In this document: positions 1 to 13,133 of the stretch, piece after piece | How positions within the stretch are numbered: position 1 is the first letter of the stretch | How the letters are laid out: every line of letters starts with the position of its first letter | IMG/VR virus record: IMGVR_UViG_3300045988_162215 | Source: a virus | Strand: one strand, 5' to 3' | Length of the DNA: 13,133 bases | Notes under the pieces: model-generated | What the model was told of the DNA's origin: nothing | The model's input: only the letters and a program-made list of their open reading frames with translations | Databases searched by the model: none | Position numbers and translations under genes: made by a program

Positions 1-219
1 ATTCTTCTACCGCAATAAGGACAAATTGTTGGATTAGTTTTAATCACACGTGCAGAACGACATCCCGGTTCATACATATCTCCCCAGCTAGACCGCCATT
101 CGCAAAACTCTTTTTCCTTATCTTTTTCAGTCTGCATAATCATCGCATCCAAACCATTTAATCTACCATCATACTTTGGACTGGTGATAAATGAACTGCC
201 AATATTCATATCAAACATT
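1..219 (-). CDS. hypothetical protein, partial (C-terminus lies beyond window start); N-term MFDMNIGSSFITSPKYDGRLNG..., Cys pairs near end
   Basis: Open minus-strand frame from ATG at 219..217 to the window edge with no stops. RBS GGAAAGGAAG sits 9 nt upstream, the same initiation cassette as at 1111. Confidence 0.55.
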
Positions 220-284
220 ATCATCAACTTCCTTTCCTTTTCATTTACTATAATAATTATATCAAAAATTTATATAAAAATAAA

Positions 285-312
285 GCAACAGACTTAAAGC
301 TAAGTCTGTTGC
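285..312 (-). terminator. rho-independent terminator (12-bp stem GCAACAGACTTA/TAAGTCTGTTGC, loop AAGC) followed by U-run on minus strand
   Basis: Perfect inverted repeat directly after the stop of the 319..927 gene. The minus strand continues CTTTATTTTTAT. Confidence 0.7.
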
Positions 313-318
313 ATATAT

Positions 319-927
319 TTATGCTTCTTTTACGATGCATCTTGTTAAAAGTACCTGACAATTTCCATTATATTCGTTATGCTCTTTGACTGTGCCTATT
401 AAAGTAACATAATCATTTTTAATATCCAGCTTTTTAGAAGTAAACCAAGTAAATAAATACTTGTCGTCTGCAACAAAAGAATAGACATATGAAGTACCAT
501 ATCTGCCATTGAATGAATTTGACTTTTCAAGTTTACACTTAATTTCAATGCGGTCGCCGCATTCGCAATCGTAAAACTGGGTATATGTCTTAATATACTT
601 TGACTTCAATTCCTTCATAAAGTCAATACAACCCGCCTTAAAACCATATCTAATCTGCTGATAATTCTTTGGTATTGTGCCGCCACAGGCAGCCCGCAAC
701 TCATCCAAAGTAATCTCAGCCGCGACATCATTAAATTCAACCTTGCAACAATGGTACTCTTTTGGAAGCTCGACTGGAGTTGGTCCATGCCAACCAAGTA
801 CTTTATTATATTTATATCCCTGTGCTTTAAGTTTATCCTTGATTGCATAGGTATTTTCTCCAATTACCACATATGTTTCTCTTGTTTTTGGATCAAAGCC
901 ATTCTTTTCAAACCAGTTATTTTCCAT
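319..927 (-). CDS. hypothetical protein (202 aa), Cys-containing, unknown function
   Basis: Long ORF. Strong RBS GAGGAGGT lies 8 nt before ATG 927..925, so the start is M16 of the track ORF. The RBS is encoded in the last codons of the upstream gene (translational coupling). Confidence 0.8.
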   Translation of the reverse strand: MENNWFEKNGFDPKTRETYVVIGENTYAIKDKLKAQGYKYNKVLGWHGPTPVELPKEYHCCKVEFNDVAAEITLDELRAACGGTIPKNYQQIRYGFKAGCIDFMKELKSKYIKTYTQFYDCECGDRIEIKCKLEKSNSFNGRYGTSYVYSFVADDKYLFTWFTSKKLDIKNDYVTLIGTVKEHNEYNGNCQVLLTRCIVKEA

Positions 928-928
928 A

Positions 929-1111
929 TTATCTGACCTCCTCATCGCAGCCATCTGCATCATAATATTCAACTTCCTCGTTAATTATTACGCCAGGTCC
1001 ATATCCATCTACTACAATGCAAGATCCAACCTCTCCAAGCATTGCTTCTGTGGTAATTTTTTTCATCATTTTGAAATCTGAAAGATAAACTGAATAAGTA
1101 AATATAAACAT
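929..1111 (-). CDS. hypothetical small acidic protein (60 aa)
   Basis: ATG 1111..1109 preceded by GGAAAGGAAG at 9-nt spacing. The track ORF began at an upstream TTG. The stop abuts the next gene. Confidence 0.6.
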   Translation of the reverse strand: MFIFTYSVYLSDFKMMKKITTEAMLGEVGSCIVVDGYGPGVIINEEVEYYDADGCDEEVR

Positions 1112-1173
1112 AATTATCAACTTCCTTTCCTTATTTTCTATATATATTATATAATAATTTTTATAAAAAATAA

Positions 1174-1194
1174 AGAGAGTTGTTACAACTCTCT
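1174..1194 (-). terminator. intrinsic terminator hairpin (AGAGAGTTGT/ACAACTCTCT) followed by UUAUUUUUU on minus strand
   Basis: Inverted repeat overlapping the stop of 1193..1444, then a T-run (rc of AAAAAATAA 1165-1173). Confidence 0.55.
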
Positions 1195-1444
1195 ATTGTT
1201 TATTATCAATTTTTATTACTTCACATGTTTCATATAAAAGATAACCAGTAAACAACACAAATAAAGGATACTCTAATGGCATAATAAAAAGAATATATAG
1301 TAAAGTTACTATCATACCAAGATTATCATATTTGTGCATCATGTCAAGTTTTCTATTTCTACAATATTCTGATGAAACAATAAAACAAATAGAAACAAAA
1401 GCTCCCACAAAAAGCATCAGAAAAAAATGCATTGATAAATACAT
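1193..1444 (-). CDS. small membrane protein (83 aa, two predicted TM helices)
   Basis: Hydrophobic ORF. Start probably ATG 1444..1442 with RBS GGTAGGTG (the track start was a GTG inside the RBS). Last gene of the kinase-like/SprT operon. Confidence 0.6.
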   Translation of the reverse strand: MYLSMHFFLMLFVGAFVSICFIVSSEYCRNRKLDMMHKYDNLGMIVTLLYILFIMPLEYPLFVLFTGYLLYETCEVIKIDNKQ

Positions 1445-1453
1445 GTTATACAC

Positions 1454-1954
1454 CTACCAATTCTGTTTAATTTTTACTATTGCACCACAACATTTTGTTG
1501 TATAAAACTGTGGCTGTTTAACAACTTTACCAGCTCGCGCGAATCCTTGAATAAACTTTCCACACTTACTGCAATAAGCTGTATATTTATATGCTTTATC
1601 TACATCTTCTCCAAAGAACTCCTTTTGAGAGAAATGGACGTCGCCTGAGCCACCAAGAGACAAGAAGATGTTCTTCCAAGTGCTGTCATGTCCATGATTT
1701 TGCCCATCAAAAAGAAAGGCTAAGACATGCGCGAGTTCATGCTTGATAGTGTCCATGATCTCAGCATCGTTGTTGCTATCAAGCAAGACTGCCGCGAACT
1801 CAACCTTCTCTACTTTATTACTTAAATGGTTAATAGTTACCCGCCCAAAGGTATTCTTGAACCTATTGTTAATAGAGATAGGAAGATCAACATCATATCC
1901 CTGTGAAACCATAATCTTTTTACAAATATCTTTTACTTCAATTAAAGTTTTCAT
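1454..1954 (-). CDS. SprT-like zinc metallopeptidase (HELAH...H motif plus C-terminal CxxC...CC zinc ribbon), 166 aa
   Basis: Motif TIKHELAHVLAFLFDGQNHGHDSTW matches HExxH(x)nH. Zinc ribbon CSKCGKF...TTKCCG. Start at ATG 1954..1952 with RBS GGGAGGA at 8 nt; the track start overlaps the upstream gene. Confidence 0.75.
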   Translation of the reverse strand: MKTLIEVKDICKKIMVSQGYDVDLPISINNRFKNTFGRVTINHLSNKVEKVEFAAVLLDSNNDAEIMDTIKHELAHVLAFLFDGQNHGHDSTWKNIFLSLGGSGDVHFSQKEFFGEDVDKAYKYTAYCSKCGKFIQGFARAGKVVKQPQFYTTKCCGAIVKIKQNW

Positions 1955-1958
1955 AGTA

Positions 1959-2675
1959 TTAGTCCTCCCACCATCCAGAATAGTCAATAATACAAGGTGT
2001 ACCATCTGATACTCGATATCCAATATTTTCATTATGTAAATCCATAGAGATACTTCTAGCAATATCAGAATCGCTCTTTAAAAACTCTAAAAAATTAAAT
2101 GTTTTATCTTCGCCATAAGATTTAATTAAATCTAAAATAAAACGACTTGGGAAAAAACGTTTTCCTTCAAGTTTATTATTATATTTTTCAATATCTTTAG
2201 CAGTTTTTTCTTGAAAATTATAATCACAAGTATCATACTTATTCTCATAAGTTTCACATTTTTCTTGTACATAGTGTAGATTATCAATTTCTTTAGTTTT
2301 AGCTAAGAAAATCTCATATCCGTTTCCTTCATCTATGCACTCTTGGTAAATATCTGCTTCAATCTGACAGAAATTATCTAGGATATCTTCTTTTATATCC
2401 GGTAAATCCGGATCATATGTAAGATCATCACCATTATTTGCGTTATAATAAAAAGTTGTATTGAAAGGAATCTTAATTACAACATCAAGGTCAGGATCAA
2501 TAATTACTGCTTTTGAAACCCCATGATTAACAATAGCTTCCTTATTGATGTCATGCACTTCATTTGTAAAATCATAAAGTTCATTTGAATCTTCTCCATC
2601 TTCACAGTAATATCCAAACTCGTTTGGGACATGAATAGTCTTATAGATATTAAGTCTTTCTTCTTTTGATAACAT
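1959..2675 (-). CDS. protein-kinase-like (APH/choline-kinase-like) protein, 238 aa: VVIK lysine motif, Brenner-like DLHNEN, and CIIDYSG (DFG-equivalent)
   Basis: Lys motif to catalytic D is about 145 aa and D to D about 19 aa, as in aminoglycoside phosphotransferases. RBS GAAAGGAA upstream. Product call from motifs only. Confidence 0.7.
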   Translation of the reverse strand: MLSKEERLNIYKTIHVPNEFGYYCEDGEDSNELYDFTNEVHDINKEAIVNHGVSKAVIIDPDLDVVIKIPFNTTFYYNANNGDDLTYDPDLPDIKEDILDNFCQIEADIYQECIDEGNGYEIFLAKTKEIDNLHYVQEKCETYENKYDTCDYNFQEKTAKDIEKYNNKLEGKRFFPSRFILDLIKSYGEDKTFNFLEFLKSDSDIARSISMDLHNENIGYRVSDGTPCIIDYSGWWED

Positions 2676-2739
2676 GCAACATCAATTCCTTTCTTTTTTC
2701 ATTTTCTATAATTATTATAACAAAAAATTATAAAAAAAT

Positions 2740-2767
2740 AAAGCATAGCAAATAAAAGCTATGCTTT
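2740..2767 (-). terminator. intrinsic terminator (AAAGCATAGC/GCTATGCTTT, loop AAATAAA) followed by U-run on minus strand
   Basis: 10-bp perfect stem, then TTATTTTTTTATAA on the minus strand. Lies between the operon ending at 2855 and the promoter of 1959..2675. Confidence 0.65.
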
Positions 2768-2854
2768 AATAATTTTAATATCAGTGTTAATAAGAATAGT
2801 GAAGATATAACAAATCAAAAATAAAATACAATCTACTTTATCTTAAACTATTCA

Positions 2855-3052
2855 TCAGTAAACACCTCTCATTTCTCTTTTATTTATTTTTTCTAACTTC
2901 TGTGCGCGGTTGTCGGTTCTGCGAGGACGAGATCCAGGCTTAGGGTTATACTTGTTGCAGGTCTTACAGGCTTTATTAAATGTGCCTTCTCTACCTTTAA
3001 GACACTTACCCTCATATTCATAATATCTACATACTCTTTCCCTATCCTTCAT
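2855..3052 (-). CDS. small basic Cys-rich protein (65 aa; CRYYEYEGKC...CKTC, putative zinc-binding)
   Basis: RBS GGAGGAG 7 nt before ATG 3052. Four Cys in CxxxxxxxC...CxxC arrangement. Confidence 0.6.
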   Translation of the reverse strand: MKDRERVCRYYEYEGKCLKGREGTFNKACKTCNKYNPKPGSRPRRTDNRAQKLEKINKREMRGVY

Positions 3053-3056
3053 AAAT

Positions 3057-3251
3057 TTACTCCTCCTTTACATAGATAGTGATTTTACCATCTTCAAGCA
3101 TACAAGCTTCAAAATCATCATTGTCGAGTTTAAAATTAACAAGCCAATATGGAGTATCCCATACCCTACCTTCAAAAAGAATTTCATCATCTTCTTTTAT
3201 AACAACTTCTTCTTCAAAGTAGAAATTTTTAATAAATTTTCCAAGCTTCAT
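3057..3251 (-). CDS. hypothetical acidic protein (64 aa)
   Basis: RBS GAGAGGA 6 nt upstream of ATG 3251..3249. Tightly packed in the operon. Confidence 0.6.
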   Translation of the reverse strand: MKLGKFIKNFYFEEEVVIKEDDEILFEGRVWDTPYWLVNFKLDNDDFEACMLEDGKITIYVKEE

Positions 3252-3254
3252 AGA

Positions 3255-3416
3255 CTATCCTCTCTTATAGATTCGCATCATGTCATACTCTTCTCCAACT
3301 GCTTTAGGCTCCTGCCACTGAGCGCCGCACTTAATACACTTTACTGTATAGTGCTTATCCTTTGGATCACATGCAATAACACGATATTCTTTATGTTTAC
3401 ACTTAAATATTCTCAT
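3255..3416 (-). CDS. small zinc-ribbon-like protein (53 aa; MRIFKCKHKEYRVIACD...VKCIKCGAQW), not in ORF track
   Basis: ATG 3416..3414 preceded by GAAAGGAG at 9 nt. Frame open to TAG at 3257..3255. It fills the gap between promoter 3449-3477 and gene 3057..3251, whose RBS lies in its last codons. Confidence 0.55.
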   Translation of the reverse strand: MRIFKCKHKEYRVIACDPKDKHYTVKCIKCGAQWQEPKAVGEEYDMMRIYKRG

Positions 3417-3448
3417 TTTGATGTTCTCCTTTCATATTTTCTATAATT

Positions 3449-3477
3449 ATTATATCAAAAAAATTATAAAAAAACAA
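3449..3477 (-). promoter_or_regulatory. promoter (extended -10 TGaTATAAT, weak -35 TTGTTT, 17-bp spacer) for the 3416->2855 operon
   Basis: Member of the repeated intergenic cassette TTTTTTTATAATTTTTTTGATATAATAATTATAGAAAATGAAAGGAG seen at 232-285, 1132-1170, 2691-2740, 3425-3475 and 5866-5921. Confidence 0.5.
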
Positions 3478-3500
3478 CAGGTGATATTTATTCACCTGTT
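3476..3500 (-). terminator. intrinsic terminator (AACAGGTGA/TCACCTGTT, loop TATTTAT) followed by UUUUUUU on minus strand
   Basis: Hairpin carries the stop codon of 3488..3838 in its loop. T-run follows on the minus strand. Confidence 0.65.
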
Positions 3501-3838
3501 GCGCTTATATAGTTCTTTGTTTTTTGATAATCTTCTTCTGAAATTGTTTTTAAGACATTTCCTTCTTGTGATATTATATGATTATCTTGTAGATAATTTG
3601 CTTCTATTGTGTTTGCATTAACCGCGGTTACCGTCACTTTGGCACTATTACAGCCAACTATAATGATGCCAACAACCGAGGCTGCCGCGAGTATGCCTAA
3701 AATTAACCGAATAACATTAAAAGAACTATATTCAATTAAACTAAAAATAAAAGCAATTACAAAAGCAAAGGCAAATATGATAAGTAAAAGTATAGATGGA
3801 TGTATATAGGTTATTTGCGTGGTATATAAAACTTCCAT
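3488..3838 (-). CDS. membrane protein (116 aa, two TM helices)
   Basis: Start ATG overlaps the upstream stop as TAATG (translational coupling). Hydrophobic N-terminal half. Confidence 0.65.
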   Translation of the reverse strand: MEVLYTTQITYIHPSILLLIIFAFAFVIAFIFSLIEYSSFNVIRLILGILAAASVVGIIIVGCNSAKVTVTAVNANTIEANYLQDNHIISQEGNVLKTISEEDYQKTKNYISATGE

Positions 3839-4563
3839 TACTGATATTTCTCCTTTAATAAATCTGTTTCATTAAGTTGATATAATGCAGTCAACTCATC
3901 TATCTCTCTTGTTATATCAACGGCAGACTCATCTGCTTGAATCTGTTTTAACATTTTGATACTTTTAGATACTGACTTTAATTGAATTTGTTTTTCAAGT
4001 TTCTTCTTGGTCTTAGAGAGTAAATCAAGTATCTGCTTTGTTTGATCATCTGGATTGGGTATATTTGACAATTCACAGATACTTTTTCTAATCTTTTCCA
4101 ATTTTCTCTCTAGTTTATTCGTATTAAGCTCTATAAAAACCATAATTAAATAGAACACAATAATTATTAAATAGCCGATATTTCTCACGTAATTACCAAA
4201 ATTCCATTGTGATTTTGCAAATTTAGTAAAATCATCATGTGTTTTAATATTAGCATCATATTTTTCATTATATTTTTCTACTAAATCGTTATATTTCTCA
4301 ATAGCATATCCAGCTGAATAATCTTTATCTGTAAAATTATCGCTTTTTAAATAAACAACTGCTGATGCACTCCAAAGAAGACAGTTTGTAAGAAAAATAG
4401 TAATAAGAATTGCTATAATTACATAATTAGCAGTATCGTCTATTTTTTTAAGCATTTTGTTTATAAGCTTAATTTTATTTTTACCTAAGACACATATTAT
4501 TATTATAGATAAAGAAAAAAACATAGCAATAGAACAAAAGCCATGTAAAGCATATATCGTCAT
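3838..4563 (-). CDS. membrane protein with 3-4 TM helices and C-terminal coiled-coil/charged tail (241 aa)
   Basis: RBS AAGGTGAG 5 nt before ATG 4563..4561 (the track start was a GTG inside the RBS). Function unknown. Confidence 0.7.
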   Translation of the reverse strand: MTIYALHGFCSIAMFFSLSIIIICVLGKNKIKLINKMLKKIDDTANYVIIAILITIFLTNCLLWSASAVVYLKSDNFTDKDYSAGYAIEKYNDLVEKYNEKYDANIKTHDDFTKFAKSQWNFGNYVRNIGYLIIIVFYLIMVFIELNTNKLERKLEKIRKSICELSNIPNPDDQTKQILDLLSKTKKKLEKQIQLKSVSKSIKMLKQIQADESAVDITREIDELTALYQLNETDLLKEKYQ

Positions 4564-4581
4564 ATAGCTCACCTTCTTTTC

Positions 4582-4728
4582 TTACATAAAATAACTTTTC
4601 ATATATATAGTTGTTTTTGTATTACCATTTTTATCTGGCAAGGTTTCCCACCAAAAACAATAGGAAGTAACTTTGCCCTTGCCGCGGTTTTGCTTTGTGA
4701 ACTTTACAGCTAGATCATCCATATTCAT
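4582..4728 (-). CDS. small basic protein (48 aa, MNMDDLAVKFTKQNRGKGK...), start embedded in 3' end of upstream gene; not in ORF track
   Basis: Perfect RBS AAGGAGGA 5 nt before ATG 4728..4726, in the +1 frame of gene 4715..4915. Its stop at 4582 sits just before the RBS of 3838..4563. Fills an otherwise empty 140-nt gap. Confidence 0.4.
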   Translation of the reverse strand: MNMDDLAVKFTKQNRGKGKVTSYCFWWETLPDKNGNTKTTIYMKSYFM

Positions 4729-4915
4729 TGAATTCCTCCTTAATAATTCTATCTAGCTCTTCTCGTGGAATAATAATTAAGTTTTCCTTATCTAAATATT
4801 GACTTTTAAGAATGGTTGCTAAATCCTTTGCGCCCATGTGATAAATAATATCTTCCTCTGATGGTTCGTATTCATCAAATTGATAGCCTGTATCATCCAT
4901 TAAACCTTCTCGCAT
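4715..4915 (-). CDS. hypothetical acidic protein (66 aa)
   Basis: RBS AGAGAGGAGGA 5 nt before ATG 4915..4913. Confidence 0.6.
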   Translation of the reverse strand: MREGLMDDTGYQFDEYEPSEEDIIYHMGAKDLATILKSQYLDKENLIIIPREELDRIIKEEFNEYG

Positions 4916-5087
4916 ATGGATCCTCCTCTCTTGTTATCCGTGACAACGGATGCACATAATCTGGTTCTCTTGTTTCTATATTTATGCAATTATATGGTGT
5001 CGCGTCATCCCAGTACATAGGTATCTTTATAAAGGGGACGCCGCCACAAATAAAAAAGTCTGCAAGCCGCAAATCACGAAAAACCAT
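4893..5087 (-). CDS. hypothetical protein (64 aa)
   Basis: RBS AAGGAGAT 5 nt upstream of ATG 5087. The 3' end overlaps the next gene start by 23 nt. Confidence 0.6.
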   Translation of the reverse strand: MVFRDLRLADFFICGGVPFIKIPMYWDDATPYNCINIETREPDYVHPLSRITREEDPYARRFNG

Positions 5088-5101
5088 AAAATATCTCCTT
5101 C

Positions 5102-5356
5102 TTATTTTTCATATGGTGACATATCTCTTCTAGTTACAGTCATTTCTGCATCCAAGAAGTAAATTTGATTATCCGATAAAAAACGAGCTAATTGTCCATT
5201 TTTAAGATTAACTGCATTAACTTGAATGGAGCAATCTTCTGGATAGTTTGCGGTTTCAATTTTCATATAACAATTATTGTTATATTCAAATAAATCTCCT
5301 ATATTAACAGATTTGAAAGGGTATGTTTGATTAGTTGGTATTTTTATTTTAAGCAT
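5102..5356 (-). CDS. paralog 3 of a tandem small-protein family (84 aa; ...GDLFEY...NAVNLKNGQ...)
   Basis: RBS AAAAGGAG before ATG 5356..5354 (the track start was an upstream TTG). Shares sequence pattern with 5374..5604 and 5637..5858. Confidence 0.65.
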   Translation of the reverse strand: MLKIKIPTNQTYPFKSVNIGDLFEYNNNCYMKIETANYPEDCSIQVNAVNLKNGQLARFLSDNQIYFLDAEMTVTRRDMSPYEK

Positions 5357-5373
5357 ATTATTACTCCTTTTAA

Positions 5374-5604
5374 TTAACAAATTCCAAATCCTGATGATGT
5401 CGTTAGAGTTAACTCATCTACTGGAATAACTCTGTTATTAGCGCGGAAAGCATAAAATTCTCCATTTTGTAAATTAACTGCATTTATTTTATGTCCTTCA
5501 ACCTTTATAAAAGCAATGTCATCTTCGCCATATAGGAAGATTTCTCCTACCTTTAGTTGGCTAAAAAGACATTTCTTATCTGAAAGAAGCTTTCTTATTT
5601 TCAT
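5374..5604 (-). CDS. paralog 2 of tandem small-protein family (76 aa; ...VGEIFLY...INAVNLQNGE...)
   Basis: RBS AGGAGGGA 4 nt before ATG 5604..5602. The track start was in-frame upstream, so real start is M11. Confidence 0.65.
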   Translation of the reverse strand: MKIRKLLSDKKCLFSQLKVGEIFLYGEDDIAFIKVEGHKINAVNLQNGEFYAFRANNRVIPVDELTLTTSSGFGIC

Positions 5605-5636
5605 TATATCCCTCCTAGCATTTAATGGATACATTC

Positions 5637-5858
5637 TTATCTTGAAATAGACAATGTTGCTTTTACTGGAAATACTACTGTATCAGAGCTAACTTCAGCT
5701 AGCATATTCTTAGTTAAATCTACAGCATTTTTACAACTATTATTACCACCCACTTTTAAGAAAACGGAATCATCAGCATTGCTACTTAACATAAAACACT
5801 CTCCAATTTCAAGTTTTTTAAATCTAATACCTGTTAGAAGATTTTTTTCAATTATCAT
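5637..5858 (-). CDS. paralog 1 of tandem small-protein family (73 aa; ...IGECFML...KNAVDLTKNM...)
   Basis: RBS AAAGAAGG 7 nt before ATG 5858. First gene of the long leftward operon. Confidence 0.65.
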   Translation of the reverse strand: MIIEKNLLTGIRFKKLEIGECFMLSSNADDSVFLKVGGNNSCKNAVDLTKNMLAEVSSDTVVFPVKATLSISR

Positions 5859-5892
5859 ATTTATGCCTTCTTTCTTTATTTTCTATATATTT

Positions 5893-5921
5893 ATTATATC
5901 AAAAATATTAAAGTTTTTCAA
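5893..5921 (-). promoter_or_regulatory. leftward promoter (-35 TTGAAA, 17-bp spacer, extended -10 TGaTATAAT) for operon 5858->3488
   Basis: Read on the minus strand: TTGAAAaactttaatatttttgaTATAAT. Back-to-back with the rightward promoter. Confidence 0.6.
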
Positions 5922-5947
5922 ATTGGTATTGCTATGGCGGCCGCAAC

Positions 5948-5976
5948 TTGACAAACAAAAATAAGTTTGTTATAAT
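5948..5976 (+). promoter_or_regulatory. rightward consensus promoter TTGACA-17-TATAAT for plus-strand cluster
   Basis: TTGACA 5948-5953, spacer aacaaaaataagtttgt, TATAAT 5971-5976. About 95-nt leader to ATG 6076 with RBS GGAGGGAG. Confidence 0.7.
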
Positions 5977-6075
5977 ATTATTAGAAAATAAATAAAAATA
6001 AAACAAAAGCAGTTAACAAAAGGTTTGAATAAAGACATGACGGATCGAATCTTTTCGGATTGCGGAGGGAGATAA

Positions 6076-6360
6076 ATGGATTATTTTAATAGAAATAATG
6101 ATGAAGAGATGGGTGGGATCAGCTATTGTAGCTGTGATTTGAACCCAACTGGTATTACTGCTAATCGAATTAAGTTTGGCGATGTGACAATGGATATAGG
6201 TGATTTAAGAGTAGATAAATATGATAAAATAATAAAAGAACTGTCTGATAAAGTTGAAGTAATTATGAAACATTGTTCTTTTAAACAAGAGAAGAAAATA
6301 AGTGAGTGGCGGGAGTTTGACTTAGAGGCTGCTACAGGGAGAGAGTTTGAGACACGATGA
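6076..6360 (+). CDS. hypothetical protein (94 aa)
   Basis: RBS GGAGGGAG 5 nt before ATG. Stop overlaps the next start (ATGA). Confidence 0.65.
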   Translation: MDYFNRNNDEEMGGISYCSCDLNPTGITANRIKFGDVTMDIGDLRVDKYDKIIKELSDKVEVIMKHCSFKQEKKISEWREFDLEAATGREFETR

Positions 6361-6560
6361 GTTGGGTTATTATTTTGATTTATATAGCGATAGCTATTGT
6401 TAGTTTATATTTTGGATTTCGCGCGGGAGTTGAATTGATTGTTGCGGCGATCCGCAAGAATCCAAATAAAATGTTGGCGGCAATGGGAATAAGAGTAGTA
6501 AGGAGAGTTGAACATGAGGATACCACAAAGCGTGGCTCGCGCGATAGTAAGAATACATGA
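6357..6560 (+). CDS. small protein with N-terminal TM helix and basic C-terminus (67 aa)
   Basis: ATGA overlap with the upstream gene. Weak RBS (GGGAGAGAG about 11 nt upstream). Confidence 0.5.
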   Translation: MSWVIILIYIAIAIVSLYFGFRAGVELIVAAIRKNPNKMLAAMGIRVVRRVEHEDTTKRGSRDSKNT

Positions 6561-6602
6561 TTTCATTGTTTATAGAATTTGGACAAAATTCTAAACTATG
6601 TG

Positions 6603-6617
6603 TTGGGCAAAAGCCAA
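6603..6617 (+). terminator. weak hairpin TTGGGC-aaaa-GCCAA followed by TAATTTGTTTG
   Basis: Short imperfect stem after the stop of 6357..6560. May attenuate before the internal promoter-like TTTGTA-17-TATAAT at 6625-6653. Confidence 0.25.
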
Positions 6618-6669
6618 TAATTTGTTTGTAATTGTTTACAAATATAGTATAATGAGAGAAAGGAGGATT

Positions 6670-6840
6670 ATGGAATTGAATCTTCAAGAAACATGTCAGC
6701 GATTGAGGCTGAGTGAGTCGACTCTACGAGAGGCGTTTCCGCGCACTGTTAGAACTTTAGAAAAACAAGGTATTAAATTAACTAAAGTTGGCAGAGGGCA
6801 GAATGCAGATTATACTATTGAATATGTAAACAAGGAGTGA
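6670..6840 (+). CDS. putative helix-turn-helix DNA-binding protein (56 aa; MELNLQETCQRLRLSESTLREAF...)
   Basis: RBS GAAAGGAGGA just upstream of ATG 6670 (short spacing). The track ORF started further upstream without an RBS. HTH-like segment QRLRLSESTLRE. Confidence 0.5.
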   Translation: MELNLQETCQRLRLSESTLREAFPRTVRTLEKQGIKLTKVGRGQNADYTIEYVNKE

Positions 6841-6845
6841 TTTAA

Positions 6846-7028
6846 GTGCCAATAAGAACCAAATATAAAACCATTTATTCTTTAAGAGTAAGGATGCTTT
6901 TAAGGGATATGGGTTTTGAGCCTCTATTAGAAAAAGATAATATATATAGATCTGGATTGAAGTGCTGGATATATGAAGTTACAGATAATTTTAATAAAGC
7001 TCTTGATAAAATATTAGGGGGTAATTAA
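6846..7028 (+). CDS. hypothetical protein (60 aa), GTG start
   Basis: RBS AAGGAG 8 nt before GTG 6846. Stop 1 nt before the next RBS/ATG. Confidence 0.5.
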   Translation: MPIRTKYKTIYSLRVRMLLRDMGFEPLLEKDNIYRSGLKCWIYEVTDNFNKALDKILGGN

Positions 7029-7029
7029 A

Positions 7030-7317
7030 ATGAAAGCTGTAACCACAGATAGACCAGTTAAGTATGAGCCGGGAGAATTTTTTCAAATTTCAAATAAAGG
7101 TTTGAAGGCAGCAGCTAGTCTTAATAATAATGGATTATTATTGTGGTTATATTTGTGTAAATTTAAGAGTGGTACTAAGTGGAAGATAAGCCCGCAGGCT
7201 ATCAGTAATGAACTGGGGATAACTTTAGATAAAGCTAAGAAGGTTTCAACTATTGGATACCAAGAATTAGTTGCAGCAAATTTTATTAGAGATGATGTGT
7301 TCTACGCGGACGGTTAA
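7030..7317 (+). CDS. winged-helix DNA-binding protein resembling RepA_N / phage replisome-organizer N-terminal domain (95 aa)
   Basis: Motif GLLLWLYLCKF...WKISPQAISNELGITLDKAKKVSTIGYQELVAANFI resembles the initiator winged helix of Firmicute plasmids and phages. RBS GGGGGT. Lies directly upstream of the iteron array. Confidence 0.6.
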   Translation: MKAVTTDRPVKYEPGEFFQISNKGLKAAASLNNNGLLLWLYLCKFKSGTKWKISPQAISNELGITLDKAKKVSTIGYQELVAANFIRDDVFYADG

Positions 7318-7320
7318 ATA

Positions 7321-7480
7321 AAAGTGCTAAAATGGCACTTTTTAGATACAAGGAGTCTATTAAAAAGTGCTTAATCGGCACTTTTATATACAAGGAAAAG
7401 TGCTTAATAAGCACTTTTTAATGAGCAGAAAGTGCTTAATTGGCACTTTTTTCTAAGGAAAAGTGCTTAATCGGCACTCT
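7321..7480. repeat. array of five 21-bp palindromic iterons AAAGTGCTTAAT(N)GGCACTTT at 7321, 7364, 7397, 7429, 7460 (spacing 43, 33, 32, 31 bp)
   Basis: Seen directly. Copy 3 (7397-7417) is a perfect palindrome AAAGTGCTTA-A-TAAGCACTTT; the others differ at 1-3 positions. Spacing is about three helical turns. Confidence 0.85.
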
Positions 7481-7520
7481 AATATATAAATAGAGAATAA
7501 ATACTAAATAAATAAATAGA
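7481..7520. other. 40-bp AT tract (4 G/C in 40) immediately after iterons; candidate DNA-unwinding element
   Basis: aatatataaatagagaataaatactaaataaataaataga. Confidence 0.5.
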
Positions 7521-7521
7521 C

Positions 7522-7578
7522 GGTATAAATAATCTTTACGTAGTTCGCTTCGCTCACTACTCCAAGATTATTTATACC
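7522..7578 (+). repeat. hairpin A: 15-bp stem GGTATAAATAATCTT/AAGATTATTTATACC, internal loop, 4-bp inner stem GTAG/CTAC, 13-nt loop TTCGCTTCGCTCA
   Basis: Perfect inverted repeat seen directly. Confidence 0.8.
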
Positions 7579-7625
7579 TTTAGGCGCGGCGTAGTGATGT
7601 AATGTTACAAAGGGGCCGGCGTAAA

Positions 7626-7680
7626 GAGATTAAAACCTTGGAATAATGAGCGAAGCGAATTATGGAATGGTTTTAATCTC
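7626..7680 (-). repeat. hairpin B: 12-bp stem GAGATTAAAACC/GGTTTTAATCTC, internal loop, 4-bp inner stem ATAA/TTAT, 13-nt loop TGAGCGAAGCGAA (exact reverse complement of loop A)
   Basis: Same architecture as hairpin A with a different stem sequence. The loop is identical when read on the opposite strand. Confidence 0.8.
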
Positions 7681-8045
7681 GTCCCTATATTTAATAGTGT
7701 ACTACTTTTTTAACATTTTTCTTAGAGTTGATTGCTCAATTGAGTTGGAGCAAAGGAGAAAAAGGATGGATATAAATATATTGAAGAGGGGTATGATAAT
7801 ATGGATTTTATAAATACTTGTGTAAGACCTAAGTCATATAATATTTATATATTAGATATTGATGATGTGGCGGATAGTATTATGAATCCGCGGCGGTTTT
7901 AAGGGCTAGGTTAAAAGGGGTGCAGGGCAATGCCGCGCATACAGACATTAGTTTTAAAAAATGATCTGAATTTGGGTTAGAAGCCCAAGCCTCCCTTTTA
8001 TCTTACGTTACTTTGCTATTGTTATTAAAGAGAGGAGAAATAGTT

Positions 8046-8294
8046 ATGTTTAATACGGAGATTGTTGCTAAGGATATTGATGGTATAAAGACGCAGTTGA
8101 GGAAGGCATATGATGGCGATGTGCCGGCGGGTTTAGCTGTTTTTTATTGGTTAAAGAATAATGGTATAGGGATTAGAGATAGGAATGGTGAGGTTGTTAG
8201 GGATGAAGATTTGTATAGTTTTTGTATAAATTATGGCGCGAGTGTTGATAGGGCTATTGTTGCGGCGAAGGGTGAAGGCGCATATGGCGTTTAG
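8046..8294 (+). CDS. hypothetical protein (82 aa)
   Basis: RBS AGAGAGGAGAAA 6 nt before ATG 8046. The track ORF began at an upstream in-frame TTG. Confidence 0.6.
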   Translation: MFNTEIVAKDIDGIKTQLRKAYDGDVPAGLAVFYWLKNNGIGIRDRNGEVVRDEDLYSFCINYGASVDRAIVAAKGEGAYGV

Positions 8295-8335
8295 AAAGAT
8301 GGGAGTAAGTATACCGAGTATGGTAACAGCTAAGA

Positions 8336-8501
8336 CAGGACATTTTGTCTTTATAATAGTGTTTTGTTTTTAGATAGCACTTTATGTTGAATAGTGTTTT
8401 TGTCGCTGGATAGTATTTTGTCTTTGATAATGTGTTAGATAGCATTTTTGTCTTTAGATAGTGTTAGATAGTACTGTATAGTGTCAGATAGTGTTTTTAT
8501 C
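8336..8501. repeat. degenerate direct-repeat array, units TAGATAGTGT / TTTTGTCTTT alternating with about 10-bp periodicity (at least 10 units)
   Basis: e.g. tagatagcat|ttttgtcttt|agatagtgt|tagatagtac|tgtatagtgt|cagatagtgt|ttttatctgg. Lies between convergent genes 8046..8294 and 8640..9008. Confidence 0.7.
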
Positions 8502-8599
8502 TGGCCGCGCATACCCTGGACCATGTTACCGTCACCGTTATCGTTTTAGTCTCTCTTTTCTTTATTAAGAGATCCCTAGACGAGAACCCGCGCAAAAAA

Positions 8600-8626
8600 T
8601 CCCTGTACACATTACATGTACAGGGA
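8600..8626 (-). terminator. intrinsic terminator TCCCTGTACA/TGTACAGGGA, then UUUUUU on minus strand
   Basis: 10-bp perfect stem downstream of the stop of 8640..9008. AAAAAA at 8594-8599 on the plus strand gives the U-run on the minus strand. Confidence 0.65.
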
Positions 8627-8639
8627 CTAACTACTTAGA

Positions 8640-9008
8640 CTAAAAGAACTTGAAAAGATTGAACAACTCCGCCATAGGATCTGACTCTGACTTCTTCTTT
8701 ACCTTAGGCTTAGGCTTACTCTCCGCTGTATCCATTGCCTGAATAAAAAGCTCGATAAACTTCAACTTATCAGTCATGTCCTTTGTAATCTCATTTGCGT
8801 CTTTCTCTGAAATTTCAGCTCCAGTAATAGCTTCCACATAATCCAACAAATCAGCAATCAGATATTTTCTTGCATCTTCTACCTCTGTAGGATCAATCTT
8901 TCTCTTATCCTTGGCTGCGGCAACCGCATCGGCTTCCGCCTGCGCCATCTTGCTAATCTCTTCAACTGACTTTCCTTCTGCAATAAGTTCTGCTATTGTT
9001 TTACTCAT
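8640..9008 (-). CDS. acidic protein with basic/hydrophobic C-terminal tail (122 aa)
   Basis: RBS AGAAGAGG upstream of ATG 9008. Its own promoter is at 9048-9076. Confidence 0.7.
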   Translation of the reverse strand: MSKTIAELIAEGKSVEEISKMAQAEADAVAAAKDKRKIDPTEVEDARKYLIADLLDYVEAITGAEISEKDANEITKDMTDKLKFIELFIQAMDTAESKPKPKVKKKSESDPMAELFNLFKFF

Positions 9009-9047
9009 AGTCTATAACCTCTTCTTTCTATTTCATTTTCTATATAT

Positions 9048-9076
9048 ATTATATAATAATTTTTCAGAAGTGTCAA
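9048..9076 (-). promoter_or_regulatory. consensus promoter TTGACA-17-TATAAT (minus strand)
   Basis: Reverse complement of tgtcaa 9071-9076 and attata 9048-9053, spacer 17. Confidence 0.65.
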
Positions 9077-9205
9077 AGGCACGAAAGCATATACCAGTAG
9101 TAAAATTGTAATTAGCTGTAACTATATCTTTTCTATTGTTGCGGGTATTTGTTCGTTTTTATATGAGAATAAGAAAAAACGAAGCTAATTTACCTCCCCT
9201 ATATA

Positions 9206-9234
9206 ATTATATCAAAAATACGAAAAAATGTCAA
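9206..9234 (-). promoter_or_regulatory. orphan promoter TTGACA-17-TATAAT followed by SD GGGGAGGT with no start codon or ORF downstream
   Basis: Minus strand reads TTGACAttttttcgtatttttgaTATAATtatataGGGGAGGTaaattagcttcg. The nearest in-frame start is a non-canonical ATT giving an 18-aa ORF. Confidence 0.5.
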
Positions 9235-9369
9235 GAAAGATGCGCTGAGGCATTTATCAATAGAATCACTGTAATTCGATACAGTAAGCCATTTTTTATT
9301 CTGACGGATATTTTTACGTTTCAGATAGAAAACGAGCAAATTTACAACAAAAGTAAGTCAAACATCTAA

Positions 9370-9469
9370 TTTCGGGATCCGTATGGCGGTTTTCAGATTT
9401 CAAACAACCAGGAAAAAAAGCCATATAGGGTCTGGTCGTGGGAACTCGGCGTTGCCCGGTGGTCAACGC
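9370..9469 (-). ncRNA. candidate small RNA transcribed leftward from promoter 9476-9504; begins with GC hairpin GGCGTTG/CAACGCC
   Basis: Consensus promoter with no ORF of at least 40 aa and an RBS downstream over 460 nt. The transcript 5' end folds into the 9448-9470 hairpin. The 3' end is undefined. Confidence 0.25.
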
Positions 9470-9475
9470 CGCGAC

Positions 9476-9504
9476 ATTATACCACATTTTATGTGCTTTG
9501 TCAA
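9476..9504 (-). promoter_or_regulatory. consensus promoter TTGACA-17-TATAAT (minus strand) driving an ORF-less transcript
   Basis: tgtcaa 9499-9504 and attata 9476-9481 on the plus strand. Confidence 0.6.
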
Positions 9505-9547
9505 GTAAAAAAATAAAAAAATAGAGGAAAATTCCTCATTTTTTAAG
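9505..9547 (-). terminator. intrinsic terminator: 10-11-bp stem GGAAAATTCCT/AGGAATTTTCC, then UAUUUUUUUAUUUUUUU
   Basis: Inverted repeat 9516-9526 / 9537-9547 downstream of the stop of 9568..9960. Long T-run on the minus strand. Confidence 0.6.
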
Positions 9548-9567
9548 GAATTTTCCCCTAAAAACCT

Positions 9568-9960
9568 TTATTTCTTAGGTTTTCTCTGTTCAATTAAATC
9601 GATTTTGAACTTGCGACCATTGATTTCTAAAGAAATCAGCTTATTTTCCTTAATAATCTCAACCTTTTCGCCATAAATACTTTGCAAATTAGTTAAAATA
9701 TTATGGAAAACTTCTTTTTTTTCATCAGAAATCTTAACTGTCCTAGGCTTTGAATCCTTGCGTTTTTCCTGGGTAATACCATGATCAACTCTCTGTCCTT
9801 TGGTTTTCTCTTCCAACTCGACAACCTCTTCCATTGTAAACCCTTCGGGACACTCTTCCAACTCTTCACAGGGTTTATCCCACATTTCATGGCAAAGCAT
9901 TTTACCATTCTTACAAATAAGATTTCCGCAATCTTCACACAACTTGATATTCATATTCAC
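9568..9960 (-). CDS. protein with N-terminal Cys-rich zinc-ribbon (CEDCGNLICKNGKMLCHEMWDKPC) and charged C-terminal region (130 aa)
   Basis: RBS GAAAGGGG upstream of ATG 9960. Promoter at 9986-10014. Confidence 0.7.
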   Translation of the reverse strand: MNMNIKLCEDCGNLICKNGKMLCHEMWDKPCEELEECPEGFTMEEVVELEEKTKGQRVDHGITQEKRKDSKPRTVKISDEKKEVFHNILTNLQSIYGEKVEIIKENKLISLEINGRKFKIDLIEQRKPKK

Positions 9961-9985
9961 AACCCCTTTCTTTTACTGTACCTAT

Positions 9986-10014
9986 ATTATAACACAAGAG
10001 GTTGAGAATGTCAA
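9986..10014 (-). promoter_or_regulatory. consensus promoter TTGACA-17-TATAAT (minus strand)
   Basis: tgtcaa 10009-10014 and attata 9986-9991, spacer 17. Confidence 0.65.
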
Positions 10015-10024
10015 CCTTTAATTT

Positions 10025-10056
10025 GCGGTTTTCGGTGGGAGAATCCCACCGACCGC
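10025..10056. other. GC-rich hairpin GCGG-tttt-TCGGTGGGA-gaa-TCCCACCGA-CCGC between two minus-strand genes
   Basis: 9-bp perfect stem plus outer GCGG/CCGC. A T-run follows only on the plus strand (CACATTGTTTTT). It carries the 3' flank motif CGC-CACATT shared with the other GC hairpins. Confidence 0.4.
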
Positions 10057-10068
10057 ACATTGTTTTTA

Positions 10069-10467
10069 CTAGCCCGCGATATCCTCAGTATTAAGGGCGA
10101 AGGTCATCTTCTTACCATCTGGAATACGGCGAACCTTGTAAACCATAGATGGAAGTCTGTTTTCTTCCTTTGCTGGACCGGCAAGCTGTGTCATAAGTGC
10201 GACAATCTTGTTAAGCGAATACTCGCCATTAAAGGCATTCATAATCTCTGTACAAGTCATAGGCTTTGAATCCTCGAGCAAGTCAAGAATCATATTCTTG
10301 ATTTCTGCGTTCTCGGTCTGATTCTTAGACGGCTTACGGTTTGCATTCTTCTTGTTAAGAATAGCAATCTCCTTACGGCAAAAGTCCTTGATATCCTCGG
10401 ATACGCCATCAATAGCCATAATCATCTCAAAATACTGCTTCTTTGTTGTCTTGTTTGTTGTTGTCAT
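10069..10467 (-). CDS. Lys/Thr-rich N-term plus C-terminal winged-helix-like domain (132 aa); fed by four tandem promoters
   Basis: RBS AAAAGGGGT upstream of ATG 10467. Segment CTEIMNAF...KIVALMTQL...VYKVRR resembles wHTH. Product unknown. Confidence 0.7.
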   Translation of the reverse strand: MTTTNKTTKKQYFEMIMAIDGVSEDIKDFCRKEIAILNKKNANRKPSKNQTENAEIKNMILDLLEDSKPMTCTEIMNAFNGEYSLNKIVALMTQLAGPAKEENRLPSMVYKVRRIPDGKKMTFALNTEDIAG

Positions 10468-10516
10468 AAAACATACCCCTTTTCTTAATAAATTCTTAAC
10501 TCTTTGTTACATATAC

Positions 10517-10545
10517 ATTATAACATATTTTGTAAGGTTTGTCAA
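10517..10545 (-). promoter_or_regulatory. promoter Pm1 TTGACA-17-TATAAT immediately upstream of gene 10069..10467
   Basis: tgtcaa 10540-10545, attata 10517-10522. Confidence 0.65.
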
Positions 10546-10608
10546 GCATTTTTTTTATTATTTTCTTTTCGGTTTAGAACCTTTAATCTTCCTTGACCTT
10601 ACATACTT

Positions 10609-10637
10609 ATTATAACATATTTTTTAATGTTTGTCAA
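10609..10637 (-). promoter_or_regulatory. promoter Pm2 TTGACA-17-TATAAT (part of 175-bp tandem duplication)
   Basis: tgtcaa 10632-10637, attata 10609-10614. About 50 bp identical to the Pm3 copy. Confidence 0.6.
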
Positions 10638-10783
10638 TAGGTTTTTTAAGATTTTTAAGAAATAACAATGATTTTAGGCGGATATGGAATAAGGCTCAAC
10701 CAAAATTGCCAACTCATTATCCCTTTTATTATTGGTTTTTTATTTCCTTTATCATTGTTTTCTTAACTTTATCTTACATACTT

Positions 10784-10812
10784 ATTATAACATATTTTTT
10801 AATGTTTGTCAA
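10784..10812 (-). promoter_or_regulatory. promoter Pm3, exact duplicate of Pm2
   Basis: cttacatacttattataacatattttttaatgtttgtcaataggttttt occurs at 10598-10646 and again at 10773-10821. Confidence 0.6.
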
Positions 10813-10893
10813 TAGGTTTTTGAAAGTTTCTAAAATTTGTTTTCCTCACGACCGAGGTTGCTATTTTGTTTTCTTTCCTTACCTTGTAAATAC

Positions 10894-10922
10894 ATTATAA
10901 CAAAATATTTATAGAAAATCAA
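10894..10922 (-). promoter_or_regulatory. weaker promoter Pm4 (TTGATT-17-TATAAT)
   Basis: attata 10894-10899. The -35 is rc of aatcaa at 10917-10922. Confidence 0.35.
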
Positions 10923-10927
10923 TATCG

Positions 10928-10980
10928 GAAAATTGCACAAAATTCGGGATGTACAAGGTTAAAAAATTTGTGCAATTTTC
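10928..10980. repeat. inverted repeat GAAAATTGCACAAA ...25 nt... TTTGTGCAATTTTC
   Basis: 14-bp perfect arms at 10928-10941 and 10967-10980. Abuts the -35 of the plus-strand promoter at 10984. Confidence 0.7.
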
Positions 10981-10983
10981 CTA

Positions 10984-11013
10984 TTGACAAATGCCAGAGC
11001 TATGTGGTATAAT
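10984..11013 (+). promoter_or_regulatory. plus-strand promoter TTGACA-18-TATAAT firing rightward into GC hairpin 11019-11041
   Basis: TTGACA 10984-10989, TATAAT 11008-11013. Confidence 0.55.
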
Positions 11014-11046
11014 AGTTCGGCGTGCAAGGGGCGTGCACGCCGCGCC

Positions 11047-11075
11047 ATTATAACACATAATGAATTATTTGTCAA
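11047..11075 (-). promoter_or_regulatory. minus-strand promoter TTGACA-17-TATAAT; its transcript begins with hairpin 11019-11041 and runs through IR 10928-10980
   Basis: tgtcaa 11070-11075, attata 11047-11052. Confidence 0.55.
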
Positions 11076-11092
11076 CCCCTAAATTAAAAAAA

Positions 11093-11119
11093 TGTGGGCG
11101 AGTTTAGGCTCGCCGCACA
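11093..11119. terminator. bidirectional intrinsic terminator (TGTGGGCGAG/CTCGCCGCACA) flanked by AAAAAAA upstream and TTTTCGATTTCC downstream
   Basis: A-run 11085-11092 gives a U-run for the minus-strand gene 11133..11360. The T-rich 11120-11131 serves the plus-strand sRNA candidate. Confidence 0.65.
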
Positions 11120-11132
11120 TTTTCGATTTCCA

Positions 11133-11360
11133 CTAATCTTCAATGATTAACTTCGCTTTAAGTTTACGAATAGGTCTTTCTGAAAAATCACAAATAACTC
11201 CTTCTATAGCTCCGCTGTCAAGGTCAACAATATATGTATCATAATTATCAGCACATAACATACAAGGTTTATTATCATCTAAAAATGTAAAAACTTCACC
11301 ATTATCTAAATCTTCGCAACTTAAATATCCCTTAACTTCAATCTTTCCAATAATTTCCAT
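11133..11360 (-). CDS. hypothetical acidic Cys-containing protein (75 aa)
   Basis: RBS AAAGGTGA 5 nt before ATG 11360..11358 (the track start was an upstream GTG). Promoter at 11404-11432. Confidence 0.6.
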   Translation of the reverse strand: MEIIGKIEVKGYLSCEDLDNGEVFTFLDDNKPCMLCADNYDTYIVDLDSGAIEGVICDFSERPIRKLKAKLIIED

Positions 11361-11403
11361 TTTAATCACCTTTTTAACCTTTCTTTCTCTTGTTTATATA
11401 CTT

Positions 11404-11432
11404 ATTATACTATATTTATTATTATTTGTCAA
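11404..11432 (-). promoter_or_regulatory. consensus promoter TTGACA-17-TATAAT
   Basis: tgtcaa 11427-11432, attata 11404-11409. Confidence 0.65.
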
Positions 11433-11446
11433 GTATTTTTAGAAAA

Positions 11447-11466
11447 ATAGGCATTTCTGCCTATTC
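11447..11466 (-). terminator. terminator hairpin AATAGGCA-tttc-TGCCTATT, then UUUUCU on minus strand
   Basis: Overlaps the stop of 11461..11751. Directly upstream of the next promoter. Confidence 0.5.
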
Positions 11467-11751
11467 TTCAGAGATATTTGCGAAGGGCATCTTCGGACAA
11501 GGATAATCGTCAACCACTGATGAGCCACCATAAGTGGTTCGTACCATTGACACTCTCCACGCCACATCCGCAAGTCTATCAATACAACTTGGATAACTAC
11601 TCGTACACCAAATTTCTCCATTCTTACGAAAAATATCCTGATATGTGCCTTTAATTGTAGTTAAAAGACTAATCACATCTTCGATTTTCTGTTCCTCTTC
11701 TGGTGTCAAAGTAATTGTTTCAATACGTTTCTCGCCTGTAATAATTTCCAT
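11461..11751 (-). CDS. hypothetical protein (96 aa)
   Basis: RBS AGAGAGGT 7 nt before ATG 11751. Promoter at 11783-11811. Confidence 0.65.
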   Translation of the reverse strand: MEIITGEKRIETITLTPEEEQKIEDVISLLTTIKGTYQDIFRKNGEIWCTSSYPSCIDRLADVAWRVSMVRTTYGGSSVVDDYPCPKMPFANISEE

Positions 11752-11782
11752 ATAATTTACCTCTCTTTCACTTTCTATAATT

Positions 11783-11811
11783 ATTATATCATTATTATTT
11801 TAATTTGTCAA
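11783..11811 (-). promoter_or_regulatory. consensus promoter TTGACA-17-TATAAT (lies inside the 3' end of gene 11795..11998)
   Basis: tgtcaa 11806-11811, attata 11783-11788. Confidence 0.6.
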
Positions 11812-11998
11812 CATTTAATTCATAAATATTGTAATAAATTTTTGTTATCCAAGTATTTCTTATTATTCGCCAACATTTCCAAATAGGTCTTTGCCAACTT
11901 TTAAGATTAAAGCCTAAAATAAACAATGCCTTAAAATTTTTCCATGATTTTTCTTTAAGCCAATTATCTATTACTAAATACTGTGTTTTTGTTATCAT
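11795..11998 (-). CDS. Trp-rich basic small protein (67 aa)
   Basis: RBS AGAGAGGT 7 nt before ATG 11998. Promoter at 12024-12052. The 3' end overlaps the downstream promoter. Confidence 0.5.
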   Translation of the reverse strand: MITKTQYLVIDNWLKEKSWKNFKALFILGFNLKSWQRPIWKCWRIIRNTWITKIYYNIYELNVDKLK

Positions 11999-12023
11999 TC
12001 TTATTACCTCTCTTTCTACAATT

Positions 12024-12052
12024 ATTATATCACAGCTGGCTTACTTTGTCAA
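12024..12052 (-). promoter_or_regulatory. consensus promoter TTGACA-17-TATAAT
   Basis: tgtcaa 12047-12052, attata 12024-12029. Confidence 0.6.
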
Positions 12053-12205
12053 GCACTTTTTTATTGCGTATTCAACTGGCGAAACTGGATAAACACAAAC
12101 AACTAATTCTTGAAGCAATTGTGACGCTTGTTTTTTATTTCTAATAGCCTTTTTACTTTTTATATATTGAAAACCATTAGCAGTTTTTATTTTATAATAT
12201 TTCAT
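12041..12205 (-). CDS. small basic protein (54 aa, MKYYKIKTANGFQYIKSKKAIRNKKQ...), not in ORF track
   Basis: RBS AGTGAGGT 9 nt before ATG 12205..12203. Its own TTGACA-17-TATAAT promoter is at 12233-12261. The stop overlaps the downstream -35. Confidence 0.45.
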   Translation of the reverse strand: MKYYKIKTANGFQYIKSKKAIRNKKQASQLLQELVVCVYPVSPVEYAIKKCLTK

Positions 12206-12232
12206 TTCTTATCAACCTCACTTTCTATACCT

Positions 12233-12261
12233 ATTATACCACCGCTGACCTACTCTGTCAA
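12233..12261 (-). promoter_or_regulatory. consensus promoter TTGACA-17-TATAAT
   Basis: tgtcaa 12256-12261, attata 12233-12238. Confidence 0.6.
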
Positions 12262-12708
12262 AAGTAAATCAGCTAAAAAATCAATAATATTTTCTGCGGT
12301 CGGATCGACTGTTTCTCCCAAACTCCAACCCTTGCGAACCTTTGCGTTATCATCAAAAAGAATCTGATTTCCGCCATGCTTGCGTGTGCAGTTTGCTTTT
12401 GTTGTGCCATACTTCACAAGATGGATTTCATCAAAAGGGAAATCATATCGAGCAAGCCAATCTCTTTTTGCAGTTCTCACAACCTCGTCGAAGTCTTTTG
12501 TGGAATCTTTAGACAACCAAGATGTGACAACGATTCTATAACCGACACTCTTCAAACAACAGAGAAGAGAACCAAGCAAAGCCATATCCCAAAGTGGCTC
12601 AGCCATAATGTAAGGGCGCGGGTTCTCGTTGTGTAAATCCTCAAGCCAGCCCTCTACTCCATAGAAATTTGCGATTGTTCCATCCATGTCAAATACTAAT
12701 GTTTTCAT
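12250..12708 (-). CDS. HAD-superfamily 5'(3')-deoxyribonucleotidase (NT5C-like), 152 aa
   Basis: N-terminal motif I FDMDGT (DxDGT), motif II VVTSW, motif IV ILFDDN. Size and layout typical of phage NT5C-type nucleotidases. RBS AAGAGGT 7 nt before ATG 12708. Confidence 0.8.
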   Translation of the reverse strand: MKTLVFDMDGTIANFYGVEGWLEDLHNENPRPYIMAEPLWDMALLGSLLCCLKSVGYRIVVTSWLSKDSTKDFDEVVRTAKRDWLARYDFPFDEIHLVKYGTTKANCTRKHGGNQILFDDNAKVRKGWSLGETVDPTAENIIDFLADLLLTE

Positions 12709-12738
12709 ATTTTTTACCTCTTTCCTTATCTTTTCTTT

Positions 12739-12767
12739 ATTATAGCATGTTATTTGTTATTTGTCAA
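12739..12767 (-). promoter_or_regulatory. consensus promoter TTGACA-17-TATAAT
   Basis: tgtcaa 12762-12767, attata 12739-12744. Confidence 0.6.
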
Positions 12768-12774
12768 CTACTTT

Positions 12775-12909
12775 TTACCAGATAGTAATAGATTGTTTAG
12801 AATCATCATACTCCACAGCAGGCTCGCAAAAGTTGCCTTCGCTTTCTATATAGACTTCTGTATCTGATGGATATTCTTGTAATATTTCAATTAAATCTTC
12901 AACTGTCAT
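12775..12909 (-). CDS. small acidic protein (44 aa, MTVEDLIEILQEYPSDTEVYIESEGNFCEPAVEYDDSKQSITIW), not in ORF track
   Basis: RBS AGAGAGGT 7 nt before ATG 12909..12907. Promoter at 12945-12973. Confidence 0.45.
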   Translation of the reverse strand: MTVEDLIEILQEYPSDTEVYIESEGNFCEPAVEYDDSKQSITIW

Positions 12910-12944
12910 ATTTTTTACCTCTCTTTCCTTTACCTTATATACAC

Positions 12945-12973
12945 ATTATACATGATAGATTTTAATTTGTCAA
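12945..12973 (-). promoter_or_regulatory. consensus promoter TTGACA-17-TATAAT
   Basis: tgtcaa 12968-12973, attata 12945-12950. Confidence 0.6.
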
Positions 12974-13017
12974 GCATTTTGGGATAAAAAAATAAAAAAA
13001 TTTTTTCAAAAAAACTC

Positions 13018-13046
13018 TTGACAAAAAGCCGGGACTATGATATACT
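13018..13046 (+). promoter_or_regulatory. plus-strand promoter TTGACA-17-TATACT firing into GC hairpin 13054-13080
   Basis: Homologous in position and sequence to the 10984-11013 promoter (shared ...TATAmTrGAAGTTCGGCG). Confidence 0.5.
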
Positions 13047-13053
13047 GGAAGTT

Positions 13054-13080
13054 CGGCGCGCTGCGATCCATGGCGCGCCG
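13054..13080. repeat. GC hairpin CGGCGCGC-tgcgatccatg-GCGCGCCG (homolog of hairpin 11019-11041 with a different stem sequence)
   Basis: 8-bp perfect stem. Flanked by TTCGGCG on the 5' side and CGCCAATTATAACAC on the 3' side, as at 11019-11041. Confidence 0.75.
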
Positions 13081-13083
13081 CCA

Positions 13084-13112
13084 ATTATAACACAAAAATC
13101 AATTTTTGTCAA
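13084..13112 (-). promoter_or_regulatory. minus-strand promoter TTGACA-17-TATAAT convergent with 13018-13046
   Basis: tgtcaa 13107-13112, attata 13084-13089. Its transcript starts in the GC hairpin. Confidence 0.55.
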
Positions 13113-13133
13113 GCACTTTTTTCAAAAAAAAAT

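Follow-up and report, generated by a model that had tools for sequence, protein, structure and literature searches.

Genes of the operon and the phage that carries them

The window, that is, the whole stretch of 13,133 nucleotides analysed, came from a genome with a GC content of 32% and was packed with tiny ORFs. Most of its length was taken up by two blocks of genes on the minus strand. Between these, as an island on the opposite strand, lay a small operon containing a gene for a winged-helix protein and a set of palindromes directly behind it. The genes and promoters were as follows.

319-5858 and 8640-12708, minus strand: blocks of genes
5921-5893, minus strand: perfect sigma-70 promoter, divergent partner of the promoter at 5948..5976
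5948..5976, plus strand: promoter of the sigma-70 type (TTGACA-17-TATAAT with TG), matching the consensus at 12 of 12 positions
6076-8294, plus strand: small operon with the winged-helix gene and the palindromes
6670..6840, plus strand: short gene with a helix-turn-helix product; its length of 56 aa is that of the gene calls on related contigs, and the longest ORF begins at 6598
6846..7028, plus strand: DUF5659-like gene, 60 aa from a GTG start or 44 aa from the ATG at 6894
7030..7317, plus strand: gene for a stand-alone winged-helix protein of 95 aa, a candidate iteron-binding initiator, with a GGGGG ribosome-binding site
9076-9048, minus strand: perfect sigma-70 promoter
10480-11090: cluster of sigma-70 promoters

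Judged from its position, the promoter at 5948..5976 probably drives the operon and hence transcription across the palindromes. The many tiny ORFs together with the perfect sigma-70 promoters make the window resemble the early region of a SPO1-like phage. A neighbouring protein of 642 aa shared 24–29% identity with hypothetical proteins of Enterococcus phages of ~140 kb. The source is most likely an uncultured gut phage of Firmicutes with a genome of ~140 kb, distantly SPO1/Herelleviridae-like. A Megablast search with the entire window found no match in collections of phages and plasmids. The identical 95-aa protein was encoded on many metagenome contigs (indexed in 621 blocks of an assembly collection), the longest of which measured 137–148 kb and came from pig-gut and other metagenome assemblies. 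In IMG/VR, the same phage was represented by contigs of 122–140 kb. When an alignment of three sequences was used as the query, the matches in IMG/VR came from the same phage only, and no relatives were found among 185,579 species-representative genomes (GTDB). This result, and the finding of no partition gene within 10 kb on either side, lend no support to the suggestion in the initial annotation that the element might be a phage-plasmid. No tRNA genes were found.

In a comparison of 12 related loci, the kilobase 6601-7600 was the most conserved of the window (98.4–99.7% identity, versus 79–97% elsewhere), and its flanks were the most variable parts (79–89% identity). In the interval 7700-7900, two genes that were intact in two of the related loci (L001 and L002) were present in decayed form, and this decay accounts for the many indels found there.

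The product of the small gene at 6670..6840 gave weak helix-turn-helix matches alone (MerR, HTH_17; E 0.03–0.15). The gene takes the place of a CopG-type ribbon-helix-helix (RHH) gene in relatives: the first gene of the operon matched RHH_1 in lineages L024 (E 1e-06) and L025 (2e-08), and in L145 there was a weak precomputed RHH_1 match. The product of the DUF5659-like gene was 50% identical to its homologue in L025, which in turn matched PF18903. The DUF5659-like gene was always located directly 5' of the winged-helix gene, and this pair of genes was kept in L016–L019, L021, L024 and L025. In L145 and L146, the gene in the same position was one without a recorded Pfam match. A literature search found no paper that mentions DUF5659.

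A free-standing 95-aa winged-helix protein

Among 12 distinct alleles, the gene at 7030-7317 showed 13 synonymous and two conservative non-synonymous codon changes, which identifies the ORF as a real gene under purifying selection. The protein itself matched no Pfam, PHROG or NCBIfam model, and tblastn with it and one relative against 50,697 phage records gave no match. An exhaustive HMMER search yielded a small family of 13 members (95–156 aa), to which the window protein was 29–54% identical. More than half of the family members (7/13) matched PF13730 (HTH_36; best 5e-07), in agreement with the initial annotation, which had read the gene as encoding a winged helix. MarR_2 was matched by three of the 13. 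HTH_36 has been reported in phage replication regions and plasmid Rep proteins (PMC8951638, PMC3832669).

Matches of the family to phage replication proteins were found with phrog_270 ('replication initiation protein'; seven of 13 members, best 1.2e-06) and phrog_186 ('DnaD-like helicase loader'; six members), and weakly with the O-like profiles phrog_345 and phrog_678 (one member each, E 0.002–0.005). All matches to phrog_270, 186, 7882, 345 and 678 fell within profile positions 13–119 of 297–383. The family therefore corresponds to a free-standing version of the DNA-binding domain found at the N-terminus of phage initiators. The proteins of phrog_270 and phrog_186 and the SPP1 G38P-type organisers of Firmicute phages share this N-terminal winged-helix homology. 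The phrog_270 and phrog_186 proteins have 300–380 aa and a C-terminal DnaD-like or loader part, whereas the 95–156-aa members of the present family consist of the N-terminal domain alone. The kinship with initiators that had been proposed from the sequence thus stands for the relatives, which match phrog_270, phrog_186 and the O-like profiles, and does not extend to a direct match of the window protein. Its sequence tie to initiators is transitive, running via the relatives.

The structure model consisted of one winged helix, with the chain ending at residue 95 right after the wing. A single-sequence AlphaFold model was discarded, as its quality was too poor (pLDDT 54). The winged-helix domain was similar in fold to those of two-domain iteron Rep proteins (pi, RepE, RepA; Rep_3). 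Lower entries of the fold comparison included a RepA_N structure (4pta, 4.9), the winged helices of ORC and Cdc6, and DnaD-N (4.0). A profile search of PDB sequences returned MarR as its sole match (E 0.14). No significant match was obtained with Foldseek in PDB or BFVD; several named replication proteins were among the weak BFVD matches. Homology and fold show the 95-aa product to be a lone winged-helix domain, related by descent to the origin-binding domain at the N-terminus of phage replication initiators. Some members of the family carried an acidic tail ending in aromatic residues. The 95-aa protein contained no domain known to recruit a helicase, helicase loader or primase, which counts against a role at a replication origin.

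The palindrome array, the AT-rich tract and their conservation

Five palindromes of the form AAAGTGC-N7-GCACTTT, each a dyad of 21 bp, were located within 7321-7480. An AT-rich tract and two hairpins followed. These features have no strand.

7321..7341: palindromic site 1, AAAGTGCTAAAATGGCACTTT; strain variation in the central spacer only (7329, 7332 and 7333)
7364..7384: palindromic site 2, AAAGTGCTTAATCGGCACTTT; variation in the spacer at 7376-7377 only
7397..7417: palindromic site 3, AAAGTGCTTAATAAGCACTTT; within-site variation at the centre (7407) only
7429..7449: palindromic site 4, AAAGTGCTTAATTGGCACTTT; no variation in 16 loci
7460..7480: palindromic site 5, AAAGTGCTTAATCGGCACTCT; invariant
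7481..7521: AT-rich tract in which (A)ATAAATA motifs recur, candidate DNA-unwinding element; no strain variation
7522..7578: hairpin 1, 57 nt, with imperfect arms of 23 nt and the loop TCGCTTCGCTC (7545-7555)
7626..7680: hairpin 2, in which hairpin 1 is repeated in inverted orientation; its loop, GAGCGAAGCGA, is complementary to that of hairpin 1

The five copies counted in the initial annotation were confirmed with the pattern AAAGTGCYWARNNNGCACTTT: with up to two mismatches, 0.01 occurrences were expected in shuffles of the window, and the observed count was reached in none of 200 shuffles. The looser core AGTGC-N7-GCACT was absent from the rest of the 13-kb window, and in one IMG/VR contig of 140 kb the 14-base pattern matched the stretch of the array only. 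A search of IMG/VR with the loose form AAAGTGC-N7-GCACTTT returned more than 100 unrelated single hairpins, so single copies of this pattern mean nothing; clusters were found in this phage only. Site 3 was the one perfect copy that had been noted, an 11+1+11 palindrome with 11-bp arms over 7396-7418. The right arm of site 5 was degenerate and ran into the AT-rich tract, as it also did in L145 and L146.

The centres of the sites were 43, 33, 32 and 31 bp apart. The regular spacing of 31–33 bp given earlier therefore applies to the last three intervals and fails for the first. With 10.5 bp per helical turn, the five centres all fell within ~0.3 turn of each other and every interval came close to a whole number of turns, which is consistent with the proposal that the sites occupy one face of the helix. 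Strain variation within 7318-7600 was confined to the spacers of sites 1–3 and the linkers between sites, with no change in any half-site arm. The interval 7429-7586, comprising sites 4 and 5, the AT-rich tract and hairpin 1, had no strain variation at all. A likeness to the HrcA/CIRCE element (TTAGCACTC-N9-GAGTGCTAA) was considered and dropped, as GCACT and AGTGC are oppositely oriented within each site and those of adjacent sites are 15–16 nt apart, not 11.

The 40-bp tract of about 90% AT described earlier was found at 7480-7519 (90% AT). Only two 40-mers in the window were less stable than this tract (z = 2.56 for the tract). Several intergenic stretches of the window were similarly unstable, so the stability of the tract is not unique, which counts against an origin. 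Hairpin 1 had a predicted folding energy as DNA of −13.4 to −14.9 kcal/mol (z ~ −7) and was invariant in all strains. In lineage L023, a hairpin at the same position had the identical loop and a different stem, which suggests that both the loop sequence and the stem structure matter. Hairpin 2 is probably accessory. Long-range pairing between the two hairpins was predicted, including a 26-bp RNA stem with G-U wobbles on the minus strand. The loop of hairpin 2 was missing in four related loci (L001, L002, L013 and L143; the deletion was visible in the sequence of L001), so hairpin 2 and the long-range pairing are dispensable, and an essential role for that pairing was rejected. Neither hairpin had been noticed in the initial annotation.

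Six lineages shared the module: the window, L023, L024, L025, L145 and L146, with proteins 35–54% identical to that of the window. In each, the winged-helix gene was followed by 4–12 semi-palindromic sites at or just past its stop codon, and these by an AT-rich tract with AATAATAAATA or a near variant; this AATAATAAATA-type motif was located 3' of the last site in all six. That gene, palindromes and AT-rich tract form a unit, as first proposed from the window, is thus corroborated by their joint recurrence in diverged lineages. In L023, the stop codon followed after ~101 codons in the contig read, and the array started within the last codons. The arrays compared as follows.

Window: 5 sites, AGTGC-N7-GCACT, centre spacing 43, 33, 32 and 31 bp
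L145: 4 sites, AGTGC-N7-GCACT, centre spacing 44, 33 and 32 bp
L146: 4 sites, AGTGC-N7-GCACT, centre spacing 44, 33 and 32 bp
L023: 7 sites, AGTGT-N7-ACACT, centre spacing 32, 32, 32, 28, 22 and 21 bp
L024: 12 sites, AGTAT-N6-GACACT, centre spacing mostly 37, some 21 bp
L025: 7 sites, GTGCC-N5-GGCTC, centre spacing 21–35 bp

The series of spacings in L145 and L146 matched that of the window. The proteins fell into three subgroups, set apart by an indel that the alignment shows in the helix-turn-helix region, and three types of repeat were distributed by subgroup (AAAGTGC-type, GGTCTAA and AAAATTTGAC). Among the more distant members, the proteins P0007 and P0012 had a four-residue deletion in this region and were flanked by GGTCTAA/TTAGACC half-sites. 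The subgroup P0013–P0015 corresponded to AAAATTTGAC repeats, seen beside P0015 in L019. The type of repeat therefore tracks the protein subgroup, as predicted for a cognate pair of protein and site. The units of L024 had a fixed asymmetry (GTATA...GACAC) and did not fold (dG −0.8, z 0.09), which identifies them as binding sites in duplex DNA rather than hairpins or terminators.

The surroundings of the module differed among relatives. In L018, L021 and L146 it was located at a convergent gene junction, which counts against an origin. The layouts seen, a convergent junction or an island on the opposite strand, were unlike the divergent layout often found at origins. In L018 and L021, a related motif, TTCGCTCCAGCG, formed palindromes (CGTTCGCTGGAGCGAACG) 5' of the gene pair.

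A candidate replication origin and competing explanations

We hypothesized, as the most likely explanation, that the locus is an iteron-type replication origin whose dedicated binding protein consists of one winged helix standing on its own, and consider the chances of this being correct to be evenly balanced. The hypothesis is based on the combination of a winged helix of initiator ancestry, phased semi-palindromic sites, a conserved AT-rich tract and structured element, and an operon resembling the cop-rep-ori arrangement that is probably transcribed from a strong promoter. The strongest evidence for the hypothesis came from the recurrence of the layout in the six lineages. Several phased sites predicted to be bound by a cognate protein encoded nearby were present here (five) and in the relatives (4–12). 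Evidence against an origin, in addition to that named above, came from the gene content and from the sequence of the locus. None of the window genes scanned encoded a helicase, primase or polymerase domain, nor was one found in the recorded Pfam hits of the called genes within 10 kb on either side in related contigs. DnaA boxes were neither present nor enriched. Large virulent phages are also able to start replication without a dedicated initiator.

At such an origin, dimers of the 95-aa protein would bind the five palindromes, as suggested by the adjacency of gene and sites, by the tracking of repeat type with protein subgroup and by the sparing of the arms from variation. With sites about three and four helical turns apart, the dimers would be aligned on one face and could form a wrapped complex like the O-some of lambda. 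Strain in this complex may melt the adjoining AT-rich tract with its conserved AATAATAAATA-type motif. More speculatively, hairpin 1 with its loop TCGCTTCGCTC might be extruded or exposed in single-stranded DNA, and there be used by proteins of the phage or the host to prime synthesis or to load a helicase. Equally speculative is a contribution of transcription: transcripts from the promoter at 5948 running through the origin could activate or prime it, as at ori-lambda. As an effector domain is absent from the 95-aa protein, the replisome would have to be recruited through a partner or a transcript. The DUF5659 protein, always encoded next to it, would be the obvious candidate for such a partner.

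The locus was compared with known replication systems. Lambda O has ~300 aa, and its C-terminal domain recruits P-DnaB. The window protein, with 95 aa, does not have this domain, and neither it nor the 13 family members matched the Pfam O family. The iteron-plasmid Reps (R6K pi, F RepE and pPS10 RepA) have two winged-helix domains and bind direct repeats of ~22 bp as monomers. Unlike these tandem WH1-WH2 proteins, the window protein has a single domain, and their sequence families were unmatched; a single domain facing palindromes implies binding as a dimer. Many RepA_N plasmids have their iterons within repA. The initial annotation had proposed membership in RepA_N, which was not supported, as PF06970 was matched neither by the window protein (at E≤1) nor by the 13 family members (at E≤0.1). 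The RepA_N proteins considered (pSK41/pTZ2162 RepA and Vibrio PLE RepA) also have a host-specific C-terminal domain that is absent here.

The arrangement of the sites had closer parallels. RepA_N iterons have been described as repeats of semi-palindromic form that converge on a poly-A tract (PMC7145576), and the sites of the window are of the same semi-palindromic form. In lambda, the iterons lie beside an AT-rich unwinding tract, and the origin is activated when the region is transcribed (PMC7466680). The locus shares with O/ori-lambda a phage-encoded candidate initiator, several iterons and a flanking AT-rich tract. The two differ in that iterons and AT-rich tract lie inside the O gene in lambda, whereas here they start past the stop codon; with the C-terminal domain of O also absent, the description of the locus as lambda-like did not hold in detail.

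The minimal replicon of pRN1 (orf56/orf904) has been outlined as a repressor gene, a rep gene and an essential region just downstream (PMC4234260). The order RHH (CopG), DUF5659, winged helix and repeats in the relatives resembles such cop-rep-ori replicons. The Reps of those replicons are large enzymes or multi-domain proteins, whereas here there is an extra DUF5659 gene and a protein with a DNA-binding domain only. In the Inc18 plasmid pAMbeta1 (copF-repE-ori), the origin is also located just downstream of rep, and the rep transcript supplies the primer.

The window protein is not a member of the RepA_N, lambda O or two-domain Rep families, the defining features of which it does not have. 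On sequence grounds, it belongs to the HTH_36/phrog_270-type N-terminal domain. By analogy, it is predicted to work most like the RepA_N or O-type iteron systems. The novelty lies in the free-standing form of 95 aa, the invariable pairing with DUF5659, and the conservation of the AT motif and the hairpin.

A more far-reaching version of the origin hypothesis is that the cassette (repressor gene, DUF5659 gene, winged-helix gene, palindromes, AT motif and hairpin) constitutes a minimal replicon that is complete in itself and of a new type. We regard this version as doubtful, if worth considering. In such a replicon, a protein made up of a DNA-binding domain only would open the origin, and the replisome might enter via DUF5659 as an adaptor or via the through-transcript of the strong early promoter as a primer. 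The acidic and aromatic tail of the longer relatives, which is similar to the tip of SSB, could do the same job. If this version were correct, it would provide the first function for DUF5659 and the smallest known iteron initiator.

If the locus is an origin of the iteron type, the replication origin and its recognition protein would be fixed for an uncultured clade of gut phages of ~120–150 kb. To our knowledge, origins are poorly defined for large SPO1-like phages. It would also follow that the origin-binding domain of a phage initiator can persist as a free-standing protein of 95 aa, which raises the question of how a replisome is recruited without an effector domain, and DUF5659 would gain a testable role. 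The element is short (~260 bp plus a gene of 288 bp) and might be of use as a replicon that depends on the phage, or as a decoy to disturb phage replication.

Four competing explanations were considered, and a small part of the probability, less than that of the first of them, is left to explanations outside those considered. The array could be a transcriptional control element, with the winged-helix protein acting as a repressor, activator or roadblock. It would then gate read-through from the operon into the gene that follows, or block transcription arriving from the opposite direction, and the likeness to initiators would reflect shared winged-helix ancestry only. In line with this, HTH_36 is, according to a published description, also conserved in a large number of transcription regulators (PMC3832669), and MarR_2 matches were also present in the family. 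A 95-aa protein without an effector domain is what would be expected of a simple DNA binder. The array was located inside the operon, between co-directional genes, in the window, L023, L025 and L145, and site 3 had a terminator-like score on the minus strand. Overall, we consider a control element rather unlikely.

Alternatively, the protein could coat the array and position or segregate the phage DNA, the array being a centromere-like or DNA-organising site in the style of tubC-TubR, parC-ParR or the omega-heptads. TubR is a winged-helix protein of ~100 aa that binds arrays of iterons in Bacillus plasmids and Clostridium phages, which supports this explanation, and the number of sites (4–12) and their regular spacing would fit as well. 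A partner NTPase of the TubZ, ParM or ParA type, however, was not found among the scanned window genes, in the recorded Pfam hits within 10 kb on either side, or in the neighbourhoods of relatives, and we consider a centromere improbable.

Marginally less probable again is a packaging site (pac or cosB-like), at which the protein would act as a small-terminase-like or accessory subunit marking the start of packaging. Small terminases and gpNu1 of lambda bind phased repeats with an N-terminal (winged) helix-turn-helix, which supports such a function. The window is also like the early host-takeover region of a SPO1-like phage, which in SPO1 is located in the terminal repeat.

It is very improbable that the palindromes function as hairpins at the nucleic-acid level, be it as intrinsic terminators in tandem, as stabilisers of RNA or as a structured non-coding RNA: each unit does form a hairpin of A-tract, stem and T-tract (DNA dG −7 to −8.9 kcal/mol) and RNA of the region as a whole folds well (z −8.3), but the homologous units of L024 keep their asymmetry and do not fold, only one of the five units passed a terminator scan and on the minus strand only, the matches to Rfam were sub-threshold chance matches caused by the hairpins, and the regular spacing of ~32 bp with invariant arms and variable loops fits the recognition of duplex DNA by a protein.

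Decayed genes and a second repeat array

Downstream of the two hairpins, the indel-rich interval 7700-7900 is a remnant of two genes that are intact in the related contigs L001 and L002. The intact counterparts (L001 10666-11342) encode products of 117 and 118 aa, for which no family matches were found. Since only the fused start and end of the two genes were retained in the window, ORF 7646-7813 is probably not a real gene. Three elements flank the next gene, 8013-8294:

7971-7989, hairpin immediately 5' of the gene, after the conserved block 7905-7965
8342-8500, second repeat array, in the convergent intergenic region directly 3' of the gene
8500-8560, invariant GC-rich block, directly after the array

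The hairpin stem showed compensatory changes between strains (TTTGGGTT..AGCCCAAG, TCGAGGC..GCCTCGAG and TTGGAACC..GGTTCCAA), and the hairpin may serve as a terminator or as an element of the 5'-UTR. The array was composed of at least eight degenerate direct copies of the unit (T)TAGATAGTGTT(TTTGTCTT), with a copy number that varied among strains. AGATAGYR occurred five times inside the array, compared with 1.7 occurrences expected over the entire window. Together, the gene and the array have the same layout as ORF95, which encodes the 95-aa winged-helix protein: a small gene, then a repeat array.

Distant relatives and C-terminal tails of the winged-helix family

In more distant relatives, an AT-rich stretch and three to four GC-rich palindromes were located 5' of the gene pair formed by the DUF5659 gene and the winged-helix gene:

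L018, 5639-5775
L021, 52-124
L019, 5650-5727

The palindrome sequence was CGTTCGCTGGAGCGAACG, replaced in L019 by GTTTCC-N4-GGAAAC. The sequence TTCGCTCCAGCG was common to CGTTCGCTGGAGCGAACG and the hairpin 1 region of L023, a related contig.

The longer members of the winged-helix family (P0003, P0004, P0009, P0010 and P0006 in the family alignment A3) had low-complexity acidic C-terminal tails with aromatic residues at the end (..NNNWGF, ..NGGFVF, ..KPGFNF). These tails are reminiscent of the partner-docking C-terminal tips of SSB proteins. The 95-aa protein of the window was without such a tail. On the L023 contig as read, the winged-helix ORF also ended early, at approximately 101 codons; the reading frame of P0002, the 128-aa product called for L023, extended into the repeat array.

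Other genes and regulatory regions

A clear family assignment within the window was obtained only for the first and last of the following genes:

1454-2062, SprT-like metalloprotease (PF10263, E 5.9e-14)
5102-5380, 5374-5634 and 5637-5858, minus strand, three consecutive small genes (92, 86 and 73 aa)
12250-12708, match to a '5'-3' deoxyribonucleotidase' PHROG family (5.6e-08), with weak Pfam HAD matches

The first two genes of the trio matched the same PHROGs of unknown function (7431, 8365 and 6570), and the third resembled both in sequence, as judged by eye. The trio looks like a small family of tandem paralogues adjoining the divergent promoter.

The regulatory and non-coding features were:

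8594-8628, minus strand, intrinsic terminator of gene 8640-9008 (AAAAAATCCCTGTACA...TGTACAGGGA)
9009-9567, non-coding region of 560 bp
9076-9048, minus strand, perfect promoter inside this region
near 9440-9475, GC-rich hairpin inside this region
10480-11090, mostly minus strand, cluster of five or six sigma-70 promoters with near-perfect matches to TTGACA-17-TATAAT

The non-coding region had no match in Rfam and was 97-98% conserved across strains. The promoter cluster was situated within approximately 650 bp of conserved sequence containing no convincing ORF, a pattern characteristic of strong-early or host-takeover regions. The inner stem and loop of the terminator read TGTACATGTAATGTGTACA in L001 versus TGTACACATTACATGTACA in the window.

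Follow-up and report, generated by a model that had tools for sequence, protein, structure and literature searches.

The window analysed in this study is a stretch of 13,133 nucleotides from a double-stranded DNA phage of about 137-140 kb with low G+C content (32.6% in the window). From promoter and ribosome-site features we judge that the hosts of these large phages are probably Firmicutes. The only link to cultured phages was an open reading frame at 319-972 with a 30% match to the Bacillus phages SP-10 and SBSphiC, while cultured-phage records contained no match to positions 6000-9000 (megablast) or to the 95-aa protein encoded there (tblastn). At this locus a strong promoter, a small winged-helix (wHTH) gene, a repeat array, an AT tract and two hairpins, termed A and B, follow each other (Table 1). 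A rightward operon probably runs from the promoter through the hairpin region at 7318-7766, since genes on the same strand flank this region on both sides. A tRNA scan found none and Rfam at E <= 1 returned chance matches on the repeats only.

Table 1. Positions of the features at the hairpin locus, numbered from the first nucleotide of the window
Feature	Position	Strand	Description
Sigma-70-type promoter	5948-5976	+	TTGACA, 17 nt, TG-TATAAT; 12/12 consensus matches, extended -10; assigned by consensus match only
Divergent promoter partner	5921-5893	-	Opposite the 5948-5976 promoter
95-aa winged-helix DNA-binding protein	7030-7317	+	Candidate initiator, presumed repeat binder
Five palindromic repeats (iterons)	7320-7479	no strand	Form AAAGTGCTTAATCGGCACTTT; 7320-7343, 7362-7385, 7396-7419, 7428-7452, 7459-7479
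AT tract	7480-7521	no strand	Candidate unwinding element; 42 bp, 12% G+C, (ATAAATA)n-like
Hairpin A	7522-7578	+	15-bp outer stem 7522-7536/7564-7578, 3x3 internal loop, inner stem 7540-7544/7556-7560, tip 7545-7555
Core between hairpins	7579-7625	no strand	47 nt, 51% G+C, two CGGCGTA motifs
Hairpin B	7626-7680	-	12-bp outer stem, internal loop, inner stem ATAA/TTAT, tip 7648-7658

The wHTH protein belongs to a very rare family with only 8 relatives among 1.84 billion representatives. Two of six family members matched HTH_36 in Pfam (5e-7), and DnaD_N was marginal (0.15). The protein of the window itself had no match in Pfam or, by profile search, among PDB sequences, and showed no homology to lambda O or to other known initiators of the Rep, O or DnaD type. 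Its AF2 model reached a pLDDT of 83 (best model only) and Foldseek returned generic wHTH matches from the PDB at E > 0.4; the PDB profile and fold searches did not separate an initiator from a regulator. An alignment of six family sequences was too divergent for searching, and locus searches guided by the protein in IMG/VR and GTDB genomes gave two already known contigs or nothing. The start-to-start spacings of the repeats are 43, 33, 32 and 31, and the pattern AGTGCTN6GCACT has five sites in the window, all within 7320-7479, where 0.07 would be expected. A second repeat array lies at 8340-8505. A repeat array beside a candidate initiator gene and an adjoining AT-rich element is the arrangement of an iteron-type theta origin. 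A partition centromere was rejected, as no NTPase gene is nearby and the AT tract would be left unexplained.

The same module was found in six lineages: a small wHTH gene is followed by palindromic repeats, numbering from 4 to 12 or more, and then by an (ATAAATA)n tract. Besides the window, equivalents of the AT tract follow the repeats in L101, L102, L103, L111 and L112, and in these lineages the repeat sequence changes along with the wHTH protein. The hairpin stands after the AT tract in two lineages only, the module being without it in L102, L103, L111 and L112, so that it appears accessory to the role of the module. In L111 and L112 the wHTH gene is preceded by RHH genes, and in L106-L108 by a DUF5659 gene.

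The initial annotation had described two mirror-image hairpins at this place, and both are present in the form of structures far beyond chance. In DNA folding of A and B on either strand the z values ranged from -5.4 to -7.5 (-7.4 and -7.5 for hairpin A) and 0 of 200 shuffles were as stable; as RNA, the two hairpins gave z values of -6.0 and -8.8 against shuffled sequence. The G+C-rich core between them was likewise found as described (51% against 32.6% for the whole window). Of the proposed architecture, the outer stems of 15 and 12 bp, the internal loops and the inner pairs GTAG/CTAC and ATAA/TTAT were recovered, but the 13-nt loop is not open: its first T and last A pair, which yields an inner stem of 5 bp and a tip of 11 nt. 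All of the roughly 50 stem pairs are Watson-Crick pairs with zero G-T. On the 3' side, hairpin A is followed by TTTAGG and hairpin B by GTCCCTAT. An intrinsic (Rho-independent) terminator at 7522-7680 was rejected, as no T-run is present and the scan was negative on both strands.

The two 13-mers at 7544-7556 (+) and 7647-7659 (-) are, as had been claimed for the loops, exact reverse complements, and they are the only two sites of this sequence in the window, with an expectation of 0.18 even when two mismatches are allowed. The 11-nt tip of hairpin A reads TCGCTTCGCTC on the + strand and GAGCGAAGCGA on the - strand, and the tip of hairpin B is GAGCGAAGCGA on the + strand. In the predicted DNA fold the tip forms a 2x2 internal loop, two G-C pairs and a triloop, nearest-neighbour folding giving its topology only and no stability in context. 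GAGCGAAGCGA contains d(GCGAAGC), a hyperstable DNA mini-hairpin sequence of the d(GCGNAGC) type with two G-C pairs, a sheared G.A and a one-base loop. GCGAAGC occurs exactly twice in the window, at 7547-7553 (-) and 7650-7656 (+), both times in the tips.

The stems of A and B had been regarded as unrelated in sequence. Instead, B is a diverged inverted copy of A along its entire length. The arms 7531-7569 and 7634-7672 are 79% complementary across 39 nt, and when A is aligned with the reverse complement of B, 10 of 15 outer pairs are identical and TCCAAG on the 3' side of the inner stem is common to both. Six pairs are altered on both sides and none on one side only, so the stems covary, with 95.9% of cells paired, a level of compensation that was reached by 0 of 500 shuffles. 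Full compensation without G-T fits a signal that can be used on either DNA strand. Palindrome arms may also stay complementary through templated self-correction, without selection. A covariance model built from A and the reverse complement of B detected no further copies in the window or in the 20-kb L099.

Homologous copies, which the initial annotation had proposed to look for in related genomes, were found both in close assemblies and, as a single hairpin, in the distant relative L101. Nine related assemblies served as close relatives; substitutions were counted in eight aligned genomes and the ninth (L002) was read directly. Hairpin A is identical wherever it was read in the nine assemblies. 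None of its 57 columns and none of the 42 columns of the AT tract was substituted among the eight genomes, which makes these 99 columns the most conserved stretch. Elsewhere, substituted columns amounted to 3.8% in the wHTH gene, 11.1% in the repeat region and 15.6% in the upstream genes. In the core they reached 20.8%, with an invariant left half and a variable right half. Hairpin B is intact in the window, L002/L004, L080 and L082, and deleted in part in 4 of 9 close assemblies, by 21 nt in L084, L099 and L100 and by 41 nt (7641-7681) in L001/L003. The mirror-image pairing is therefore peculiar to the lineage of the window and not conserved, and hairpin B is optional. In L082 hairpin B carries a paired change, 7646 A>G with 7660 T>C. 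The same double change also raises the complementarity of B to A.

Such a pattern could arise if the hairpins were template-switching hotspots or relics at a module boundary, a recombination or mutational by-product with no dedicated function. The deletions in B are nested and lie between short direct repeats, the DNA immediately to the right of B is mosaic among the close relatives with a different downstream gene, and the double change in L082 could be a single templated event. Nevertheless, we regard this explanation as improbable, since the 99 columns of the AT tract and hairpin A are free of substitutions whereas neighbouring DNA varies, since the tip is kept on an unrelated stem at 54% protein identity in L101, and since each genome stretch examined holds a single locus. 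Such a by-product would be comparable to the promoter-stem-loop cassettes of T4-type phages.

L101 carries one hairpin at 597-635, in the same place and orientation, and no B. Its 11-nt tip is identical, its 12-bp stem is of unrelated sequence and its closing pair is changed from T-A to G-C. In both lineages that carry the hairpin it starts no more than 3 nt from the end of the AT tract, and its position and orientation are fixed relative to the module. This adjacency, together with the mosaic DNA on the right, indicates that the hairpin belongs to the upstream module. Directly 3' of the L101 hairpin follow TTAG and the G+C-rich TCGGGCCGG, and from its end it is 23 nt to the next start codon and about 11 nt to a GGAGG ribosome-binding site. 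In IMG/VR we found one hairpin locus per contig and no matches to a hairpin of the L101 type. A mobile palindrome of the MITE or REP type was rejected because of the single locus per contig and the lack of dispersed copies, and an invertible segment because L101 and the deletion lineages have only one hairpin.

A search for the tip in hairpin context in other genomes, also suggested at the outset, succeeded in part. Scans with the tip pattern returned mostly chance matches (about 7 of 30 mirrored pairs), but the tip did recur in unrelated phages, including a phage 5' UTR, and in Bacteroidota. In the Bacteroidota sequences L154 and L177 the same tip in the same orientation caps perfect stems of 13-15 bp followed by T-runs, in a terminator-like form. 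These hairpins, GTCATTCY-GAGCGAAGCGA-RGAATGAC, for which we know of no name, share the 11-nt tip with A but differ from it in their unrelated stems, the T-runs that follow, their chromosomal location and the phylum. L071, where 21-bp repeats lie nearby, was dropped as evidence for an origin because its context is chromosomal and Bacteroidota-like. One copy of the tip in L047 sits within a coding gene.

An 11-bp sequence that is invariant between variable flanks could also be a duplex or cruciform DNA site, whose tip, with its direct repeat TCGCT-TCGCT, would be read by a phage or host protein controlling the origin or downstream transcription. Like many operator pairs it is present twice, in inverted orientation, inside 100 bp, and small DNA-binding genes are found nearby in relatives (RHH in L111 and L112, DUF5659 in L106-L108). 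However, duplex binding needs no self-complementary flanks of 12-15 bp with full compensation, and a single site suffices in L101 and in the deletion lineages. We therefore give this possibility little weight.

The main rival to a role at the origin is an RNA hairpin in the early transcript. According to this explanation, hairpin A would work within the early rightward RNA by forming its 3' end, stabilising it, or causing pausing or processing (for instance by RNase III), and would separate the wHTH operon from the variable downstream genes; B would be a by-product or would pair with A as long double-stranded RNA. Such a role is conceivable, though we consider it unlikely. The strong promoter and the same-strand genes on either side speak for it, as do the very stable RNA folds (-21.8 kcal/mol for A and -19.2 kcal/mol for B), the terminator-like Bacteroidota hairpins with the same tip and orientation, and the position of the L101 hairpin ahead of a start codon and GGAGG. 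Early mRNAs of SP82 and T7 are cut at intercistronic hairpins, which A resembles in being long and irregular, in having an internal loop and in lying between genes of an early operon in a large low-G+C phage. However, the element described here is fixed to an AT tract and duplicated in inverted orientation, and to our knowledge RNase III sites do not need a conserved loop. Moreover, the bases after A (TTTAGG) and after the L101 hairpin (TTAGTC) form no U-tract, and scanning for terminators gave a negative result there. The hairpin tracks the AT tract and not the downstream gene, which varies among relatives, and its roughly 50 stem pairs include zero G-U pairs. Selection on a tip in one RNA strand gives no reason for an inverted copy with a tip of the same polarity on the other strand, and GCGAAGC, which is special as DNA, lies on the non-RNA strand at A.

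The initial annotation had also considered a 13-bp kissing complex between the two loops in one RNA. The tips are indeed perfectly complementary, but since B is an inverted copy of A, this is to be expected in any case. In addition, A is conserved alone: in L101 and in 4 of the 9 close relatives it would have to function with B missing or truncated. For one RNA with both hairpins the predicted optimum was an extended A:B duplex at -63.4 kcal/mol compared with about -41 for two local hairpins. Pairing of the tips within one transcript thus seems scarcely credible.

We tentatively favour another explanation, namely that hairpin A forms in single-stranded DNA at the edge of the origin-unwinding element and serves as a priming or loading signal, although we hold this with less than even confidence. 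Three points in this are inferred: the identity of the module as an origin, the activity of the single-stranded DNA form, and a function in priming or loading. Hairpin A would then be a palindrome that can be extruded and has a defined strand orientation, placed where the AT-rich unwinding element of an iteron-type phage origin ends on the side away from the repeats. The 95-aa winged-helix protein would bind the five palindromic repeats, whereupon the adjoining 42-bp AT tract would melt. As the opening spread to the outer stem of hairpin A, which is A+T-rich, the palindrome would fold back. GAGCGAAGCGA, with d(GCGAAGC) inside, would cap the bottom-strand hairpin; the closing pair would be followed by what may be a tandem G.A, then by two G-C pairs and finally by the GAA triloop. 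This capped hairpin might hold the origin open and mark the site of a primase or helicase loader for rightward leading-strand synthesis, the 3' side of the bottom-strand hairpin sitting in the melted AT tract. Hairpin B would be a lineage-specific and dispensable inverted copy, which could serve leftward synthesis by placing an equivalent signal on the top strand.

Several observations support a priming or loading signal at an origin. Six lineages of the very rare wHTH family repeat the succession of gene, repeats and AT tract, the AT tract and hairpin A form the most conserved stretch, L101 keeps the tip on a replaced stem, and the window has GCGAAGC at its two tips and nowhere else. Besides, the layout parallels that of oriV of RSF1010, where unwinding exposes a pair of inverted 40-nt repeats, located on complementary strands, to a primase that uses them (PMC8567376). 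As in RSF1010/R1162 (IncQ), iterons and an AT-rich stretch are followed by two inverted repeats of about 40-55 nt on complementary strands, here at a presumed origin, and the hairpins are capped by a GAA triloop closed by G-C/C-G pairs (PMC13037366). The mini-hairpin of ssiA in RSF1010 is CCGAAGG, with a GAA triloop closed by G-C pairs (review PMC13037366). The RSF1010 hairpins turn single-stranded upon origin opening (PMC8567376), a property that is putative for those of the window. Between the two systems no sequence relationship was detectable, and genes for RepA, RepB' or RepC did not turn up in the phage DNA read. At about 25 bp, with an internal loop, the hairpins of the window far exceed those of RSF1010 in length, and hairpin B can be lost, the distant relative L101 having a single hairpin.

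The initial annotation had interpreted the hairpins as paired signals like ssiA and ssiB beside an iteron/AT origin. The context holds, with repeats at 7320-7479 and the AT tract at 7480-7521, but the paired aspect fails because B is truncated in 4 of 9 close assemblies and absent in L101. Replication enzymes including a RepB'-type primase, RepA and RepC were not seen in the roughly 25 kb of phage DNA covered by the window and L099. Because the pairing is not conserved and a RepB'-type primase was not seen in this DNA, we regard the element as analogous to ssiA/ssiB and not as a member of that group, which was called unique to IncQ plasmids (PMC8567376).

Similar arrangements are found in other phages. 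At lambda ori, as in the window, a palindrome lies beyond the AT tract; for the lambda palindrome we know of no conserved tip. Lambda ori and the putative origin share an array of dyad-symmetric initiator sites (candidate sites in the window) followed by an AT-rich stretch of about 40 bp; in lambda, the sites are four 18-bp iterons and the AT-rich region has 38 bp (PMC3349717). In lambda, and probably in the window, the array is transcribed from an upstream early promoter. The lambda array lies inside gene O, whereas the array in the window follows the wHTH gene. GCGAAGC is an exceptionally stable DNA mini-hairpin with relatives at the priming site of phage G4 and in ssiA of RSF1010 (PMC13037366). 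With the d(GCGAAGC)/d(GCGAAAGC) mini-hairpins at G4 and related complementary-strand origins the window shares the exact heptamer GCGAAGC at the tip of a longer hairpin beside a presumed initiation region. However, G4 has a single-stranded DNA genome, and its origin consists of three hairpins and depends on DnaG, whereas the phage analysed here is double-stranded and its heptamer is flanked by GA/GA within an invariant 11-nt tip.

Promoters of the N4 type also carry their hairpin on the template strand. If the hairpin were extruded on that strand in the same way, a phage RNA polymerase or primase could start rightward transcripts or primer RNA from it. Both A and the L101 hairpin present a purine GAA triloop on the template strand for the rightward genes, and N4 promoters have purine GGA or GAA triloops on 5-bp stems (PMC13037366). 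The triloop and strand thus fit the promoters of the N4 virion RNA polymerase, but about 25 pairs with internal loops do not: N4 stems have 5-7 bp, and in so long a hairpin a start site at 11 nt from the centre of the loop would still lie within the stem. Moreover, no virion-type RNA polymerase was seen in the roughly 25 kb of phage DNA read, and B would drive transcription toward A. We consider this explanation very improbable.

Other findings weaken a priming or loading role at the origin. No replication enzyme was seen in the roughly 25 kb, and no known initiator matches the wHTH protein significantly. An RNA role is possible given the strong upstream promoter and the probable transcription of the region, and the second array at 8340-8505 could be the real origin. 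The occurrence of the tip on terminator-like Bacteroidota hairpins and in a phage 5' UTR points to a generic cap and not to a dedicated origin signal, and templated self-correction can preserve the complementarity of the arms without selection.

The element is, as far as we checked, undescribed, as was initially supposed: Rfam had no match over 7522-7680 (E <= 1) and we found no relevant paper with the 11-mer. As a single-stranded DNA hairpin, the GAGCGAAGCGA-capped element might even represent a new kind of structure-specific signal for initiation at large-phage origins, with its hyperstable cap read by a phage or host priming or loading protein, but we consider this doubtful. If it were true, this would be the first natural mini-hairpin with comparative evidence of selection, given by an invariant tip on covarying or replaced stems, and the recurrence in other phages and in Bacteroidota would make it a widely reused structural cap. 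Mini-hairpins of the d(GCGAAGC) type have long been suspected to mark start regions of replication or transcription, and few natural examples come with evidence of selection. An invariant tip on changing stems, at a fixed place beside an origin-like module, makes this idea directly testable, and the element would offer a handle for mapping the replication origin in an uncultured group of phages of roughly 110-140 kb. The recurrence of the same 11-nt tip on unrelated hairpins raises the question why such a cap recurs.

Both hairpins that the initial annotation had placed at 7522-7578 (A) and 7626-7680 (B) were present, and their 13-nt loops are exact reverse complements (TTCGCTTCGCTCA at 7544-7556 on the top strand, its complement at 7647-7659). 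Only these two copies of the 13-mer occur in the window, and 0.18 are expected even at up to 2 mismatches. Folded as DNA on either strand, A and B reached z-scores of -5.4 to -7.5 and none of 200 shuffles was as good; as RNA they were likewise far more stable than shuffled sequence. The intervening core is GC-rich as described (51% G+C vs 32.6% across the window). However, the stems are not unrelated as had been stated, since a repeat search revealed that the arms 7531-7569 and 7634-7672 (39 nt) are 79% complementary. Alignment of A with the reverse complement of B gave 10 of 15 identical outer pairs, six pairs with two-sided changes and none with a one-sided change, so that all differences are compensated; 95.9% of the cells were paired, which was equalled by 0 of 500 shuffles. 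TCCAAG, on the 3' side of the inner stem, is common to both, and all stem pairs are Watson-Crick. B is therefore an inverted, diverged copy of A along its full length. No Rfam family matched the hairpins, and a terminator scan found no terminator-like site at either hairpin.

The loop is not an open 13-nt loop as first described, as its first T pairs with its last A and leaves an 11-nt tip, TCGCTTCGCTC, which is predicted to fold into a triloop on two G-C pairs above a 2x2 internal loop. On the purine strand (bottom at A, top at B) the tip reads T-GA-GC-GAA-GC-GA-A and includes d(GCGAAGC), which is found in the window in the two tips and nowhere else. This motif is an extraordinarily stable DNA mini-hairpin according to a 2026 review, and related mini-hairpins are known from the phage G4 priming site, RSF1010 ssiA (CCGAAGG) and the phage N4 hairpin promoters (PMC13037366). 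That A itself serves as an N4-type hairpin promoter is improbable. The exact 11-mer was found in no relevant paper in a literature search.

Pattern scans of other genomes yielded many chance matches (mirrored pairs about 7/30), but also unmistakable hairpins in other phages and Bacteroidota whose stems are unrelated and whose tip is identical (Table). The tip is thus a widely reused hairpin cap that is not private to this phage, which fits an intrinsic structural advantage and weakens the claim that the tip alone marks an origin signal. As these loci were chosen by tip sequence, their covariance-model scores are not independent evidence. Two GCGC-GTA-GCGC triloop hairpins lie close to the tip hairpin of L052, a 22.7-kb viral contig. 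Moreover, a repeat array of ~21 bp units (ACTGTAATCCCATACGCACGG-like) at 5230-5500 of L071 is located ~120 bp from a hairpin bearing the same 13-nt tip.

Table. Features of the window and of other loci carrying the tip. Positions refer to the window or to the locus named; substituted columns refer to 8 aligned genomes.
Feature	Position	Description	Substituted columns
sigma-70-type promoter	5948-5976	perfect consensus match; heads rightward small-gene operon
Upstream genes			15.6%
95-aa protein (wHTH) gene	7030-7317	last gene of the operon from the 5948-5976 promoter	3.8%
Five palindromic repeats AAAGTGCTTAATCGGCACTTT	7320-7479	directly past the stop codon of the 95-aa gene	11.1% (repeat region)
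AT tract	7480-7521	42 bp, 12% G+C; followed by hairpin A, core, hairpin B
Hairpin A	7522-7578	15-bp outer stem GGTATAAATAATCTT/AAGATTATTTATACC; 3x3 internal loop; inner stem GTAG/CTAC
AT tract + hairpin A			0/99
Core	7579-7625		20.8%
Hairpin B	7626-7680	12-bp outer stem GAGATTAAAACC/GGTTTTAATCTC; internal loop; inner stem ATAA/TTAT
L035		385-kb phage, intergenic tip hairpin
L047	2185-2240	unrelated 74-kb phage with NAMPT-like gene; two adjacent intergenic hairpins, near-identical tips CTCGCATTCGCTC, TCGCTTCGCTC
L052	9230-9320 (-)	phage 5' UTR; purine-tip GAGCGAAGCGA hairpin ~10 nt upstream of ribosome-binding site
L063		unrelated contig, hairpin context only
L071		Bacteroidota-like chromosome
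L129		Bacteroidota family GTCATTCY-tip-RGAATGAC, tip TCGCTTCGCTC
L142	7590-7625	same family
L154	~99-150	same family
L170	3420-3460	same family
L177	~140-180	same family

Nine assemblies of the phage group were gathered by DNA-pattern scans and exact-protein look-up (the window, L001/L003, L002/L004, L080, L082, L084, L099 and L100). The mirror-image pair was not upheld as a conserved feature: among these assemblies B is intact in four lineages and deleted in part in the others, and the distant relative L101 has a single hairpin. A 21-nt deletion removes the tip and inner stem of B in L084, L099 and L100, and the 41-nt deletion (7641-7681) of L001/L003 appears to have arisen from the 21-nt form in a further step, between CTTG repeats. 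The intact B of L002/L004 carries one internal-loop substitution (7641 G>A), that of L082 a fully compensatory pair change (7646 A>G with 7660 T>C). As this double change also raises the complementarity of B to A, it may be a single templated event. Immediately right of B the relatives are mosaic and their downstream genes differ. A recombination junction or by-product as the explanation of the hairpins has a low probability.

With its many small genes of unknown function, the window resembles the early region of a large phage. Related contigs measure 122-140 kb, and among cultured phages only Bacillus phages SP-10 and SBSphiC are linked to it, by a match of 30%. Three tandem paralogous genes (92, 86 and 73 aa; same PHROG families, function unknown) at 5102-5858 (-) are divergent from the wHTH operon, with a promoter at 5921-5893. 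The 95-aa protein is a DNA binder of the winged-helix type. HTH_36 is matched by two members of its family, the AF2 model had a pLDDT of 83 (best model only), and Foldseek returned generic winged-helix matches only, at E > 0.4. Domain and PDB profile searches revealed no significant similarity to any known initiator. The repeats past its gene are absent elsewhere in the window.

By exhaustive HMMER search, this protein has only 8 relatives among 1.84 billion representatives; a profile search added a few more. Their loci share the order of small DNA-binding genes, winged-helix gene and palindromic repeats; the upstream genes are a DUF5659 gene in L106-L108, whereas L111 and L112 have an RHH gene plus a small gene without annotation. 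The repeats number 4 to 12 or more, and their sequence shifts along with the protein. Past them an (ATAAATA)n tract ending in AATAAATAG is found in L101, L102, L103, L111 and L112. The decisive case is L101, whose protein is 54% identical: there, about 7 repeats and the AT tract are followed by a single hairpin (597-635) with a 12-bp stem (GTTATCTAACGC/GCGTTAGATAAC) unrelated in sequence to A, an A.A mismatch and a G-C instead of a T-A closing pair. Its tip is exactly that of A and is oriented as in A with respect to the gene. The L101 locus contains no second hairpin, and a hairpin with this tip is absent from L102, L103, L111 and L112. We therefore regard the tip-bearing hairpin as an accessory, strand-oriented module part in two lineages and B as an addition specific to the window's lineage. 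By these sequence comparisons the element is real and conserved, with A as the functional unit and B as an optional inverted copy. After the L101 hairpin, TTAG and a G+C-rich stretch precede the next gene. TTAG with a short G+C-only stretch directly follows the hairpin in both lineages (window 7579-7625, GGCGCGGCG and GGGGCCGGCG; L101 636-650, TCGGGCCGG), which is unusual for genomes of about 32% G+C and may be a further conserved site. Besides, the deposited P0002 call of L101 (128 aa; region 376-466) reads through an in-frame TGA (392-394) into the repeats; under table 11 the protein has 104 aa and the repeats are non-coding.

Iteron-type origins classically consist of gene-covarying repeats followed by an extremely AT-rich tract. 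Since the repeats co-vary with the adjacent gene and an AT-rich tract follows, a replication origin is the most likely identity of the module, and by this analogy probably the correct one. In lambda, four 18-bp iterons are joined to a 38-bp AT-rich sequence (PMC3349717); the likeness to this layout is one of architecture, not of family membership. No replication enzymes were found within the ~25 kb of this phage examined.

Hairpin A most likely has a role at the DNA level that is tied to the upstream module. This is favoured because the hairpin starts at most 3 nt from the AT tract in both lineages, because hairpin and tract are conserved as one block next to mosaic downstream DNA, because the stem lacks G-T pairs, because the inverted copy places this tip, read 5' to 3', on the opposite strand, and because the special stability of the tip motif belongs to DNA. 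As the A+T-rich outer stem of A runs on from the AT tract, opening of the tract would allow the palindrome to fold back, and the 3' side of the bottom-strand hairpin would lie within the melted tract. The primase RepB' of RSF1010 starts 3' of the ssiA hairpin once unwinding of the origin has exposed a pair of 40-nt inverted repeats, which lie on complementary strands (PMC8567376). By analogy, we tentatively see the hairpin as a signal of the ssi type for priming or loading, or at the least as a structure that keeps the origin open; A would act in rightward synthesis and B, if present, in leftward synthesis. The setting resembles an iteron/AT origin, as the paired ssi-like signals proposed initially would have it, but the pairing did not hold as a conserved feature, since B is optional and L101 has one hairpin. 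ssiA/ssiB are alike in architecture and not members of the same family. An RNA-level role of A, the main rival, is less likely. In its favour, transcription of the region is probable, both hairpins are stable as RNA, and in the Bacteroidota loci L154 and L177 the tip sits in the same orientation on perfect 13-15-bp stems followed by T-runs, which look like terminators or REP-type elements. Against it, a U-tract and G-U pairs are absent here, and the position of the hairpin is tied to the AT tract, not to the next gene. The proposed 13-bp kissing complex between the two tips of one transcript is disfavoured, as A works without B in many genomes and, for an RNA holding both, an extended A:B duplex (-63.4 kcal/mol) is predicted instead of two hairpins. 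Protein recognition of A as a duplex or cruciform site also has little probability.

Another repeat array lies between convergent genes at 8340-8505 (some nine units resembling (G/A)ATAGTGTTTTTGTC), and the assembly of L100, a 137-kb contig, stops inside an expanded array (GGATAATGTTTTTGTCTCT, at least 4 copies). This array could be an alternative origin candidate, another protein-binding array or a genome end. A perfect 9-bp palindrome at 8598-8630 (CCCTGTACA-N7-TGTACAGGG), which closely follows the end of the leftward gene 8640-9008 and is kept in L099, is likely a terminator or stabiliser hairpin.

Follow-up and report, generated by a model that had tools for sequence, protein, structure and literature searches.

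A conserved repeat array and GC-rich box at the edge of the early gene block of an uncultured gut phage, a possible terminal-repeat boundary

The stretch of DNA analysed here (13,133 nucleotides of IMG/VR record IMGVR_UViG_3300045988_162215, hereafter the window) agrees base for base with the end of a 143,383-bp gut scaffold from ENA and runs on into the start of that scaffold. The genome therefore assembles as a circle of ~143.4 kb, which is compatible with a terminal repeat (LTR) being either present or absent, and belongs to a virulent, uncultured gut phage of ~143 kb. Around the repeat array at 8336–8501 the following features were annotated:

5948–8045, plus strand: opposing small operon that converges on the array and ends in the 82-aa gene; perfect promoter at 5948–5976
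8046–8294, plus strand: 82-aa gene directly upstream of the array, called in all contigs
8356, 8374, 8391, 8410, 8427, 8439, 8458, 8468, 8478 and 8488, plus strand: ATAG of the ten A units, core (A/G/T)ATAG(T/C)(G/A)
8343, 8362, 8398, 8416, 8446 and 8494: six B units of the TTTT(G/A)TCT type (TTTTGTCT)
8343–8445, plus strand: distal, fast-evolving part of the array, made of ~19-bp composite units, TTTTGTCTTT + (A/G)ATAGTG
8446–8502, plus strand: proximal module, one B unit followed by four A units spaced by exactly 10 bp (8456, 8466, 8476, 8486), the last forming a perfect dyad
8503–8553, plus strand: conserved GC-rich box, GGCCGCGCATACCCTGGACCATGTTACCGTCACCGTTATCGTTTTAGTCT
8554–8593, plus strand: conserved spacer (91–95%) with a small imperfect hairpin, an inverted repeat TCTCTT...AAGAGA
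8594–8626, minus strand: intrinsic terminator of the last early-block gene, a perfect 10-bp inverted repeat with stem TCCCTGTACA/TGTACAGGGA followed by T6
8640–9008, minus strand: 122-aa gene, the last of the early block, with 206 homologues
9048–13133, minus strand: early block as far as the window covers it; every small gene has a perfect TTGACA-17-TGnTATAAT promoter in front of it

The preliminary description of this DNA had placed the array at a convergent gene junction. This was confirmed by the plus-strand gene at 8046–8294, the minus-strand gene at 8640–9008 and the minus-strand terminator at 8626–8594. Early-block promoters in the window lie, for example, at 9076, 9234, 9504, 10014, 10545, 10637, 10812 and 11075. 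In the longer contig L029, 34 perfect TTGACA-N16-18-TATAAT promoters were found on one strand between 868 and 13633 (27 with an extended TGn -10 element); they match the sigma-A/sigma-70 consensus of host promoters, and ~45 small ORFs lie in this stretch. Past the array, no perfect promoter was found on the early-block strand of L029. Since the promoter run stops at the terminator, which is followed by the GC box and then the array, the element appears to close an early, host-takeover-like block of ~13.4 kb.

The 82-aa gene ends 49 bp before the first array unit. Its protein has a 77-residue core that is 87–97% identical in 21 of 22 homologues (68% in the outlier), and its homologues vary in length from 82 to 137 aa at the C-terminus because the ORF runs into the array. 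Searches found close homologues only and placed the protein in neither a Pfam nor a PHROG family; its AF2 model (pLDDT 69) gave no meaningful Foldseek match (best E ~1). We regard this protein as a candidate array-binding protein. The operon of ~2.2 kb that it terminates is a variable cassette of which the 82-aa gene is the only constant member: 56-, 60- and 95-aa genes are present in the window, and a 204-aa double winged-helix gene with 231–237-aa genes in other lineages. Across these swaps the array motifs are unchanged. On the other side of the array, the 120 listed of the 206 homologues of the 122-aa protein are 81–95% identical. This protein was considered as a small terminase and rejected; it is acidic, and the sole hint was a PHROG 'terminase large' match at a weak E=0.0025.

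The array itself is a dense, same-strand cluster of two interleaved short motifs. All ten A units lie on one strand; the unit at 8427 is an ATAAT variant, the best form of the unit is AGATAGTG, and the consensus can also be written (A/G)ATAGTG. Significance was assessed with 1000 first-order Markov simulations of the window. Nine strict A cores were counted on the plus strand within 170 bp, against a simulated mean of 2.3 and maximum of 5, and the six B units compare with a simulated maximum of 5. The GC content of the array (0.23–0.33) is at the level of the genome average.

At least ten degenerate units had been reported to alternate with a period of ~10 bp, one helical turn, along 165 bp. 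The number of units stands, as ten A units with six B units, but they do not form a uniform 10-bp array. Over 8336–8501 the lag-10 identity is 0.34, and the compositional expectation is also 0.34. The left part (8336–8445) has a period of 17–19 bp (lag identity 0.39–0.44), which results from the composite B+A unit, and the distal A units are spaced by 18, 17, 19, 17 and 12 bp. A true 10-bp period is restricted to 8446–8501 (identity 0.50 at lags 10 and 20), so that helical phasing applies to this segment and the ~10-bp period claimed for the whole array is wrong. Altogether the array holds ~5 composite 19-bp units plus lone 10-bp units.

The perfect dyad AGATA-GTGTTTT-TATCT at 8486–8502 abuts the GC box, which begins with GGCCGC at 8503. 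The A unit starts with AGAYA, whose reverse complement, TRTCT, occurs in the B unit, so that every A-B pair forms an imperfect 17-bp dyad. Each of these dyads is centred on a T-tract, and the last pair alone is perfect. The dyad AGATA...TATCT, previously ascribed to several units, is thus complete in one (8486–8502); the others read AGATA...TGTCT.

Eleven distinct versions of the locus were collected from IMG/VR, ENA and Logan contigs of human and pig gut. Both motifs are kept on the same strand in all 11. The distal half has a pairwise identity of 30–55%, with gain and loss of units, and in one pig-gut lineage a ~135-bp inversion of distal units also includes the 3' end of the 82-aa gene. The proximal module, B-A-A-A-B, is at a fixed position, with the last A unit 16–17 bp before GGCCGC in 7/7 full variants. 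A-unit spacing ends in 19, 10, 10 bp in six of the seven full variants and in 10, 10, 19 bp in L004, L005 and L007. Conservation of the repeat unit in relatives, proposed earlier as a check, therefore holds across the 11 variants despite the distal reshuffling. Motif identity that is kept under heavy turnover of units is the behaviour of protein-binding arrays, and on these sequence grounds we infer a conserved repeat cluster of a protein-binding type.

The GC box is the most conserved piece of the locus. Its GC content is 0.5–0.63, compared with ~0.32 for the window; the GC-rich patch described earlier at 8503–8530 is real, and in fact extends to 8553. Pairwise identity is 95–96% over 8487–8545 and 91% over 8546–8574, and most columns are invariant in 10 variants. 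For the whole segment from box to terminator (8487–8634) identity is 91–96%, against 83–89% for the body of the 122-aa gene. When the box by itself (91–96%) is compared with this neighbour, the gene stands at 85–88%. In the L045/L047 lineage the spacer region carries a perfect inverted repeat, GGCTCTTGT...ACAAGAGCC. The terminator is invariant in relatives, with its loop flipped in one lineage, and is present in the MFE fold. RNAalifold on the 10 variants gave compensatory change in 0 of 35 pairs (covariation term 0.04), which, taken with the invariance of the box, suggests DNA recognition rather than RNA structure. Array, terminal dyad and GC box are best explained as one cis-acting DNA element.

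A GC-box 21-mer was absent from JGI metagenomes, two box patterns of 21–24 nt had no match in 185,579 bacterial species genomes, and the locus had no match (megablast, blastn) in 50,697 phage records. In IMG/VR, the box patterns recovered two true relatives and nine other loci, the latter chance matches.

A second copy of the dyad marks the other edge of the early block. The strict form AGATA-N5-15-TATCT occurs at two sites in the 20.5 kb of L029 (0.57 expected), positions 697 and 14207, and these are the two edges of the block, 14207 being the terminal dyad of the array. The upstream dyad lies in a non-coding gap just before the first early promoter and surrounds a GC-rich CACCCGCCC. In contig L031 its arms are conserved and its spacer is different. 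Just outside this upstream edge is a unit of ~34 bp, of which L029 has one copy and L031 a tandem pair. The pig-gut contig L030 (12,970 bp) spans exactly the early block, starting 7 nt inside the first dyad and ending 7 nt inside the second (window 8496). These ends are suggestive of a boundary at each dyad, but can also be explained by assembly breaks induced by strain variation or by repeats: a polymorphic dinucleotide, CA/TG, directly precedes the upstream end of L030, and L046, another contig, is broken within the array. A pile-up of contig ends was considered as a proxy for termini and rejected, as short contigs end at scattered positions and L030 alone is suggestive.

For comparison, the terminal-repeat boundaries of phages K, Twort and SPO1 were read directly from the annotated records. 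In phage K (KF766114), a terminator (8370–8387) comes after the final gene of the LTR, and then a GC-rich patch of ~70 bp that ends in CCCAGGTACTTA at the boundary (8486). Four direct repeats of AGTCAACA then lie at +46 to +134, 20–42 bp apart, before convergent genes. Twort (MT151386) has a K-like motif and layout at 9201, with four copies of AGTCAAC and a convergent junction, and A511 has one AGTCAACA at +46. Both LTR edges of phage K carry 12-bp inverted repeats (TAAGTACCTGGG/CCCAGGTACTTA), and inverted AGTCAACA is also found outside the outer edge, where 35-bp tandem repeats of variable copy number have been described (PMC6445280). No literature description of the AGTCAACA arrays of K and Twort was found. 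In SPO1 (FJ230960), a host-takeover block of 13.2 kb ends in a GC-rich patch across the 13185 boundary, with five TTCAAAACTA direct repeats at +54 to +169, just outside the redundancy; at the outer edge, tandem repeats of ~66 bp precede the right copy.

In the window, the order of elements is terminator (8626–8594), box (8553–8503) and array (8502–8343). As in K and Twort, small early genes with consensus host promoters are followed by a terminator, a GC patch, same-strand repeats and convergent genes. As in K, a short motif is common to both block edges and repeats stand outside the outer edge (here the ~34-bp unit). The two cases differ in that K and Twort have four AGTCAACA copies starting ~45 bp outside the boundary, whereas ~10+6 packed units start at the box here; the elements have no detectable sequence homology, and the LTR is experimentally supported there and predicted here. 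With SPO1 the locus has in common a block of similar size, a GC-rich patch and then direct repeats, but the SPO1 motif and spacing (22–33 bp) are different, and so is the orientation of the junction genes. In sequence, the array motifs have nothing in common with those of K, Twort and SPO1, and the present array is the denser one.

A looser parallel is offered by T5 (AY587007), whose left LTR ends within a repeat-filled non-coding region after the pre-early genes; this 'repeat region 3' (9194–10409), or injection stop signal, straddles the LTR boundary and is more conserved than the adjacent ORFs (bioRxiv 10.1101/866236). In both phages an early block with strong promoters ends in conserved non-coding direct and inverted repeats. 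The T5 region is 1.2–1.6 kb long with paired DnaA boxes and long palindromes, whereas the present one is ~260 bp and has no DnaA boxes.

Because its layout is shared with the inner LTR boundary of K, Twort and SPO1, the element is probably a genome-end or packaging signal. By analogy with these phages we tentatively favour a terminal-repeat boundary or terminus-generation site, and within it an inner LTR boundary of the SPO1/K/Twort/T5 type, as a possible reading that falls somewhat short of an even chance. The anatomy of the locus, the way in which it is conserved, the organisation of the block and the likeness to known phages lead us to infer a terminal repeat here, and likewise any cleavage. 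The phased (A/G)ATAGTG units would be bound cooperatively by a protein that recognises their sequence, which could be the small terminase, some accessory factor or perhaps the conserved 82-aa protein encoded next to the array. Once loaded, this protein would position a cut, or a stop of replication, at the junction of dyad and GC box (~8496–8503), which would fix one genome terminus; the second boundary would be set by the matching dyad at the far end of the block. The earlier idea of a nucleoprotein assembly site for packaging gains from the retention of the motifs and from the LTR-boundary layout, and loses from the lack of uniform phasing and of any terminase family among the precomputed Pfam calls within ~10 kb on either side of the array. 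The label 'packaging initiation site' would apply by analogy. Two complete contigs, L018 and L029, continue across the site, which argues weakly against an obvious cos end.

Under the terminal-repeat reading, sequence alone would be enough to predict the terminal repeat and the ends of the genome in a common ~143-kb gut phage lineage of humans and pigs. A shared grammar of terminator, GC box and short-repeat array would be suggested for LTR boundaries of the SPO1, K, Twort and T5 types, as a possible signal for terminal-repeat formation or packaging, and the element could help in practice to orient metagenomic assemblies of phages of this kind. It is best classed with the repeat arrays that large virulent phages have at their terminal-repeat boundaries, a little-studied group. 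If the terminal-repeat reading is wrong, the locus is still a well-defined, conserved, putative protein-binding array with an obvious candidate binder.

Other explanations were weighed against the terminal-repeat boundary. The array could be an iteron-type replication origin, in which the ~19-bp composite units bind an initiator that opens nearby DNA or recruits a helicase loader. At least three direct repeats of ~17–22 bp are present, in the dyad-plus-T-tract shape AGATA-GTGTTTT-TGTCT. At oriλ the O protein binds four iterons, each a 19-bp dyad centred on an A-tract, and the present units are similar in their length of ~19 bp and in their imperfect dyad arms around a T-tract. In addition, an O-like winged-helix protein of 204 aa is encoded in the array-side operon of the L018, L045 and L047 lineages; it matches phrog_3396 (ScpB, 9e-14) as well as 'replication initiation O-like' and DnaD-like PHROGs (1e-6 to 1e-3). 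In the window, the 56-aa and 95-aa proteins are HTH-like with weak support. Unlike oriλ, the array lies outside genes and has no AT-rich unwinding element (30-bp GC never falls below 0.20 in 8250–8650, and the flanks are GC-rich), and no TTATCCACA-like DnaA box was found in or beside it. DnaA, Spo0A and other host-factor boxes were also considered and rejected, the units matching TTATCCACA at no more than 6/9 positions by eye. The initiator candidate does not co-vary with the repeats and is not co-conserved with them: the winged-helix gene is swapped between lineages, for a gene whose product is unrelated (BLASTP E=42), while the array motifs stay unchanged, which argues against the 204-aa protein as the specific binder. 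The origin would also leave the second dyad at the far block edge and the likeness to LTR boundaries unexplained, and we consider it unlikely. Less likely again is a regulatory operator array or insulator, coated by a phage protein such as the 82-aa protein for autoregulation or as a roadblock between convergent early units. No intrinsic terminator separates the plus-strand operon from the array, the highly conserved 82-aa gene is always adjacent, and the direct-plus-inverted half-sites resemble operator clusters. The sites nevertheless lie downstream of both genes rather than at a promoter, no DNA-binding fold can be recognised in the 82-aa protein, and neither the invariant 50-bp GC box nor the dyad at the other edge is accounted for.

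A headful pac site on a circularly permuted genome, with a small terminase oligomerising on the repeats and a first cut nearby, would agree with the circular assembly, and the two interleaved kinds of box with a phased run resemble the pac architecture of SPP1 and P1. The R sites of λ cosB, the pacL/pacR boxes of SPP1 and the hexamers of P1 pac adjoin terminase genes, and pac sites of the SPP1/P1 class are normally in or beside terS. The present element resembles all three in having short repeats beside a conserved cleavage-type core, with a phased spacing that suggests DNA wrapping. It differs from them in lacking a nearby terminase gene and in being crossed by contigs with no sign of cos ends. 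The symmetry of the block edges fits fixed boundaries better, and a pac site is improbable. Still more improbable is a functionless expansion, the debris of slippage and duplication in a non-coding gap. The poor conservation and free rearrangement of the distal half, inversion included, are in its favour, but no lineage has lost the motif, its strand, the proximal spacing or the distance to the box, and the adjoining box is more conserved than coding DNA. The smallest chance is given to an RNA-level element (sRNA, 3'UTR structure or protein sponge), a coding sequence or an attP site. A plus-strand transcript should cross the array, and the single-sequence fold has a z-score of about -2; against this, the locus has no Rfam or tRNA (ARAGORN) match and the variants no compensatory change. 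As coding sequence, also under the TAG=Gln code, the array was rejected, its ORFs being low-complexity read-through only; the 10- and 19-bp indels between variants are incompatible with a code-15 ORF through it. The GC-rich core beside arm-like repeats is superficially like attP, but no integrase was found in ~34 kb of context, and the box patterns are absent from the bacterial species genomes searched.

A bolder version of the boundary idea takes the dyads as cleavage or arrest sites that make the early block a physically discrete unit, with the 82-aa protein as a new boundary-binding factor in a widespread, uncultured gut Firmicutes phage. The block might, for instance, be transferred in a T5-like first step that pauses at the array, or be excised or replicated separately. 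To our knowledge, two-step injection is known for T5 and BF23 only, and we hold this version to be very improbable. The matching 7-nt offsets of contig L030 inside the two dyads are compatible with a discrete unit while not establishing it.

The wider affinities of the phage were examined through its neighbouring proteins. A 642-aa protein gave weak tblastn matches to Enterococcus phages of ~140 kb (25–29% identity). A 202-aa protein gave weak tblastn matches that were full-length only for the Bacillus phages SP-10 (30%) and SBSphiC, and partial for unrelated phages; SP-10 is classified in Herelleviridae, and its record is not arranged by termini. The nearest deposited relative is the siphophage phAss-1, by one HAD-like protein with 54% identity. 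phAss-1 is a gut phage that uses code 15, TAG=Gln (PMC10607447). No comparable element lies at its PhageTerm-based cut; as a guide to termini phAss-1 was rejected as too diverged, with a 10-bp A-tract array of its own in a different context. A 14-nt inverted match links 8580–8593 of the spacer to the HAD-like gene and is probably due to chance.

The terminal dyad of the repeat array had a single strict AGATA-Nx-TATCT counterpart in 20.5 kb of L029, a contig carrying the full early block of small minus-strand genes. This counterpart lay about 13.5 kb away along the minus strand, at the opposite edge of that block, and the features considered here together with it were as follows:

L029:697-719, strict AGATA-Nx-TATCT dyad around CACCCGCCC, outside the window, on the early block's upstream edge
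L029:5241-5264, two tandem perfect DnaA boxes (TTGTGGATAACT twice), inside the early block and outside the window
Window 7363-7478, tandem repeat of a 32-bp unit in 3.6 copies, after the 95-aa gene
Window 7540-8000, long non-coding stretch with GC-rich patches
L018:12027-12641, minus strand, alternative cassette standing in for window 6598-7317, also found in contigs L045 and L047
L043:11896-12002, array of A-tracts, about ten in number, with 10-bp phasing (AAAAATGGCT/AAAATCGTCA), in phage phAss-1 (OQ749652)

The upstream dyad was adjoined by a unit of about 34 bp (CCGTCTTTTGAAATCAAAATAACTTTTGGAGA), which was duplicated in strain L031, and the pig gut contig L030 started 7 nt inside one of the two dyads and ended 7 nt inside the other. 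The block itself resembles a host-takeover region of early genes, with a Thg1-like gene at its upstream limit. On the minus strand of window 9048-13133 and on through L029:868-13633, sigma-70 promoters that match the consensus perfectly (TTGACA-17-TGnTATAAT) were extraordinarily dense: 34 were counted on the single strand over about 12.8 kb, approximately one per small gene.

Window 8580-8593, in the conserved spacer, matched window ~12616-12629 (L029:10080-10093), in the coding region of the HAD-like gene 4 kb away, exactly over 14 nt in inverted orientation (ACGAGAACCCGCGC/GCGCGGGTTCTCGT); the chance expectation for such matches was about 0.05.

Three pig gut contigs (L022, L023 and L024) carried an inversion of about 135 bp at the equivalent of window ~8280-8420, spanning the array's distal half together with the 3' end of the adjoining 82-aa gene; the array was left as two opposed halves, and the encoded protein, now 92 aa long, had acquired a new C-terminus. 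The terminator hairpin was invariant except for its loop, flipped in L004/L005 (TGTAATG vs CATTACA, equivalent of window 8610-8616), a change of the kind that template switching inside a palindrome leaves behind. At the equivalent of window 8530-8590, L045/L047 had five substitutions compared with the window, and these created a perfect 9-bp inverted repeat (GGCTCTTGT...ACAAGAGCC) inside the conserved box and spacer; either selection for pairing or quasi-palindrome correction could have caused this. The distant relative phAss-1 had its own 10-bp-phased A-tract array, placed ahead of a consensus promoter in a non-coding gap of 1.4 kb that contained GC-rich patches.

Upstream of the 82-aa gene, every 32-bp unit of the tandem repeat, which was conserved in L029, formed a hairpin (AAAAGTGC-loop-GCACTTTT), and the repeat was therefore read as a string of terminator-like stem-loops. 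The non-coding stretch that follows was closed by a hairpin (7971-7989) that is followed by a T run and resembles a terminator, shared the 11-mer GCCGCGCATAC (7932-7942) with the GC box (8504-8514), and had no match in Rfam; it is possibly a small RNA. The cassette replacing the window's 56-, 60- and 95-aa genes encoded a 231-237-aa protein and a 204-aa double winged-helix protein, the latter matching phrog_3396 (ScpB-like, 9e-14) as well as O-like and DnaD-like initiator PHROGs.

Follow-up and report, generated by a model that had tools for sequence, protein, structure and literature searches.

The stretch of viral DNA analysed here, the window, is 13,133 nt long (IMG/VR record IMGVR_UViG_3300045988_162215). 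At positions 9009-9567, between two genes of its minus strand, lies an interval with three consensus promoters and no evident gene, which raises the question of what the interval is for. A preliminary description had offered three readings: the start of a decayed gene, a leader with a regulatory role, or a gene for a non-coding RNA. The explanation favoured here, with a probability of about one half, is that the interval controls the early gene at 8640-9008 as an untranslated region with nested, stabilised leaders.

To judge from its sequence, the source is a 143-kb phAss-1-like phage of the human gut (contig k127_75978 of ENA ERZ919625, 143,455 bp), and its uncultured host is probably a member of the Clostridia. 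The link to phAss-1 came from protein searches; no near-identical DNA was found among GenBank phages. The early arm of the source genome comprises 13 kb with 34 perfect promoters, and from 9048 to 13112 the minus strand has 15 perfect ones. The promoters of the interval are far beyond chance, but they are not peculiar to it. The arm is mosaic between relatives, with gains and losses of whole cassettes and with remnants that retain the promoter alone.

Anatomy, coding potential and conservation

The features of the interval are collected in Table 1. The coordinates of the flanking genes agree with the preliminary description, as do the perfect TTGACA-17-TATAAT promoters and the GGCGTTG/CAACGCC hairpin that it had placed at the head of the first transcript. 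The 5′ base of this hairpin lies 4 nt past the -10 hexamer of P1, so that the transcript is predicted to start inside the stem or at its foot. The stem comprises 8 bp; for the first 76 nt of the P1 RNA the folding energy is -26.7 kcal/mol (z = -3.3). The hairpin pattern has three matches in the window against 0.01 expected. The palindrome CTGT-N8-ACAG, matched once in the window against 0.07 expected, is kept in all close relatives though the flanking sequence changes, and looks like an operator. The strong SD noted earlier after the second promoter is also present, with no ATG, GTG or TTG in the 40 nt that follow; it may act as a 5′ stabiliser of the SD type, be left over from a lost gene cassette, or both. 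No terminator-like site was found on the minus strand between 9476 and 9009. The 122-aa protein encoded downstream was assigned to no family. Another early protein of the phage, of 132 aa and encoded at 10069-10467, is winged-helix-like.

Table 1. Features of the interval, its flanks and the paralogous modules, by window position
Feature	Position	Strand	Remarks
Upstream flanking gene	9568-9960	-	Ended by its own terminator
Intrinsic terminator of gene 9568-9960	9522..9560	-	17-bp stem, then T-run; top terminator-like site in the window
T-rich stretch	9505-9521	-	Joins the terminator to P1
P1	9476..9504	-	TTGACA-17-TATAAT with extended TG, TGGTATAAT; perfect (12/12)
Promoter-proximal hairpin	9447..9471	-	CGGCGTTG-ACCACCGGG-CAACGCCG
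Type-C motif	9401..9426	-	ATATG-N3-TTTTTT-N6-TGTTTG; specific to type-C modules
TCCCGAA	9371..9377	-	69 nt past the hairpin's 3′ base; the module's second invariant element
Palindrome	9268..9285	none	ACTGTATCGAATTACAGT (CTGT-N8-ACAG); about 35 nt upstream of P2
P2	9206..9234	-	TTGACA-17-TATAAT with extended TG; perfect (12/12)
SD-like octamer	9192..9199	-	GGGGAGGT; predicted 5′ end of the P2 RNA; no start codon
P3	9048..9076	-	TTGACA-17-TATAAT; perfect (12/12)
True ribosome-binding site	9023-9017	-	AAGAGGT; after P3, before the ATG at 9008
Downstream flanking gene	8640..9008	-	122-aa acidic early protein; ATG at 9008; downstream of P1, P2 and P3
Terminator of gene 8640-9008	near 8600-8628		Palindrome
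77-aa ORF	9136-9369	+	TTG start
57-aa ORF	9487-9314	-
Module B, whole	10943..11075	-	Paralogue of copy C
Module B, parts	P1 11075-11047; hairpin 11018-11042; ATCCCGAA 10943-10950	-
Promoter facing module B	10984-11013	+	Perfect
Module A, whole	12978..13112	-	Paralogue of copy C
Module A, parts	P1 13112-13084; hairpin 13054-13080; ATCCCAAA 12978-12985	-
Promoter facing module A	13018-13046	+	11/12 matches

The interval had been described as free of ORFs of 60 aa or more, and of shorter ones with a ribosome-binding site. The first part fails as worded, as a 77-aa ORF exists on the plus strand; the second holds, as neither this ORF nor the 57-aa ORF of the minus strand has such a site. Under codes 11, 15 and 4, no ORF with a ribosome-binding site was found in the interval. 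The phage clade recodes TAG, which makes a check for read-through of TAG or TGA necessary, and no ORF appears in the interval when either is read through. The 77-aa ORF is rejected as a gene, being broken by stop codons in three of the four close relatives (L001, L154 and L155), and the start of the 57-aa ORF falls inside the promoter spacer. Taken together, these results mean that the interval is gene-free in substance. A 36-aa reading, ‘MAFFPGCLKS…’, was rejected as well, since it lacks a ribosome-binding site and diverges wholly in length and sequence past codon 8. The codons of its conserved ‘MAFFxxCL’ part (TTT TTT and TGT TTG in all lineages) never vary synonymously; the type-C motif is therefore a nucleotide motif and not a coding sequence. 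With no small ORF carrying a ribosome-binding site, and ‘MAFFxxCL’ explained in this way, a type I toxin-antitoxin or antisense pair was discarded. No antisense consensus promoter was found at copy C, whereas copies A and B do have one.

The same interval was found in five genomes, and it is the best-conserved part of the locus. P1 is identical at 29 of 29 positions in L001 and L002; its hexamers are intact in L154 and L155 too, with different spacers. Between relatives, 9371-9475 (the hairpin through TCCCGAA) is 99-100% identical and 9235-9370 is 97-98.5% identical, compared with 85-94% in nucleotides and 78-95% in amino acids for the flanking genes. In distant syntenic relatives the hairpin module is kept after the same gene. 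P2 is 100% identical in relatives and perfect in all five genomes, and its leader (9077-9205) drifts as genes do, at 93-96% identity. The GGAGG of its SD is kept in four of the five genomes and weakened to GGAAG in L002; the octamer reads GGGGAGGC in L001 and L154, GGGGAAGT in L002 and GGGGAGGT in L155.

For the P2 cassette, the earlier proposal of a decayed gene start survives in part. The SD matches the style of real cassettes (GAGGTAAATTA, as at 11770) with the start codon missing, and other members of the family have comparable cassettes that are truncated or lack a start (L007 and L001-D). Descent from a lost cassette is possible given the gene-like drift of the leader, yet P2 itself is perfect in 5/5 genomes and GGAGG persists in four of them, a pattern equally compatible with decay and with a 5′ stabiliser of the SD type. 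No intact homologue of the orphan cassette was found among 168 loci or metagenome relatives, and the orphan leader has no similar sequence in the 168 loci save in close relatives that carry the same interval.

A repeated promoter, hairpin and motif module

The hairpin transcript of the interval is copy ‘C’ of what appears, from sequence comparison, to be an undescribed promoter/hairpin/motif unit found in dozens of related phages. What the preliminary description had missed is that the module of its hairpin promoter has two paralogues elsewhere in the window, which makes three in all. The signature of the module consists of a consensus promoter, a covarying CGG…CCG hairpin at the predicted start site and a TCCC(G/A)AA motif 68-71 nt further on. 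The source genome contains five copies, spaced 1.6-2.3 kb apart, and at least 34 non-redundant copies lie outside it. Two redundancy filters gave 37 and 34 non-redundant modules respectively; the promoter and hairpin pattern matched 30 viral loci.

The geometry of the module is more constant than its sequence. The base of the hairpin lies 2-5 nt past the -10 hexamer across 42 modules, and the spacing from hairpin to TCCC(G/A)AA is 68-71 nt in 41 of them, despite an intervening sequence that cannot be aligned across lineages. Hairpin and motif are the sole parts common to paralogous modules. The type-C motif was seen in the lineages of window/L001/L002, L059, L018/L028/L080 and L010, with near-variants in L156 and L039. 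Modules are always co-oriented with the early genes, and neighbouring perfect promoters lie on the same strand in 607 cases and on the opposite strand in 14 (93 module instances). A terminator occurs within 100 nt upstream of 23 of the 34 non-redundant modules, against 28 of 400 random windows. As modules are usually preceded by a terminator, the hairpin would stand at a fresh 5′ end. In many lineages the module leads directly, within 10-60 nt, into a second promoter, an SD and a gene.

Some copies carry further sites. In module B an inverted repeat, TTGCACAA/TTGTGCAA, stands on both sides of TCCCGAA. Module E, which lies in the source genome outside the window, has three perfect DnaA boxes, two of them 3 bp apart, and the module of L016 has two Cheo/LexA-type boxes, CGAAC-N4-GTTCG, in its distal half. 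No DnaA, LexA or TTGYRCAA site was found in copy C, and 9009-9567 has no DnaA boxes (TTATNCACA) in pairs; the source genome has no perfect box outside module E. In the distant relative L158 the hairpin follows directly after a stop codon, with no sense promoter, and two module remnants in the source genome lack P1 and have just an antisense promoter. The module can therefore exist without starting a transcript.

The hairpin itself shows compensatory change. Pairs 6-8, which the search pattern left free, are Watson-Crick in 80 of 93 cells, with at least nine different triplets. The outer pairs switch too (CGGCG, CGGAC, CGGGC, CGGUC and CGGAG), each with a matching 3′ arm. A formal count gives double changes in six of nine pairs, a value reached in 0/500 shuffles and lost when the partners are slid; it is inflated by the filter of at least 7/8 pairs, so that the unbiased figures are those for pairs 6-8. 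In sense-orientation helices, G·U outnumbers A·C by 6 to 1 (a small count of 7 events), and in the two remnants with an antisense promoter alone the wobbles fit the antisense RNA. As the wobbles follow the transcribed strand, they point to a function at the RNA level, at the 5′ end of whichever transcript starts there.

No second conserved helix was found by RNAalifold on type-C lineages or on 34 anchored modules, which returned the 5′ hairpin alone. A stem enclosing the type-C motif can form in the window, L156 and L010 and is absent from L018 and L059. The Rfam 15 covariance models gave no match at the gathering threshold over the whole window, nothing convincing at E<=10 in 8900-9700 and no match at E<=1 in 9000-13133. 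ARAGORN found no tRNA or tmRNA gene in the window, and there was no Rfam tRNA match in the searched regions.

Several identities for the repeat and its motif were discarded. A 72-nt tandem periodicity does not rise above shuffles, and TRF found nothing. TCCCGAA is not a Spo0A box (TGNCGAA), the G being present in none of 34 variants; as part of a sigma-A promoter it is followed by TAnnnT after 3-8 nt in just 13 of 34 modules; and as an anti-SD seed against phage genes it has no targets near start codons. The spacing is suggestive of a mini-CRISPR array or a decayed tRNA, yet there is no repeat similarity and no tRNA signal, and the variable stems of the paralogues argue against a mimic of a CRISPR repeat. 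An RNase P ‘leader hairpin’ among the host matches belongs to the RNase P RNA itself.

Proposed nested leaders and their alternatives

With no terminator between P1, P2 or P3 and gene 8640-9008, the interval is best read as a region of nested leaders, and the early arm would be of the ‘host-takeover’ type. Along the minus strand the arrangement would run from the upstream terminator to P1 with module copy C, the palindrome, P2 with its start-less SD and P3 with a real ribosome-binding site. Host sigma-A polymerase would fire from all three promoters in the same direction, and read-through would give this one gene three nested transcripts, whose leaders would measure about 460, 190 and 40 nt. 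The P1 RNA would begin with a G+C stem-loop at its extreme 5′ end, and the P2 RNA with an SD that binds the ribosome and leads to no translation; either device would protect the RNA from 5′-end-dependent decay. The P1 RNA has the stable stem-loop a few nt from its predicted 5′ end that marks a 5′-terminal stem-loop stabiliser, and GGGGAGGT resembles a STAB-SD, an SD complementary to the 16S 3′ end, in lying in a 5′ UTR with no start codon at translation distance. TCCCGAA, fixed at 70 nt, may be a site at which factors that bind DNA or RNA dock and gate either read-through or the promoter that follows; in other copies it is flanked by inverted repeats, DnaA boxes or LexA boxes. The regulatory leader raised earlier is thus retained, in that the module looks like a leader or control module and often runs straight into a second promoter and gene. 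What is demonstrated comprises the layout of the interval, its conservation, the covarying hairpin, the module family with its orientation, and the lack of a gene; the transcript starts, read-through into the gene, stabilisation and a part for TCCCGAA are inferred.

Some observations fit the nested leaders poorly. A 5′ stabiliser leaves the invariance of TCCC(G/A)AA and its spacing of 70±1 nt unexplained. The occurrence of the module without its own promoter, in L158 and the two remnants, counts against a leader, and the polymorphism of the P2 octamer, weakened in L002, counts against a stabiliser. The DnaA boxes of module E and the Cheo/LexA-type boxes of L016 point to a DNA-level function of the distal half.

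It is tentatively suggested that the promoter/5′-hairpin/N70/TCCC(G/A)AA unit could be a new class of cis-acting control elements in phages. A hairpin in the RNA, formed where the transcript starts, would cooperate with a site exactly 70 nt downstream, and the early arm would use this unit five times, always close behind a terminator. The copies would be wired differently, to host DnaA, to LexA or to a putative TTGCACAA-binding protein. Such a unit could reload a terminator-resistant polymerase (processive antitermination); alternatively, it could gate early transcription or DNA entry by the state of the host. Large uncultured Clostridia phages of the gut are known almost solely as lists of ORFs, their regulatory DNA being uncharted. 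A compact signature (consensus promoter, CGG…CCG hairpin, TCCCRAA 70 nt on) that marks the heads of early transcription blocks, is better conserved than the phage genes and can be searched, cloned and mutated would offer a handle on how these phages organise host takeover, the more so with some copies linked to host DnaA and LexA. It may also supply strong, portable promoter and leader parts for Firmicutes. Were the 70-nt geometry to reflect a new RNA-polymerase or RNA-protein mechanism, it would be of general interest.

An element acting mainly as DNA is unlikely. The early arm would then contain a repeated cassette for nucleoprotein assembly or recombination, comparable either to the promoter-early stem-loop cassettes (PeSLs) of T4-type phages, through which genes are shuffled, or to the T5 repeats; it could serve in entry control, as an origin-like function or as a roadblock. 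This would suit a spacing that stays fixed while the intervening sequence cannot be aligned between lineages, the lineage-specific inverted repeats at the same place (the DnaA boxes of module E, the CGAAC-N4-GTTCG boxes of L016) and the persistence of the module without a sense promoter. The 3-bp pairing of DnaA boxes in module E is the pairing described for T5 (bioRxiv 10.1101/866236); as in T5, the non-coding DNA is more conserved than the ORFs, and a dmp-like 5′-nucleotidase is encoded in the same arm. The mosaic arm with its promoter-only remnants recalls PeSLs (PMC2839356). However, the compensation seen in the stem speaks for a nucleic acid that folds and not for a sequence-specific duplex site, the G·U wobbles track the transcribed strand, and the orientation is strictly co-directional with transcription. 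Copy C, moreover, lacks the DnaA, LexA and TTGYRCAA sites.

It is rather improbable that the module encodes a free-standing trans-acting sRNA of about 100-130 nt, in which the 5′ hairpin protects and the single-stranded UCCC(G/A)AA acts as an anti-SD-like seed. Firmicute sRNAs with C-rich seeds include RsaE/RoxS, LhrC and RNAIII. In its favour, the promoter is of consensus type, the 5′ hairpin covaries and the C-rich heptamer is invariant; several paralogues share hairpin and motif alone, and in 28 of 34 modules the linker is richer in C than in G. Folding predictions leave UCCC unpaired (mean 0.75 vs 0.53 for the linker; above the linker in 31 of 37 modules), but C in an A/U-rich, G-poor context is predicted to be unpaired in any case. 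Copies C and A have no intrinsic terminator after the motif, and many lineages have just 10-60 nt between the motif and the next promoter, with its SD and gene. The complementary TTYGGGA is near no phage start codon, Rfam gave no match at E<=1, and a seed would need no fixed distance of 70 nt. The non-coding RNA of the preliminary description is therefore upheld as a conserved non-coding element, but hardly as an sRNA gene: no terminator follows the hairpin and in relatives the module runs into a promoter or gene, which favours a leader or control module.

Finally, decay of one or two early genes is a highly improbable origin for the interval as a whole: outside the P2 leader it is more constrained than the neighbouring genes, the module is a family with its own signature, and no related locus, distant syntenic relatives included, has an intact ORF in its place, even where the protein of the neighbouring gene is 47-54% identical.

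Comparison with known systems

A likeness on the host side is found in Clostridia MAGs, where a perfect TTGACA-17-TATAAT promoter is followed by a G+C hairpin at the start site. These leaders lie 10-14 nt before four tRNA genes and abut a fifth, in L048 (the other loci being L043, L045, L062 and L098). In the phage, by contrast, no tRNA-like sequence follows.

Among promoter-proximal antitermination RNAs, HK022 put requires two conserved stem-loops, and lambda nut requires boxA next to boxB. Like these, the modules place a structured RNA just past early promoters, recur several times per genome and stand first in transcription units that contain terminators. They differ in having one conserved helix and a linear motif 70 nt away, and membership of either class was rejected as RNAalifold finds the 5′ hairpin alone.

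In the PeSLs of T4-type phages, near-consensus sigma-70-type early promoters and stem-loop terminators lie between small ORFans, and recombination of the cassettes deletes and inserts genes, so that the region is mosaic between close relatives (PMC2839356). PeSL cassettes are near-identical repeats, whose recombination is marked by mini-circles and by deletions with the crossover between the -10 and the ATG. The terminator at 9560-9522 followed by P1, the many perfect promoters of the arm, the terminators upstream of most modules and the mosaic arm are all alike. Only some cassettes are near-identical beyond the hexamers (for example, 10812 and 10637). The stem-loop of a PeSL is a terminator upstream of the promoter; the present modules have an additional, covarying hairpin downstream of the promoter, at the start site, with TCCCGAA further on, and the host is Gram-positive.

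The untranslated repeats of T5-like phages are conserved non-coding blocks in the first-injected DNA, with pairs of DnaA boxes 3 bp apart (bioRxiv 10.1101/866236). As in the T5 injection stop signal region, non-coding blocks at the early-expressed end of a large virulent phage are better conserved than ORFs, and inverted repeats, closely paired DnaA boxes (module E) and a nearby dmp-like nucleotidase also recur. There is no sequence similarity, the DnaA boxes are in module E alone and not in the interval studied, and each module here is tied to a promoter and a 5′ hairpin.

Stabilisers of the 5′ end in Gram-positive bacteria include the aprE leader stem-loop, the STAB-SD of cryIIIA and the polypurine stabiliser of phage SP82 early RNA. 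In Bacillus, occlusion of the 5′ end or a strong SD, even one without a start codon, stabilises RNA (review PMC3997798). The hairpin of the interval differs in two respects: it is only one part of a module whose second motif is invariant and lies at a constant 70 nt, and this module can occur without its own promoter. We know of no stabiliser with such a second motif. The likenesses are these: the P1 RNA has a stable stem-loop at its predicted first nucleotides, the P2 RNA has the strong SD-like GGGGAGGU at its predicted 5′ end with no start codon, and in either case a long untranslated RNA follows, in a phage whose host is a Firmicute.

Anatomy and conservation of the interval

The gene-free interval at 9009-9567 is non-coding, and its sequence is under strong constraint. 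What the preliminary description saw there is real. Three perfect consensus promoters, termed P1, P2 and P3 in order towards the 122-aa gene at 8640-9008, lie on the minus strand, a hairpin opens the first transcript, and the second promoter is followed by a strong SD that lacks a start codon. The first 76 nt of the P1 transcript fold with -26.7 kcal/mol (z = -3.3). The further statement that no ORF reaches 60 aa is literally incorrect, as a 77-aa ORF with a TTG start is found on the plus strand. Its substance holds, since this ORF has no RBS and is broken by stop codons in relatives, and no gene was gained in the interval by reading TAG or TGA as sense codons. A 57-aa minus-strand ORF also has no RBS, and its start falls within the P1 spacer.

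Features of the interval and of the facing promoters, with nucleotide identity to the two relatives L001 and L002
Feature	Coordinates	Strand	Identity	Remarks
Terminator-like site ending gene 9568-9960	9560-9522	-		strongest in window
P1, TTGACA-17-TATAAT	9504-9476	-	100%	perfect
Hairpin CGGCGTTG-ACCACCGGG-CAACGCCG	9471-9447	-		4 nt past P1 -10 hexamer
Hairpin to TCCCGAA			99-100%	
Stretch before P2	9235-9370		97-98.5%	
Palindrome CTGT-N8-ACAG	9269-9284			35 nt upstream of P2
P2, TTGACA-17-TATAAT	9234-9206	-	100%	perfect
GGGGAGGT after P2	9199-9192	-		start codon absent in range
Orphan leader	9077-9205		93-96%	
P3, TTGACA-17-TATAAT	9076-9048	-		perfect; then AAGAGGT and ATG of gene 8640-9008
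P3 and leader			98.5-100%	
Flanking genes			85-94%	
77-aa ORF, TTG start	9136-9369	+		no RBS
Facing promoter, module B	10984-11013	+		perfect or near-perfect
Facing promoter, module A	13018-13046	+		perfect or near-perfect

Two further metagenome copies of the interval agree with the picture from these relatives; the flanking proteins have 78-95% identity. Every close relative keeps the palindrome upstream of P2, whereas the sequence on either side of it varies. Its form is that of a proteobacterial SOS box, though the phage host is presumed to be a Firmicute.

In more distant genomes, homologues of the upstream gene (47-54% identity) are followed by the type of module to which P1 belongs (L156, L158, L159 and L162), or are separated from it by one extra gene (L163). 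The L156 module carries the motif of the window's own copy on a different stem, and that of L158 is without a sense promoter. In the L160/L161 lineage an ordinary gene follows the terminator. An intact gene at this locus in related genomes had been named as the sign of a pseudogene. None was found at the position of the P2 cassette in L156, L158, L159, L162 or L163. A decayed gene fails as an explanation of the module and could apply solely to the origin of the P2 cassette. The alternative of a free sRNA gene is unsupported.

A repeated module of fixed geometry

The module comprises a consensus promoter, a hairpin at the start site and TCCC(G/A)AA about 70 nt on. The promoters at 13112 and 11075 in the window have the same arrangement as P1, and the source genome (L165) holds five copies, A to E, 1.6-2.3 kb apart, of which C is that of the interval. 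When IMG/VR was scanned for a promoter followed by GGCG-N14-19-CGCCG, 30 loci were recovered, most on large phage contigs (18-197 kb), and in all 30 TCCC(G/A)AA stands 97-102 nt past the -10 hexamer. When the promoter was no longer required, the same loci yielded more copies, and most of these have a perfect or near-perfect promoter. Redundancy filtering, done in two ways, left 37 distinct modules in one and 34 in the other. In 41/42 cases TCCC(G/A)AA stands 68-71 nt beyond the hairpin's 3′ base, yet the sequence between them is unalignable across lineages. No Rfam family was found for the module. This module, present in five copies and fixed in its geometry, is undescribed and occurs across uncultured gut phages. 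It is wider than the original observation, and is the part that deserves follow-up.

Modules always lie on the early-gene strand, and over 93 instances 607 of the neighbouring perfect promoters share their strand, while 14 lie on the other. A terminator lies at most 100 nt upstream in 23/34 modules, compared with 7% of random windows, which indicates that a module opens a fresh transcript. Several lineages have a second promoter that overlaps TCCCGAA, with an SD and a gene directly behind it; a TAnnnT hexamer occurs 3-8 nt past TCCC(G/A)AA in 13/34 modules, against a background of 13%. Copies A, B, D and E, and the copy in the gut phage phAss-1, are each faced by a consensus promoter on the opposite strand, with the hairpin between the convergent start sites. 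In A and B these start sites are ~35-40 nt apart and the hairpin is of G+C. The antisense RNA of B would be ~100 nt long and extend as far as the terminator at 11097-11114, met from its reverse side. Copy C has no such facing promoter.

Judged by its covariation, the hairpin is genuine and functions as a fold. Pairs not fixed by the search pattern are Watson-Crick in 80/93 cells, and Watson-Crick or G·U in 87/93, with at least nine different triplets, all fully complementary. The outer pairs of distant copies vary (CGGCG/CGCCG, CGGAC/GUCCG, CGGGC/GCCCG, CGGUC/GACCG, CGGAG/CUCCG), leaving CGG…CCG as the sole fixed part. A formal count, inflated by our own filter, found double changes at 6/9 pairs, a value reached in 0/500 shuffles and lost on sliding the partners. 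Within the helices, in sense orientation, G·U exceeds A·C by 6 to 1. Two remnants in the source genome (about 1600-1670 and 2560-2700) have lost the sense promoter and kept a perfect antisense one; their mismatches are A·C on the sense and G·U on the antisense strand, and it is only as antisense RNA that the hairpin is properly paired. As G·U falls on the transcribed strand, these remnants included, the fold seems to be of importance in the RNA starting beside it. No other conserved RNA helix was found in the modules.

In its distal half the module resembles a docking platform. In most copies TCCCGAA is flanked by the inverted repeat TTGCACAA/TTGTGCAA. In 20 kb, perfect DnaA boxes (TTATCCACA) occur nowhere but at this position of module E (L165 5216-5262), where three of them, two with a spacing of 3 bp, make up an inverted repeat about ATCCCGAA immediately upstream of the following promoter. 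At the same module position a distant phage (L016, about 4180-4230) has two CGAAC-N4-GTTCG boxes of Cheo/LexA type, CGAACAGTTGTTCG and CGAACAGCTGTTCA. Copy C has neither the TTGCACAA/TTGTGCAA repeat nor either kind of box. It has a motif of its own, ATATG-N3-TTTTTT-N6-TGTTTG, conserved at the nucleotide level. UCCC is predicted to be unpaired, which is weak evidence, the linker being G-poor.

The early arm of the phage

L165, a 143,455-bp human-gut contig, contains the window at 100% identity. The HAD-type nucleotidase of this phage has 54% identity to a protein of phAss-1, an uncultured 136 kb gut phage of a TAG-recoding clade with Clostridia as predicted hosts (PMC10607447). Around the interval lies an early arm of 13 kb with ~45 small co-directional genes and an extreme density of host-type consensus promoters. 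Perfect ones number 34 in the arm (L165 868-13661), and 15 of these fall in 4 kb of the window (9048-13112, minus strand). Nearly all arm promoters have an extended TG, and most stand 25-35 nt ahead of a strong SD and a small ORF. Three promoters per 560 bp are therefore the local norm and no peculiarity.

Within 10517-10922, four minus-strand promoters (10922, 10812, 10637 and 10545) follow in series without a credible intervening ORF, and two of them, at 10812 and 10637, form direct repeats of ~50 nt. After several promoters in this region come start-less SD-like runs, and it is here that L168, an independent assembly of the same genome, breaks. A 152-aa HAD-family protein (12250-12708, minus strand) matches phage 5′-3′ deoxyribonucleotidase families (phrog_2643); its location within the early arm recalls dmp of the T5 pre-early region. 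A Thg1-like gene adjoins the arm in the source genome. Back-to-back promoters at 5893-5976 (5921-5893, minus, 11/12 matches; 5948-5976, plus, perfect) are located where the GC skew switches between leftward and rightward gene blocks. A protein with an SprT-like metalloprotease domain is encoded at 1454-2062 on the minus strand (PF10263, E = 6e-14), among ORFs otherwise unassignable.

Proposed working and known systems

The findings support reading the interval as a leader or a non-coding element. Since no terminator-like site was found between P1 and the ATG at 9008, the three promoters would give nested transcripts of a single gene (8640-9008). Both long leaders would have a stabiliser design: that of P1 would begin with a stem-loop at its extreme 5′ end, and that of P2 with a strong SD lacking a start codon. 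In Gram-positive RNAs, either a 5′ stem-loop or a start-less strong SD guards against 5′-end-dependent decay (reviewed in PMC3997798). By this analogy, 5′ stabilisers most likely account for both oddities of the preliminary description through known biology. The invariant TCCCGAA and its 70-nt spacing are left unaccounted for by the stabiliser reading.

The module failed the tests for put and nut, for a type I toxin-antitoxin system and for every Rfam family. In the RNase P, L10-leader and TPP hits, the matching "hairpin" is the 5′ portion of the respective RNA. Host tRNA genes in Clostridia MAGs (L043, L045, L048, L062 and L098) are likewise preceded by a perfect consensus promoter with a G+C hairpin at the start site; the hairpin ends 10-14 nt ahead of the tRNA in four of them and abuts it in L048.

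The closest precedent for repeated promoter cassettes with start-less remnants is the PeSLs of T4-type phages (PMC2839356). The module meets their promoter-plus-terminator definition, to which it adds the start-site hairpin and the second motif. The untranslated repeat regions of T5-like phages are the nearest precedent for conserved non-coding blocks that lie in an early arm and carry paired DnaA boxes.

Follow-up and report, generated by a model that had tools for sequence, protein, structure and literature searches.

REP and BIME elements of enterobacteria are GC-rich imperfect intergenic palindromes that occur in many copies at the 3' ends of genes. In Firmicutes, the ermC and aprE leaders form 5'-terminal stem-loops that stabilise coding mRNAs and are situated directly before the ribosome binding site (RBS). 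Face-to-face promoter pairs include pIN/pOUT of IS10 and pR/pL of phage 186. Promoter-early stem-loops (PeSLs) have been described for the T4-type phages RB49/phi1, PST and nt-1 (Arbiol et al. 2010, PMC2839356; Comeau et al. 2014, PMC4122927).

The DNA analysed here is a stretch of 13,133 nt (IMG/VR record IMGVR_UViG_3300045988_162215; hereafter the window), in which a block of hairpins at 9448-13090 was studied. The phage belongs to a group of large gut phages that are uncultured and related to phAss-1. A Clostridia host is predicted for it from consensus promoters (TTGACA/TGnTATAAT) together with published host prediction (PMC10607447).

Hairpins and promoters of the window

A sequence-only reading of this stretch had described five GC hairpins as the only strongly GC-rich segments of the block, each positioned at the +1 of a promoter and four of them sharing a flank (CGCCG-CnCATT-ATAACAC) that doubles as a -10 element. 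All five were located at the positions it gave, and three of them, named U1, U2 and U3 (Table 1), proved to be promoter-hairpin modules, the other two being gene-end hairpins. In 20-nt windows across 9448-13090, a GC content of at least 75% is reached only at 9440-9475, 11017-11049 and 13054-13083, that is, in the regions of U1, U2 and U3; the hairpins at 10025-10056 and 11093-11119 are less GC-rich and are not placed at a promoter start. The flank with its -10 element is likewise confined to U1-U3, three hairpins and not four; 11093-11119 has only CGCCGCACATT, followed by TTCGAT.

Table 1. Coordinates of promoters, hairpins, motifs and predicted RNA in the window
Feature	Position	Strand	Details
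U1 sense promoter T1	9476..9504	-	TTGACA-N17-TGgTATAAT, 12/12; -10 ends 4 nt before hairpin
U1 GC hairpin	9447..9471		CGGCGTTG / CAACGCCG, 8-bp stem, 9-nt loop
U1 TCCCGAAAT motif	9369..9377	-	69 nt from hairpin 3' foot
U2 sense promoter T1	11047..11075	-	12/12 with TG
U2 GC hairpin	11018..11042		CGGCGTGCA / TGCACGCCG
U2 antisense promoter B	10984..11013	+	TTGACA-N18-TGgTATAAT, 12/12; into hairpin, face-to-face with T1
U2 TCCCGAA motif	10943..10949	-	68 nt from hairpin foot
U2 downstream sense promoter P_top2	10894..10922	-	TTGATT-N17-TGtTATAAT, 10/12
Predicted antisense RNA from U2 antisense promoter	11020..11128	+	about 105 nt; MFE -38.4 kcal/mol, z -3.99
U3 sense promoter T1	13084..13112	-	12/12 with TG; -10 ends 3 nt before hairpin
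U3 GC hairpin	13054..13080		CGGCGCGC / GCGCGCCG, 8-bp stem, 11-nt loop
U3 antisense promoter B	13018..13046	+	TTGACA-N17-TATACT, 11/12; -10 ends 7 nt before hairpin
U3 TCCCAAAAT motif	12976..12984	-	69 nt from hairpin foot
Intrinsic terminator of gene 11133-11369	11093..11119	-	minus-strand T run; weaker T-rich tail on plus strand
Gene-end hairpin	10025..10056	-	directly after stop of gene 10069-10467, 10 nt before promoter 10014-9986

In U1, U2 and U3 the hairpin follows, at a distance of 3-4 nt, the -10 of a minus-strand sigma-A promoter that matches TTGACA-N17-TATAAT at 12/12 positions. This abutment is far above chance: the pattern TATAAT-N3-4-CGGCG-N9-25-CGCCG is matched four times in the window and was never matched in 200 dinucleotide shuffles (mean 0.00). 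A TCCCGAA or TCCCAAA motif is found on the minus (gene) strand 68-69 nt past the 3' foot of each hairpin (at 9377, 10949 and 12984), and consensus plus-strand promoters are aimed into the U2 and U3 hairpins from the side opposite T1; an antisense promoter is absent from U1. The sequence-only reading had overlooked both the plus-strand promoters at U2 and U3 and the TCCC(G/A)AA beyond all three hairpins.

The units differ in detail. The U1 hairpin is identical in sequence in two relatives (L005 and L013), and the CATATG-T6-7 and GTTTGAAATCT blocks of its spacer recur in one unit from a distant phage (L012, L020). For U2, the TCCCGAA lies in the loop of an inverted repeat, TTGCACAAA (about 10968-10976) / TTTGTGCAA (10933-10941), and the antisense promoter aligns with the family consensus CCATTATACCAYA...TTTTTGTCAAG. 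Among relatives the U3 stem is constant and its loop variable; the distance between its antisense -10 and the hairpin would place the +1 at the hairpin foot, and its TCCCAAAAT motif is found 2 nt before the -35 of a gene promoter (12973-12945).

The hairpins at 10025-10056 and 11093-11119 are ordinary gene-end hairpins and not members of this family. A GC stem, a short loop and a U tract within 0-2 nt, the features of an intrinsic terminator, are present in 11119-11093, while 10025-10056 has neither a gene-strand T tail nor a TCCCRAA at +70. Rfam covariance models gave no matches with an E-value of up to 1 across 9300-13133, and no tRNA was found using ARAGORN.

Assuming a start at the canonical distance, the RNAs of U1-U3 are predicted to fold into 5'-terminal hairpins of -10.5 to -17.2 kcal/mol: with the +1 taken 7 nt after the -10, the hairpin would begin within ~0-4 nt of the predicted 5' end. 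The earlier claim that the RNAs start with a stable stem-loop is in keeping with these folds for the three hairpins that abut consensus promoters, and fails for the other two. Taken as a full model, this would mean that the hairpins exist only as 5' stem-loops of sense early mRNAs, blocking entry of RNase J/RNase E and prolonging mRNA life. Such a role would suit the sense promoters abutting the hairpins in all three units, the base-paired 5' ends of the predicted RNAs and stems that are conserved as structure. However, in none of the three cases does an RBS and ORF follow directly after the promoter-hairpin, whereas they do so for the other 12 perfect promoters in the window; no RBS or start codon was found in or near the three hairpins, and the next genes have promoters of their own 130-400 nt downstream. 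The sense +1 would also fall ~3 nt inside the stem in U1-U3, leaving the sense RNA with 6-7 of 8-9 pairs. Furthermore, the majority of units across the family are without a sense promoter, which is present at only 15/76 hairpins of units selected by their antisense promoter (see below), and neither the antisense promoter nor the TCCCRAA at about 70 nt is accounted for. A function restricted to stabilising sense mRNA is quite unlikely.

The module among related phages

The combination of hairpin, ~70-nt spacer and TCCCRAA was identified in more than 100 copies among related large phage contigs, with several per genome (at least five units within 8 kb of relative L026), and the orientation of the module is always that of the genes (all units per locus). 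The promoter-plus-hairpin pattern occurs in 25 IMG/VR stretches, whose contigs mostly measure 80-197 kb. Of the 66 distinct units in a first set of loci, 24 possess T1 only, 18 B only, 13 both and 11 neither. A second census, whose pattern consisted of the antisense promoter and TCCCRAAAT only and was blind to the hairpin, returned 85 stretches with 95 distinct units; 92 of these 95 have a GC hairpin, located 3-8 nt from CCATTATACCA in 89. Family-wide, the antisense promoter is the commoner partner of the hairpin. Its -10 and the hairpin foot are separated by about 7-8 nt (g1 5.6 ± 1.1, plus 2), a spacing which would place the +1 exactly at the foot; for the sense -10 the separation is about 0-4 nt.

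Measured from the hairpin's 3' foot, TCCC lies at 69.6 ± 1.0 nt; the spread is wider when the hairpin centre or 5' foot is taken as the reference. TCCCRAA occurs at 68-72 nt in 59 of the 205 GC hairpins of the loci and at almost no other distance, and the ~70 nt are kept whether the spacer contains LexA or DnaA boxes, TTGCACAAA repeats, a U1-type block or an antisense promoter. Hairpin and TCCCRAA may together form a bipartite site for a structure-specific factor that measures ~70 nt (a cassette-boundary recombinase, a priming/origin function or an RNA-processing enzyme), the promoters being secondary. Since the stem sequence varies, recognition by such a factor would have to be structural. 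The component gaps of B-type units are mildly negatively correlated (-0.36), another point in favour of a measuring factor. In these same units, however, the motif is held even more tightly to the antisense -35 (33.2 ± 0.5), and an upstream site of the antisense promoter would cover most cases. No candidate protein emerged from searches, no conserved RNA fold was found in the spacer, and mosaic breakpoints (described below) map to promoters and leaders, not to TCCC or within the hairpin. A measuring factor is considered improbable.

The hairpins could also act as terminators or attenuators of read-through from the upstream cassette, like T4-type PeSLs, with the promoters overlapping them merely from tight intergenic space. 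The hairpin is always 3' of the preceding cassette, at least five T residues in 9 nt occur in the gene-strand 3' flank of 13/41 representative units against 4/41 on the other strand, and several units lacking an abutting promoter resemble true terminators; the stem-loops of PeSLs terminate transcription experimentally (PMC2839356). U1-U3 themselves speak against this reading: they were not called in the terminator scan, their loops are of 7-11 nt, they have no T tail (3' tails AGTTCCC, AACTATT and AACTTCC, respectively), and a canonical terminator is already present 30-60 nt upstream of each. The loops of the family as a whole (7-13 nt) are long for terminators, and the exact distances that separate the hairpin from its promoters on either side would have to be coincidence. 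As a general account termination is unlikely, but about a third of family hairpins, those with a T-rich gene-strand 3' flank, may simply be terminators.

Stem conservation, probable cassette exchange and a predicted antisense RNA

Between orthologous hairpins, variation amounts to 8% in stems and 24% in loops, and four compensatory and three G:C to G:U changes were counted in stems against one break. Stem pair five of U2, for example, is altered on both sides in the orthologue of L013 (T-A to A-T). These changes suggest that the hairpin structure is under selection while the stem sequence varies, as had been proposed. Wobble changes show a weak bias fitting the sense strand (3-4 versus 0 among orthologues; 8 versus 3, p = 0.23, in the unbiased set).

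Homology to two relatives that are 92-97% identical (L026 and L027) is lost at 11055, within the spacer of U2 T1 and immediately before its -10 hexamer, and resumes at 12206, a leader/ATG junction, with different genes between the breakpoints; three relatives possess three different genes after U3. The analogy with PeSLs that had been drawn earlier is borne out by these breaks inside the promoter beside U2 and at the leader/ATG junction. Of the earlier interpretation, the predicted stem-loop 5' ends, the preserved structure and the PeSL analogy find support, and the role as gene leader is unsupported or incomplete.

The antisense RNA predicted for U2 would consist, in order, of the 5' GC hairpin, the complement of the T1 promoter, the bidirectional terminator at 11093-11119 and a AUUUUCGAUUU tail; relative L005 has a different terminator at the equivalent position. 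A discrete terminated RNA of this kind, together with the long loops and the face-to-face promoters of U2 and U3, whose transcripts overlap across the hairpin only, might point to a sense/antisense regulatory pair comparable to RNA-IN/RNA-OUT of IS10 or oop of lambda, in which kissing between the 7-13 nt loops of the complementary 5' stem-loops would lead to a duplex and so trigger decay. Where a unit has the antisense promoter only, its RNA would be directed at the 3' end of the upstream mRNA. The overlap, however, contains no RBS or start codon, and both promoters are present in only the 13/66 units noted above. A terminator-like site occurs 60-120 nt downstream of 24/169 antisense promoters, as such a pair would have it, but most antisense RNAs are without a defined 3' end. 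Regulation by kissing loops is very unlikely overall.

A proposed boundary module compared with known systems

The anatomy of the module is shown directly by the sequences: on the gene strand, an optional sigma-A promoter T1 is followed by the GC hairpin, an optional antisense sigma-A promoter B, TCCC(G/A)AA at ~70 nt from the 3' foot and the promoter of the next gene. The best explanation of U1-U3, judged to have somewhat less than even probability, makes them copies of one boundary module that is conserved between genes of the early region, a PeSL-like cassette with stem-loop-first RNAs, for which we infer the following mechanism. The hairpin would be the first segment transcribed from whichever consensus promoter adjoins it, so that a stable GC stem-loop would open the RNAs and leave their 5' end without unpaired nucleotides; a base-paired end of this kind would resist 5'-end-dependent decay in Firmicutes. 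Because the start sites of facing promoters in this phage are only about 25-35 bp apart, RNA polymerase is probably unable to occupy both simultaneously, and the sense and antisense RNAs would be complementary across the hairpin only. As a transcriptional boundary between gene cassettes, the module would oppose read-through from the upstream cassette by antisense initiation and the GC block, and launch into the next one a sense transcript that has a long leader and whose 5' end is protected. The repeated promoter sequences may double as junctions for cassette exchange, as in T4-type PeSLs. Counter to the boundary explanation, 11 of the 66 units lack any abutting promoter, and the placing of TCCCRAA at 69.6 nt despite quite different spacer architectures falls outside it. 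The start of the sense RNA inside the stem, the T-rich flanks of about a third of family hairpins and the weakness of the wobble bias also count against it. Moreover, the genes have a closer promoter of their own (P_top2), which leaves no obvious need for a hairpin at the 5' end of the distal transcript.

Like REP and BIME elements, these hairpins are many-copy GC-rich imperfect intergenic palindromes at the 3' ends of genes, and their structure is conserved over sequence; they differ in having no conserved tetranucleotide beside the stem and no RAYT transposase, and in being tied to promoters and TCCCRAA. As in the ermC and aprE leaders, a stable hairpin is predicted to open a sigma-A transcript or to begin only a few nt into it, although any stabilisation would here concern an antisense RNA and a sense RNA with a long leader. 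U2 and U3 resemble the IS10 and phage 186 promoter pairs in their convergent starts a few tens of bp apart, their 5'-overlapping transcripts and a stem-loop on the antisense RNA, whereas the overlap here is a palindrome without a translation start and the arrangement occurs at least five times per genome, not as a single switch.

The phage described here is a relative of Firmicute-type siphoviruses and not a T4-like myovirus, and there is no sequence homology to PeSLs. The stem-loop of PeSLs lies between -35 and -10 or overlaps the -10 (PMC2839356), whereas here it comes just after the -10, where the start site is predicted; neither a facing antisense promoter nor TCCCRAA at ~70 nt is described for PeSLs. 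PeSLs have been shown to terminate transcription and to form mini-circles. In both systems, a near-perfect TTGACA-N17-TATAAT promoter is joined in multiple copies to a GC-rich stem-loop (of variable stem sequence here), the elements separate small ORFan cassettes within an early region that is hyperplastic, conservation extends over roughly 100 bp, and differences between near-identical phages map to the elements (here at 11055, at 12206 and in the genes after U3).

GC hairpins and facing promoters

The window (32.6% GC) has the appearance of a phage early region. On its minus strand, at approximately 9.4-13.1 kb, every short ORF has a perfect TTGACA-N17-TATAAT promoter ahead of it, in many cases TG-extended, and fifteen perfect promoters were identified on this strand. 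The five GC hairpins described in the sequence-only reading are all present, but the description of them as the only strongly GC segments holds for the promoter-adjoining units U1, U2 and U3 and not for the other two, which fall below 75% GC across 20 nt, the criterion for GC-rich sequence used here. Three of the five (U1-U3) adjoin promoters, far above chance (TATAAT-N3-4-CGGCG-N9-25-CGCCG: four matches in the window versus 0.00 in shuffles). As the remaining two differ in kind, the shared flank that was said to double as the -10 in four hairpins does so in three only, and the interpretation given in that reading is right in part.

Features of the hairpin region and spacer types of the module
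Feature	Position	Strand	Description
U1 hairpin	9447-9471		3-4 nt past -10 of 12/12 minus-strand promoter
U2 hairpin	11018-11042		3-4 nt past -10 of 12/12 minus-strand promoter
U3 hairpin	13054-13080		3-4 nt past -10 of 12/12 minus-strand promoter
Fourth hairpin	11119-11093	minus	T-tailed terminator of gene 11133-11369
Fifth hairpin	10056-10025	minus	After stop of gene 10069-10467, ahead of next promoter
U2 antisense promoter	10984-11013	plus	12/12 consensus, aimed into U2 hairpin
U3 antisense promoter	13018-13046	plus	11/12 consensus, aimed into U3 hairpin
B-type spacer			Antisense promoter and A+T-rich upstream region; U2 and U3 among them
L004-type spacer			TTGTCAATAGG and inverted repeat TTGCACAAA/TTTGTGCAA
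L010 spacer	unit 4136-4259 of L010		LexA boxes of the Gram-positive (Cheo) kind, e.g. CGAACAGTTGTTCG
L026 spacer and L022 homologue	unit about 5040-5150 of L026		Three perfect DnaA boxes: TTATCCACA once, TGTGGATAA twice
U1-type spacer			CATATG-T run-GTTTGAAATCT block, common to U1 and one distant phage

Unlike the other twelve perfect promoters, the sense promoters of U1-U3 do not lead into an ORF with a ribosome-binding site. For U2 and U3, a plus-strand promoter points into the same hairpin, which thus lies between two face-to-face promoters. These antisense promoters, like the TCCC(G/A)AA motif (TCCCRAA) found past the hairpins, were absent from the sequence-only reading. Its placing of the hairpin exactly at +1 best fits the antisense promoter, whose predicted +1 is the first base of the hairpin, whereas in U1-U3 the sense +1 would lie approximately 3 nt within the stem; even so, the predicted RNAs are base-paired from their 5' start (-10.5 to -17.2 kcal/mol). 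The sense and antisense RNAs of U2 and U3 would be complementary across the hairpin, and the U2 antisense promoter is predicted, with the bidirectional terminator at 11093-11119, to yield a discrete RNA of ~105 nt. Family-wide, only one antisense promoter in about five has such a terminator downstream, and it is highly improbable that the module is an antisense RNA pair.

Two further perfect promoters (9234-9206 and 9076-9048) lie in the approximately 400 nt downstream of U1 (9048-9450), where no convincing ORF was found ahead of gene 9008-8640. Downstream of the promoter at 9234 come GGGGAGG and a hairpin, TTCGTTTTT/AAAAACGAA, but no suitably spaced start codon; this stretch could be a non-coding RNA.

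Recurrence of the module and its fixed spacing

Searching IMG/VR for the promoter with CGGCG...CGCCG, with TCCCRAA left out of the query, returned 25 stretches, mostly from phage contigs of 80-197 kb. On the gene strand, TCCCGAA or TCCCAAA occurs 68-69 nt past the 3' foot of U1, U2 and U3, and TCCC(G/A)AA was identified at the same distance in 24 of the 25 stretches, the remaining one having TCCTGAA. Scanning these and related loci identified 66 distinct units, in which TCCC lies 69.6 +/- 1.0 nt from the hairpin 3' foot, the spread being looser from the hairpin centre (sd 1.8) and from the 5' foot (sd 3.5). The motif occurs at 68-72 nt in 59 of the 205 GC hairpins of these loci and at almost no other distance. 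The 66 units possess the sense promoter only (24), the antisense promoter only (18), both (13) or neither (11). Genomes carry several copies (at least five within 8 kb in L026, a relative of the window, and six in locus L029), all units within any locus are oriented as the genes are, and the conserved module amounts to more than 100 copies in the lineage.

A second search used the antisense promoter and TCCCRAAAT alone, the hairpin not being part of the pattern, and gave 85 stretches with 95 distinct units. A GC hairpin is present in 92 of these, in 89 at 3-8 nt from CCATTATACCA, so that the antisense -10 lies 7-8 nt from the foot and its predicted +1 on the first hairpin base. The gap between the antisense -35 and TCCC is 33.2 +/- 0.5 nt, although 25-40 was permitted. 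This promoter is strongly conserved, reading CCATTATACCAYA-N13-TTTTTGTCAAG on the gene strand and TTGACAAAAA...TGGTATAATGG on its own. A sense promoter is also present at only 15 of 76 distinct hairpins selected in this way, and a role purely as a stabiliser of sense mRNA, to which the paired 5' starts of the predicted RNAs might point, is improbable.

The length of the spacer is kept while its content varies from unit to unit (see table), with conservation that is blockwise and at the level of DNA sequence; for the 70-nt spacer of B-type and U1-type units, RNAalifold gave no RNA fold that is conserved. The LexA boxes of the L010 spacer suggest an SOS-controlled variant of the module. The DnaA boxes of L026 and L022 flank TCCCGAAA and occupy the positions of the TTGCACAAA/TTTGTGCAA boxes of other units; in the close relative L026, this unit is located just past the position of the window's right end. 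In many units TCCCGAAAT continues into TTTGTGCAAT, and the next gene's promoter follows at variable distance. TCCCGAAAT was not assigned as a Spo0A (TGNCGAA), CodY, PurBox, LexA, sigma-D or rrn boxA site, as it mismatches each of these consensuses at invariant positions. A tRNA remnant in the spacer was also rejected, there being no tRNA-like sequence or ARAGORN call, and A-tract phasing was uninformative, its power maximum lying near 12 nt and not 10.5.

The GC hairpin, with TCCC(G/A)AA 70 +/- 1 nt past the 3' foot, may constitute a bipartite strand-specific cis-element to which the promoters are add-ons, a possible reading of low confidence. It is likewise a tentative proposal that such an element is read by a putative structure-specific factor, organising early-cassette boundaries via recombination, priming or RNA processing. 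TCCCGAAATTTGTGCAAT and the hairpin, as DNA or RNA, are the candidate target of a putative binding factor; when the conserved proteins encoded nearby were searched against Pfam, PHROGs and PDB sequences, no useful lead to the protein emerged. If a dedicated factor underlies it, the fixed 70-nt coupling would be a new mechanism, and a bipartite cis-element, if true, a type of element for which phages offer no described counterpart.

Module matches include no Rfam family and no similar deposited-phage record. In INPHARED, megablast with the window found no near-identical phage and blastn with one family unit found no match. The window is linked to phAss-1, a TAG-recoding 136-kb siphovirus of the human gut with a host predicted among Clostridia (PMC10607447), at the protein level only, via a HAD-like protein (12250-12708). 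The phAss-1 paper mentions no promoters, hairpins or module, and a census of that genome found one unit only (129,113-129,018), so the element is rare there. Recurrent neighbours of the units in many contigs (the HAD-like protein, the products of 10069-10467 and 9568-9960, and two small HTH-like proteins) indicate that most unit-bearing contigs appear to be a single phage lineage. A host search through genome contigs found true units solely in mis-binned phage contigs. Elsewhere in the window, strong back-to-back promoters at 5893-5976 (5921-5893 minus, 5948-5976 plus) head two divergent operons, which lie in its left and middle parts, and GC skew changes sign at this point. A 32-nt unit, AAAAGTGCTTAATCGGCACTTTTTATATAAGG, is repeated in 3.6 tandem copies at 7363-7478, between plus-strand genes, each copy forming a small hairpin; the repeats resemble iterons, are conserved in L026 and L027, and matched Rfam only weakly and below threshold.

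Some units have a gene-strand tRNA gene directly ahead of them (L005, about 1-200; L028, about 11600-11740), and in L005, a close relative, the tRNA lies ahead of the U3 homologue, at a position just past the window's right end. In phAss-1 (OQ749652.1, about 129,270-129,370, minus; about 29,270-29,370 of L036), a tRNA-like 3' end, GGTTCGACTCCCGTACACTCCACCA, matched by GGGGTGT at the 5' side, lies directly upstream of the sole hairpin-TCCC unit, in a 1.1-kb stretch without an annotated gene; ARAGORN made no call on it. Two bacterial contigs (L040, Acutalibacteraceae MAG; L043, Clostridia MAG) have a consensus promoter, a GC hairpin at +1 and then directly a tRNA gene, which suggests that the likely host group has the same layout at stable RNA genes.

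Stem conservation and proposed function

The proposal that the stems are under selection for structure is supported by orthologous hairpins, whose sequence varies while pairing is mostly kept. Eight stem pairs vary, of which four are changed on both sides and still paired (in U2, T-A in the window versus A-T in relative L013), three are G:C to G:T, and one, the innermost, is broken; variable columns make up 8% of stems and 24% of loops. Wobble pairs fit the sense strand in 3-4 cases versus 0 among orthologues, and in 8 versus 3 (p = 0.23) in the unbiased set, and sense-strand loops are modestly pyrimidine-rich (219 versus 151 bases; 26 versus 14 loops, p = 0.08). Such stems might also be those of a terminator or attenuator, a reading of low confidence. 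Over the region, Rfam (E up to 1) and ARAGORN identified no RNA family and no tRNA. N4-type hairpin promoters were considered and rejected: their stems are of 5-7 bp with loops of 3 nt, and the phAss-1 paper (PMC10607447) reports no RNA polymerase.

While the anatomy, recurrence, spacings, structural conservation and mosaic boundaries of the module are direct observations, its action is proposed as follows. In Firmicute RNA decay, a 5' stem-loop is expected to protect the 5' end. RNAs of the hairpin-adjoining promoters would begin with a GC stem-loop, which should shield that end, and in U2 and U3, with starts about 25-35 bp apart, both promoters could probably not be occupied together. Through protected stem-loop RNAs and mutually exclusive promoters, the module would act as a cassette boundary, opposing read-through and setting the level of transcription into the next cassette. 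Such natural perfect-consensus, face-to-face promoters with a built-in 5' stem-loop could be used in Clostridia for studies of promoter interference and RNA stability. Phages of this kind are plentiful in the gut of humans and animals, recode TAG and have no cultured host; for their lineage, the module is a handle by which early regions and cassette boundaries can be annotated.

Mosaic boundaries and the PeSLs of T4-type phages

Across long blocks, two relatives, L026 and L027, share 92-97% identity with the window. Their homology ends within the U2 sense promoter, at 11055 in the spacer just before the -10, and restarts at 12206, at a leader/ATG junction; between these positions the window encodes four small ORFs, in place of which the relatives have different sequence. 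Past U3, three different genes are found in three relatives. At 10500-10950, sense promoters at 10545, 10637, 10812 and 10922 follow in series with no ORF of more than 40 aa between them, and 10589-10649 and 10773-10814 duplicate one another; this array resembles emptied cassettes from promoter-promoter recombination.

The promoter-early stem-loops (PeSLs) of T4-type phages have been described as composite cassettes of promoter and stem-loop, flanking ORFans and mediating the shuffling of modules (PMC2839356, PMC4122927). The likeness drawn in the sequence-only reading stands as an analogy, not homology: the mosaic pattern at U2 and U3 matches that of the PeSLs, promoter/stem-loop cassettes mark gene shuffling in both systems, and by this analogy the U1-U3 module is best read as a PeSL-like promoter/stem-loop boundary cassette. 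It differs in its phage lineage, in the position of the hairpin relative to the -10 and in possessing an antisense promoter and a distal motif, with neither of which PeSLs have been described. The conserved antisense promoter with its predicted start at the hairpin, and TCCCRAA at a fixed 70 nt, are features not described before, and the module represents a second independent case of promoter/stem-loop cassettes marking gene shuffling in phage hyperplastic regions.

Follow-up and report, generated by a model that had tools for sequence, protein, structure and literature searches.

A conserved, probable early control cassette with stacked host-type promoters in an uncultivated phage

The window analysed here is a 13,133-nt stretch of viral DNA (IMG/VR record IMGVR_UViG_3300045988_162215) that contains a 665-nt gap at positions 10468–11132, upstream of a minus-strand gene (10467..10069) for a 132-aa protein. 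The original prediction had described an ORF-free region, and indeed no credible ORF was found in the gap. Its minus-strand ORFs are 20–38 aa long and start mostly at the TTG of a –35 hexamer, while the plus-strand ORFs of 87 and 89 aa start with TTG and are of low complexity. We rejected these ORFs as genes because most of them begin at a promoter-hexamer TTG and the 89-aa plus-strand ORF crosses a lineage-specific insertion. Across 10468–11132, neither an Rfam covariance-model match, even at E ≤ 1, nor a tRNA or tmRNA (ARAGORN) was found. The DNA probably originates from a large (~144 kb) uncultivated phage with a host that is probably of Firmicutes type; on a related contig of 144.7 kb, the gene for the 132-aa protein is found around 126 kb. 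A megablast search with 9000–13133 against 50,697 phage records gave no match, tblastn with the 132-aa protein returned one unannotated faecal phage scaffold as its sole match and no relative was found in the GTDB genomes searched. The nearest cultured relatives are the Bacillus phages SP-10 and SBSphiC, with ~30% identity in one protein.

For the 132-aa product, AlphaFold2 predicts (pLDDT 84.5) an N-terminal part of three helices, followed by the basic linker KKNANRKPSKNQ and a winged helix at the C-terminus. The model has a three-helix bundle and a β-hairpin wing, with helices at residues 48–65, 72–78 and 85–96 and strands at 112–117 and 120–125. In Foldseek, its C-terminal ~70 residues match SmtB, CzrA, MarR, MecI, BlaI and Z-alpha folds weakly: the matches of the model reach probabilities up to ~1.0 at E-values of 0.05–0.4, none at or below 0.001. 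This agrees with the winged helix that had been guessed earlier. No Pfam family scored above threshold for the window protein and 10 divergent homologues, sub-threshold matches being restricted to MarR_2, HTH_20, Penicillinase_R, TrmB and Rpc34, and the protein could not be assigned to a curated family such as MarR, ArsR or BlaI. A sequence search of the PDB found nothing, the PHROGs matches are of unknown function and known anti-defence families show no similarity to the protein. We therefore describe the product as a predicted winged-helix protein of a large, unnamed and uncultivated family, which comprises at least 1,493 protein clusters without a cultured member and has paralogues within one genome. 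Directly downstream, a minus-strand gene for a Cys-rich 130-aa protein (9568..9960) has its own perfect promoter (10014–9986) and is followed by an intrinsic terminator on the same strand (9560–9522), up to which it is probably co-transcribed with the winged-helix gene, judged by this layout. Every examined locus has a partner gene of about 118–130 aa behind the winged-helix gene.

Promoters were called by a –35 TTGACA and a –10 TATAAT element with a spacer of 17 ± 1 nt. Five of them point from the gap into the winged-helix gene, all on the minus strand. P1 (10517..10545), with 50 nt from the end of its –10 element to the ATG, P2 (10609..10637), located 92 nt upstream of P1, and P3 (10784..10812), a copy of the P2 core, are perfect TTGACA-17-(TG)TATAAT sites with A-tracts directly upstream of the –35 hexamer. 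P4 (10894..10922; TTGATT-17-(TG)TATAAT) combines a weak –35 with an extended –10 element and matches the sigma-70/sigma-A consensus at 10 of 12 positions, whereas P5 (11047..11075) is again perfect (12/12, 17-nt spacer). A sixth promoter, Pas (10984..11013), is directed antisense on the plus strand, faces P5 and matches at 12/12 with an 18-nt spacer (TTGACA-18-(TG)TATAAT). The TG extension of the –10 element is found at all six promoters. Chance does not account for such sites, as the window contains 16 perfect ones compared to 0.00 in 200 dinucleotide shuffles. P1 to P4 had been predicted at these positions and are confirmed, three as perfect and the fourth as a 10/12 match. All four aim at the winged-helix gene, with no terminator-like site between P1–P5 and its ATG. 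The original prediction of four promoters for one gene was right about the sense stack, but a fifth sense promoter exists and two genes are probably fed. Besides P5 (11075–11047), it had lacked Pas (10984–11013), a GC hairpin (11019–11041) and an inverted repeat (10924–10944/10964–10984). Overall, the sequence supports several same-sense host-type promoters stacked in a phage region of early type. Upstream promoters can occlude downstream ones, and therefore the outputs of the stack need not add up.

The early promoters A1, A2 and A3 of T7, reportedly described by Dunn and Studier in 1983, had been named as a precedent, and this likeness is fair as a functional analogy. In both phages, at least two strong host-type promoters of the same orientation feed one unit, in T7 the first early one, with no gene or terminator in between, and the spacing in T7 is about 100–125 nt. 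T7, however, has a single cluster, placed at the end of the genome that is first to enter the cell, whereas here almost all small genes possess a consensus promoter: from 9048 to 13112 there are 15 perfect ones on the minus strand, or about one for each small gene, which contradicts the notion that stacked promoters are special to the head of one unit. Unlike in T7, the cluster is in addition tied to one gene family and accompanied by an antisense promoter and an operator-like repeat.

An exact tandem duplication of 175 bp had been proposed within the stack. This does not hold, since only the promoter core is repeated. As had been stated, P2 and P3 lie within identical cores at a distance of 175 nt, but the identity extends over ~49 nt (67 nt at 91%). 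The P3 copy of the core belongs to a lineage-specific insertion of 175 nt on the minus strand (10638..10812), which consists of P3 and a 146-nt stretch (10638–10783) with about 125 nt of unique sequence and a 16-nt terminal inverted repeat. The insertion contains an ATG-started ORF of 20 codons (10717..10655) and has a fold z-score of –2.8. It was found only in the window and in locus L011, and is missing from L012 although the latter encodes an identical protein. Its unique sequence had no match in other loci, IMG/VR or JGI metagenomes. Sequence comparison thus demonstrably identifies P3 as a recent insertion with identical promoter cores at its bounds. Such repeated cores interrupt assemblies of metagenomes and give rise to copy-number variants, P3 among them.

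The remaining layout is conserved. In all relatives with enough upstream sequence to compare order and spacing, the P4-P2-P1 arrangement with the antisense promoter recurs down to 40% protein identity, at distances before the ATG of 50 nt (P1), 141 nt (P2), 251 nt (P4), 370 nt (Pas) and 404 nt (P5). P1 is invariant and P2 is conserved in all relatives including the most distant one (L008, 40% protein identity), which has also kept P4 and Pas and lacks P5. P4 occurs as TTGATT, TTGAAA or TTGCAA with a TG-extended –10 element (L001, L007, L008, L041, L051, L065, L142). A SPO1-type phage sigma promoter (GATATT) near P4 was considered and rejected as it is not conserved in L007. By this comparison, P4, P2 and P1 are ancestral, and their spacing of about 90–110 nt corresponds roughly to one RNA polymerase footprint plus margin. 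The non-coding DNA is even better conserved than the gene, with 97% vs 85.7% identity in L001 and 72–87% vs 65% in L007. Stacking is moreover not restricted to close relatives: of 27 divergent homologues, 16 (59%) have two or more strong promoters in the 450 nt before them, compared with 22 of the 264 other ORFs of these loci (8%), and the cassette is also present in loci that were picked by the protein alone (L185, L188, L191). Promoter stacking is thus, as far as sequence comparison can tell, a trait of the winged-helix family. Its conservation in distant phages fits a need for a fast and high early dose, in line with the original prediction, one of whose four promoters, P3, is a recent insertion.

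The same comparisons bear on the possibility that the stack is what cassette shuffling has left over, without selected function beyond P1. In this phage, where each small gene comes with a strong promoter, near-identical promoters would recombine, delete or insert ORFs and leave orphan promoters behind. P3 as a recent insertion between identical cores, the assembly breaks at promoter repeats and the variable set of genes between the 152-aa and the 132-aa gene among relatives would agree with this. So would the leaders of P4 and P2, which resemble the standard leader AAGGAAAGAGAGGTAAAAAATATG with mutated Shine-Dalgarno sequence and ATG; in L007, an ATG and a 50-codon ORF are still present after P4. 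These leaders look like decayed 5′ UTRs of lost genes, and the stack may therefore have started as relics. Functionless orphan promoters would, however, be expected to decay, whereas P4, P2 and P1 have perfect or near-perfect hexamers and maintained spacing down to 40% protein identity, the region is better conserved than the flanking coding sequences and unrelated phages again show stacked promoters ahead of their homologues (59% vs 8%). We consider it unlikely that shuffling alone explains the stack.

The upstream boundary of the cassette is formed by the intrinsic terminator (11097..11114, minus strand) of the upstream gene 11369..11133, the hairpin of which also closes the predicted Pas RNA. 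This RNA of ~105 nt would start near 11019 and end at the bidirectional terminator around 11125 (fold z-score –3.38). The –10 elements of Pas and P5 lie face to face at a distance of 33 nt, and between them a GC hairpin, GGCGTGCA-N7-TGCACGCC (11019..11041), is the predicted 5′ end of both transcripts. In 17 instances, this hairpin has GC-rich stems of about 6–10 bp with more than 10 differing stem sequences. Pas is kept in every relative and in distant cassettes. P5 is present in close relatives and L188 and missing in L008 and some paralogous modules. The P5 leader, including an 18-bp AU hairpin, has a fold z-score of –5.25, and the structured RNAs of the gap are, by predicted fold, this leader and the antisense RNA. 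The P4 leader (z-score –1.97) contains a small minus-strand hairpin, CCTC/GAGG followed by AAAACAA (10844..10857), and paralogous modules have CAGC/GCTG, CAG/CTG or CACTT/AAGTG at this position.

These features could mean that the region mainly makes non-coding RNAs (the P5 leader, the antisense RNA from Pas and the leaders between the promoters) instead of raising protein expression. The Pas RNA with its 5′ hairpin and 3′ terminator, the strongly folded P5 leader and a GC hairpin that is maintained with many different stems are in line with this, and the lambda oop RNA is a comparable antisense RNA. We nevertheless regard it as quite unlikely. The leaders of P1 and P2 are unstructured (z-scores of –0.17 and –0.57), no terminator separates the sense promoters from the gene and Rfam has no match. 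The idea of the original prediction that transcripts from between the promoters act as RNAs is unsupported for the first and last of these reasons. An RNA function is also unlikely for the long AU hairpin: where P5 is missing, its arms lie in an untranscribed spacer, and the arm spacing, i.e. the loop length, varies in ~10-nt steps, which is a property of DNA.

Between the divergent Pas and P4 lies an inverted repeat, TTGCACAAA-N25-TTTGTGCAA (10924..10984), that we propose as a candidate operator. Its 21-nt arms (10924–10944 and 10964–10984) are 90% complementary, with cores at 10933–10941 (TTGCACAAA) and 10967–10975 (TTTGTGCAA) and a gap of 25 nt. Across cassettes, the right arm lies 9–10 nt from the –35 element of P4 (in the window, P4 and this arm are 10 nt apart) and the left arm 8 or 18 nt from that of Pas; half-site variants include TTGCACAAA, GTGCACAAA and TTGTACAA. 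The repeat occupies the same place between Pas and P4 in the window and in L001, L007, L008, L041, L045, L051, L065, L070, L134, L142, L188 and L191, and is missing from both L185 cassettes. In IMG/VR, its gap length peaks at 14 nt (n = 49) and 24 nt (n = 42), whereas a composition-matched control palindrome gave a flat distribution; the peaks point to a protein operator. Homologues of the winged-helix protein occurred in 20–21 of 120 viral loci selected by the repeat and in 0 of 39 control loci (Fisher p 0.0023), a comparison in which many of the co-occurring loci may share ancestry and hence are not independent events. In seven of these loci, on unrelated contigs, the repeat lies about 90–400 nt upstream of a homologue, and within the DNA fetched a homologue was seen in only about 17% of the repeat-bearing loci. 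The 132-aa protein is thus a candidate binder of the repeat on the basis of co-occurrence, and a conserved, phased palindromic site next to the regulator's own promoter is what autoregulation would predict. None of the CodY, Rex, CtsR, CIRCE, LexA or Spo0A boxes fits the repeat, and a full-text literature search for its sequence retrieved only primers and unrelated papers. In phi29-like phages, the repeat is present at both termini without a detectable winged-helix homologue, and hhalign of the first gene of such a phage against the winged-helix family was negative. The repeat may instead be bound by some other protein or by a host factor.

With a conserved operator-like repeat next to its gene, the protein is suggestive of a phage transcription or DNA-binding regulator rather than of the host-takeover or anti-defence factor proposed originally. 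Abundant phage proteins that coat or protect DNA are known, such as p6 of phi29, and Ocr is encoded by the first gene that T7 expresses. In line with such a bulk effector, which might coat or protect DNA instead of regulating its own promoters, promoter dosage is very high and conserved, paralogues exist within one genome and the gene evolves faster than its surroundings (85.7% vs 91–99% identity nearby), a typical pattern for genes engaged in host conflict. Still, a winged-helix fold next to a conserved, phased, sequence-specific repeat fits a site-specific binder, and known anti-defence families lack similarity, the PHROGs matches being of unknown function, which makes the effector improbable in our judgement.

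AT-rich DNA with repeated promoters may also suggest a replication origin, as in T7 and T4, where a promoter and an AT-rich unwinding region prime replication, or a site that titrates host RNA polymerase. The GC content of 25–26% over 10400–11000 is the minimum for the right half of the window, the promoters are repeated and accompanied by an inverted repeat, and the same repeat occurs at the replication termini of phi29-like phages. On the other hand, the GC skew does not change sign at the control region, iterons other than the promoters are missing, the module is found several times per 20 kb and the layout is tied to one gene family. Both an origin and a polymerase sink are therefore very improbable.

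We consider it probable, on the evidence of sequence, that the gap serves as control region for a conserved early cassette of regulatory function, which is probably autoregulated. It is a known type of phage control region in a new form. On entry of the DNA, host RNA polymerase would load several promoters simultaneously, and this multiple loading would rapidly provide a high dose of the winged-helix protein and probably also of the 130-aa gene product. The winged-helix protein could then occupy the two sites TTGCACAAA and TTTGTGCAA, each with its centre near –49 of Pas and of P4, and shift the balance between the antisense Pas and P4 with its weak –35 element. Such binding, by activation or repression, would amount to autoregulation and a switch from early to later expression, and the protein might act at several module copies across the early region. 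Pas would give rise to the ~105-nt RNA with 5′ hairpin and 3′ terminator, and this RNA and/or its transcription may insulate the cassette from the upstream unit.

A bolder reading, which we put forward only tentatively, is that the region represents one copy of an undescribed and widespread phage genetic switch with the winged-helix protein as master early regulator at several modules per genome and the antisense promoter providing an oop-like RNA or insulation. The proposed order of this switch is terminator, GC hairpin, strong antisense promoter, helically phased TTGCACAAA pair, promoter with weak –35, two to four consensus promoters, gene of the new winged-helix family and ~120-aa partner. 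If this were true, it would follow from the operator at both ends of phi29-like gut phages that unrelated phage groups share a regulatory code or a host factor.

Parts of the cassette have counterparts in well-studied phages. In the switch region of phi29, the tandem early promoters A2c and A2b adjoin the divergent late promoter A3, and the regulator p4 (~125 aa) binds inverted repeats with fixed spacers between the promoters, represses some and activates a weak one. Tandem early promoters next to a divergent promoter, one poor –35 element and fixed-spacer repeats are common to both systems. However, p4 does not belong to the winged-helix proteins, and the repeat described here differs from its CTTTTT-N15-AAAATG site; moreover, the weak promoter of our cassette has the same direction as the strong ones, the module is multicopy and binding is only predicted. 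Face-to-face promoter pairs are known from 186 (pR/pL), P2 (Pe/Pc) and Tn10 (pIN/pOUT), with which the cassette shares convergent promoters near enough for mutual interference. With lambda oop it shares a predicted short antisense RNA that a strong promoter directs back into the end of the upstream unit. Unlike in all of these, the –10 elements here are 33 nt apart and the same GC hairpin begins both transcripts. SPO1's module for host takeover comprises ~12 kb with many small early genes that have promoters and ribosome-binding sites typical of high expression (PMC6873191). Large size and many small early genes with strong promoters are likewise found here, in a phage whose host is probably Firmicutes-type, but no sequence similarity to SPO1 was found. 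To our knowledge, a module of hairpin, antisense promoter and repeat has not been described for SPO1.

Tandem strong early promoters are textbook phage biology, and the stack alone is thus unsurprising. More useful is that it belongs to a compact cassette, conserved in many uncultivated gut and wastewater phages, in which it is combined with an unnamed winged-helix family, with a phased repeat resembling an operator and with two convergent promoters that face each other over a hairpin. The cassette thereby bears on the control of early transcription in a large group of phages without a cultured member. Against a regulatory role, a sequence-specific regulator has no obvious need for four or five consensus promoters. 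The region is also a source of very strong and compact consensus promoters.

The gap of 665 nt between 10468 and 11132 contains no credible ORF, as originally predicted, and five promoters on the minus strand precede the 132-aa gene 10467..10069. P1 (10545-10517), P2 (10637-10609) and P3 (10812-10784) each combine TTGACA-17-TATAAT with a TG extension, and P4 (10922-10894; TTGATT-17-TATAAT, a 10/12 match) has a TG extension and a weak -35 element. We found these four exactly where the original prediction had placed them, all directed at the ATG of this gene, and a scan between P1-P4 and the gene detected no terminator-like site. The same prediction had overlooked the perfect promoter P5 (11075-11047), placed immediately behind the upstream gene's terminator at 11114-11097, the perfect plus-strand promoter Pas (10984-11013, 18-nt spacer), a hairpin (11019-11041) and an inverted repeat. 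Pas faces P5 with 33 nt between the two -10 elements and is divergent from P4. The perfect sites cannot be chance: TTGACA-N17-TATAAT occurs 16 times in the window but on average 0.00 times in 200 dinucleotide-preserving shuffles. The stack is not unique in the window, as positions 9048-13112 contain 15 perfect minus-strand promoters, roughly one for each small gene. Past the 132-aa gene, the next good minus-strand terminator is located at 9560-9522. Transcription from the stack is therefore likely to continue into the 130-aa gene 9960..9568, for which a separate promoter is present as well.

The 132-aa protein belongs to no Pfam or other curated family and has no relative in cultured phages; the sole link to these is another ORF with about 30% identity to Bacillus phages SP-10 and SBSphiC (both about 144 kb). 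Proteins with 83-98% identity are encoded on metagenomic contigs of 122-145 kb, and more distant relatives share 58% (contig L007), 40% (L008) and 37% (MT835855) identity. In all relatives with enough upstream sequence the order and spacing of the promoters are constant, with distances from the -10 end to the ATG of 50 nt for P1, 141 for P2, 251 for P4, 370 for Pas and 404 for P5; L008 lacks only P5. When the P3 insertion was taken out, the non-coding region of the window was 97% identical to that of contig L001, 95-99% to L010 and 72-87% to L007, whereas the coding sequence of the 132-aa protein reached only 85.7%, 85.7% and 65%, respectively. In these three comparisons the gene is thus less conserved than the control region driving it. 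Five sense promoters with upstream A-tracts, the antisense promoter, the hairpin and the repeat make up nearly all of the gap, and this dense packing with regulatory elements explains the constraint so that no hidden genes are needed.

P3 is carried only by the window and the 143-kb contig L011 and is missing from L012 even though the latter encodes an identical protein, which argues that P3 is a recent 175-nt insertion (10638-10812). An exact 175-bp tandem duplication had been claimed here; only the promoter cores of about 49 nt, whose starts are 175 nt apart, are identical. The insertion consists of a copy of the P2 core and about 125 nt of unique sequence without a match in any data searched. 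A 16-nt inverted repeat (TTAAGAAAACAATGAT / ATCATTGTTATTTCTTAA) occupies the termini of its unique part (10638-10783), which also contains an ATG ORF of 20 codons (10717..10655, MSWQFWLSLIPYPPKIIVIS) with a weak ribosome-binding site. Several assemblies encoding the identical protein (L011, L013-L016) stop within or just upstream of the promoter repeats. Metagenomic assemblies appear to be broken by the repeated cores of about 49 nt, and the assembled copy number of such promoters should be read with care.

The anticipated winged-helix-like nature of the gene product agrees with its AlphaFold2 model (pLDDT 84.5), in which three N-terminal helices precede a C-terminal winged helix. Foldseek matched the last ~70 residues to SmtB, CzrA, MarR, MecI, BlaI and Z-alpha with probabilities of up to ~1.0 and weak E values of 0.05-0.4; no match reached E ≤ 0.001. 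Divergent homologues yielded only sub-threshold matches to winged-helix Pfam families. A profile search recovered at least 1,493 clusters of the family on contigs of up to 196 kb, a few of them labeled by JGI as HxlR- or ArsR-type regulators, and paralogues exist within one genome. Enough upstream DNA was available for 27 divergent homologues; two or more promoters scoring ≥11/12 lie within 450 nt upstream of 16 of them, and three upstream of seven. Among the remaining ORFs of ≥110 aa in these loci, only 22 of 264 have two or more. Promoter stacking can be regarded on this basis as a trait of the winged-helix family. Of 38 cassettes overall, 28 contained at least two strong sense promoters, 16 a strong antisense promoter leading into a GC hairpin and 15 the repeat. 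All related or distant loci examined have a partner gene of ~118-130 aa behind the homologue, which suggests a conserved two-gene unit. In the window, the gene in this position (9568-9960, minus strand) encodes a Cys-rich N-terminus, CEDCGNLICKNGKMLCHEMWDKPCEELEEC.

The inverted repeat between Pas and P4 has 21-nt arms (10924-10944 / 10964-10984) with the cores TTGCACAAA and TTTGTGCAA 25 nt apart. Scanning IMG/VR for TTGCACAAA-N12-42-TTTGTGCAA returned at least 120 loci, and a composition-matched control palindrome 39 loci in all. Among the matches listed, gap lengths of 14 nt (n=49) and 24 nt (n=42) prevailed with a few of 32-33 nt, whereas the control distribution was flat. Steps of ~10 nt place both sites on one face of the helix, a property of protein-bound DNA and not of an RNA stem. 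Of the 120 loci listed for the repeat, 20 (21 after iteration) contained a homologue by the family profile, compared to none of the 39 control loci (Fisher p 0.0023); many of the loci so counted may share ancestry. In seven unrelated contigs of 30-45% GC (L041, L045, L051, L065, L070, L134, L142) the repeat lies ~90-400 nt upstream of a homologue; module elements are repeated in most of them and the full set is found in L051, L065 and L142. Of the loci fetched by the protein alone, L191 has a complete cassette, L188 a cassette with variant half-sites and L185 one that lacks the repeat. Overall, the inverted repeat has the features of a protein-binding site linked to the winged-helix family. 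Still, the repeat is also present in phi29-like phages of 13-14.5 kb, at 12-70 nt from the termini and at both ends where both were assembled, and no homologue of the family was detected in them; L100, the one contig checked, is phi29-like by its genes for a type-B DNA polymerase, a phi29-type capsid protein, a connector and gp16. A host factor or a different protein could thus be what binds the repeat. These linear IMG/VR contigs, including L049, L061, L100, L113, L133 and L145, have inverted terminal repeats and carry TTGCACAAA-N24-26-TTTGTGCAA near their ends, followed in L100 by an inward-facing promoter. The faecal phage scaffold MT835855, which encodes a distant homologue, contains a dense iteron-like AGTTAG / CTAACT array (780-1060) between two TTGCACAAA repeat copies that may be an origin or partition site.

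In its layout, the gap is one copy of a repeated module consisting of a terminator, an optional sense promoter, a GC hairpin, an antisense promoter (TGTGGTATAAT ... TTGACA), the inverted repeat (TTGCACAAA ... TTTGTGCAA), a weak -35 promoter, a small hairpin with AAAACAA, an A-tract and at least one strong promoter. Relatives contain several such arrays per 10-20 kb, and the order is seen in part at two further sites of the window (~9476 and ~13084). The GC hairpin (11019-11041, GGCGTGCA-N7-TGCACGCC) lies between P5 and Pas, where the transcripts from both are predicted to have their 5' ends. All 17 instances have GC-rich stems of ~6-10 bp with more than 10 different stem sequences, and structure is therefore what is kept; the conserved flanks are the -10-to-start regions of both facing promoters. 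The perfect minus-strand promoters 9476-9504, 11047-11075 and 13084-13112 each have a GC hairpin at the predicted start site, within the ~35 nt downstream, with common flanks (GCGGCG...CGCCGA[A/G][C/T]T) and differing stems. Those near 11019-11041 and 13050-13080 face convergent plus-strand promoters (10984-11013; 13018-13046, TTGACA-17-TATACT), and the copy at 9476 has lost its antisense promoter. A second ORF-free stack (9009-9567) with perfect minus-strand promoters at 9504-9476, 9234-9206 and 9076-9048 precedes gene 9008..8640 and is 96-99% identical to L001 and L010, compared to 85-94% in the flanking coding sequences. The transcript from its first promoter (235 nt) has a fold z of -2.25, and a strong GGGGAGG past the second promoter has no ATG, GTG or TTG at the right distance.

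The suggestion that transcripts between the promoters act as RNAs is unsupported where it was proposed, given the fold z-scores of the P1 and P2 leaders (-0.17 and -0.57) and an Rfam search of the gap without a match; the P4 leader with its small hairpin scored -1.97. Transcripts from the part beyond that description may have such a function: the predicted Pas RNA (11019 to about 11125; 5' hairpin, 3' terminator) scored -3.38 and the predicted P5 leader, including a long AU hairpin, -5.25. The original observation was real, if slightly misdescribed, and its interpretation right only in part.

Our comparisons show predicted consensus host-type promoters in series, about one polymerase footprint apart, ahead of the winged-helix gene in a conserved arrangement. 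Such stacking could allow several host polymerases to load at once on incoming DNA and thereby provide a fast, high protein dose. The winged-helix protein would then bind the pair of phased sites, whose centres lie near -49 relative to Pas and to P4, shift the balance between strong Pas and P4 with its weak -35 element, and feed back on its own cassette and other module copies. Pas and the hairpin might either give rise to a short antisense RNA of high stability or serve as an insulator between the cassette and the upstream unit. Without membership by sequence, the stack resembles T7 A1-A3 in its mode of operation, the gene block is comparable to the SPO1 host-takeover module (PMC6873191), Pas resembles lambda oop or face-to-face promoter pairs, and the phi29 p4 switch offers a parallel for tandem plus divergent promoters whose small candidate regulator would bind spaced inverted repeats. 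The stack alone is ordinary phage biology; what is new is the conserved cassette surrounding the stack, which varies a known type of control region and offers a lead that can be tested for a large group of uncultivated phages.

Elsewhere in the window, back-to-back promoters at 5893-5976 (perfect plus-strand 5948-5976; 11/12 minus-strand 5921-5893) mark the divergence point between minus-strand genes 319-5858 and plus-strand genes 6076-8294, where GC skew changes sign. Repeated plus-strand hairpins at 7312-7456, built on AAAAGTGCTTAA / TTAAGCACTTTT, lie in the 7318-7645 gap between plus-strand genes; their sub-threshold Rfam identities (Yfr11, microRNA models) were clearly spurious. The minus-strand gene 12250-12708 encodes a 152-aa HAD-type protein similar to phage 5'-3' deoxyribonucleotidase (phrog_2643, E 5.6e-08); only a small number of early genes here give any such indication of function.

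Follow-up and report, generated by a model that had tools for sequence, protein, structure and literature searches.

The feature at 10928–11131 of the window (the whole 13,133-nt stretch of viral DNA analyzed, IMG/VR record IMGVR_UViG_3300045988_162215) appears to be one copy of a mosaic intergenic cassette belonging to the promoter-dense early region of large phages. The architecture of the cassette, its conservation, the structural selection on its GC-rich hairpin and the antisense orientation of its backward promoter were demonstrated across relatives. With moderate confidence, we read it as an early-region boundary cassette that would supply an antisense RNA stabilized by a hairpin at its 5' end, together with competition between promoters at those copies in which a sense promoter adjoins the hairpin. 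On the same reading, and with the same confidence, these phages would use the host sigma-A polymerase.

The window was AT-rich (32.6% GC) and contained 17 perfect matches to TTGACA-N16-18-TATAAT against 0.04 expected. Fifteen were on the minus strand, where they preceded small minus-strand genes with strong ribosome sites, and two were on the plus strand. One of these two is the antisense-oriented promoter at 10984–11013 (TTGACA-18-TATAAT, 12/12, TG-extended -10). It is opposed by a gene-direction, sigma-A-type promoter on the minus strand at 11047–11075 (TTGACA-17-TATAAT, 12/12, TG-extended), referred to as flush because it abuts the hairpin. Both promoters had been reported in the initial annotation, and both were present as described; the GC hairpin, previously placed at 11019–11041, was found at 11018–11042, so that the coordinates given for these elements were correct within 1–2 nt. 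The hairpin (9-bp stem CGGCGTGCA/TGCACGCCG, 7-nt loop AGGGGCG) fills the 33-nt gap between the facing -10 hexamers. The distance from -10 to hairpin was 4 nt for the plus and the minus promoter alike.

Start sites were predicted from the consensus -10-to-start spacing (6–8 nt) and fell at ~11020 and ~11040, 1–3 nt inside the hairpin stem, not outside it on either side as had been supposed. The hairpin is the predicted 5' end common to both transcripts: each RNA would start with a 6–8-bp hairpin at its extreme 5' end, and the predicted complementarity between the two RNAs is ~21 nt, that is, the hairpin alone. The 113-nt plus RNA was predicted to fold into the 5' hairpin and a terminator (-38.4 kcal/mol, z = -3.5). 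As previously stated, the plus transcript has no ORF; none of at least 40 aa was found on the plus strand at 11019–11131, which held only a 15-codon frame without a ribosome site. The minus transcript of this module encountered no ORF before 10467.

The inverted repeat assigned to 10928–10980 had been taken as an RNA element crossed by the minus transcript. Its arms (10927–10941 and 10967–10981) proved to be phased promoter-upstream elements, each a copy of TTTGTGCA(A) containing TTGTGCA. TTGTGCA of the right arm (TTTGTGCAATTTTCC, plus strand) begins 16 nt upstream of the plus -35. The left arm carries the same element on the minus strand and serves a divergent promoter, the next one in the gene direction (10894–10922, minus strand; TTGATT-17-TATAAT, 10/12), from whose -35 it is separated by 18 nt. 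TTGTGCA occurred 135 times within 60 nt upstream of a -35 in the family loci, and its start was located 16–17 nt upstream in 78 cases, 26–27 nt in 45 and 37 nt in 4. The interval equals one helical turn. Given this phasing, the inverted repeat was interpreted as two promoter-upstream elements, one for each of a divergent pair of promoters, and the minus RNA folds very stably across it (z = -5.7) as a by-product. An operator reading of the repeat was replaced after the -35 phasing test and the matches to host promoters, and TTGTGCA, the only conserved flanking motif, seems to fit an upstream or activator element better than an operator. A conserved TCCCGAA box (10943–10949, minus strand) lies between the two upstream elements and was found at the same place in most cassettes and in S1-type units. 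The layout TTGCACAAA...TCCCGAAATTTGTGCAA-N-(-35) was kept in 40-odd cassettes. The promoter at 10894–10922 was identical in two relatives (L014 and L034); a leader-like AAGGTAAGGAAAG stretch without an ORF follows it, and the two together look like the remnant of a lost gene. The TTTGTGCA element, in combination with a perfect promoter, was also common in genomes of gut Clostridia (Oscillospiraceae, Ruminococcus, Lachnospiraceae), where it stood directly 5' of tRNA genes and T-box leaders. Its presence there suggests that strong promoters carry a host-type enhancer, and would indicate the host group.

The hairpin at 11093–11131 had been described as a textbook intrinsic terminator of the plus transcript. 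The hairpin is present, but its role in terminating the plus RNA is secondary. It is a bidirectional terminator that belongs mainly to the minus gene 11133–11369, lies 2 nt past the stop of that gene (11133) and is likely also the 3' end, or a 3' protecting hairpin, of the plus RNA. The better U tail is on the minus strand (TTTTTTT; site 11114–11097, tail CACATTTTTT). On the plus strand the tail is TTTTCGATTT, and the fold is an extended stem interrupted by a single bulge, with UUUUCGAUUU after it. The terminator lies 18 nt upstream of the -35 of the 11047–11075 promoter, and units in relatives are arranged likewise.

The sense terminator of relatives is the second hairpin that follows the backward unit; at least five A, which give the sense RNA a U tail, preceded it in 16/35 units. 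An antisense-direction tail of at least five T followed this hairpin in only 5/35 relatives' units and in none of the orthologs of the second window module (L071), from which backward transcription would continue into tRNA genes. Clean termination of a ~110-nt sRNA is therefore not conserved. The length of the backward RNA is uncertain because most antisense units have no U tail after the second hairpin; the RNA may extend far into the upstream genes, and a stable RNA bounded by both hairpins could also come from 3' trimming. The first window module is among the better cases for a U tail in the antisense direction.

The module was said to recur at 13018–13112, and this was borne out. The second copy consists of a plus promoter at 13018–13046 (11/12, -10 TATACT), a hairpin at 13054–13080 and a minus promoter at 13084–13112, with a -10 to -10 gap of 37 nt, the modal geometry of the family. 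The plus promoters of the two copies are both slightly sub-optimal, the first in its 18-nt spacer and the second in its TATACT. A third homologous unit, absent from the initial annotation, was found on the minus strand at 9447–9504; it comprises a promoter (9476–9504) and a flush GC hairpin (9447–9471) with no opposing promoter. The motif TATAAT-N1-5-GCGGCG-N9-25-CGCCGA occurred three times in the window against 0.00 expected. Repeat families D1–D8 were also found in the window.

Viral contigs were scanned by pattern, and homologous units were recovered from L007, L009, L014, L019, L034, L039, L050, L056, L064, L070 and L071 (80–140 kb). Near-identical orthologs of all three window units were present among the scanned contigs. 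Many of the fetched viral contigs were 80–200 kb long. The protein adjoining one relative's unit was 28–43% identical to proteins of EF1-like Enterococcus phages and of the gut phage phAss-1. The latter is a 136-kb gut phage, siphovirus-like according to its authors and with hosts tentatively assigned to Clostridia; its description contains no discussion of promoters and names Enterocloster phage PMBT10 as a relative whose host is known. Face-to-face modules were found in phAss-1 as well. In its complete genome, near-consensus promoters clustered at 120–136 kb (22 on the gene strand, 3 on the other), and the hairpin units were at 129–133 kb. The clade consists of phAss-1/EF1-like large phages, which probably infect gut Clostridia.

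Neither megablast of the whole window against deposited phages nor tblastn with a 238-aa window protein gave a match, and Pfam and PHROGs gave only generic matches for the window proteins (SprT-like, HAD/nucleotidase-like). The Rfam 15 covariance models did not match the window units at E up to 1, Rfam covariance models did not match L171, L106 or L071 at E up to 0.1, and a tRNA search of the window found none. In the literature on antisense promoters of SPO1/Herelleviridae and on face-to-face hairpin modules of phages, no description of the cassette was found.

A relaxed scan combined with a hairpin finder identified the window-type unit as one form of a much commoner arrangement. Among 514 perfect promoters in 45 family loci, 124 (24.1%) had a GC hairpin within the next 11 nt, against 2.06% of random positions; 82 of the 124 lay outside the retrieval pattern used to fetch the loci. 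Promoters with the hairpin 6–10 nt after the -10 were antisense to the flanking genes in 45 cases and sense in 5, and those with the hairpin 0–5 nt after the -10 were antisense in 13 cases and co-oriented with the genes in 26. Gene direction was taken from RBS-based gene calls, an estimate from ORF coverage being too noisy. The proposed pair of antisense RNAs stands in part: the plus-type unit (perfect promoter, short A/T spacer, GC hairpin and the terminator of the upstream operon) is the most widely conserved part and is antisense to the genes in 45/50 classifiable cases, but the overlap of the two RNAs is limited to the hairpin.

In gene maps of three relatives (L171, L106, L078), the units occupied the opposite strand between operons. 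Along the gene direction, the common form in these maps starts with a stop codon, a terminator, the GC hairpin and AAATTTCC. These are followed by ATTATACCA...TGTCAA, which is the perfect backward promoter, by TAGGnAAATTGCACAAA...TCCCGAAATTTGTGCAA and, after ~10 nt, by the next sense promoter, a ribosome site and a gene. This layout was present in more than 40 cassettes, and the units followed many unrelated operons and tRNA genes. Most relatives had the antisense promoter, the hairpin and the terminator of the upstream operon only. Because these parts occur alone in most relatives, the plus-strand unit of the initial annotation (plus promoter, hairpin and upstream-gene terminator) is taken, by comparison of sequences, to be the conserved core of the cassette, with 10984–11013 as its core promoter. 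The window form differs from the common form in an extra sense promoter inserted between terminator and hairpin. The full cassette, in the gene direction, has the upstream-operon terminator, an optional perfect sense promoter flush with the hairpin, the hairpin, a 4–9-nt spacer, the perfect backward promoter, two TTTGTGCA copies flanking the TCCCGAA box and the next sense promoter. The spacer between hairpin and backward promoter is 7–9 nt and A/T-rich in most relatives.

The fetched viral loci and the window together yielded 93 distinct face-to-face promoter pairs in which both promoters had at most one mismatch from consensus, and a GC hairpin lay between the promoters in 48. These counts mark the arrangement as a conserved module and not a product of chance. 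A scan for facing -10 elements in which no hairpin was specified gave at least 120 matches. The -10 to -10 gap peaked at 33 nt (10 pairs), 37 nt (19) and 38 nt (12). The gene-direction promoter was 2–5 nt from the stem in 19/25 modules, and the backward promoter was 7–9 nt from it, via a GGAAATTT-like spacer, in 16/25.

Pairing of the hairpin was assessed by aligning all 19 pairs with a 37-nt gap, with no selection for a hairpin, over an 8-bp helix. Paired cells made up 86.9% of the helix, compared with 63.3 ± 2.9 in shuffles (0/500 shuffles reached the observed value) and with 28–45% when the partner was slid by 1–3 columns. Changes on both sides were seen in 7/8 pairs, and the covariation score was 0.49 vs 0.18. 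The sequence of the hairpin drifts while its pairing is kept, and the hairpin is under structural selection. Its stems are almost perfectly Watson-Crick, and its loops and linkers have no sequence conservation. Counted to learn which strand folds, G.U and A.C pairs numbered 12 vs 6 in spaced units and 11 vs 3 in flush units, in a list biased by its collection, which allowed G.T on the scanned strand. Three other readings of the GC stems were rejected: a solitary CRISPR-repeat-like hairpin (stems and loops not conserved, no repeat handle), a Chi or restriction site (no constant 5–8-mer) and a protelomerase site or perfect palindrome (loops non-palindromic).

In the orthologs from L014 and L034, 160 nt on the backward-promoter side of the hairpin were nearly identical to the window, the plus promoter was identical, and a T-A pair of the stem was replaced by A-T in L034, a compensatory change. 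On the other side of the hairpin, the sense-promoter spacer, the terminator and the gene were unrelated. With the pairing kept and the boundary between identical and unrelated sequence at the hairpin, the hairpin is both structurally selected and a mosaic junction, and it may mark a recombination junction between modules. The hairpin could, improbably in our estimate, act in DNA only, the GC palindrome being kept as a cruciform or hairpin recombination junction of the PeSL type and the promoters being cargo of the shuffled modules. Such an origin would agree with the junction just described, with the gene-less solo promoters that adjoin the hairpin at 10470–10930, with stems near-perfect on both strands, with loop sequences that were found in both orientations in different cassettes, and with the crossovers of T4-type phages mapped within and beside the PeSL stem-loop (PMC2839356). 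However, homologous recombination needs shared sequence, and the hairpins differ between cassettes, the flanking promoters being what is shared; the strict asymmetric spacing to the -10 elements (2–5 vs 7–9 nt) and the rule of antisense orientation would also go unexplained.

The boundary cassette, as we prefer to read it, would work through RNA. The backward (plus) promoter would fire toward the end of the upstream operon, its non-coding RNA would start 0–3 nt before or inside the GC stem-loop, and the stem-loop would serve as a 5'-terminal stabilizer. From there the RNA would extend for ~105 nt, as far as the hairpin that terminates the upstream gene. RNase J1 of Bacillota needs unpaired 5' nucleotides. 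The other 5' stabilizer known in Bacillota is a strong ribosome site near the start, and where a promoter of these phages directly precedes a gene, a strong Shine-Dalgarno sequence is found there instead. B. subtilis RppH (BsRppH) likewise requires at least two unpaired 5' nucleotides (PMC3997798). Selection for a 5' stabilizer would make the backward RNA a product rather than noise. At the operon boundary, the resulting stable cis-antisense RNA and convergent polymerases would provide insulation from read-through, and the RNA may pair with the 3' end of the upstream mRNA and influence it. Action in cis at the operon boundary would be the simplest role for an RNA of variable sequence; a trans-acting sRNA, as suggested earlier, is unsupported, the loops and linkers being without conserved sequence.

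A boundary or antisense function alone leaves the frequent flush sense promoter unexplained, and RNA from the flush promoter would lose 2–5 bp of the stem. An open complex covers DNA to about +20; since the predicted starts are ~21–25 nt apart, two complexes on a pair of this kind would be mutually exclusive. Where the sense promoter abuts the hairpin, one polymerase at a time would form an open complex. Exclusion between overlapping initiation complexes has been termed 'promoter competition' (PMC6593788). Such competition would divide or tune output without a bistable switch: there was no sign of cooperativity, so a graded partition is more likely than bistability. Of the interference and compact switch first proposed, competition between close initiation complexes is thus retained, but nothing indicates bistability.

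That original model, a bistable switch based on mutual interference with a ~110-nt terminated sRNA that has trans targets and the minus RNA as its antisense partner, is doubtful. The facing arrangement that it assumes, in which initiation complexes would overlap, is real and conserved, and the first module offers a plausible terminator for the plus RNA. No cooperative element or regulator gene able to give bistability was found, however, and the two RNAs share only the ~21-nt hairpin. The variable loops and linkers leave no conserved seed for trans targets, and few relatives have the antisense U tail, which is also missing from the orthologs of the second copy. The antisense promoter is alone in most cassettes (45 units), and the core function therefore cannot need a promoter pair.

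A still less likely possibility is that the backward promoter is a helper, boosting the divergent sense promoter 45–70 bp behind it through negative supercoiling or local recruitment of polymerase, with hairpin and terminator serving only to make its transcript short and harmless. Every antisense promoter is indeed back-to-back with a sense promoter, both with a phased TTTGTGCA, and the sense member of the pair is often imperfect. The search admitted only near-perfect antisense promoters, though, which biases the comparison of strengths; antisense transcripts are mostly poorly terminated, and a helper would have no need of the GC hairpin.

It is comparably improbable that the 33–38-bp face-to-face pair is a repressor-free sensor of host state, in which the ratio of sense to antisense transcription would report the energy state and decide between expression and silencing of the early operon. 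The gene-direction promoter, with a GC-rich discriminator and a G start inside the hairpin, would then be of the rRNA type, needing high GTP and supercoiling. The backward promoter, with its A/T-rich discriminator, would form stable open complexes, and only one of the two promoters would hold the shared downstream DNA. If so, a hibernation-type decision would be taken at immediate-early boundaries without a regulator protein.

A processive-antitermination or pause element, in which the nascent hairpin would modify or pause polymerase (put, nut or Q-dependent type) and the short RNA would be extended later, is very improbable: a strong promoter with a short terminated RNA recalls lambda PR', and a -10-like TATTAT lies ~28–33 nt downstream of the predicted minus start, but known elements rely on conserved sequence where here only pairing is conserved, and there was neither an Rfam match nor an identified antiterminator gene.

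The transcription signals of large uncultured phages from gut Clostridia have hardly been studied by experiment, and the cassette offers a precise, testable piece of their early program. Its parts are a promoter of maximal strength aimed against the genes, a hairpin at the predicted start site whose pairing is preserved through compensatory changes, and a fixed 33–38-bp face-to-face geometry that would force polymerases to compete. This geometry is strictly conserved and widespread; the function is putative. Antisense transcripts of this sort, should they be produced, would amount to an abundant and unannotated group of non-coding phage RNAs at the boundaries of operons. The upstream motif points to the likely host group. 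Candidate parts for synthetic biology in Bacillota include the very strong promoters, the putative enhancer motif upstream of them (also seen at host tRNA and T-box promoters), the 5' stabilizers and the insulators.

Among known systems, the cassette resembles the PeSL cassettes of T4-type phages (PMC2839356, PMC4122927), composite units repeated many times, in which a host-type early promoter of consensus sequence is combined with A/T-rich DNA upstream and a GC-rich stem-loop or terminator; they are placed between small orphan genes and mark mosaic junctions of related phages. The window likewise had repeated consensus promoters among small genes, a stem-loop terminator just upstream of a promoter (11093–11131, 18 nt before the minus -35) and, in the alignment with L014 and L034, a junction of identical and unrelated sequence at the hairpin and sense promoter. 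A PeSL has one promoter, in the single gene-direction orientation of a T4-type myovirus, with its stem-loop upstream of the promoter as terminator. The cassette, in contrast, has a second, perfect backward promoter, a GC hairpin at the start site besides an ordinary terminator and a TTTGTGCA phased to the -35, and it occurs in an unrelated lineage, the phAss-1/EF1-like large phages of Bacillota.

Phages of the P2/186 type also carry face-to-face promoters (pR and pL of 186), each expressing a regulator (repressor vs Apl/Cox) under operator control (Dodd et al., 1990; Callen et al., 2004, as cited in PMC3675496). Common to both systems are promoters facing each other at short range and interfering in cis (mechanisms in PMC6593788), with a -10 to -10 gap of 33 nt in the first window module and 37 nt in the second. 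In the cassette, however, the backward transcript is non-coding (no plus-strand ORF of at least 40 aa at 11019–11131, no minus ORF before 10467), no repressor is evident and a hairpin occupies the start sites common to both promoters. Its predicted starts are closer together (~21–25 nt) than those of P2/186, which argues for competition in binding rather than mainly collisions.

RatA/txpA, SR4/bsrG and par of pAD1 are cis-antisense RNAs of Bacillota that overlap their target at the 3' end and have a bidirectional terminator in common with it. The cassette shares with them a short, convergent, non-coding RNA that ends at or in the terminator of its target, and that could direct RNase III cleavage of the mRNA 3' end; in the window, the terminator of the minus gene 11133–11369 would also end the predicted plus RNA. 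The genes upstream of the cassette are ordinary small early genes, not the ~30-aa hydrophobic toxins of these systems, and the upstream gene product in the window is 78 aa, acidic and, by eye, not membrane-like. The cassette also differs in recurring after many operons in one genome and in its GC hairpin at the start site.

The aprE leader, ermC and hbs of Bacillus subtilis are examples of mRNA stabilization by a 5'-terminal stem-loop or by ribosome binding (references in PMC3997798). As there, a stable stem-loop would lie within a few nt of the predicted 5' end: the -10-to-hairpin distances (4 nt in the first module, 2–5 nt for sense and 7–9 nt for antisense promoters in the family) place the predicted starts within 3 nt of the stem. 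In the cassette, stabilization is presumed, and the hairpin is common to two opposed transcripts. We rate the cassette as a likely variation on known arrangements, with repetition and exchange resembling those of PeSLs, the geometry of 186/P2 and the antisense layout of Bacillota.

The third hairpin unit of the window (9380-9504, minus strand), a promoter (9476-9504) with a flush GC hairpin (9447-9471) and no opposing promoter, belongs to a distinct conserved type. In this type the flush GC hairpin is followed by C-rich sequence, the motif C(C/T)ATATG(G/C) and 6-7 consecutive T, with TTCCCGAAA ~50 nt further on. The same type was present in five fetched contigs (L019, L078, L131, L162 and L184), and structure support within it was confined to the 5' hairpin. 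Three perfect promoters (TTGACA-N16-18-TATAAT) lay within ~430 nt at 9050-9475, a stretch in which no convincing ORF was found.

Three further perfect promoters were arranged in tandem on the minus strand at 10545, 10637 and 10812 (within 10470-10930), the latter two inside a 67-nt repeat of 91% identity, and an additional minus-strand promoter matching 10/12 consensus positions was located at 10922 in the same stretch. No gene followed any of the four, only leader-like remnants, and these promoters look like solo cassettes remaining after gene loss. A back-to-back pair (minus strand, 5921-5893, 11/12; plus strand, 5948-5976, 12/12), separated by GGCGGCCGC, marked the changeover from a minus-strand to a plus-strand gene block.

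Repeats were also found in the window between 7312 and 8500. Directly after the plus-strand ORF 7030-7317, five copies of a 23-25 nt palindromic unit, AAAAGTGCTTAATCGGCACTTTT, were spaced 31-43 nt apart with a period of ~32 (7312-7490), resembling an iteron-like array or hairpin stack; weak miRNA-like Rfam matches at these positions were judged to be chance. An inverted repeat of 39 nt, 79% complementary with 64 nt between its arms (7531-7672), occupied a non-coding stretch with the GC-rich islands GGCGCGGCG and GGGGCCGGCG. Short direct repeats on (T)TAGATAGTG and GATAGCA (8340-8500; periods 10 and 29) lay in the non-coding gap in which plus-strand and minus-strand gene blocks converge, and may represent an origin or an array of protein-binding sites.

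In the fetched contig L071, a full tRNA model was matched by Rfam across 137 nt (1104-1240, minus strand; 45 bits), which would make the region a tRNA gene split by a ~65-nt insert; no tRNA was called there by ARAGORN. The region adjoins tRNA-Trp, with the ortholog of the second window module (13018-13112) a short distance downstream.

In gut Clostridia genomes, promoters of the form TTTGTGCA-N8-10-TTGACA-N16-18-TATAAT were found immediately ahead of tRNA genes and T-box leaders (bacterial loci L211, L220, L231, L237, L247, L297 and L303), which suggests that TTTGTGCA is a lineage-specific upstream promoter element copied by these phages.

Follow-up and report, generated by a model that had tools for sequence, protein, structure and literature searches.

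Near the right-hand edge of a 13,133-nt stretch of viral DNA (IMG/VR record IMGVR_UViG_3300045988_162215; this whole stretch is called the window here), two strong promoters point towards each other across a short perfect hairpin, among genes that all lie on one strand. What is a promoter directed against the genes doing there, and is the hairpin at its foot a real structure or a chance palindrome? The initial annotation described the module, together with a similar one further to the left, as convergent consensus promoters around a perfect G+C hairpin, and this description holds for both copies (copy 1, 10984-11075; copy 2, 13018-13112). In the following, promoters that point with the genes are termed forward and those that point against the gene array backward or antisense.

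The window has a G+C content of 32.6% and resembles a phage early region. Between 9048 and 13112 it carries 15 perfect TTGACA-17-TATAAT promoters on the minus strand, most of them with a TG extension and with small minus-strand ORFs behind them; all genes neighbouring copy 2 lie on this strand. Strong plus-strand promoters are limited in this interval to two (10984-11013 and 13018-13046). Each of them opposes a perfect minus-strand promoter (11075-11047 and 13112-13084, respectively) across a perfect G+C hairpin. The entire window contains five perfect G+C-rich hairpins of at least 8 bp, three of which begin 3-7 nt past the -10 box of a consensus promoter. For the proteins of the window, comparison with PHROGs was uninformative as to function. 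The parts of both copies and of a third unit are as follows.

13018..13046, plus strand: backward (antisense) promoter of copy 2, TTGACA-17-TATACT (-35 box 13018-13023, -10 box 13041-13046), 11/12 hexamer match, TG before the -10 box
13047..13053, plus strand: initial transcribed stretch of copy 2, GGAAGTT, 7 nt; a spacing of 7-8 nt is common to 83/109 antisense units
13054..13080, no strand assigned: hairpin of copy 2, 27 nt, CGGCGCGC (13054-13061) / loop TGCGATCCATG, 11 nt / GCGCGCCG (13073-13080)
13084..13112, minus strand: forward promoter of copy 2, TTGACA-17-TATAAT (-35 box 13112-13107, -10 box 13089-13084), 12/12
13113..13133, no strand assigned: A/T-rich stretch upstream of the copy 2 forward promoter, and the A-run that opens the preceding terminator
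12945..12973, minus strand: next-gene promoter (gene 12775-12909); it and the antisense promoter of copy 2 stand back to back, with their -35 boxes 44 nt apart
10984..11013, plus strand: antisense promoter of copy 1, TTGACA-18-TATAAT, 12/12, 18-nt spacer
11018..11042, no strand assigned: hairpin of copy 1, 25 nt, 9 bp (11018-11026/11034-11042), CGGCGTGCA / AGGGGCG (7 nt) / TGCACGCCG
11047..11075, minus strand: forward promoter of copy 1, 12/12, 4 nt (GGCG) off the stem
11093..11123, minus strand: terminator of the preceding gene 11133-11369, A-run before and T-run after
10933..10975, no strand assigned: TTGCACAAA...TTTGTGCAA, an inverted repeat flanked by the antisense promoter of copy 1 and by 10922-10894, the promoter of the next gene
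9447..9504, minus strand: third unit, forward promoter 9504-9476, GTCG, hairpin CGGCGTTG/CAACGCCG (9471-9447)

In copy 2 the predicted plus-strand start lies at about 13050-13053, 0-3 nt ahead of the stem. The forward promoter of this copy is located 3 nt (TGG) off the other side of the stem, and its predicted start falls in the stem at about 13078. The antisense promoter of copy 2 is conserved in L044, L121, L177 and L202 (L numbers designate the compared sequences). In relatives, the stretch at 13113-13133 continues as AAAATAGGGTGCGATTTCTCGCACCC; past the window edge they carry a minus-strand terminator and then tRNA-Trp, likewise on the minus strand. Some 170-300 nt past this edge, at 1104-1240 (minus strand) of L121, an Rfam tRNA model matches with 45 bits over 137 nt and ARAGORN makes no tRNA call; possibly an insertion or intron interrupts a tRNA gene here, beside tRNA-Trp.

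The antisense promoter of copy 1 faces gene 11133-11369 and is 100% identical, spacer included, in 4-5 relatives (L044, L126, L174, L202), among which the loop and the spacer of the forward promoter vary. The inverted repeat at 10933-10975 places a GTGCAA box upstream of each of its flanking promoters. Both boxes (10941, 10967) are present in copy 1, and copy 2 has a degenerate version. The back-to-back partner promoters are 10922-10894 for copy 1 and 12973-12945 for copy 2. Downstream of the forward promoters of both copies about 100 nt without an ORF are followed by another promoter. The third unit has no antisense promoter; about 240 nt without an ORF follow it, and a homologue exists in L202.

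The promoter array is unusual in its own right. Perfect 12/12 TTGACA-17-TATAAT promoters reach an extreme density: 9048-13112 has 15 of them in 4 kb and L156 about 29 in 13.8 kb, so that each small gene there has roughly one of its own. About 670 bp of the window (10468-11132) hold five minus-strand promoters, four perfect and one 10/12, with -35 boxes at 10545, 10637, 10812, 10922 and 11075, and contain no minus-strand ORF of at least 40 aa; 10592-10658 and 10767-10833 are 91% identical. These are promoter-only units, and their predicted transcripts appear to be non-coding. Where gene direction switches, at 5893-5976, two promoters stand back to back (minus strand 5921-5893, 11/12; plus strand 5948-5976, 12/12), and this pair has no hairpin.

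According to the initial annotation, promoter boxes and flanks are conserved between the two copies and the stems are entirely different. Boxes and flanks are indeed shared: the copies align with 76% column identity and have AGTTCGGCG and GCC(A)ATTATAACAC in common. The apparent difference of the stems, in contrast, arose from a comparison that was one base out of register. In register, CGGCGTGC/GCACGCCG of copy 1 stands against CGGCGCGC/GCGCGCCG of copy 2 with 7/8 pairs identical. A single compensatory pair distinguishes the copies (T-A versus C-G); at the ninth pair, copy 1 has A-T where copy 2 has T.G. The word GTTCGGCGYGC occurs exactly twice in the window; with two mismatches, 5 matches compare with 0.74 expected. 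Single-sequence folding of the window hairpins is modestly better than that of shuffled sequences (z -1.3 to -3.1). Since 7/8 pairs are identical and the folding scores are modest, the two window copies alone prove little.

The comparative evidence comes from relatives. Megablast of 9000-13133 against phage records gave no match, and a hairpin-only pattern applied to viral sequences was flooded by chance matches in G+C-rich phages. IMG/VR relatives were found by a pattern consisting of the hairpin and an adjacent -10 box; with the -35 box added, 93 metagenome stretches from rumen and human gut were obtained. Together with 12 viral stretches these form the cassette family as covered by the pattern scans. 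On about 100 related contigs, taken from samples of different hosts and continents, there are 190 distinct promoter-plus-hairpin units. Over the aligned parts, L044 and the window are 85-98% identical. The annotation had called for a search for further copies, and had suggested a dispersed cassette while doubting a recent segmental duplication. The third unit at 9447-9504 and the 190 units on about 100 contigs provide such copies. Three hairpin units are found in the window and 3-5 per 12-14 kb in L121, L202 and L156, as expected for a dispersed multi-copy cassette, and so many distinct units in both rumen and human-gut samples do not derive from one recent duplication.

The carriers are large uncultured gut and rumen phages related to phAss-1. 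A scan of bacterial genomes yielded no isolate or host, because the matches were 8 metagenome-assembled contigs only; these were binned mostly to Clostridia, which are probably the hosts of the cassette phages. In a sensitive blastn search copy 1 matches phAss-1 (OQ749652) over 132 nt. This link is strengthened at the protein level: the 152-aa neighbour and the phAss-1 protein beside that phage's own module share 54% identity. phAss-1 contains one convergent pair and one unit of promoter, hairpin and U-run (at 129144). This phage, from the human gut and 136 kb in size, belongs to the 'code 15' clade; it has 36 tRNA genes, and its late genes read TAG as glutamine (PMC10607447). Such phages have to date been described only by their genes and genetic code (PMC10607447), and neither promoters nor hairpins, terminators or repeats came up in a term search of that paper.

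To judge the hairpin independently of the pattern that found it, we took a census of 1128 near-perfect promoters in the window and 91 related loci, and promoters carrying the searched hairpin were removed from the comparison of antisense and forward promoters to avoid circularity. A strong hairpin falls within the first 46 nt in 69% of the 124 antisense promoters left (G+C 0.55), compared with 5% of 830 forward promoters (G+C 0.33). In 86 G+C-rich regions past antisense promoters, namely those not found via the hairpin pattern, a perfect stem of at least 7 bp occurs in 69%, versus 1.2% of shuffles. This is the unbiased stem test, since the alignment of 55 units was selected for perfect stems. 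In that selected alignment 7/8 pairs change on both sides, the covariation sought by the annotation in a larger alignment, and 98.9% of cells are paired versus 22-49% in slid registers. The antisense units alone comprise 53 different 5' arms of the stem (e.g. CGGCGCGC, CCGGCCGT, CCGGGCGCG, CGGGGCGCC, GCCCGCGC and TGGCGCGCTGT). Thus, pairing is kept while the sequence changes, which bears out the view that the element is functional in appearance and no chance palindrome. A small-scale example is L126, where A-T replaces the T-A stem pair of copy 1 that other close relatives keep. Because of the unbiased stem enrichment, the covariation and this exchange in L126, the hairpin structure is real. 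Which molecule is selected is another matter. Neither strand has an excess of G.U over A.C pairs (36 vs 28; 2 vs 2), and hence the pairs do not tell which RNA, or whether RNA or DNA, is under selection. The loop motif GGRYCGU was oriented inconsistently with respect to the promoter.

The annotation regarded the convergent pair as the conserved module. In most relatives, however, there is only one promoter, directed backward against the gene array, and the conserved core is this backward promoter at 7-8 nt from a hairpin of usually 27 nt. Early genes are organised in one-directional arrays (e.g. L156) in which nearly every gene has its own 12/12 sigma-A-type promoter. Read along the gene strand, the order is preceding gene, terminator, GG, hairpin, AATTTTCC, and then the -10 and the -35 box of the backward promoter; checks in L156 and L131 confirmed this arrangement of the genes, and both window copies conform to it. 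In 77% of the antisense units a canonical terminator, that of the preceding gene, lies directly next to the unit. The total hairpin length is 27 nt in 70/109 antisense units, composed as 8+11+8, 9+9+9 or 10+7+10, and 83 of the 109 have 7 or 8 nt between -10 box and stem. Promoters in the cassettes match the hexamers at 12/12 or 11/12 positions, with TG extension and A/T-rich upstream sequence.

Upstream of the backward promoter, 85 antisense units give the consensus TTGCACAAATTT-GGGA-N14-AAATTTGTGCAAATTTNCTC-TTGACA. The promoter of the next gene stands back to back with it, 40-69 nt away, in 58/99 antisense units, and an inverted repeat of GTGCAA boxes common to both promoters lies between them; AAATTTGTGCAA may be a factor-binding sequence. 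A second, forward promoter on the opposite side of the stem, at a distance of 2-4 nt, is confined to some lineages (types A-C), including that of the window, and the convergent -10 boxes are then 33-37 nt apart. In 'type D' relatives the backward promoter lacks its -10 box, and a forward promoter is followed by the hairpin and AGUUUUUUG. Genes after the cassette fall into 46 clusters from 78 proteins, and those before it into 64 clusters from 87 proteins. With such diverse flanking families the cassette is generic; a gene-specific device was ruled out, since neither the following nor the preceding genes form one family.

Gene cassettes are gained and lost at these promoters. The homology of the window to L044, L126, L174 and L202 breaks off precisely at 11075, where the minus-strand promoter of copy 1 has its -35 box. 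Two gene cassettes of the window (11076-11403 and 11792-12217), located between direct repeats of promoter plus leader, are missing from L174, and L044 has an extra gene at 421-823 between duplicates of window 12906-12990. Modular shuffling at promoters is therefore visible. The annotation had suggested that the modules could promote recombination between copies, and had asked whether rearrangements end at them. The stop of homology to four relatives at 11075 agrees with this, but breakpoints occur also at ordinary promoters without a hairpin, which leaves the hairpin unsupported as a driver of recombination.

Among described elements, the T4-type PeSLs (PMC2839356, PMC4122927) are the nearest kind. 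Like the cassette, they combine a strong host-type early promoter with a G+C stem-loop, occur in multiple copies between small genes of unknown function, and accompany the gain and loss of repeat-flanked gene cassettes. The comparison with PeSLs made by the annotation is to this extent justified. It fails for the backward promoter, the fixed spacing and the back-to-back partner. In a PeSL a ribosome-binding site and a gene come after the forward promoter, and the stem-loop is a terminator (PMC2839356). The PeSL promoter points with the genes, whereas the conserved promoter of the cassette points backward without a gene; the hairpin spacing of the cassette is fixed and its back-to-back partner promoter carries GTGCAA boxes. 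PeSLs are found in hyperplastic regions of T4-like myoviruses, and the cassette in phAss-1-like phages, i.e. in another phage group and host phylum. No Rfam covariance model matched the modules, either in the window (E <= 1) or in L156, L202, L131 and L121 (E <= 0.1). As far as we found, the cassette family is undescribed; it is a new variation on the theme of promoter plus stem-loop.

Neither window copy combines a loop of 3-8 nt with a U-tract directly after it, as an intrinsic terminator does. In copy 1 the loop has 7 nt, in copy 2 it has 11 nt; on the minus strand the stems are followed by AACUAUUAUA and AACUUCCAGU, on the plus strand by CGCCAUUAUA and CCAAUUAUAA, and a terminator scan of the window called neither hairpin. 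Type D relatives do show this combination.

What, then, might the hairpin do at the start of a backward transcript? Our preferred reading, held tentatively and rated slightly below an even chance, is that it forms the 5'-terminal stem-loop of short non-coding transcripts and that the cassette is an antisense or insulating boundary between early transcription units. We infer this function from sequence comparison. From either promoter, transcription is predicted to start at the base of the stem and to leave no more than 2 nt unpaired; with the start set at the 7th nt after the -10 box, 103/109 antisense units have predicted starts with at most 2 unpaired 5' nt. It is these predicted starts that lead us to consider the hairpin 5'-terminal. 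BsRppH needs at least 2 unpaired 5' nt and prefers 3 or more (PMC3997798). In Firmicutes, a 5'-terminal stem-loop would thus be expected to block 5'-end-dependent decay by RppH and RNase J1. The backward transcript would then be a stabilised non-coding antisense RNA that enters the terminator and the 3' end of the preceding gene.

Forward promoters have their predicted start 3-5 nt into the stem, and the RNA hairpin is shorter as a result. For the window copies, where this start lies 2-3 nt into the stem, a flush hairpin of 7 bp would still be present on the forward transcripts. Because the convergent -10 boxes are only 33-37 nt apart, the two promoters would be too close for simultaneous occupancy by two polymerases. 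The hairpin may in addition be terminator-like on the gene strand in some relatives. Taken together, the cassette could insulate the next, separately controlled gene from upstream read-through, or damp the upstream gene. A terminator-like stop within 260 nt is present in 39/103 antisense units (38%), with a median predicted length of about 108 nt. Most antisense RNAs hence have no defined 3' end, as only 38% have a nearby stop. For copy 1 the first stop in the antisense direction is the terminator at 11093-11123, before the coding region; it may work both ways because an A-run precedes and a T-run follows it. The undefined 3' ends and the lack of strand bias among the wobble pairs weaken our reading. 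Two further observations speak against a stabilising role. In type D, forward promoter, hairpin and AGUUUUUUG look like immediate termination. Furthermore, as 95% of the forward early promoters lack a hairpin, early transcripts have no general need of stabilisation.

Several other explanations have to be weighed against this antisense or boundary function. That the hairpins are chance palindromes, or a single recent duplication without function, has a practically negligible probability: the weak folding scores and the single differing stem pair of the window copies would fit, but about 190 distinct units and the enrichment over shuffles and over forward promoters do not, and the comparative data already refute it. 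An unlikely but sensible proposal is a promoter-terminator cassette in the manner of PeSLs, which would isolate gene cassettes and supply patches of homology for shuffling; its hairpin would stop read-through on the gene strand, and its forward promoter would restart transcription from inside the stem. The breakpoint at 11075 shared with four relatives, the segments absent from L174 and the additional gene of L044 argue for it, as do the gene-strand U-run after the hairpin in type D units and phAss-1 and the stem-loop just past the -10 box in some PeSL subclasses (PMC2839356). The most conserved partner of the hairpin, however, is a backward promoter that PeSLs lack, and 77% of the units are already preceded by a canonical terminator. 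Furthermore, the minus-strand tails after the stem in the window are not U-rich, loops of 9-11 nt are long for intrinsic terminators, and hairpin-free promoters serve as breakpoints as well.

The short hairpin RNA could itself be the product, an abundant G+C hairpin of about 30-45 nt that would act by binding or titrating a factor of host or phage, for instance a nuclease or defence sensor. Type D units consist of promoter, hairpin and U-run and nothing more, the phAss-1 unit at 129144 is alike, the hairpin length of 27 nt is constant, loops are semi-conserved within subfamilies, and each genome has several copies. We nonetheless find this very doubtful, because 53 different stems with variable loops make one specific partner unlikely, most units have no U-run past the hairpin in the direction of the promoter, and Rfam gave no match. 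Highly unlikely, finally, is an element that acts purely at the DNA level, whether as operator of a dimeric protein, as cruciform, or as G+C clamp trapping RNA polymerase at two mutually exclusive promoters; a protein roadblock would have no role for RNA. Perfect Watson-Crick stems made almost entirely of G and C, wobble pairs without strand bias and the fixed geometry (27-nt hairpin, 33-37 nt between convergent -10 boxes) are compatible with it. On the other hand, covariation over many unrelated stems speaks against sequence-specific recognition by a protein, a G+C clamp needs no palindrome, and stems of 8-9 bp with loops of 9-11 nt extrude poorly as cruciforms. Of further candidates, a replication origin or primer role is unlikely given 3-5 copies per 12-14 kb. 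A CRISPR-repeat mimic was set aside from the sequence. So was a tRNA-like minihelix, as conservation does not extend to the CCA behind the stem, and likewise a small ORF from the ATG in the copy 2 loop (an ATG ORF is absent in other types).

Face-to-face promoters as such have precedents. Coliphages 186 and P2 use them in a single lysis/lysogeny switch with coding transcripts on both sides. They resemble the cassette in having strong convergent promoters close enough to interfere. The cassette, unlike these switches, is repeated, has no gene directly past the hairpin, and can dispense with the second promoter in most relatives. The sar RNA of P22 is transcribed from an antisense promoter past a gene into the 3' end of that gene, and two promoters converge there. 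Lambda oop RNA (PMC5869508) likewise shares with the cassette a constitutive-looking promoter just past a gene, directed into its 3' end. Both oop and sar are single-copy with a defined terminator, whereas the cassette has several copies per genome, diverse targets and mostly no defined 3' end, and adds a 5' hairpin flush with the predicted start. Stabilising 5'-terminal stem-loops are described for ompA and papA of E. coli and for aprE of B. subtilis (PMC3997798). With these the cassette has in common a stable hairpin 0-2 nt from the predicted 5' end. Known stabilisers lead coding mRNAs, however, and the cassette hairpin heads mostly predicted non-coding antisense RNAs and is common to two convergent promoters.

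In the terminal redundancy of Bacillus phage SPO1, a host-takeover module, there are similarly small early genes, each with a strong sigma-A promoter. Here, a perfect stem of 6 bp or more starts 9-10 nt after the -10 box at 4/16 promoter-like sites, again near the predicted 5' end. All SPO1 hairpin promoters point with the genes, convergent or back-to-back pairs are absent, and the sequences differ from the cassette. In the SPO1 sequence 1-16000 (L237) the hairpin sites start at 4397, 5363 and 6740 (plus strand) and 9529 (minus strand); the perfect stems are 6-7 bp long, three of them G+C-rich, and two continue with a CAGTACC(A/T)AGA tail.

phAss-1-like phages are abundant in human-gut and rumen samples and have no cultured host. 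For these phages the cassette offers a handle on early transcription, namely on a promoter class with GTGCAA boxes, on backward transcription starting with a hairpin, and on mobile, promoter-flanked gene cassettes. If the antisense or insulator reading is true, it would also constitute a compact natural part for Firmicutes, comprising consensus promoter, 5' cap hairpin and boundary, and a Gram-positive counterpart of the T4 PeSL. A more far-reaching proposal, which we rate as quite unlikely, is that backward promoters, GTGCAA boxes and flush 5' hairpins make up a dedicated, timed antisense system, present several times over in the early region, that fences in or silences chosen early (host-takeover) genes of TAG-recoding phages, or that the hairpin RNAs are abundant decoys against a host nuclease or defence sensor. 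If true, either would represent a regulatory layer not described for any phage.

A further group of hairpins is found elsewhere in the window. At 7320-7530, directly after the plus-strand gene 7030-7317, hairpin AAAAGTGCTTAATNGGCACTTTT occurs in five tandem copies with a period of about 32 nt, followed by an A/T-rich stretch; TRF reports 3.6 copies with 80% match at 7363-7478. This array looks like replication-origin iterons or an operator array.
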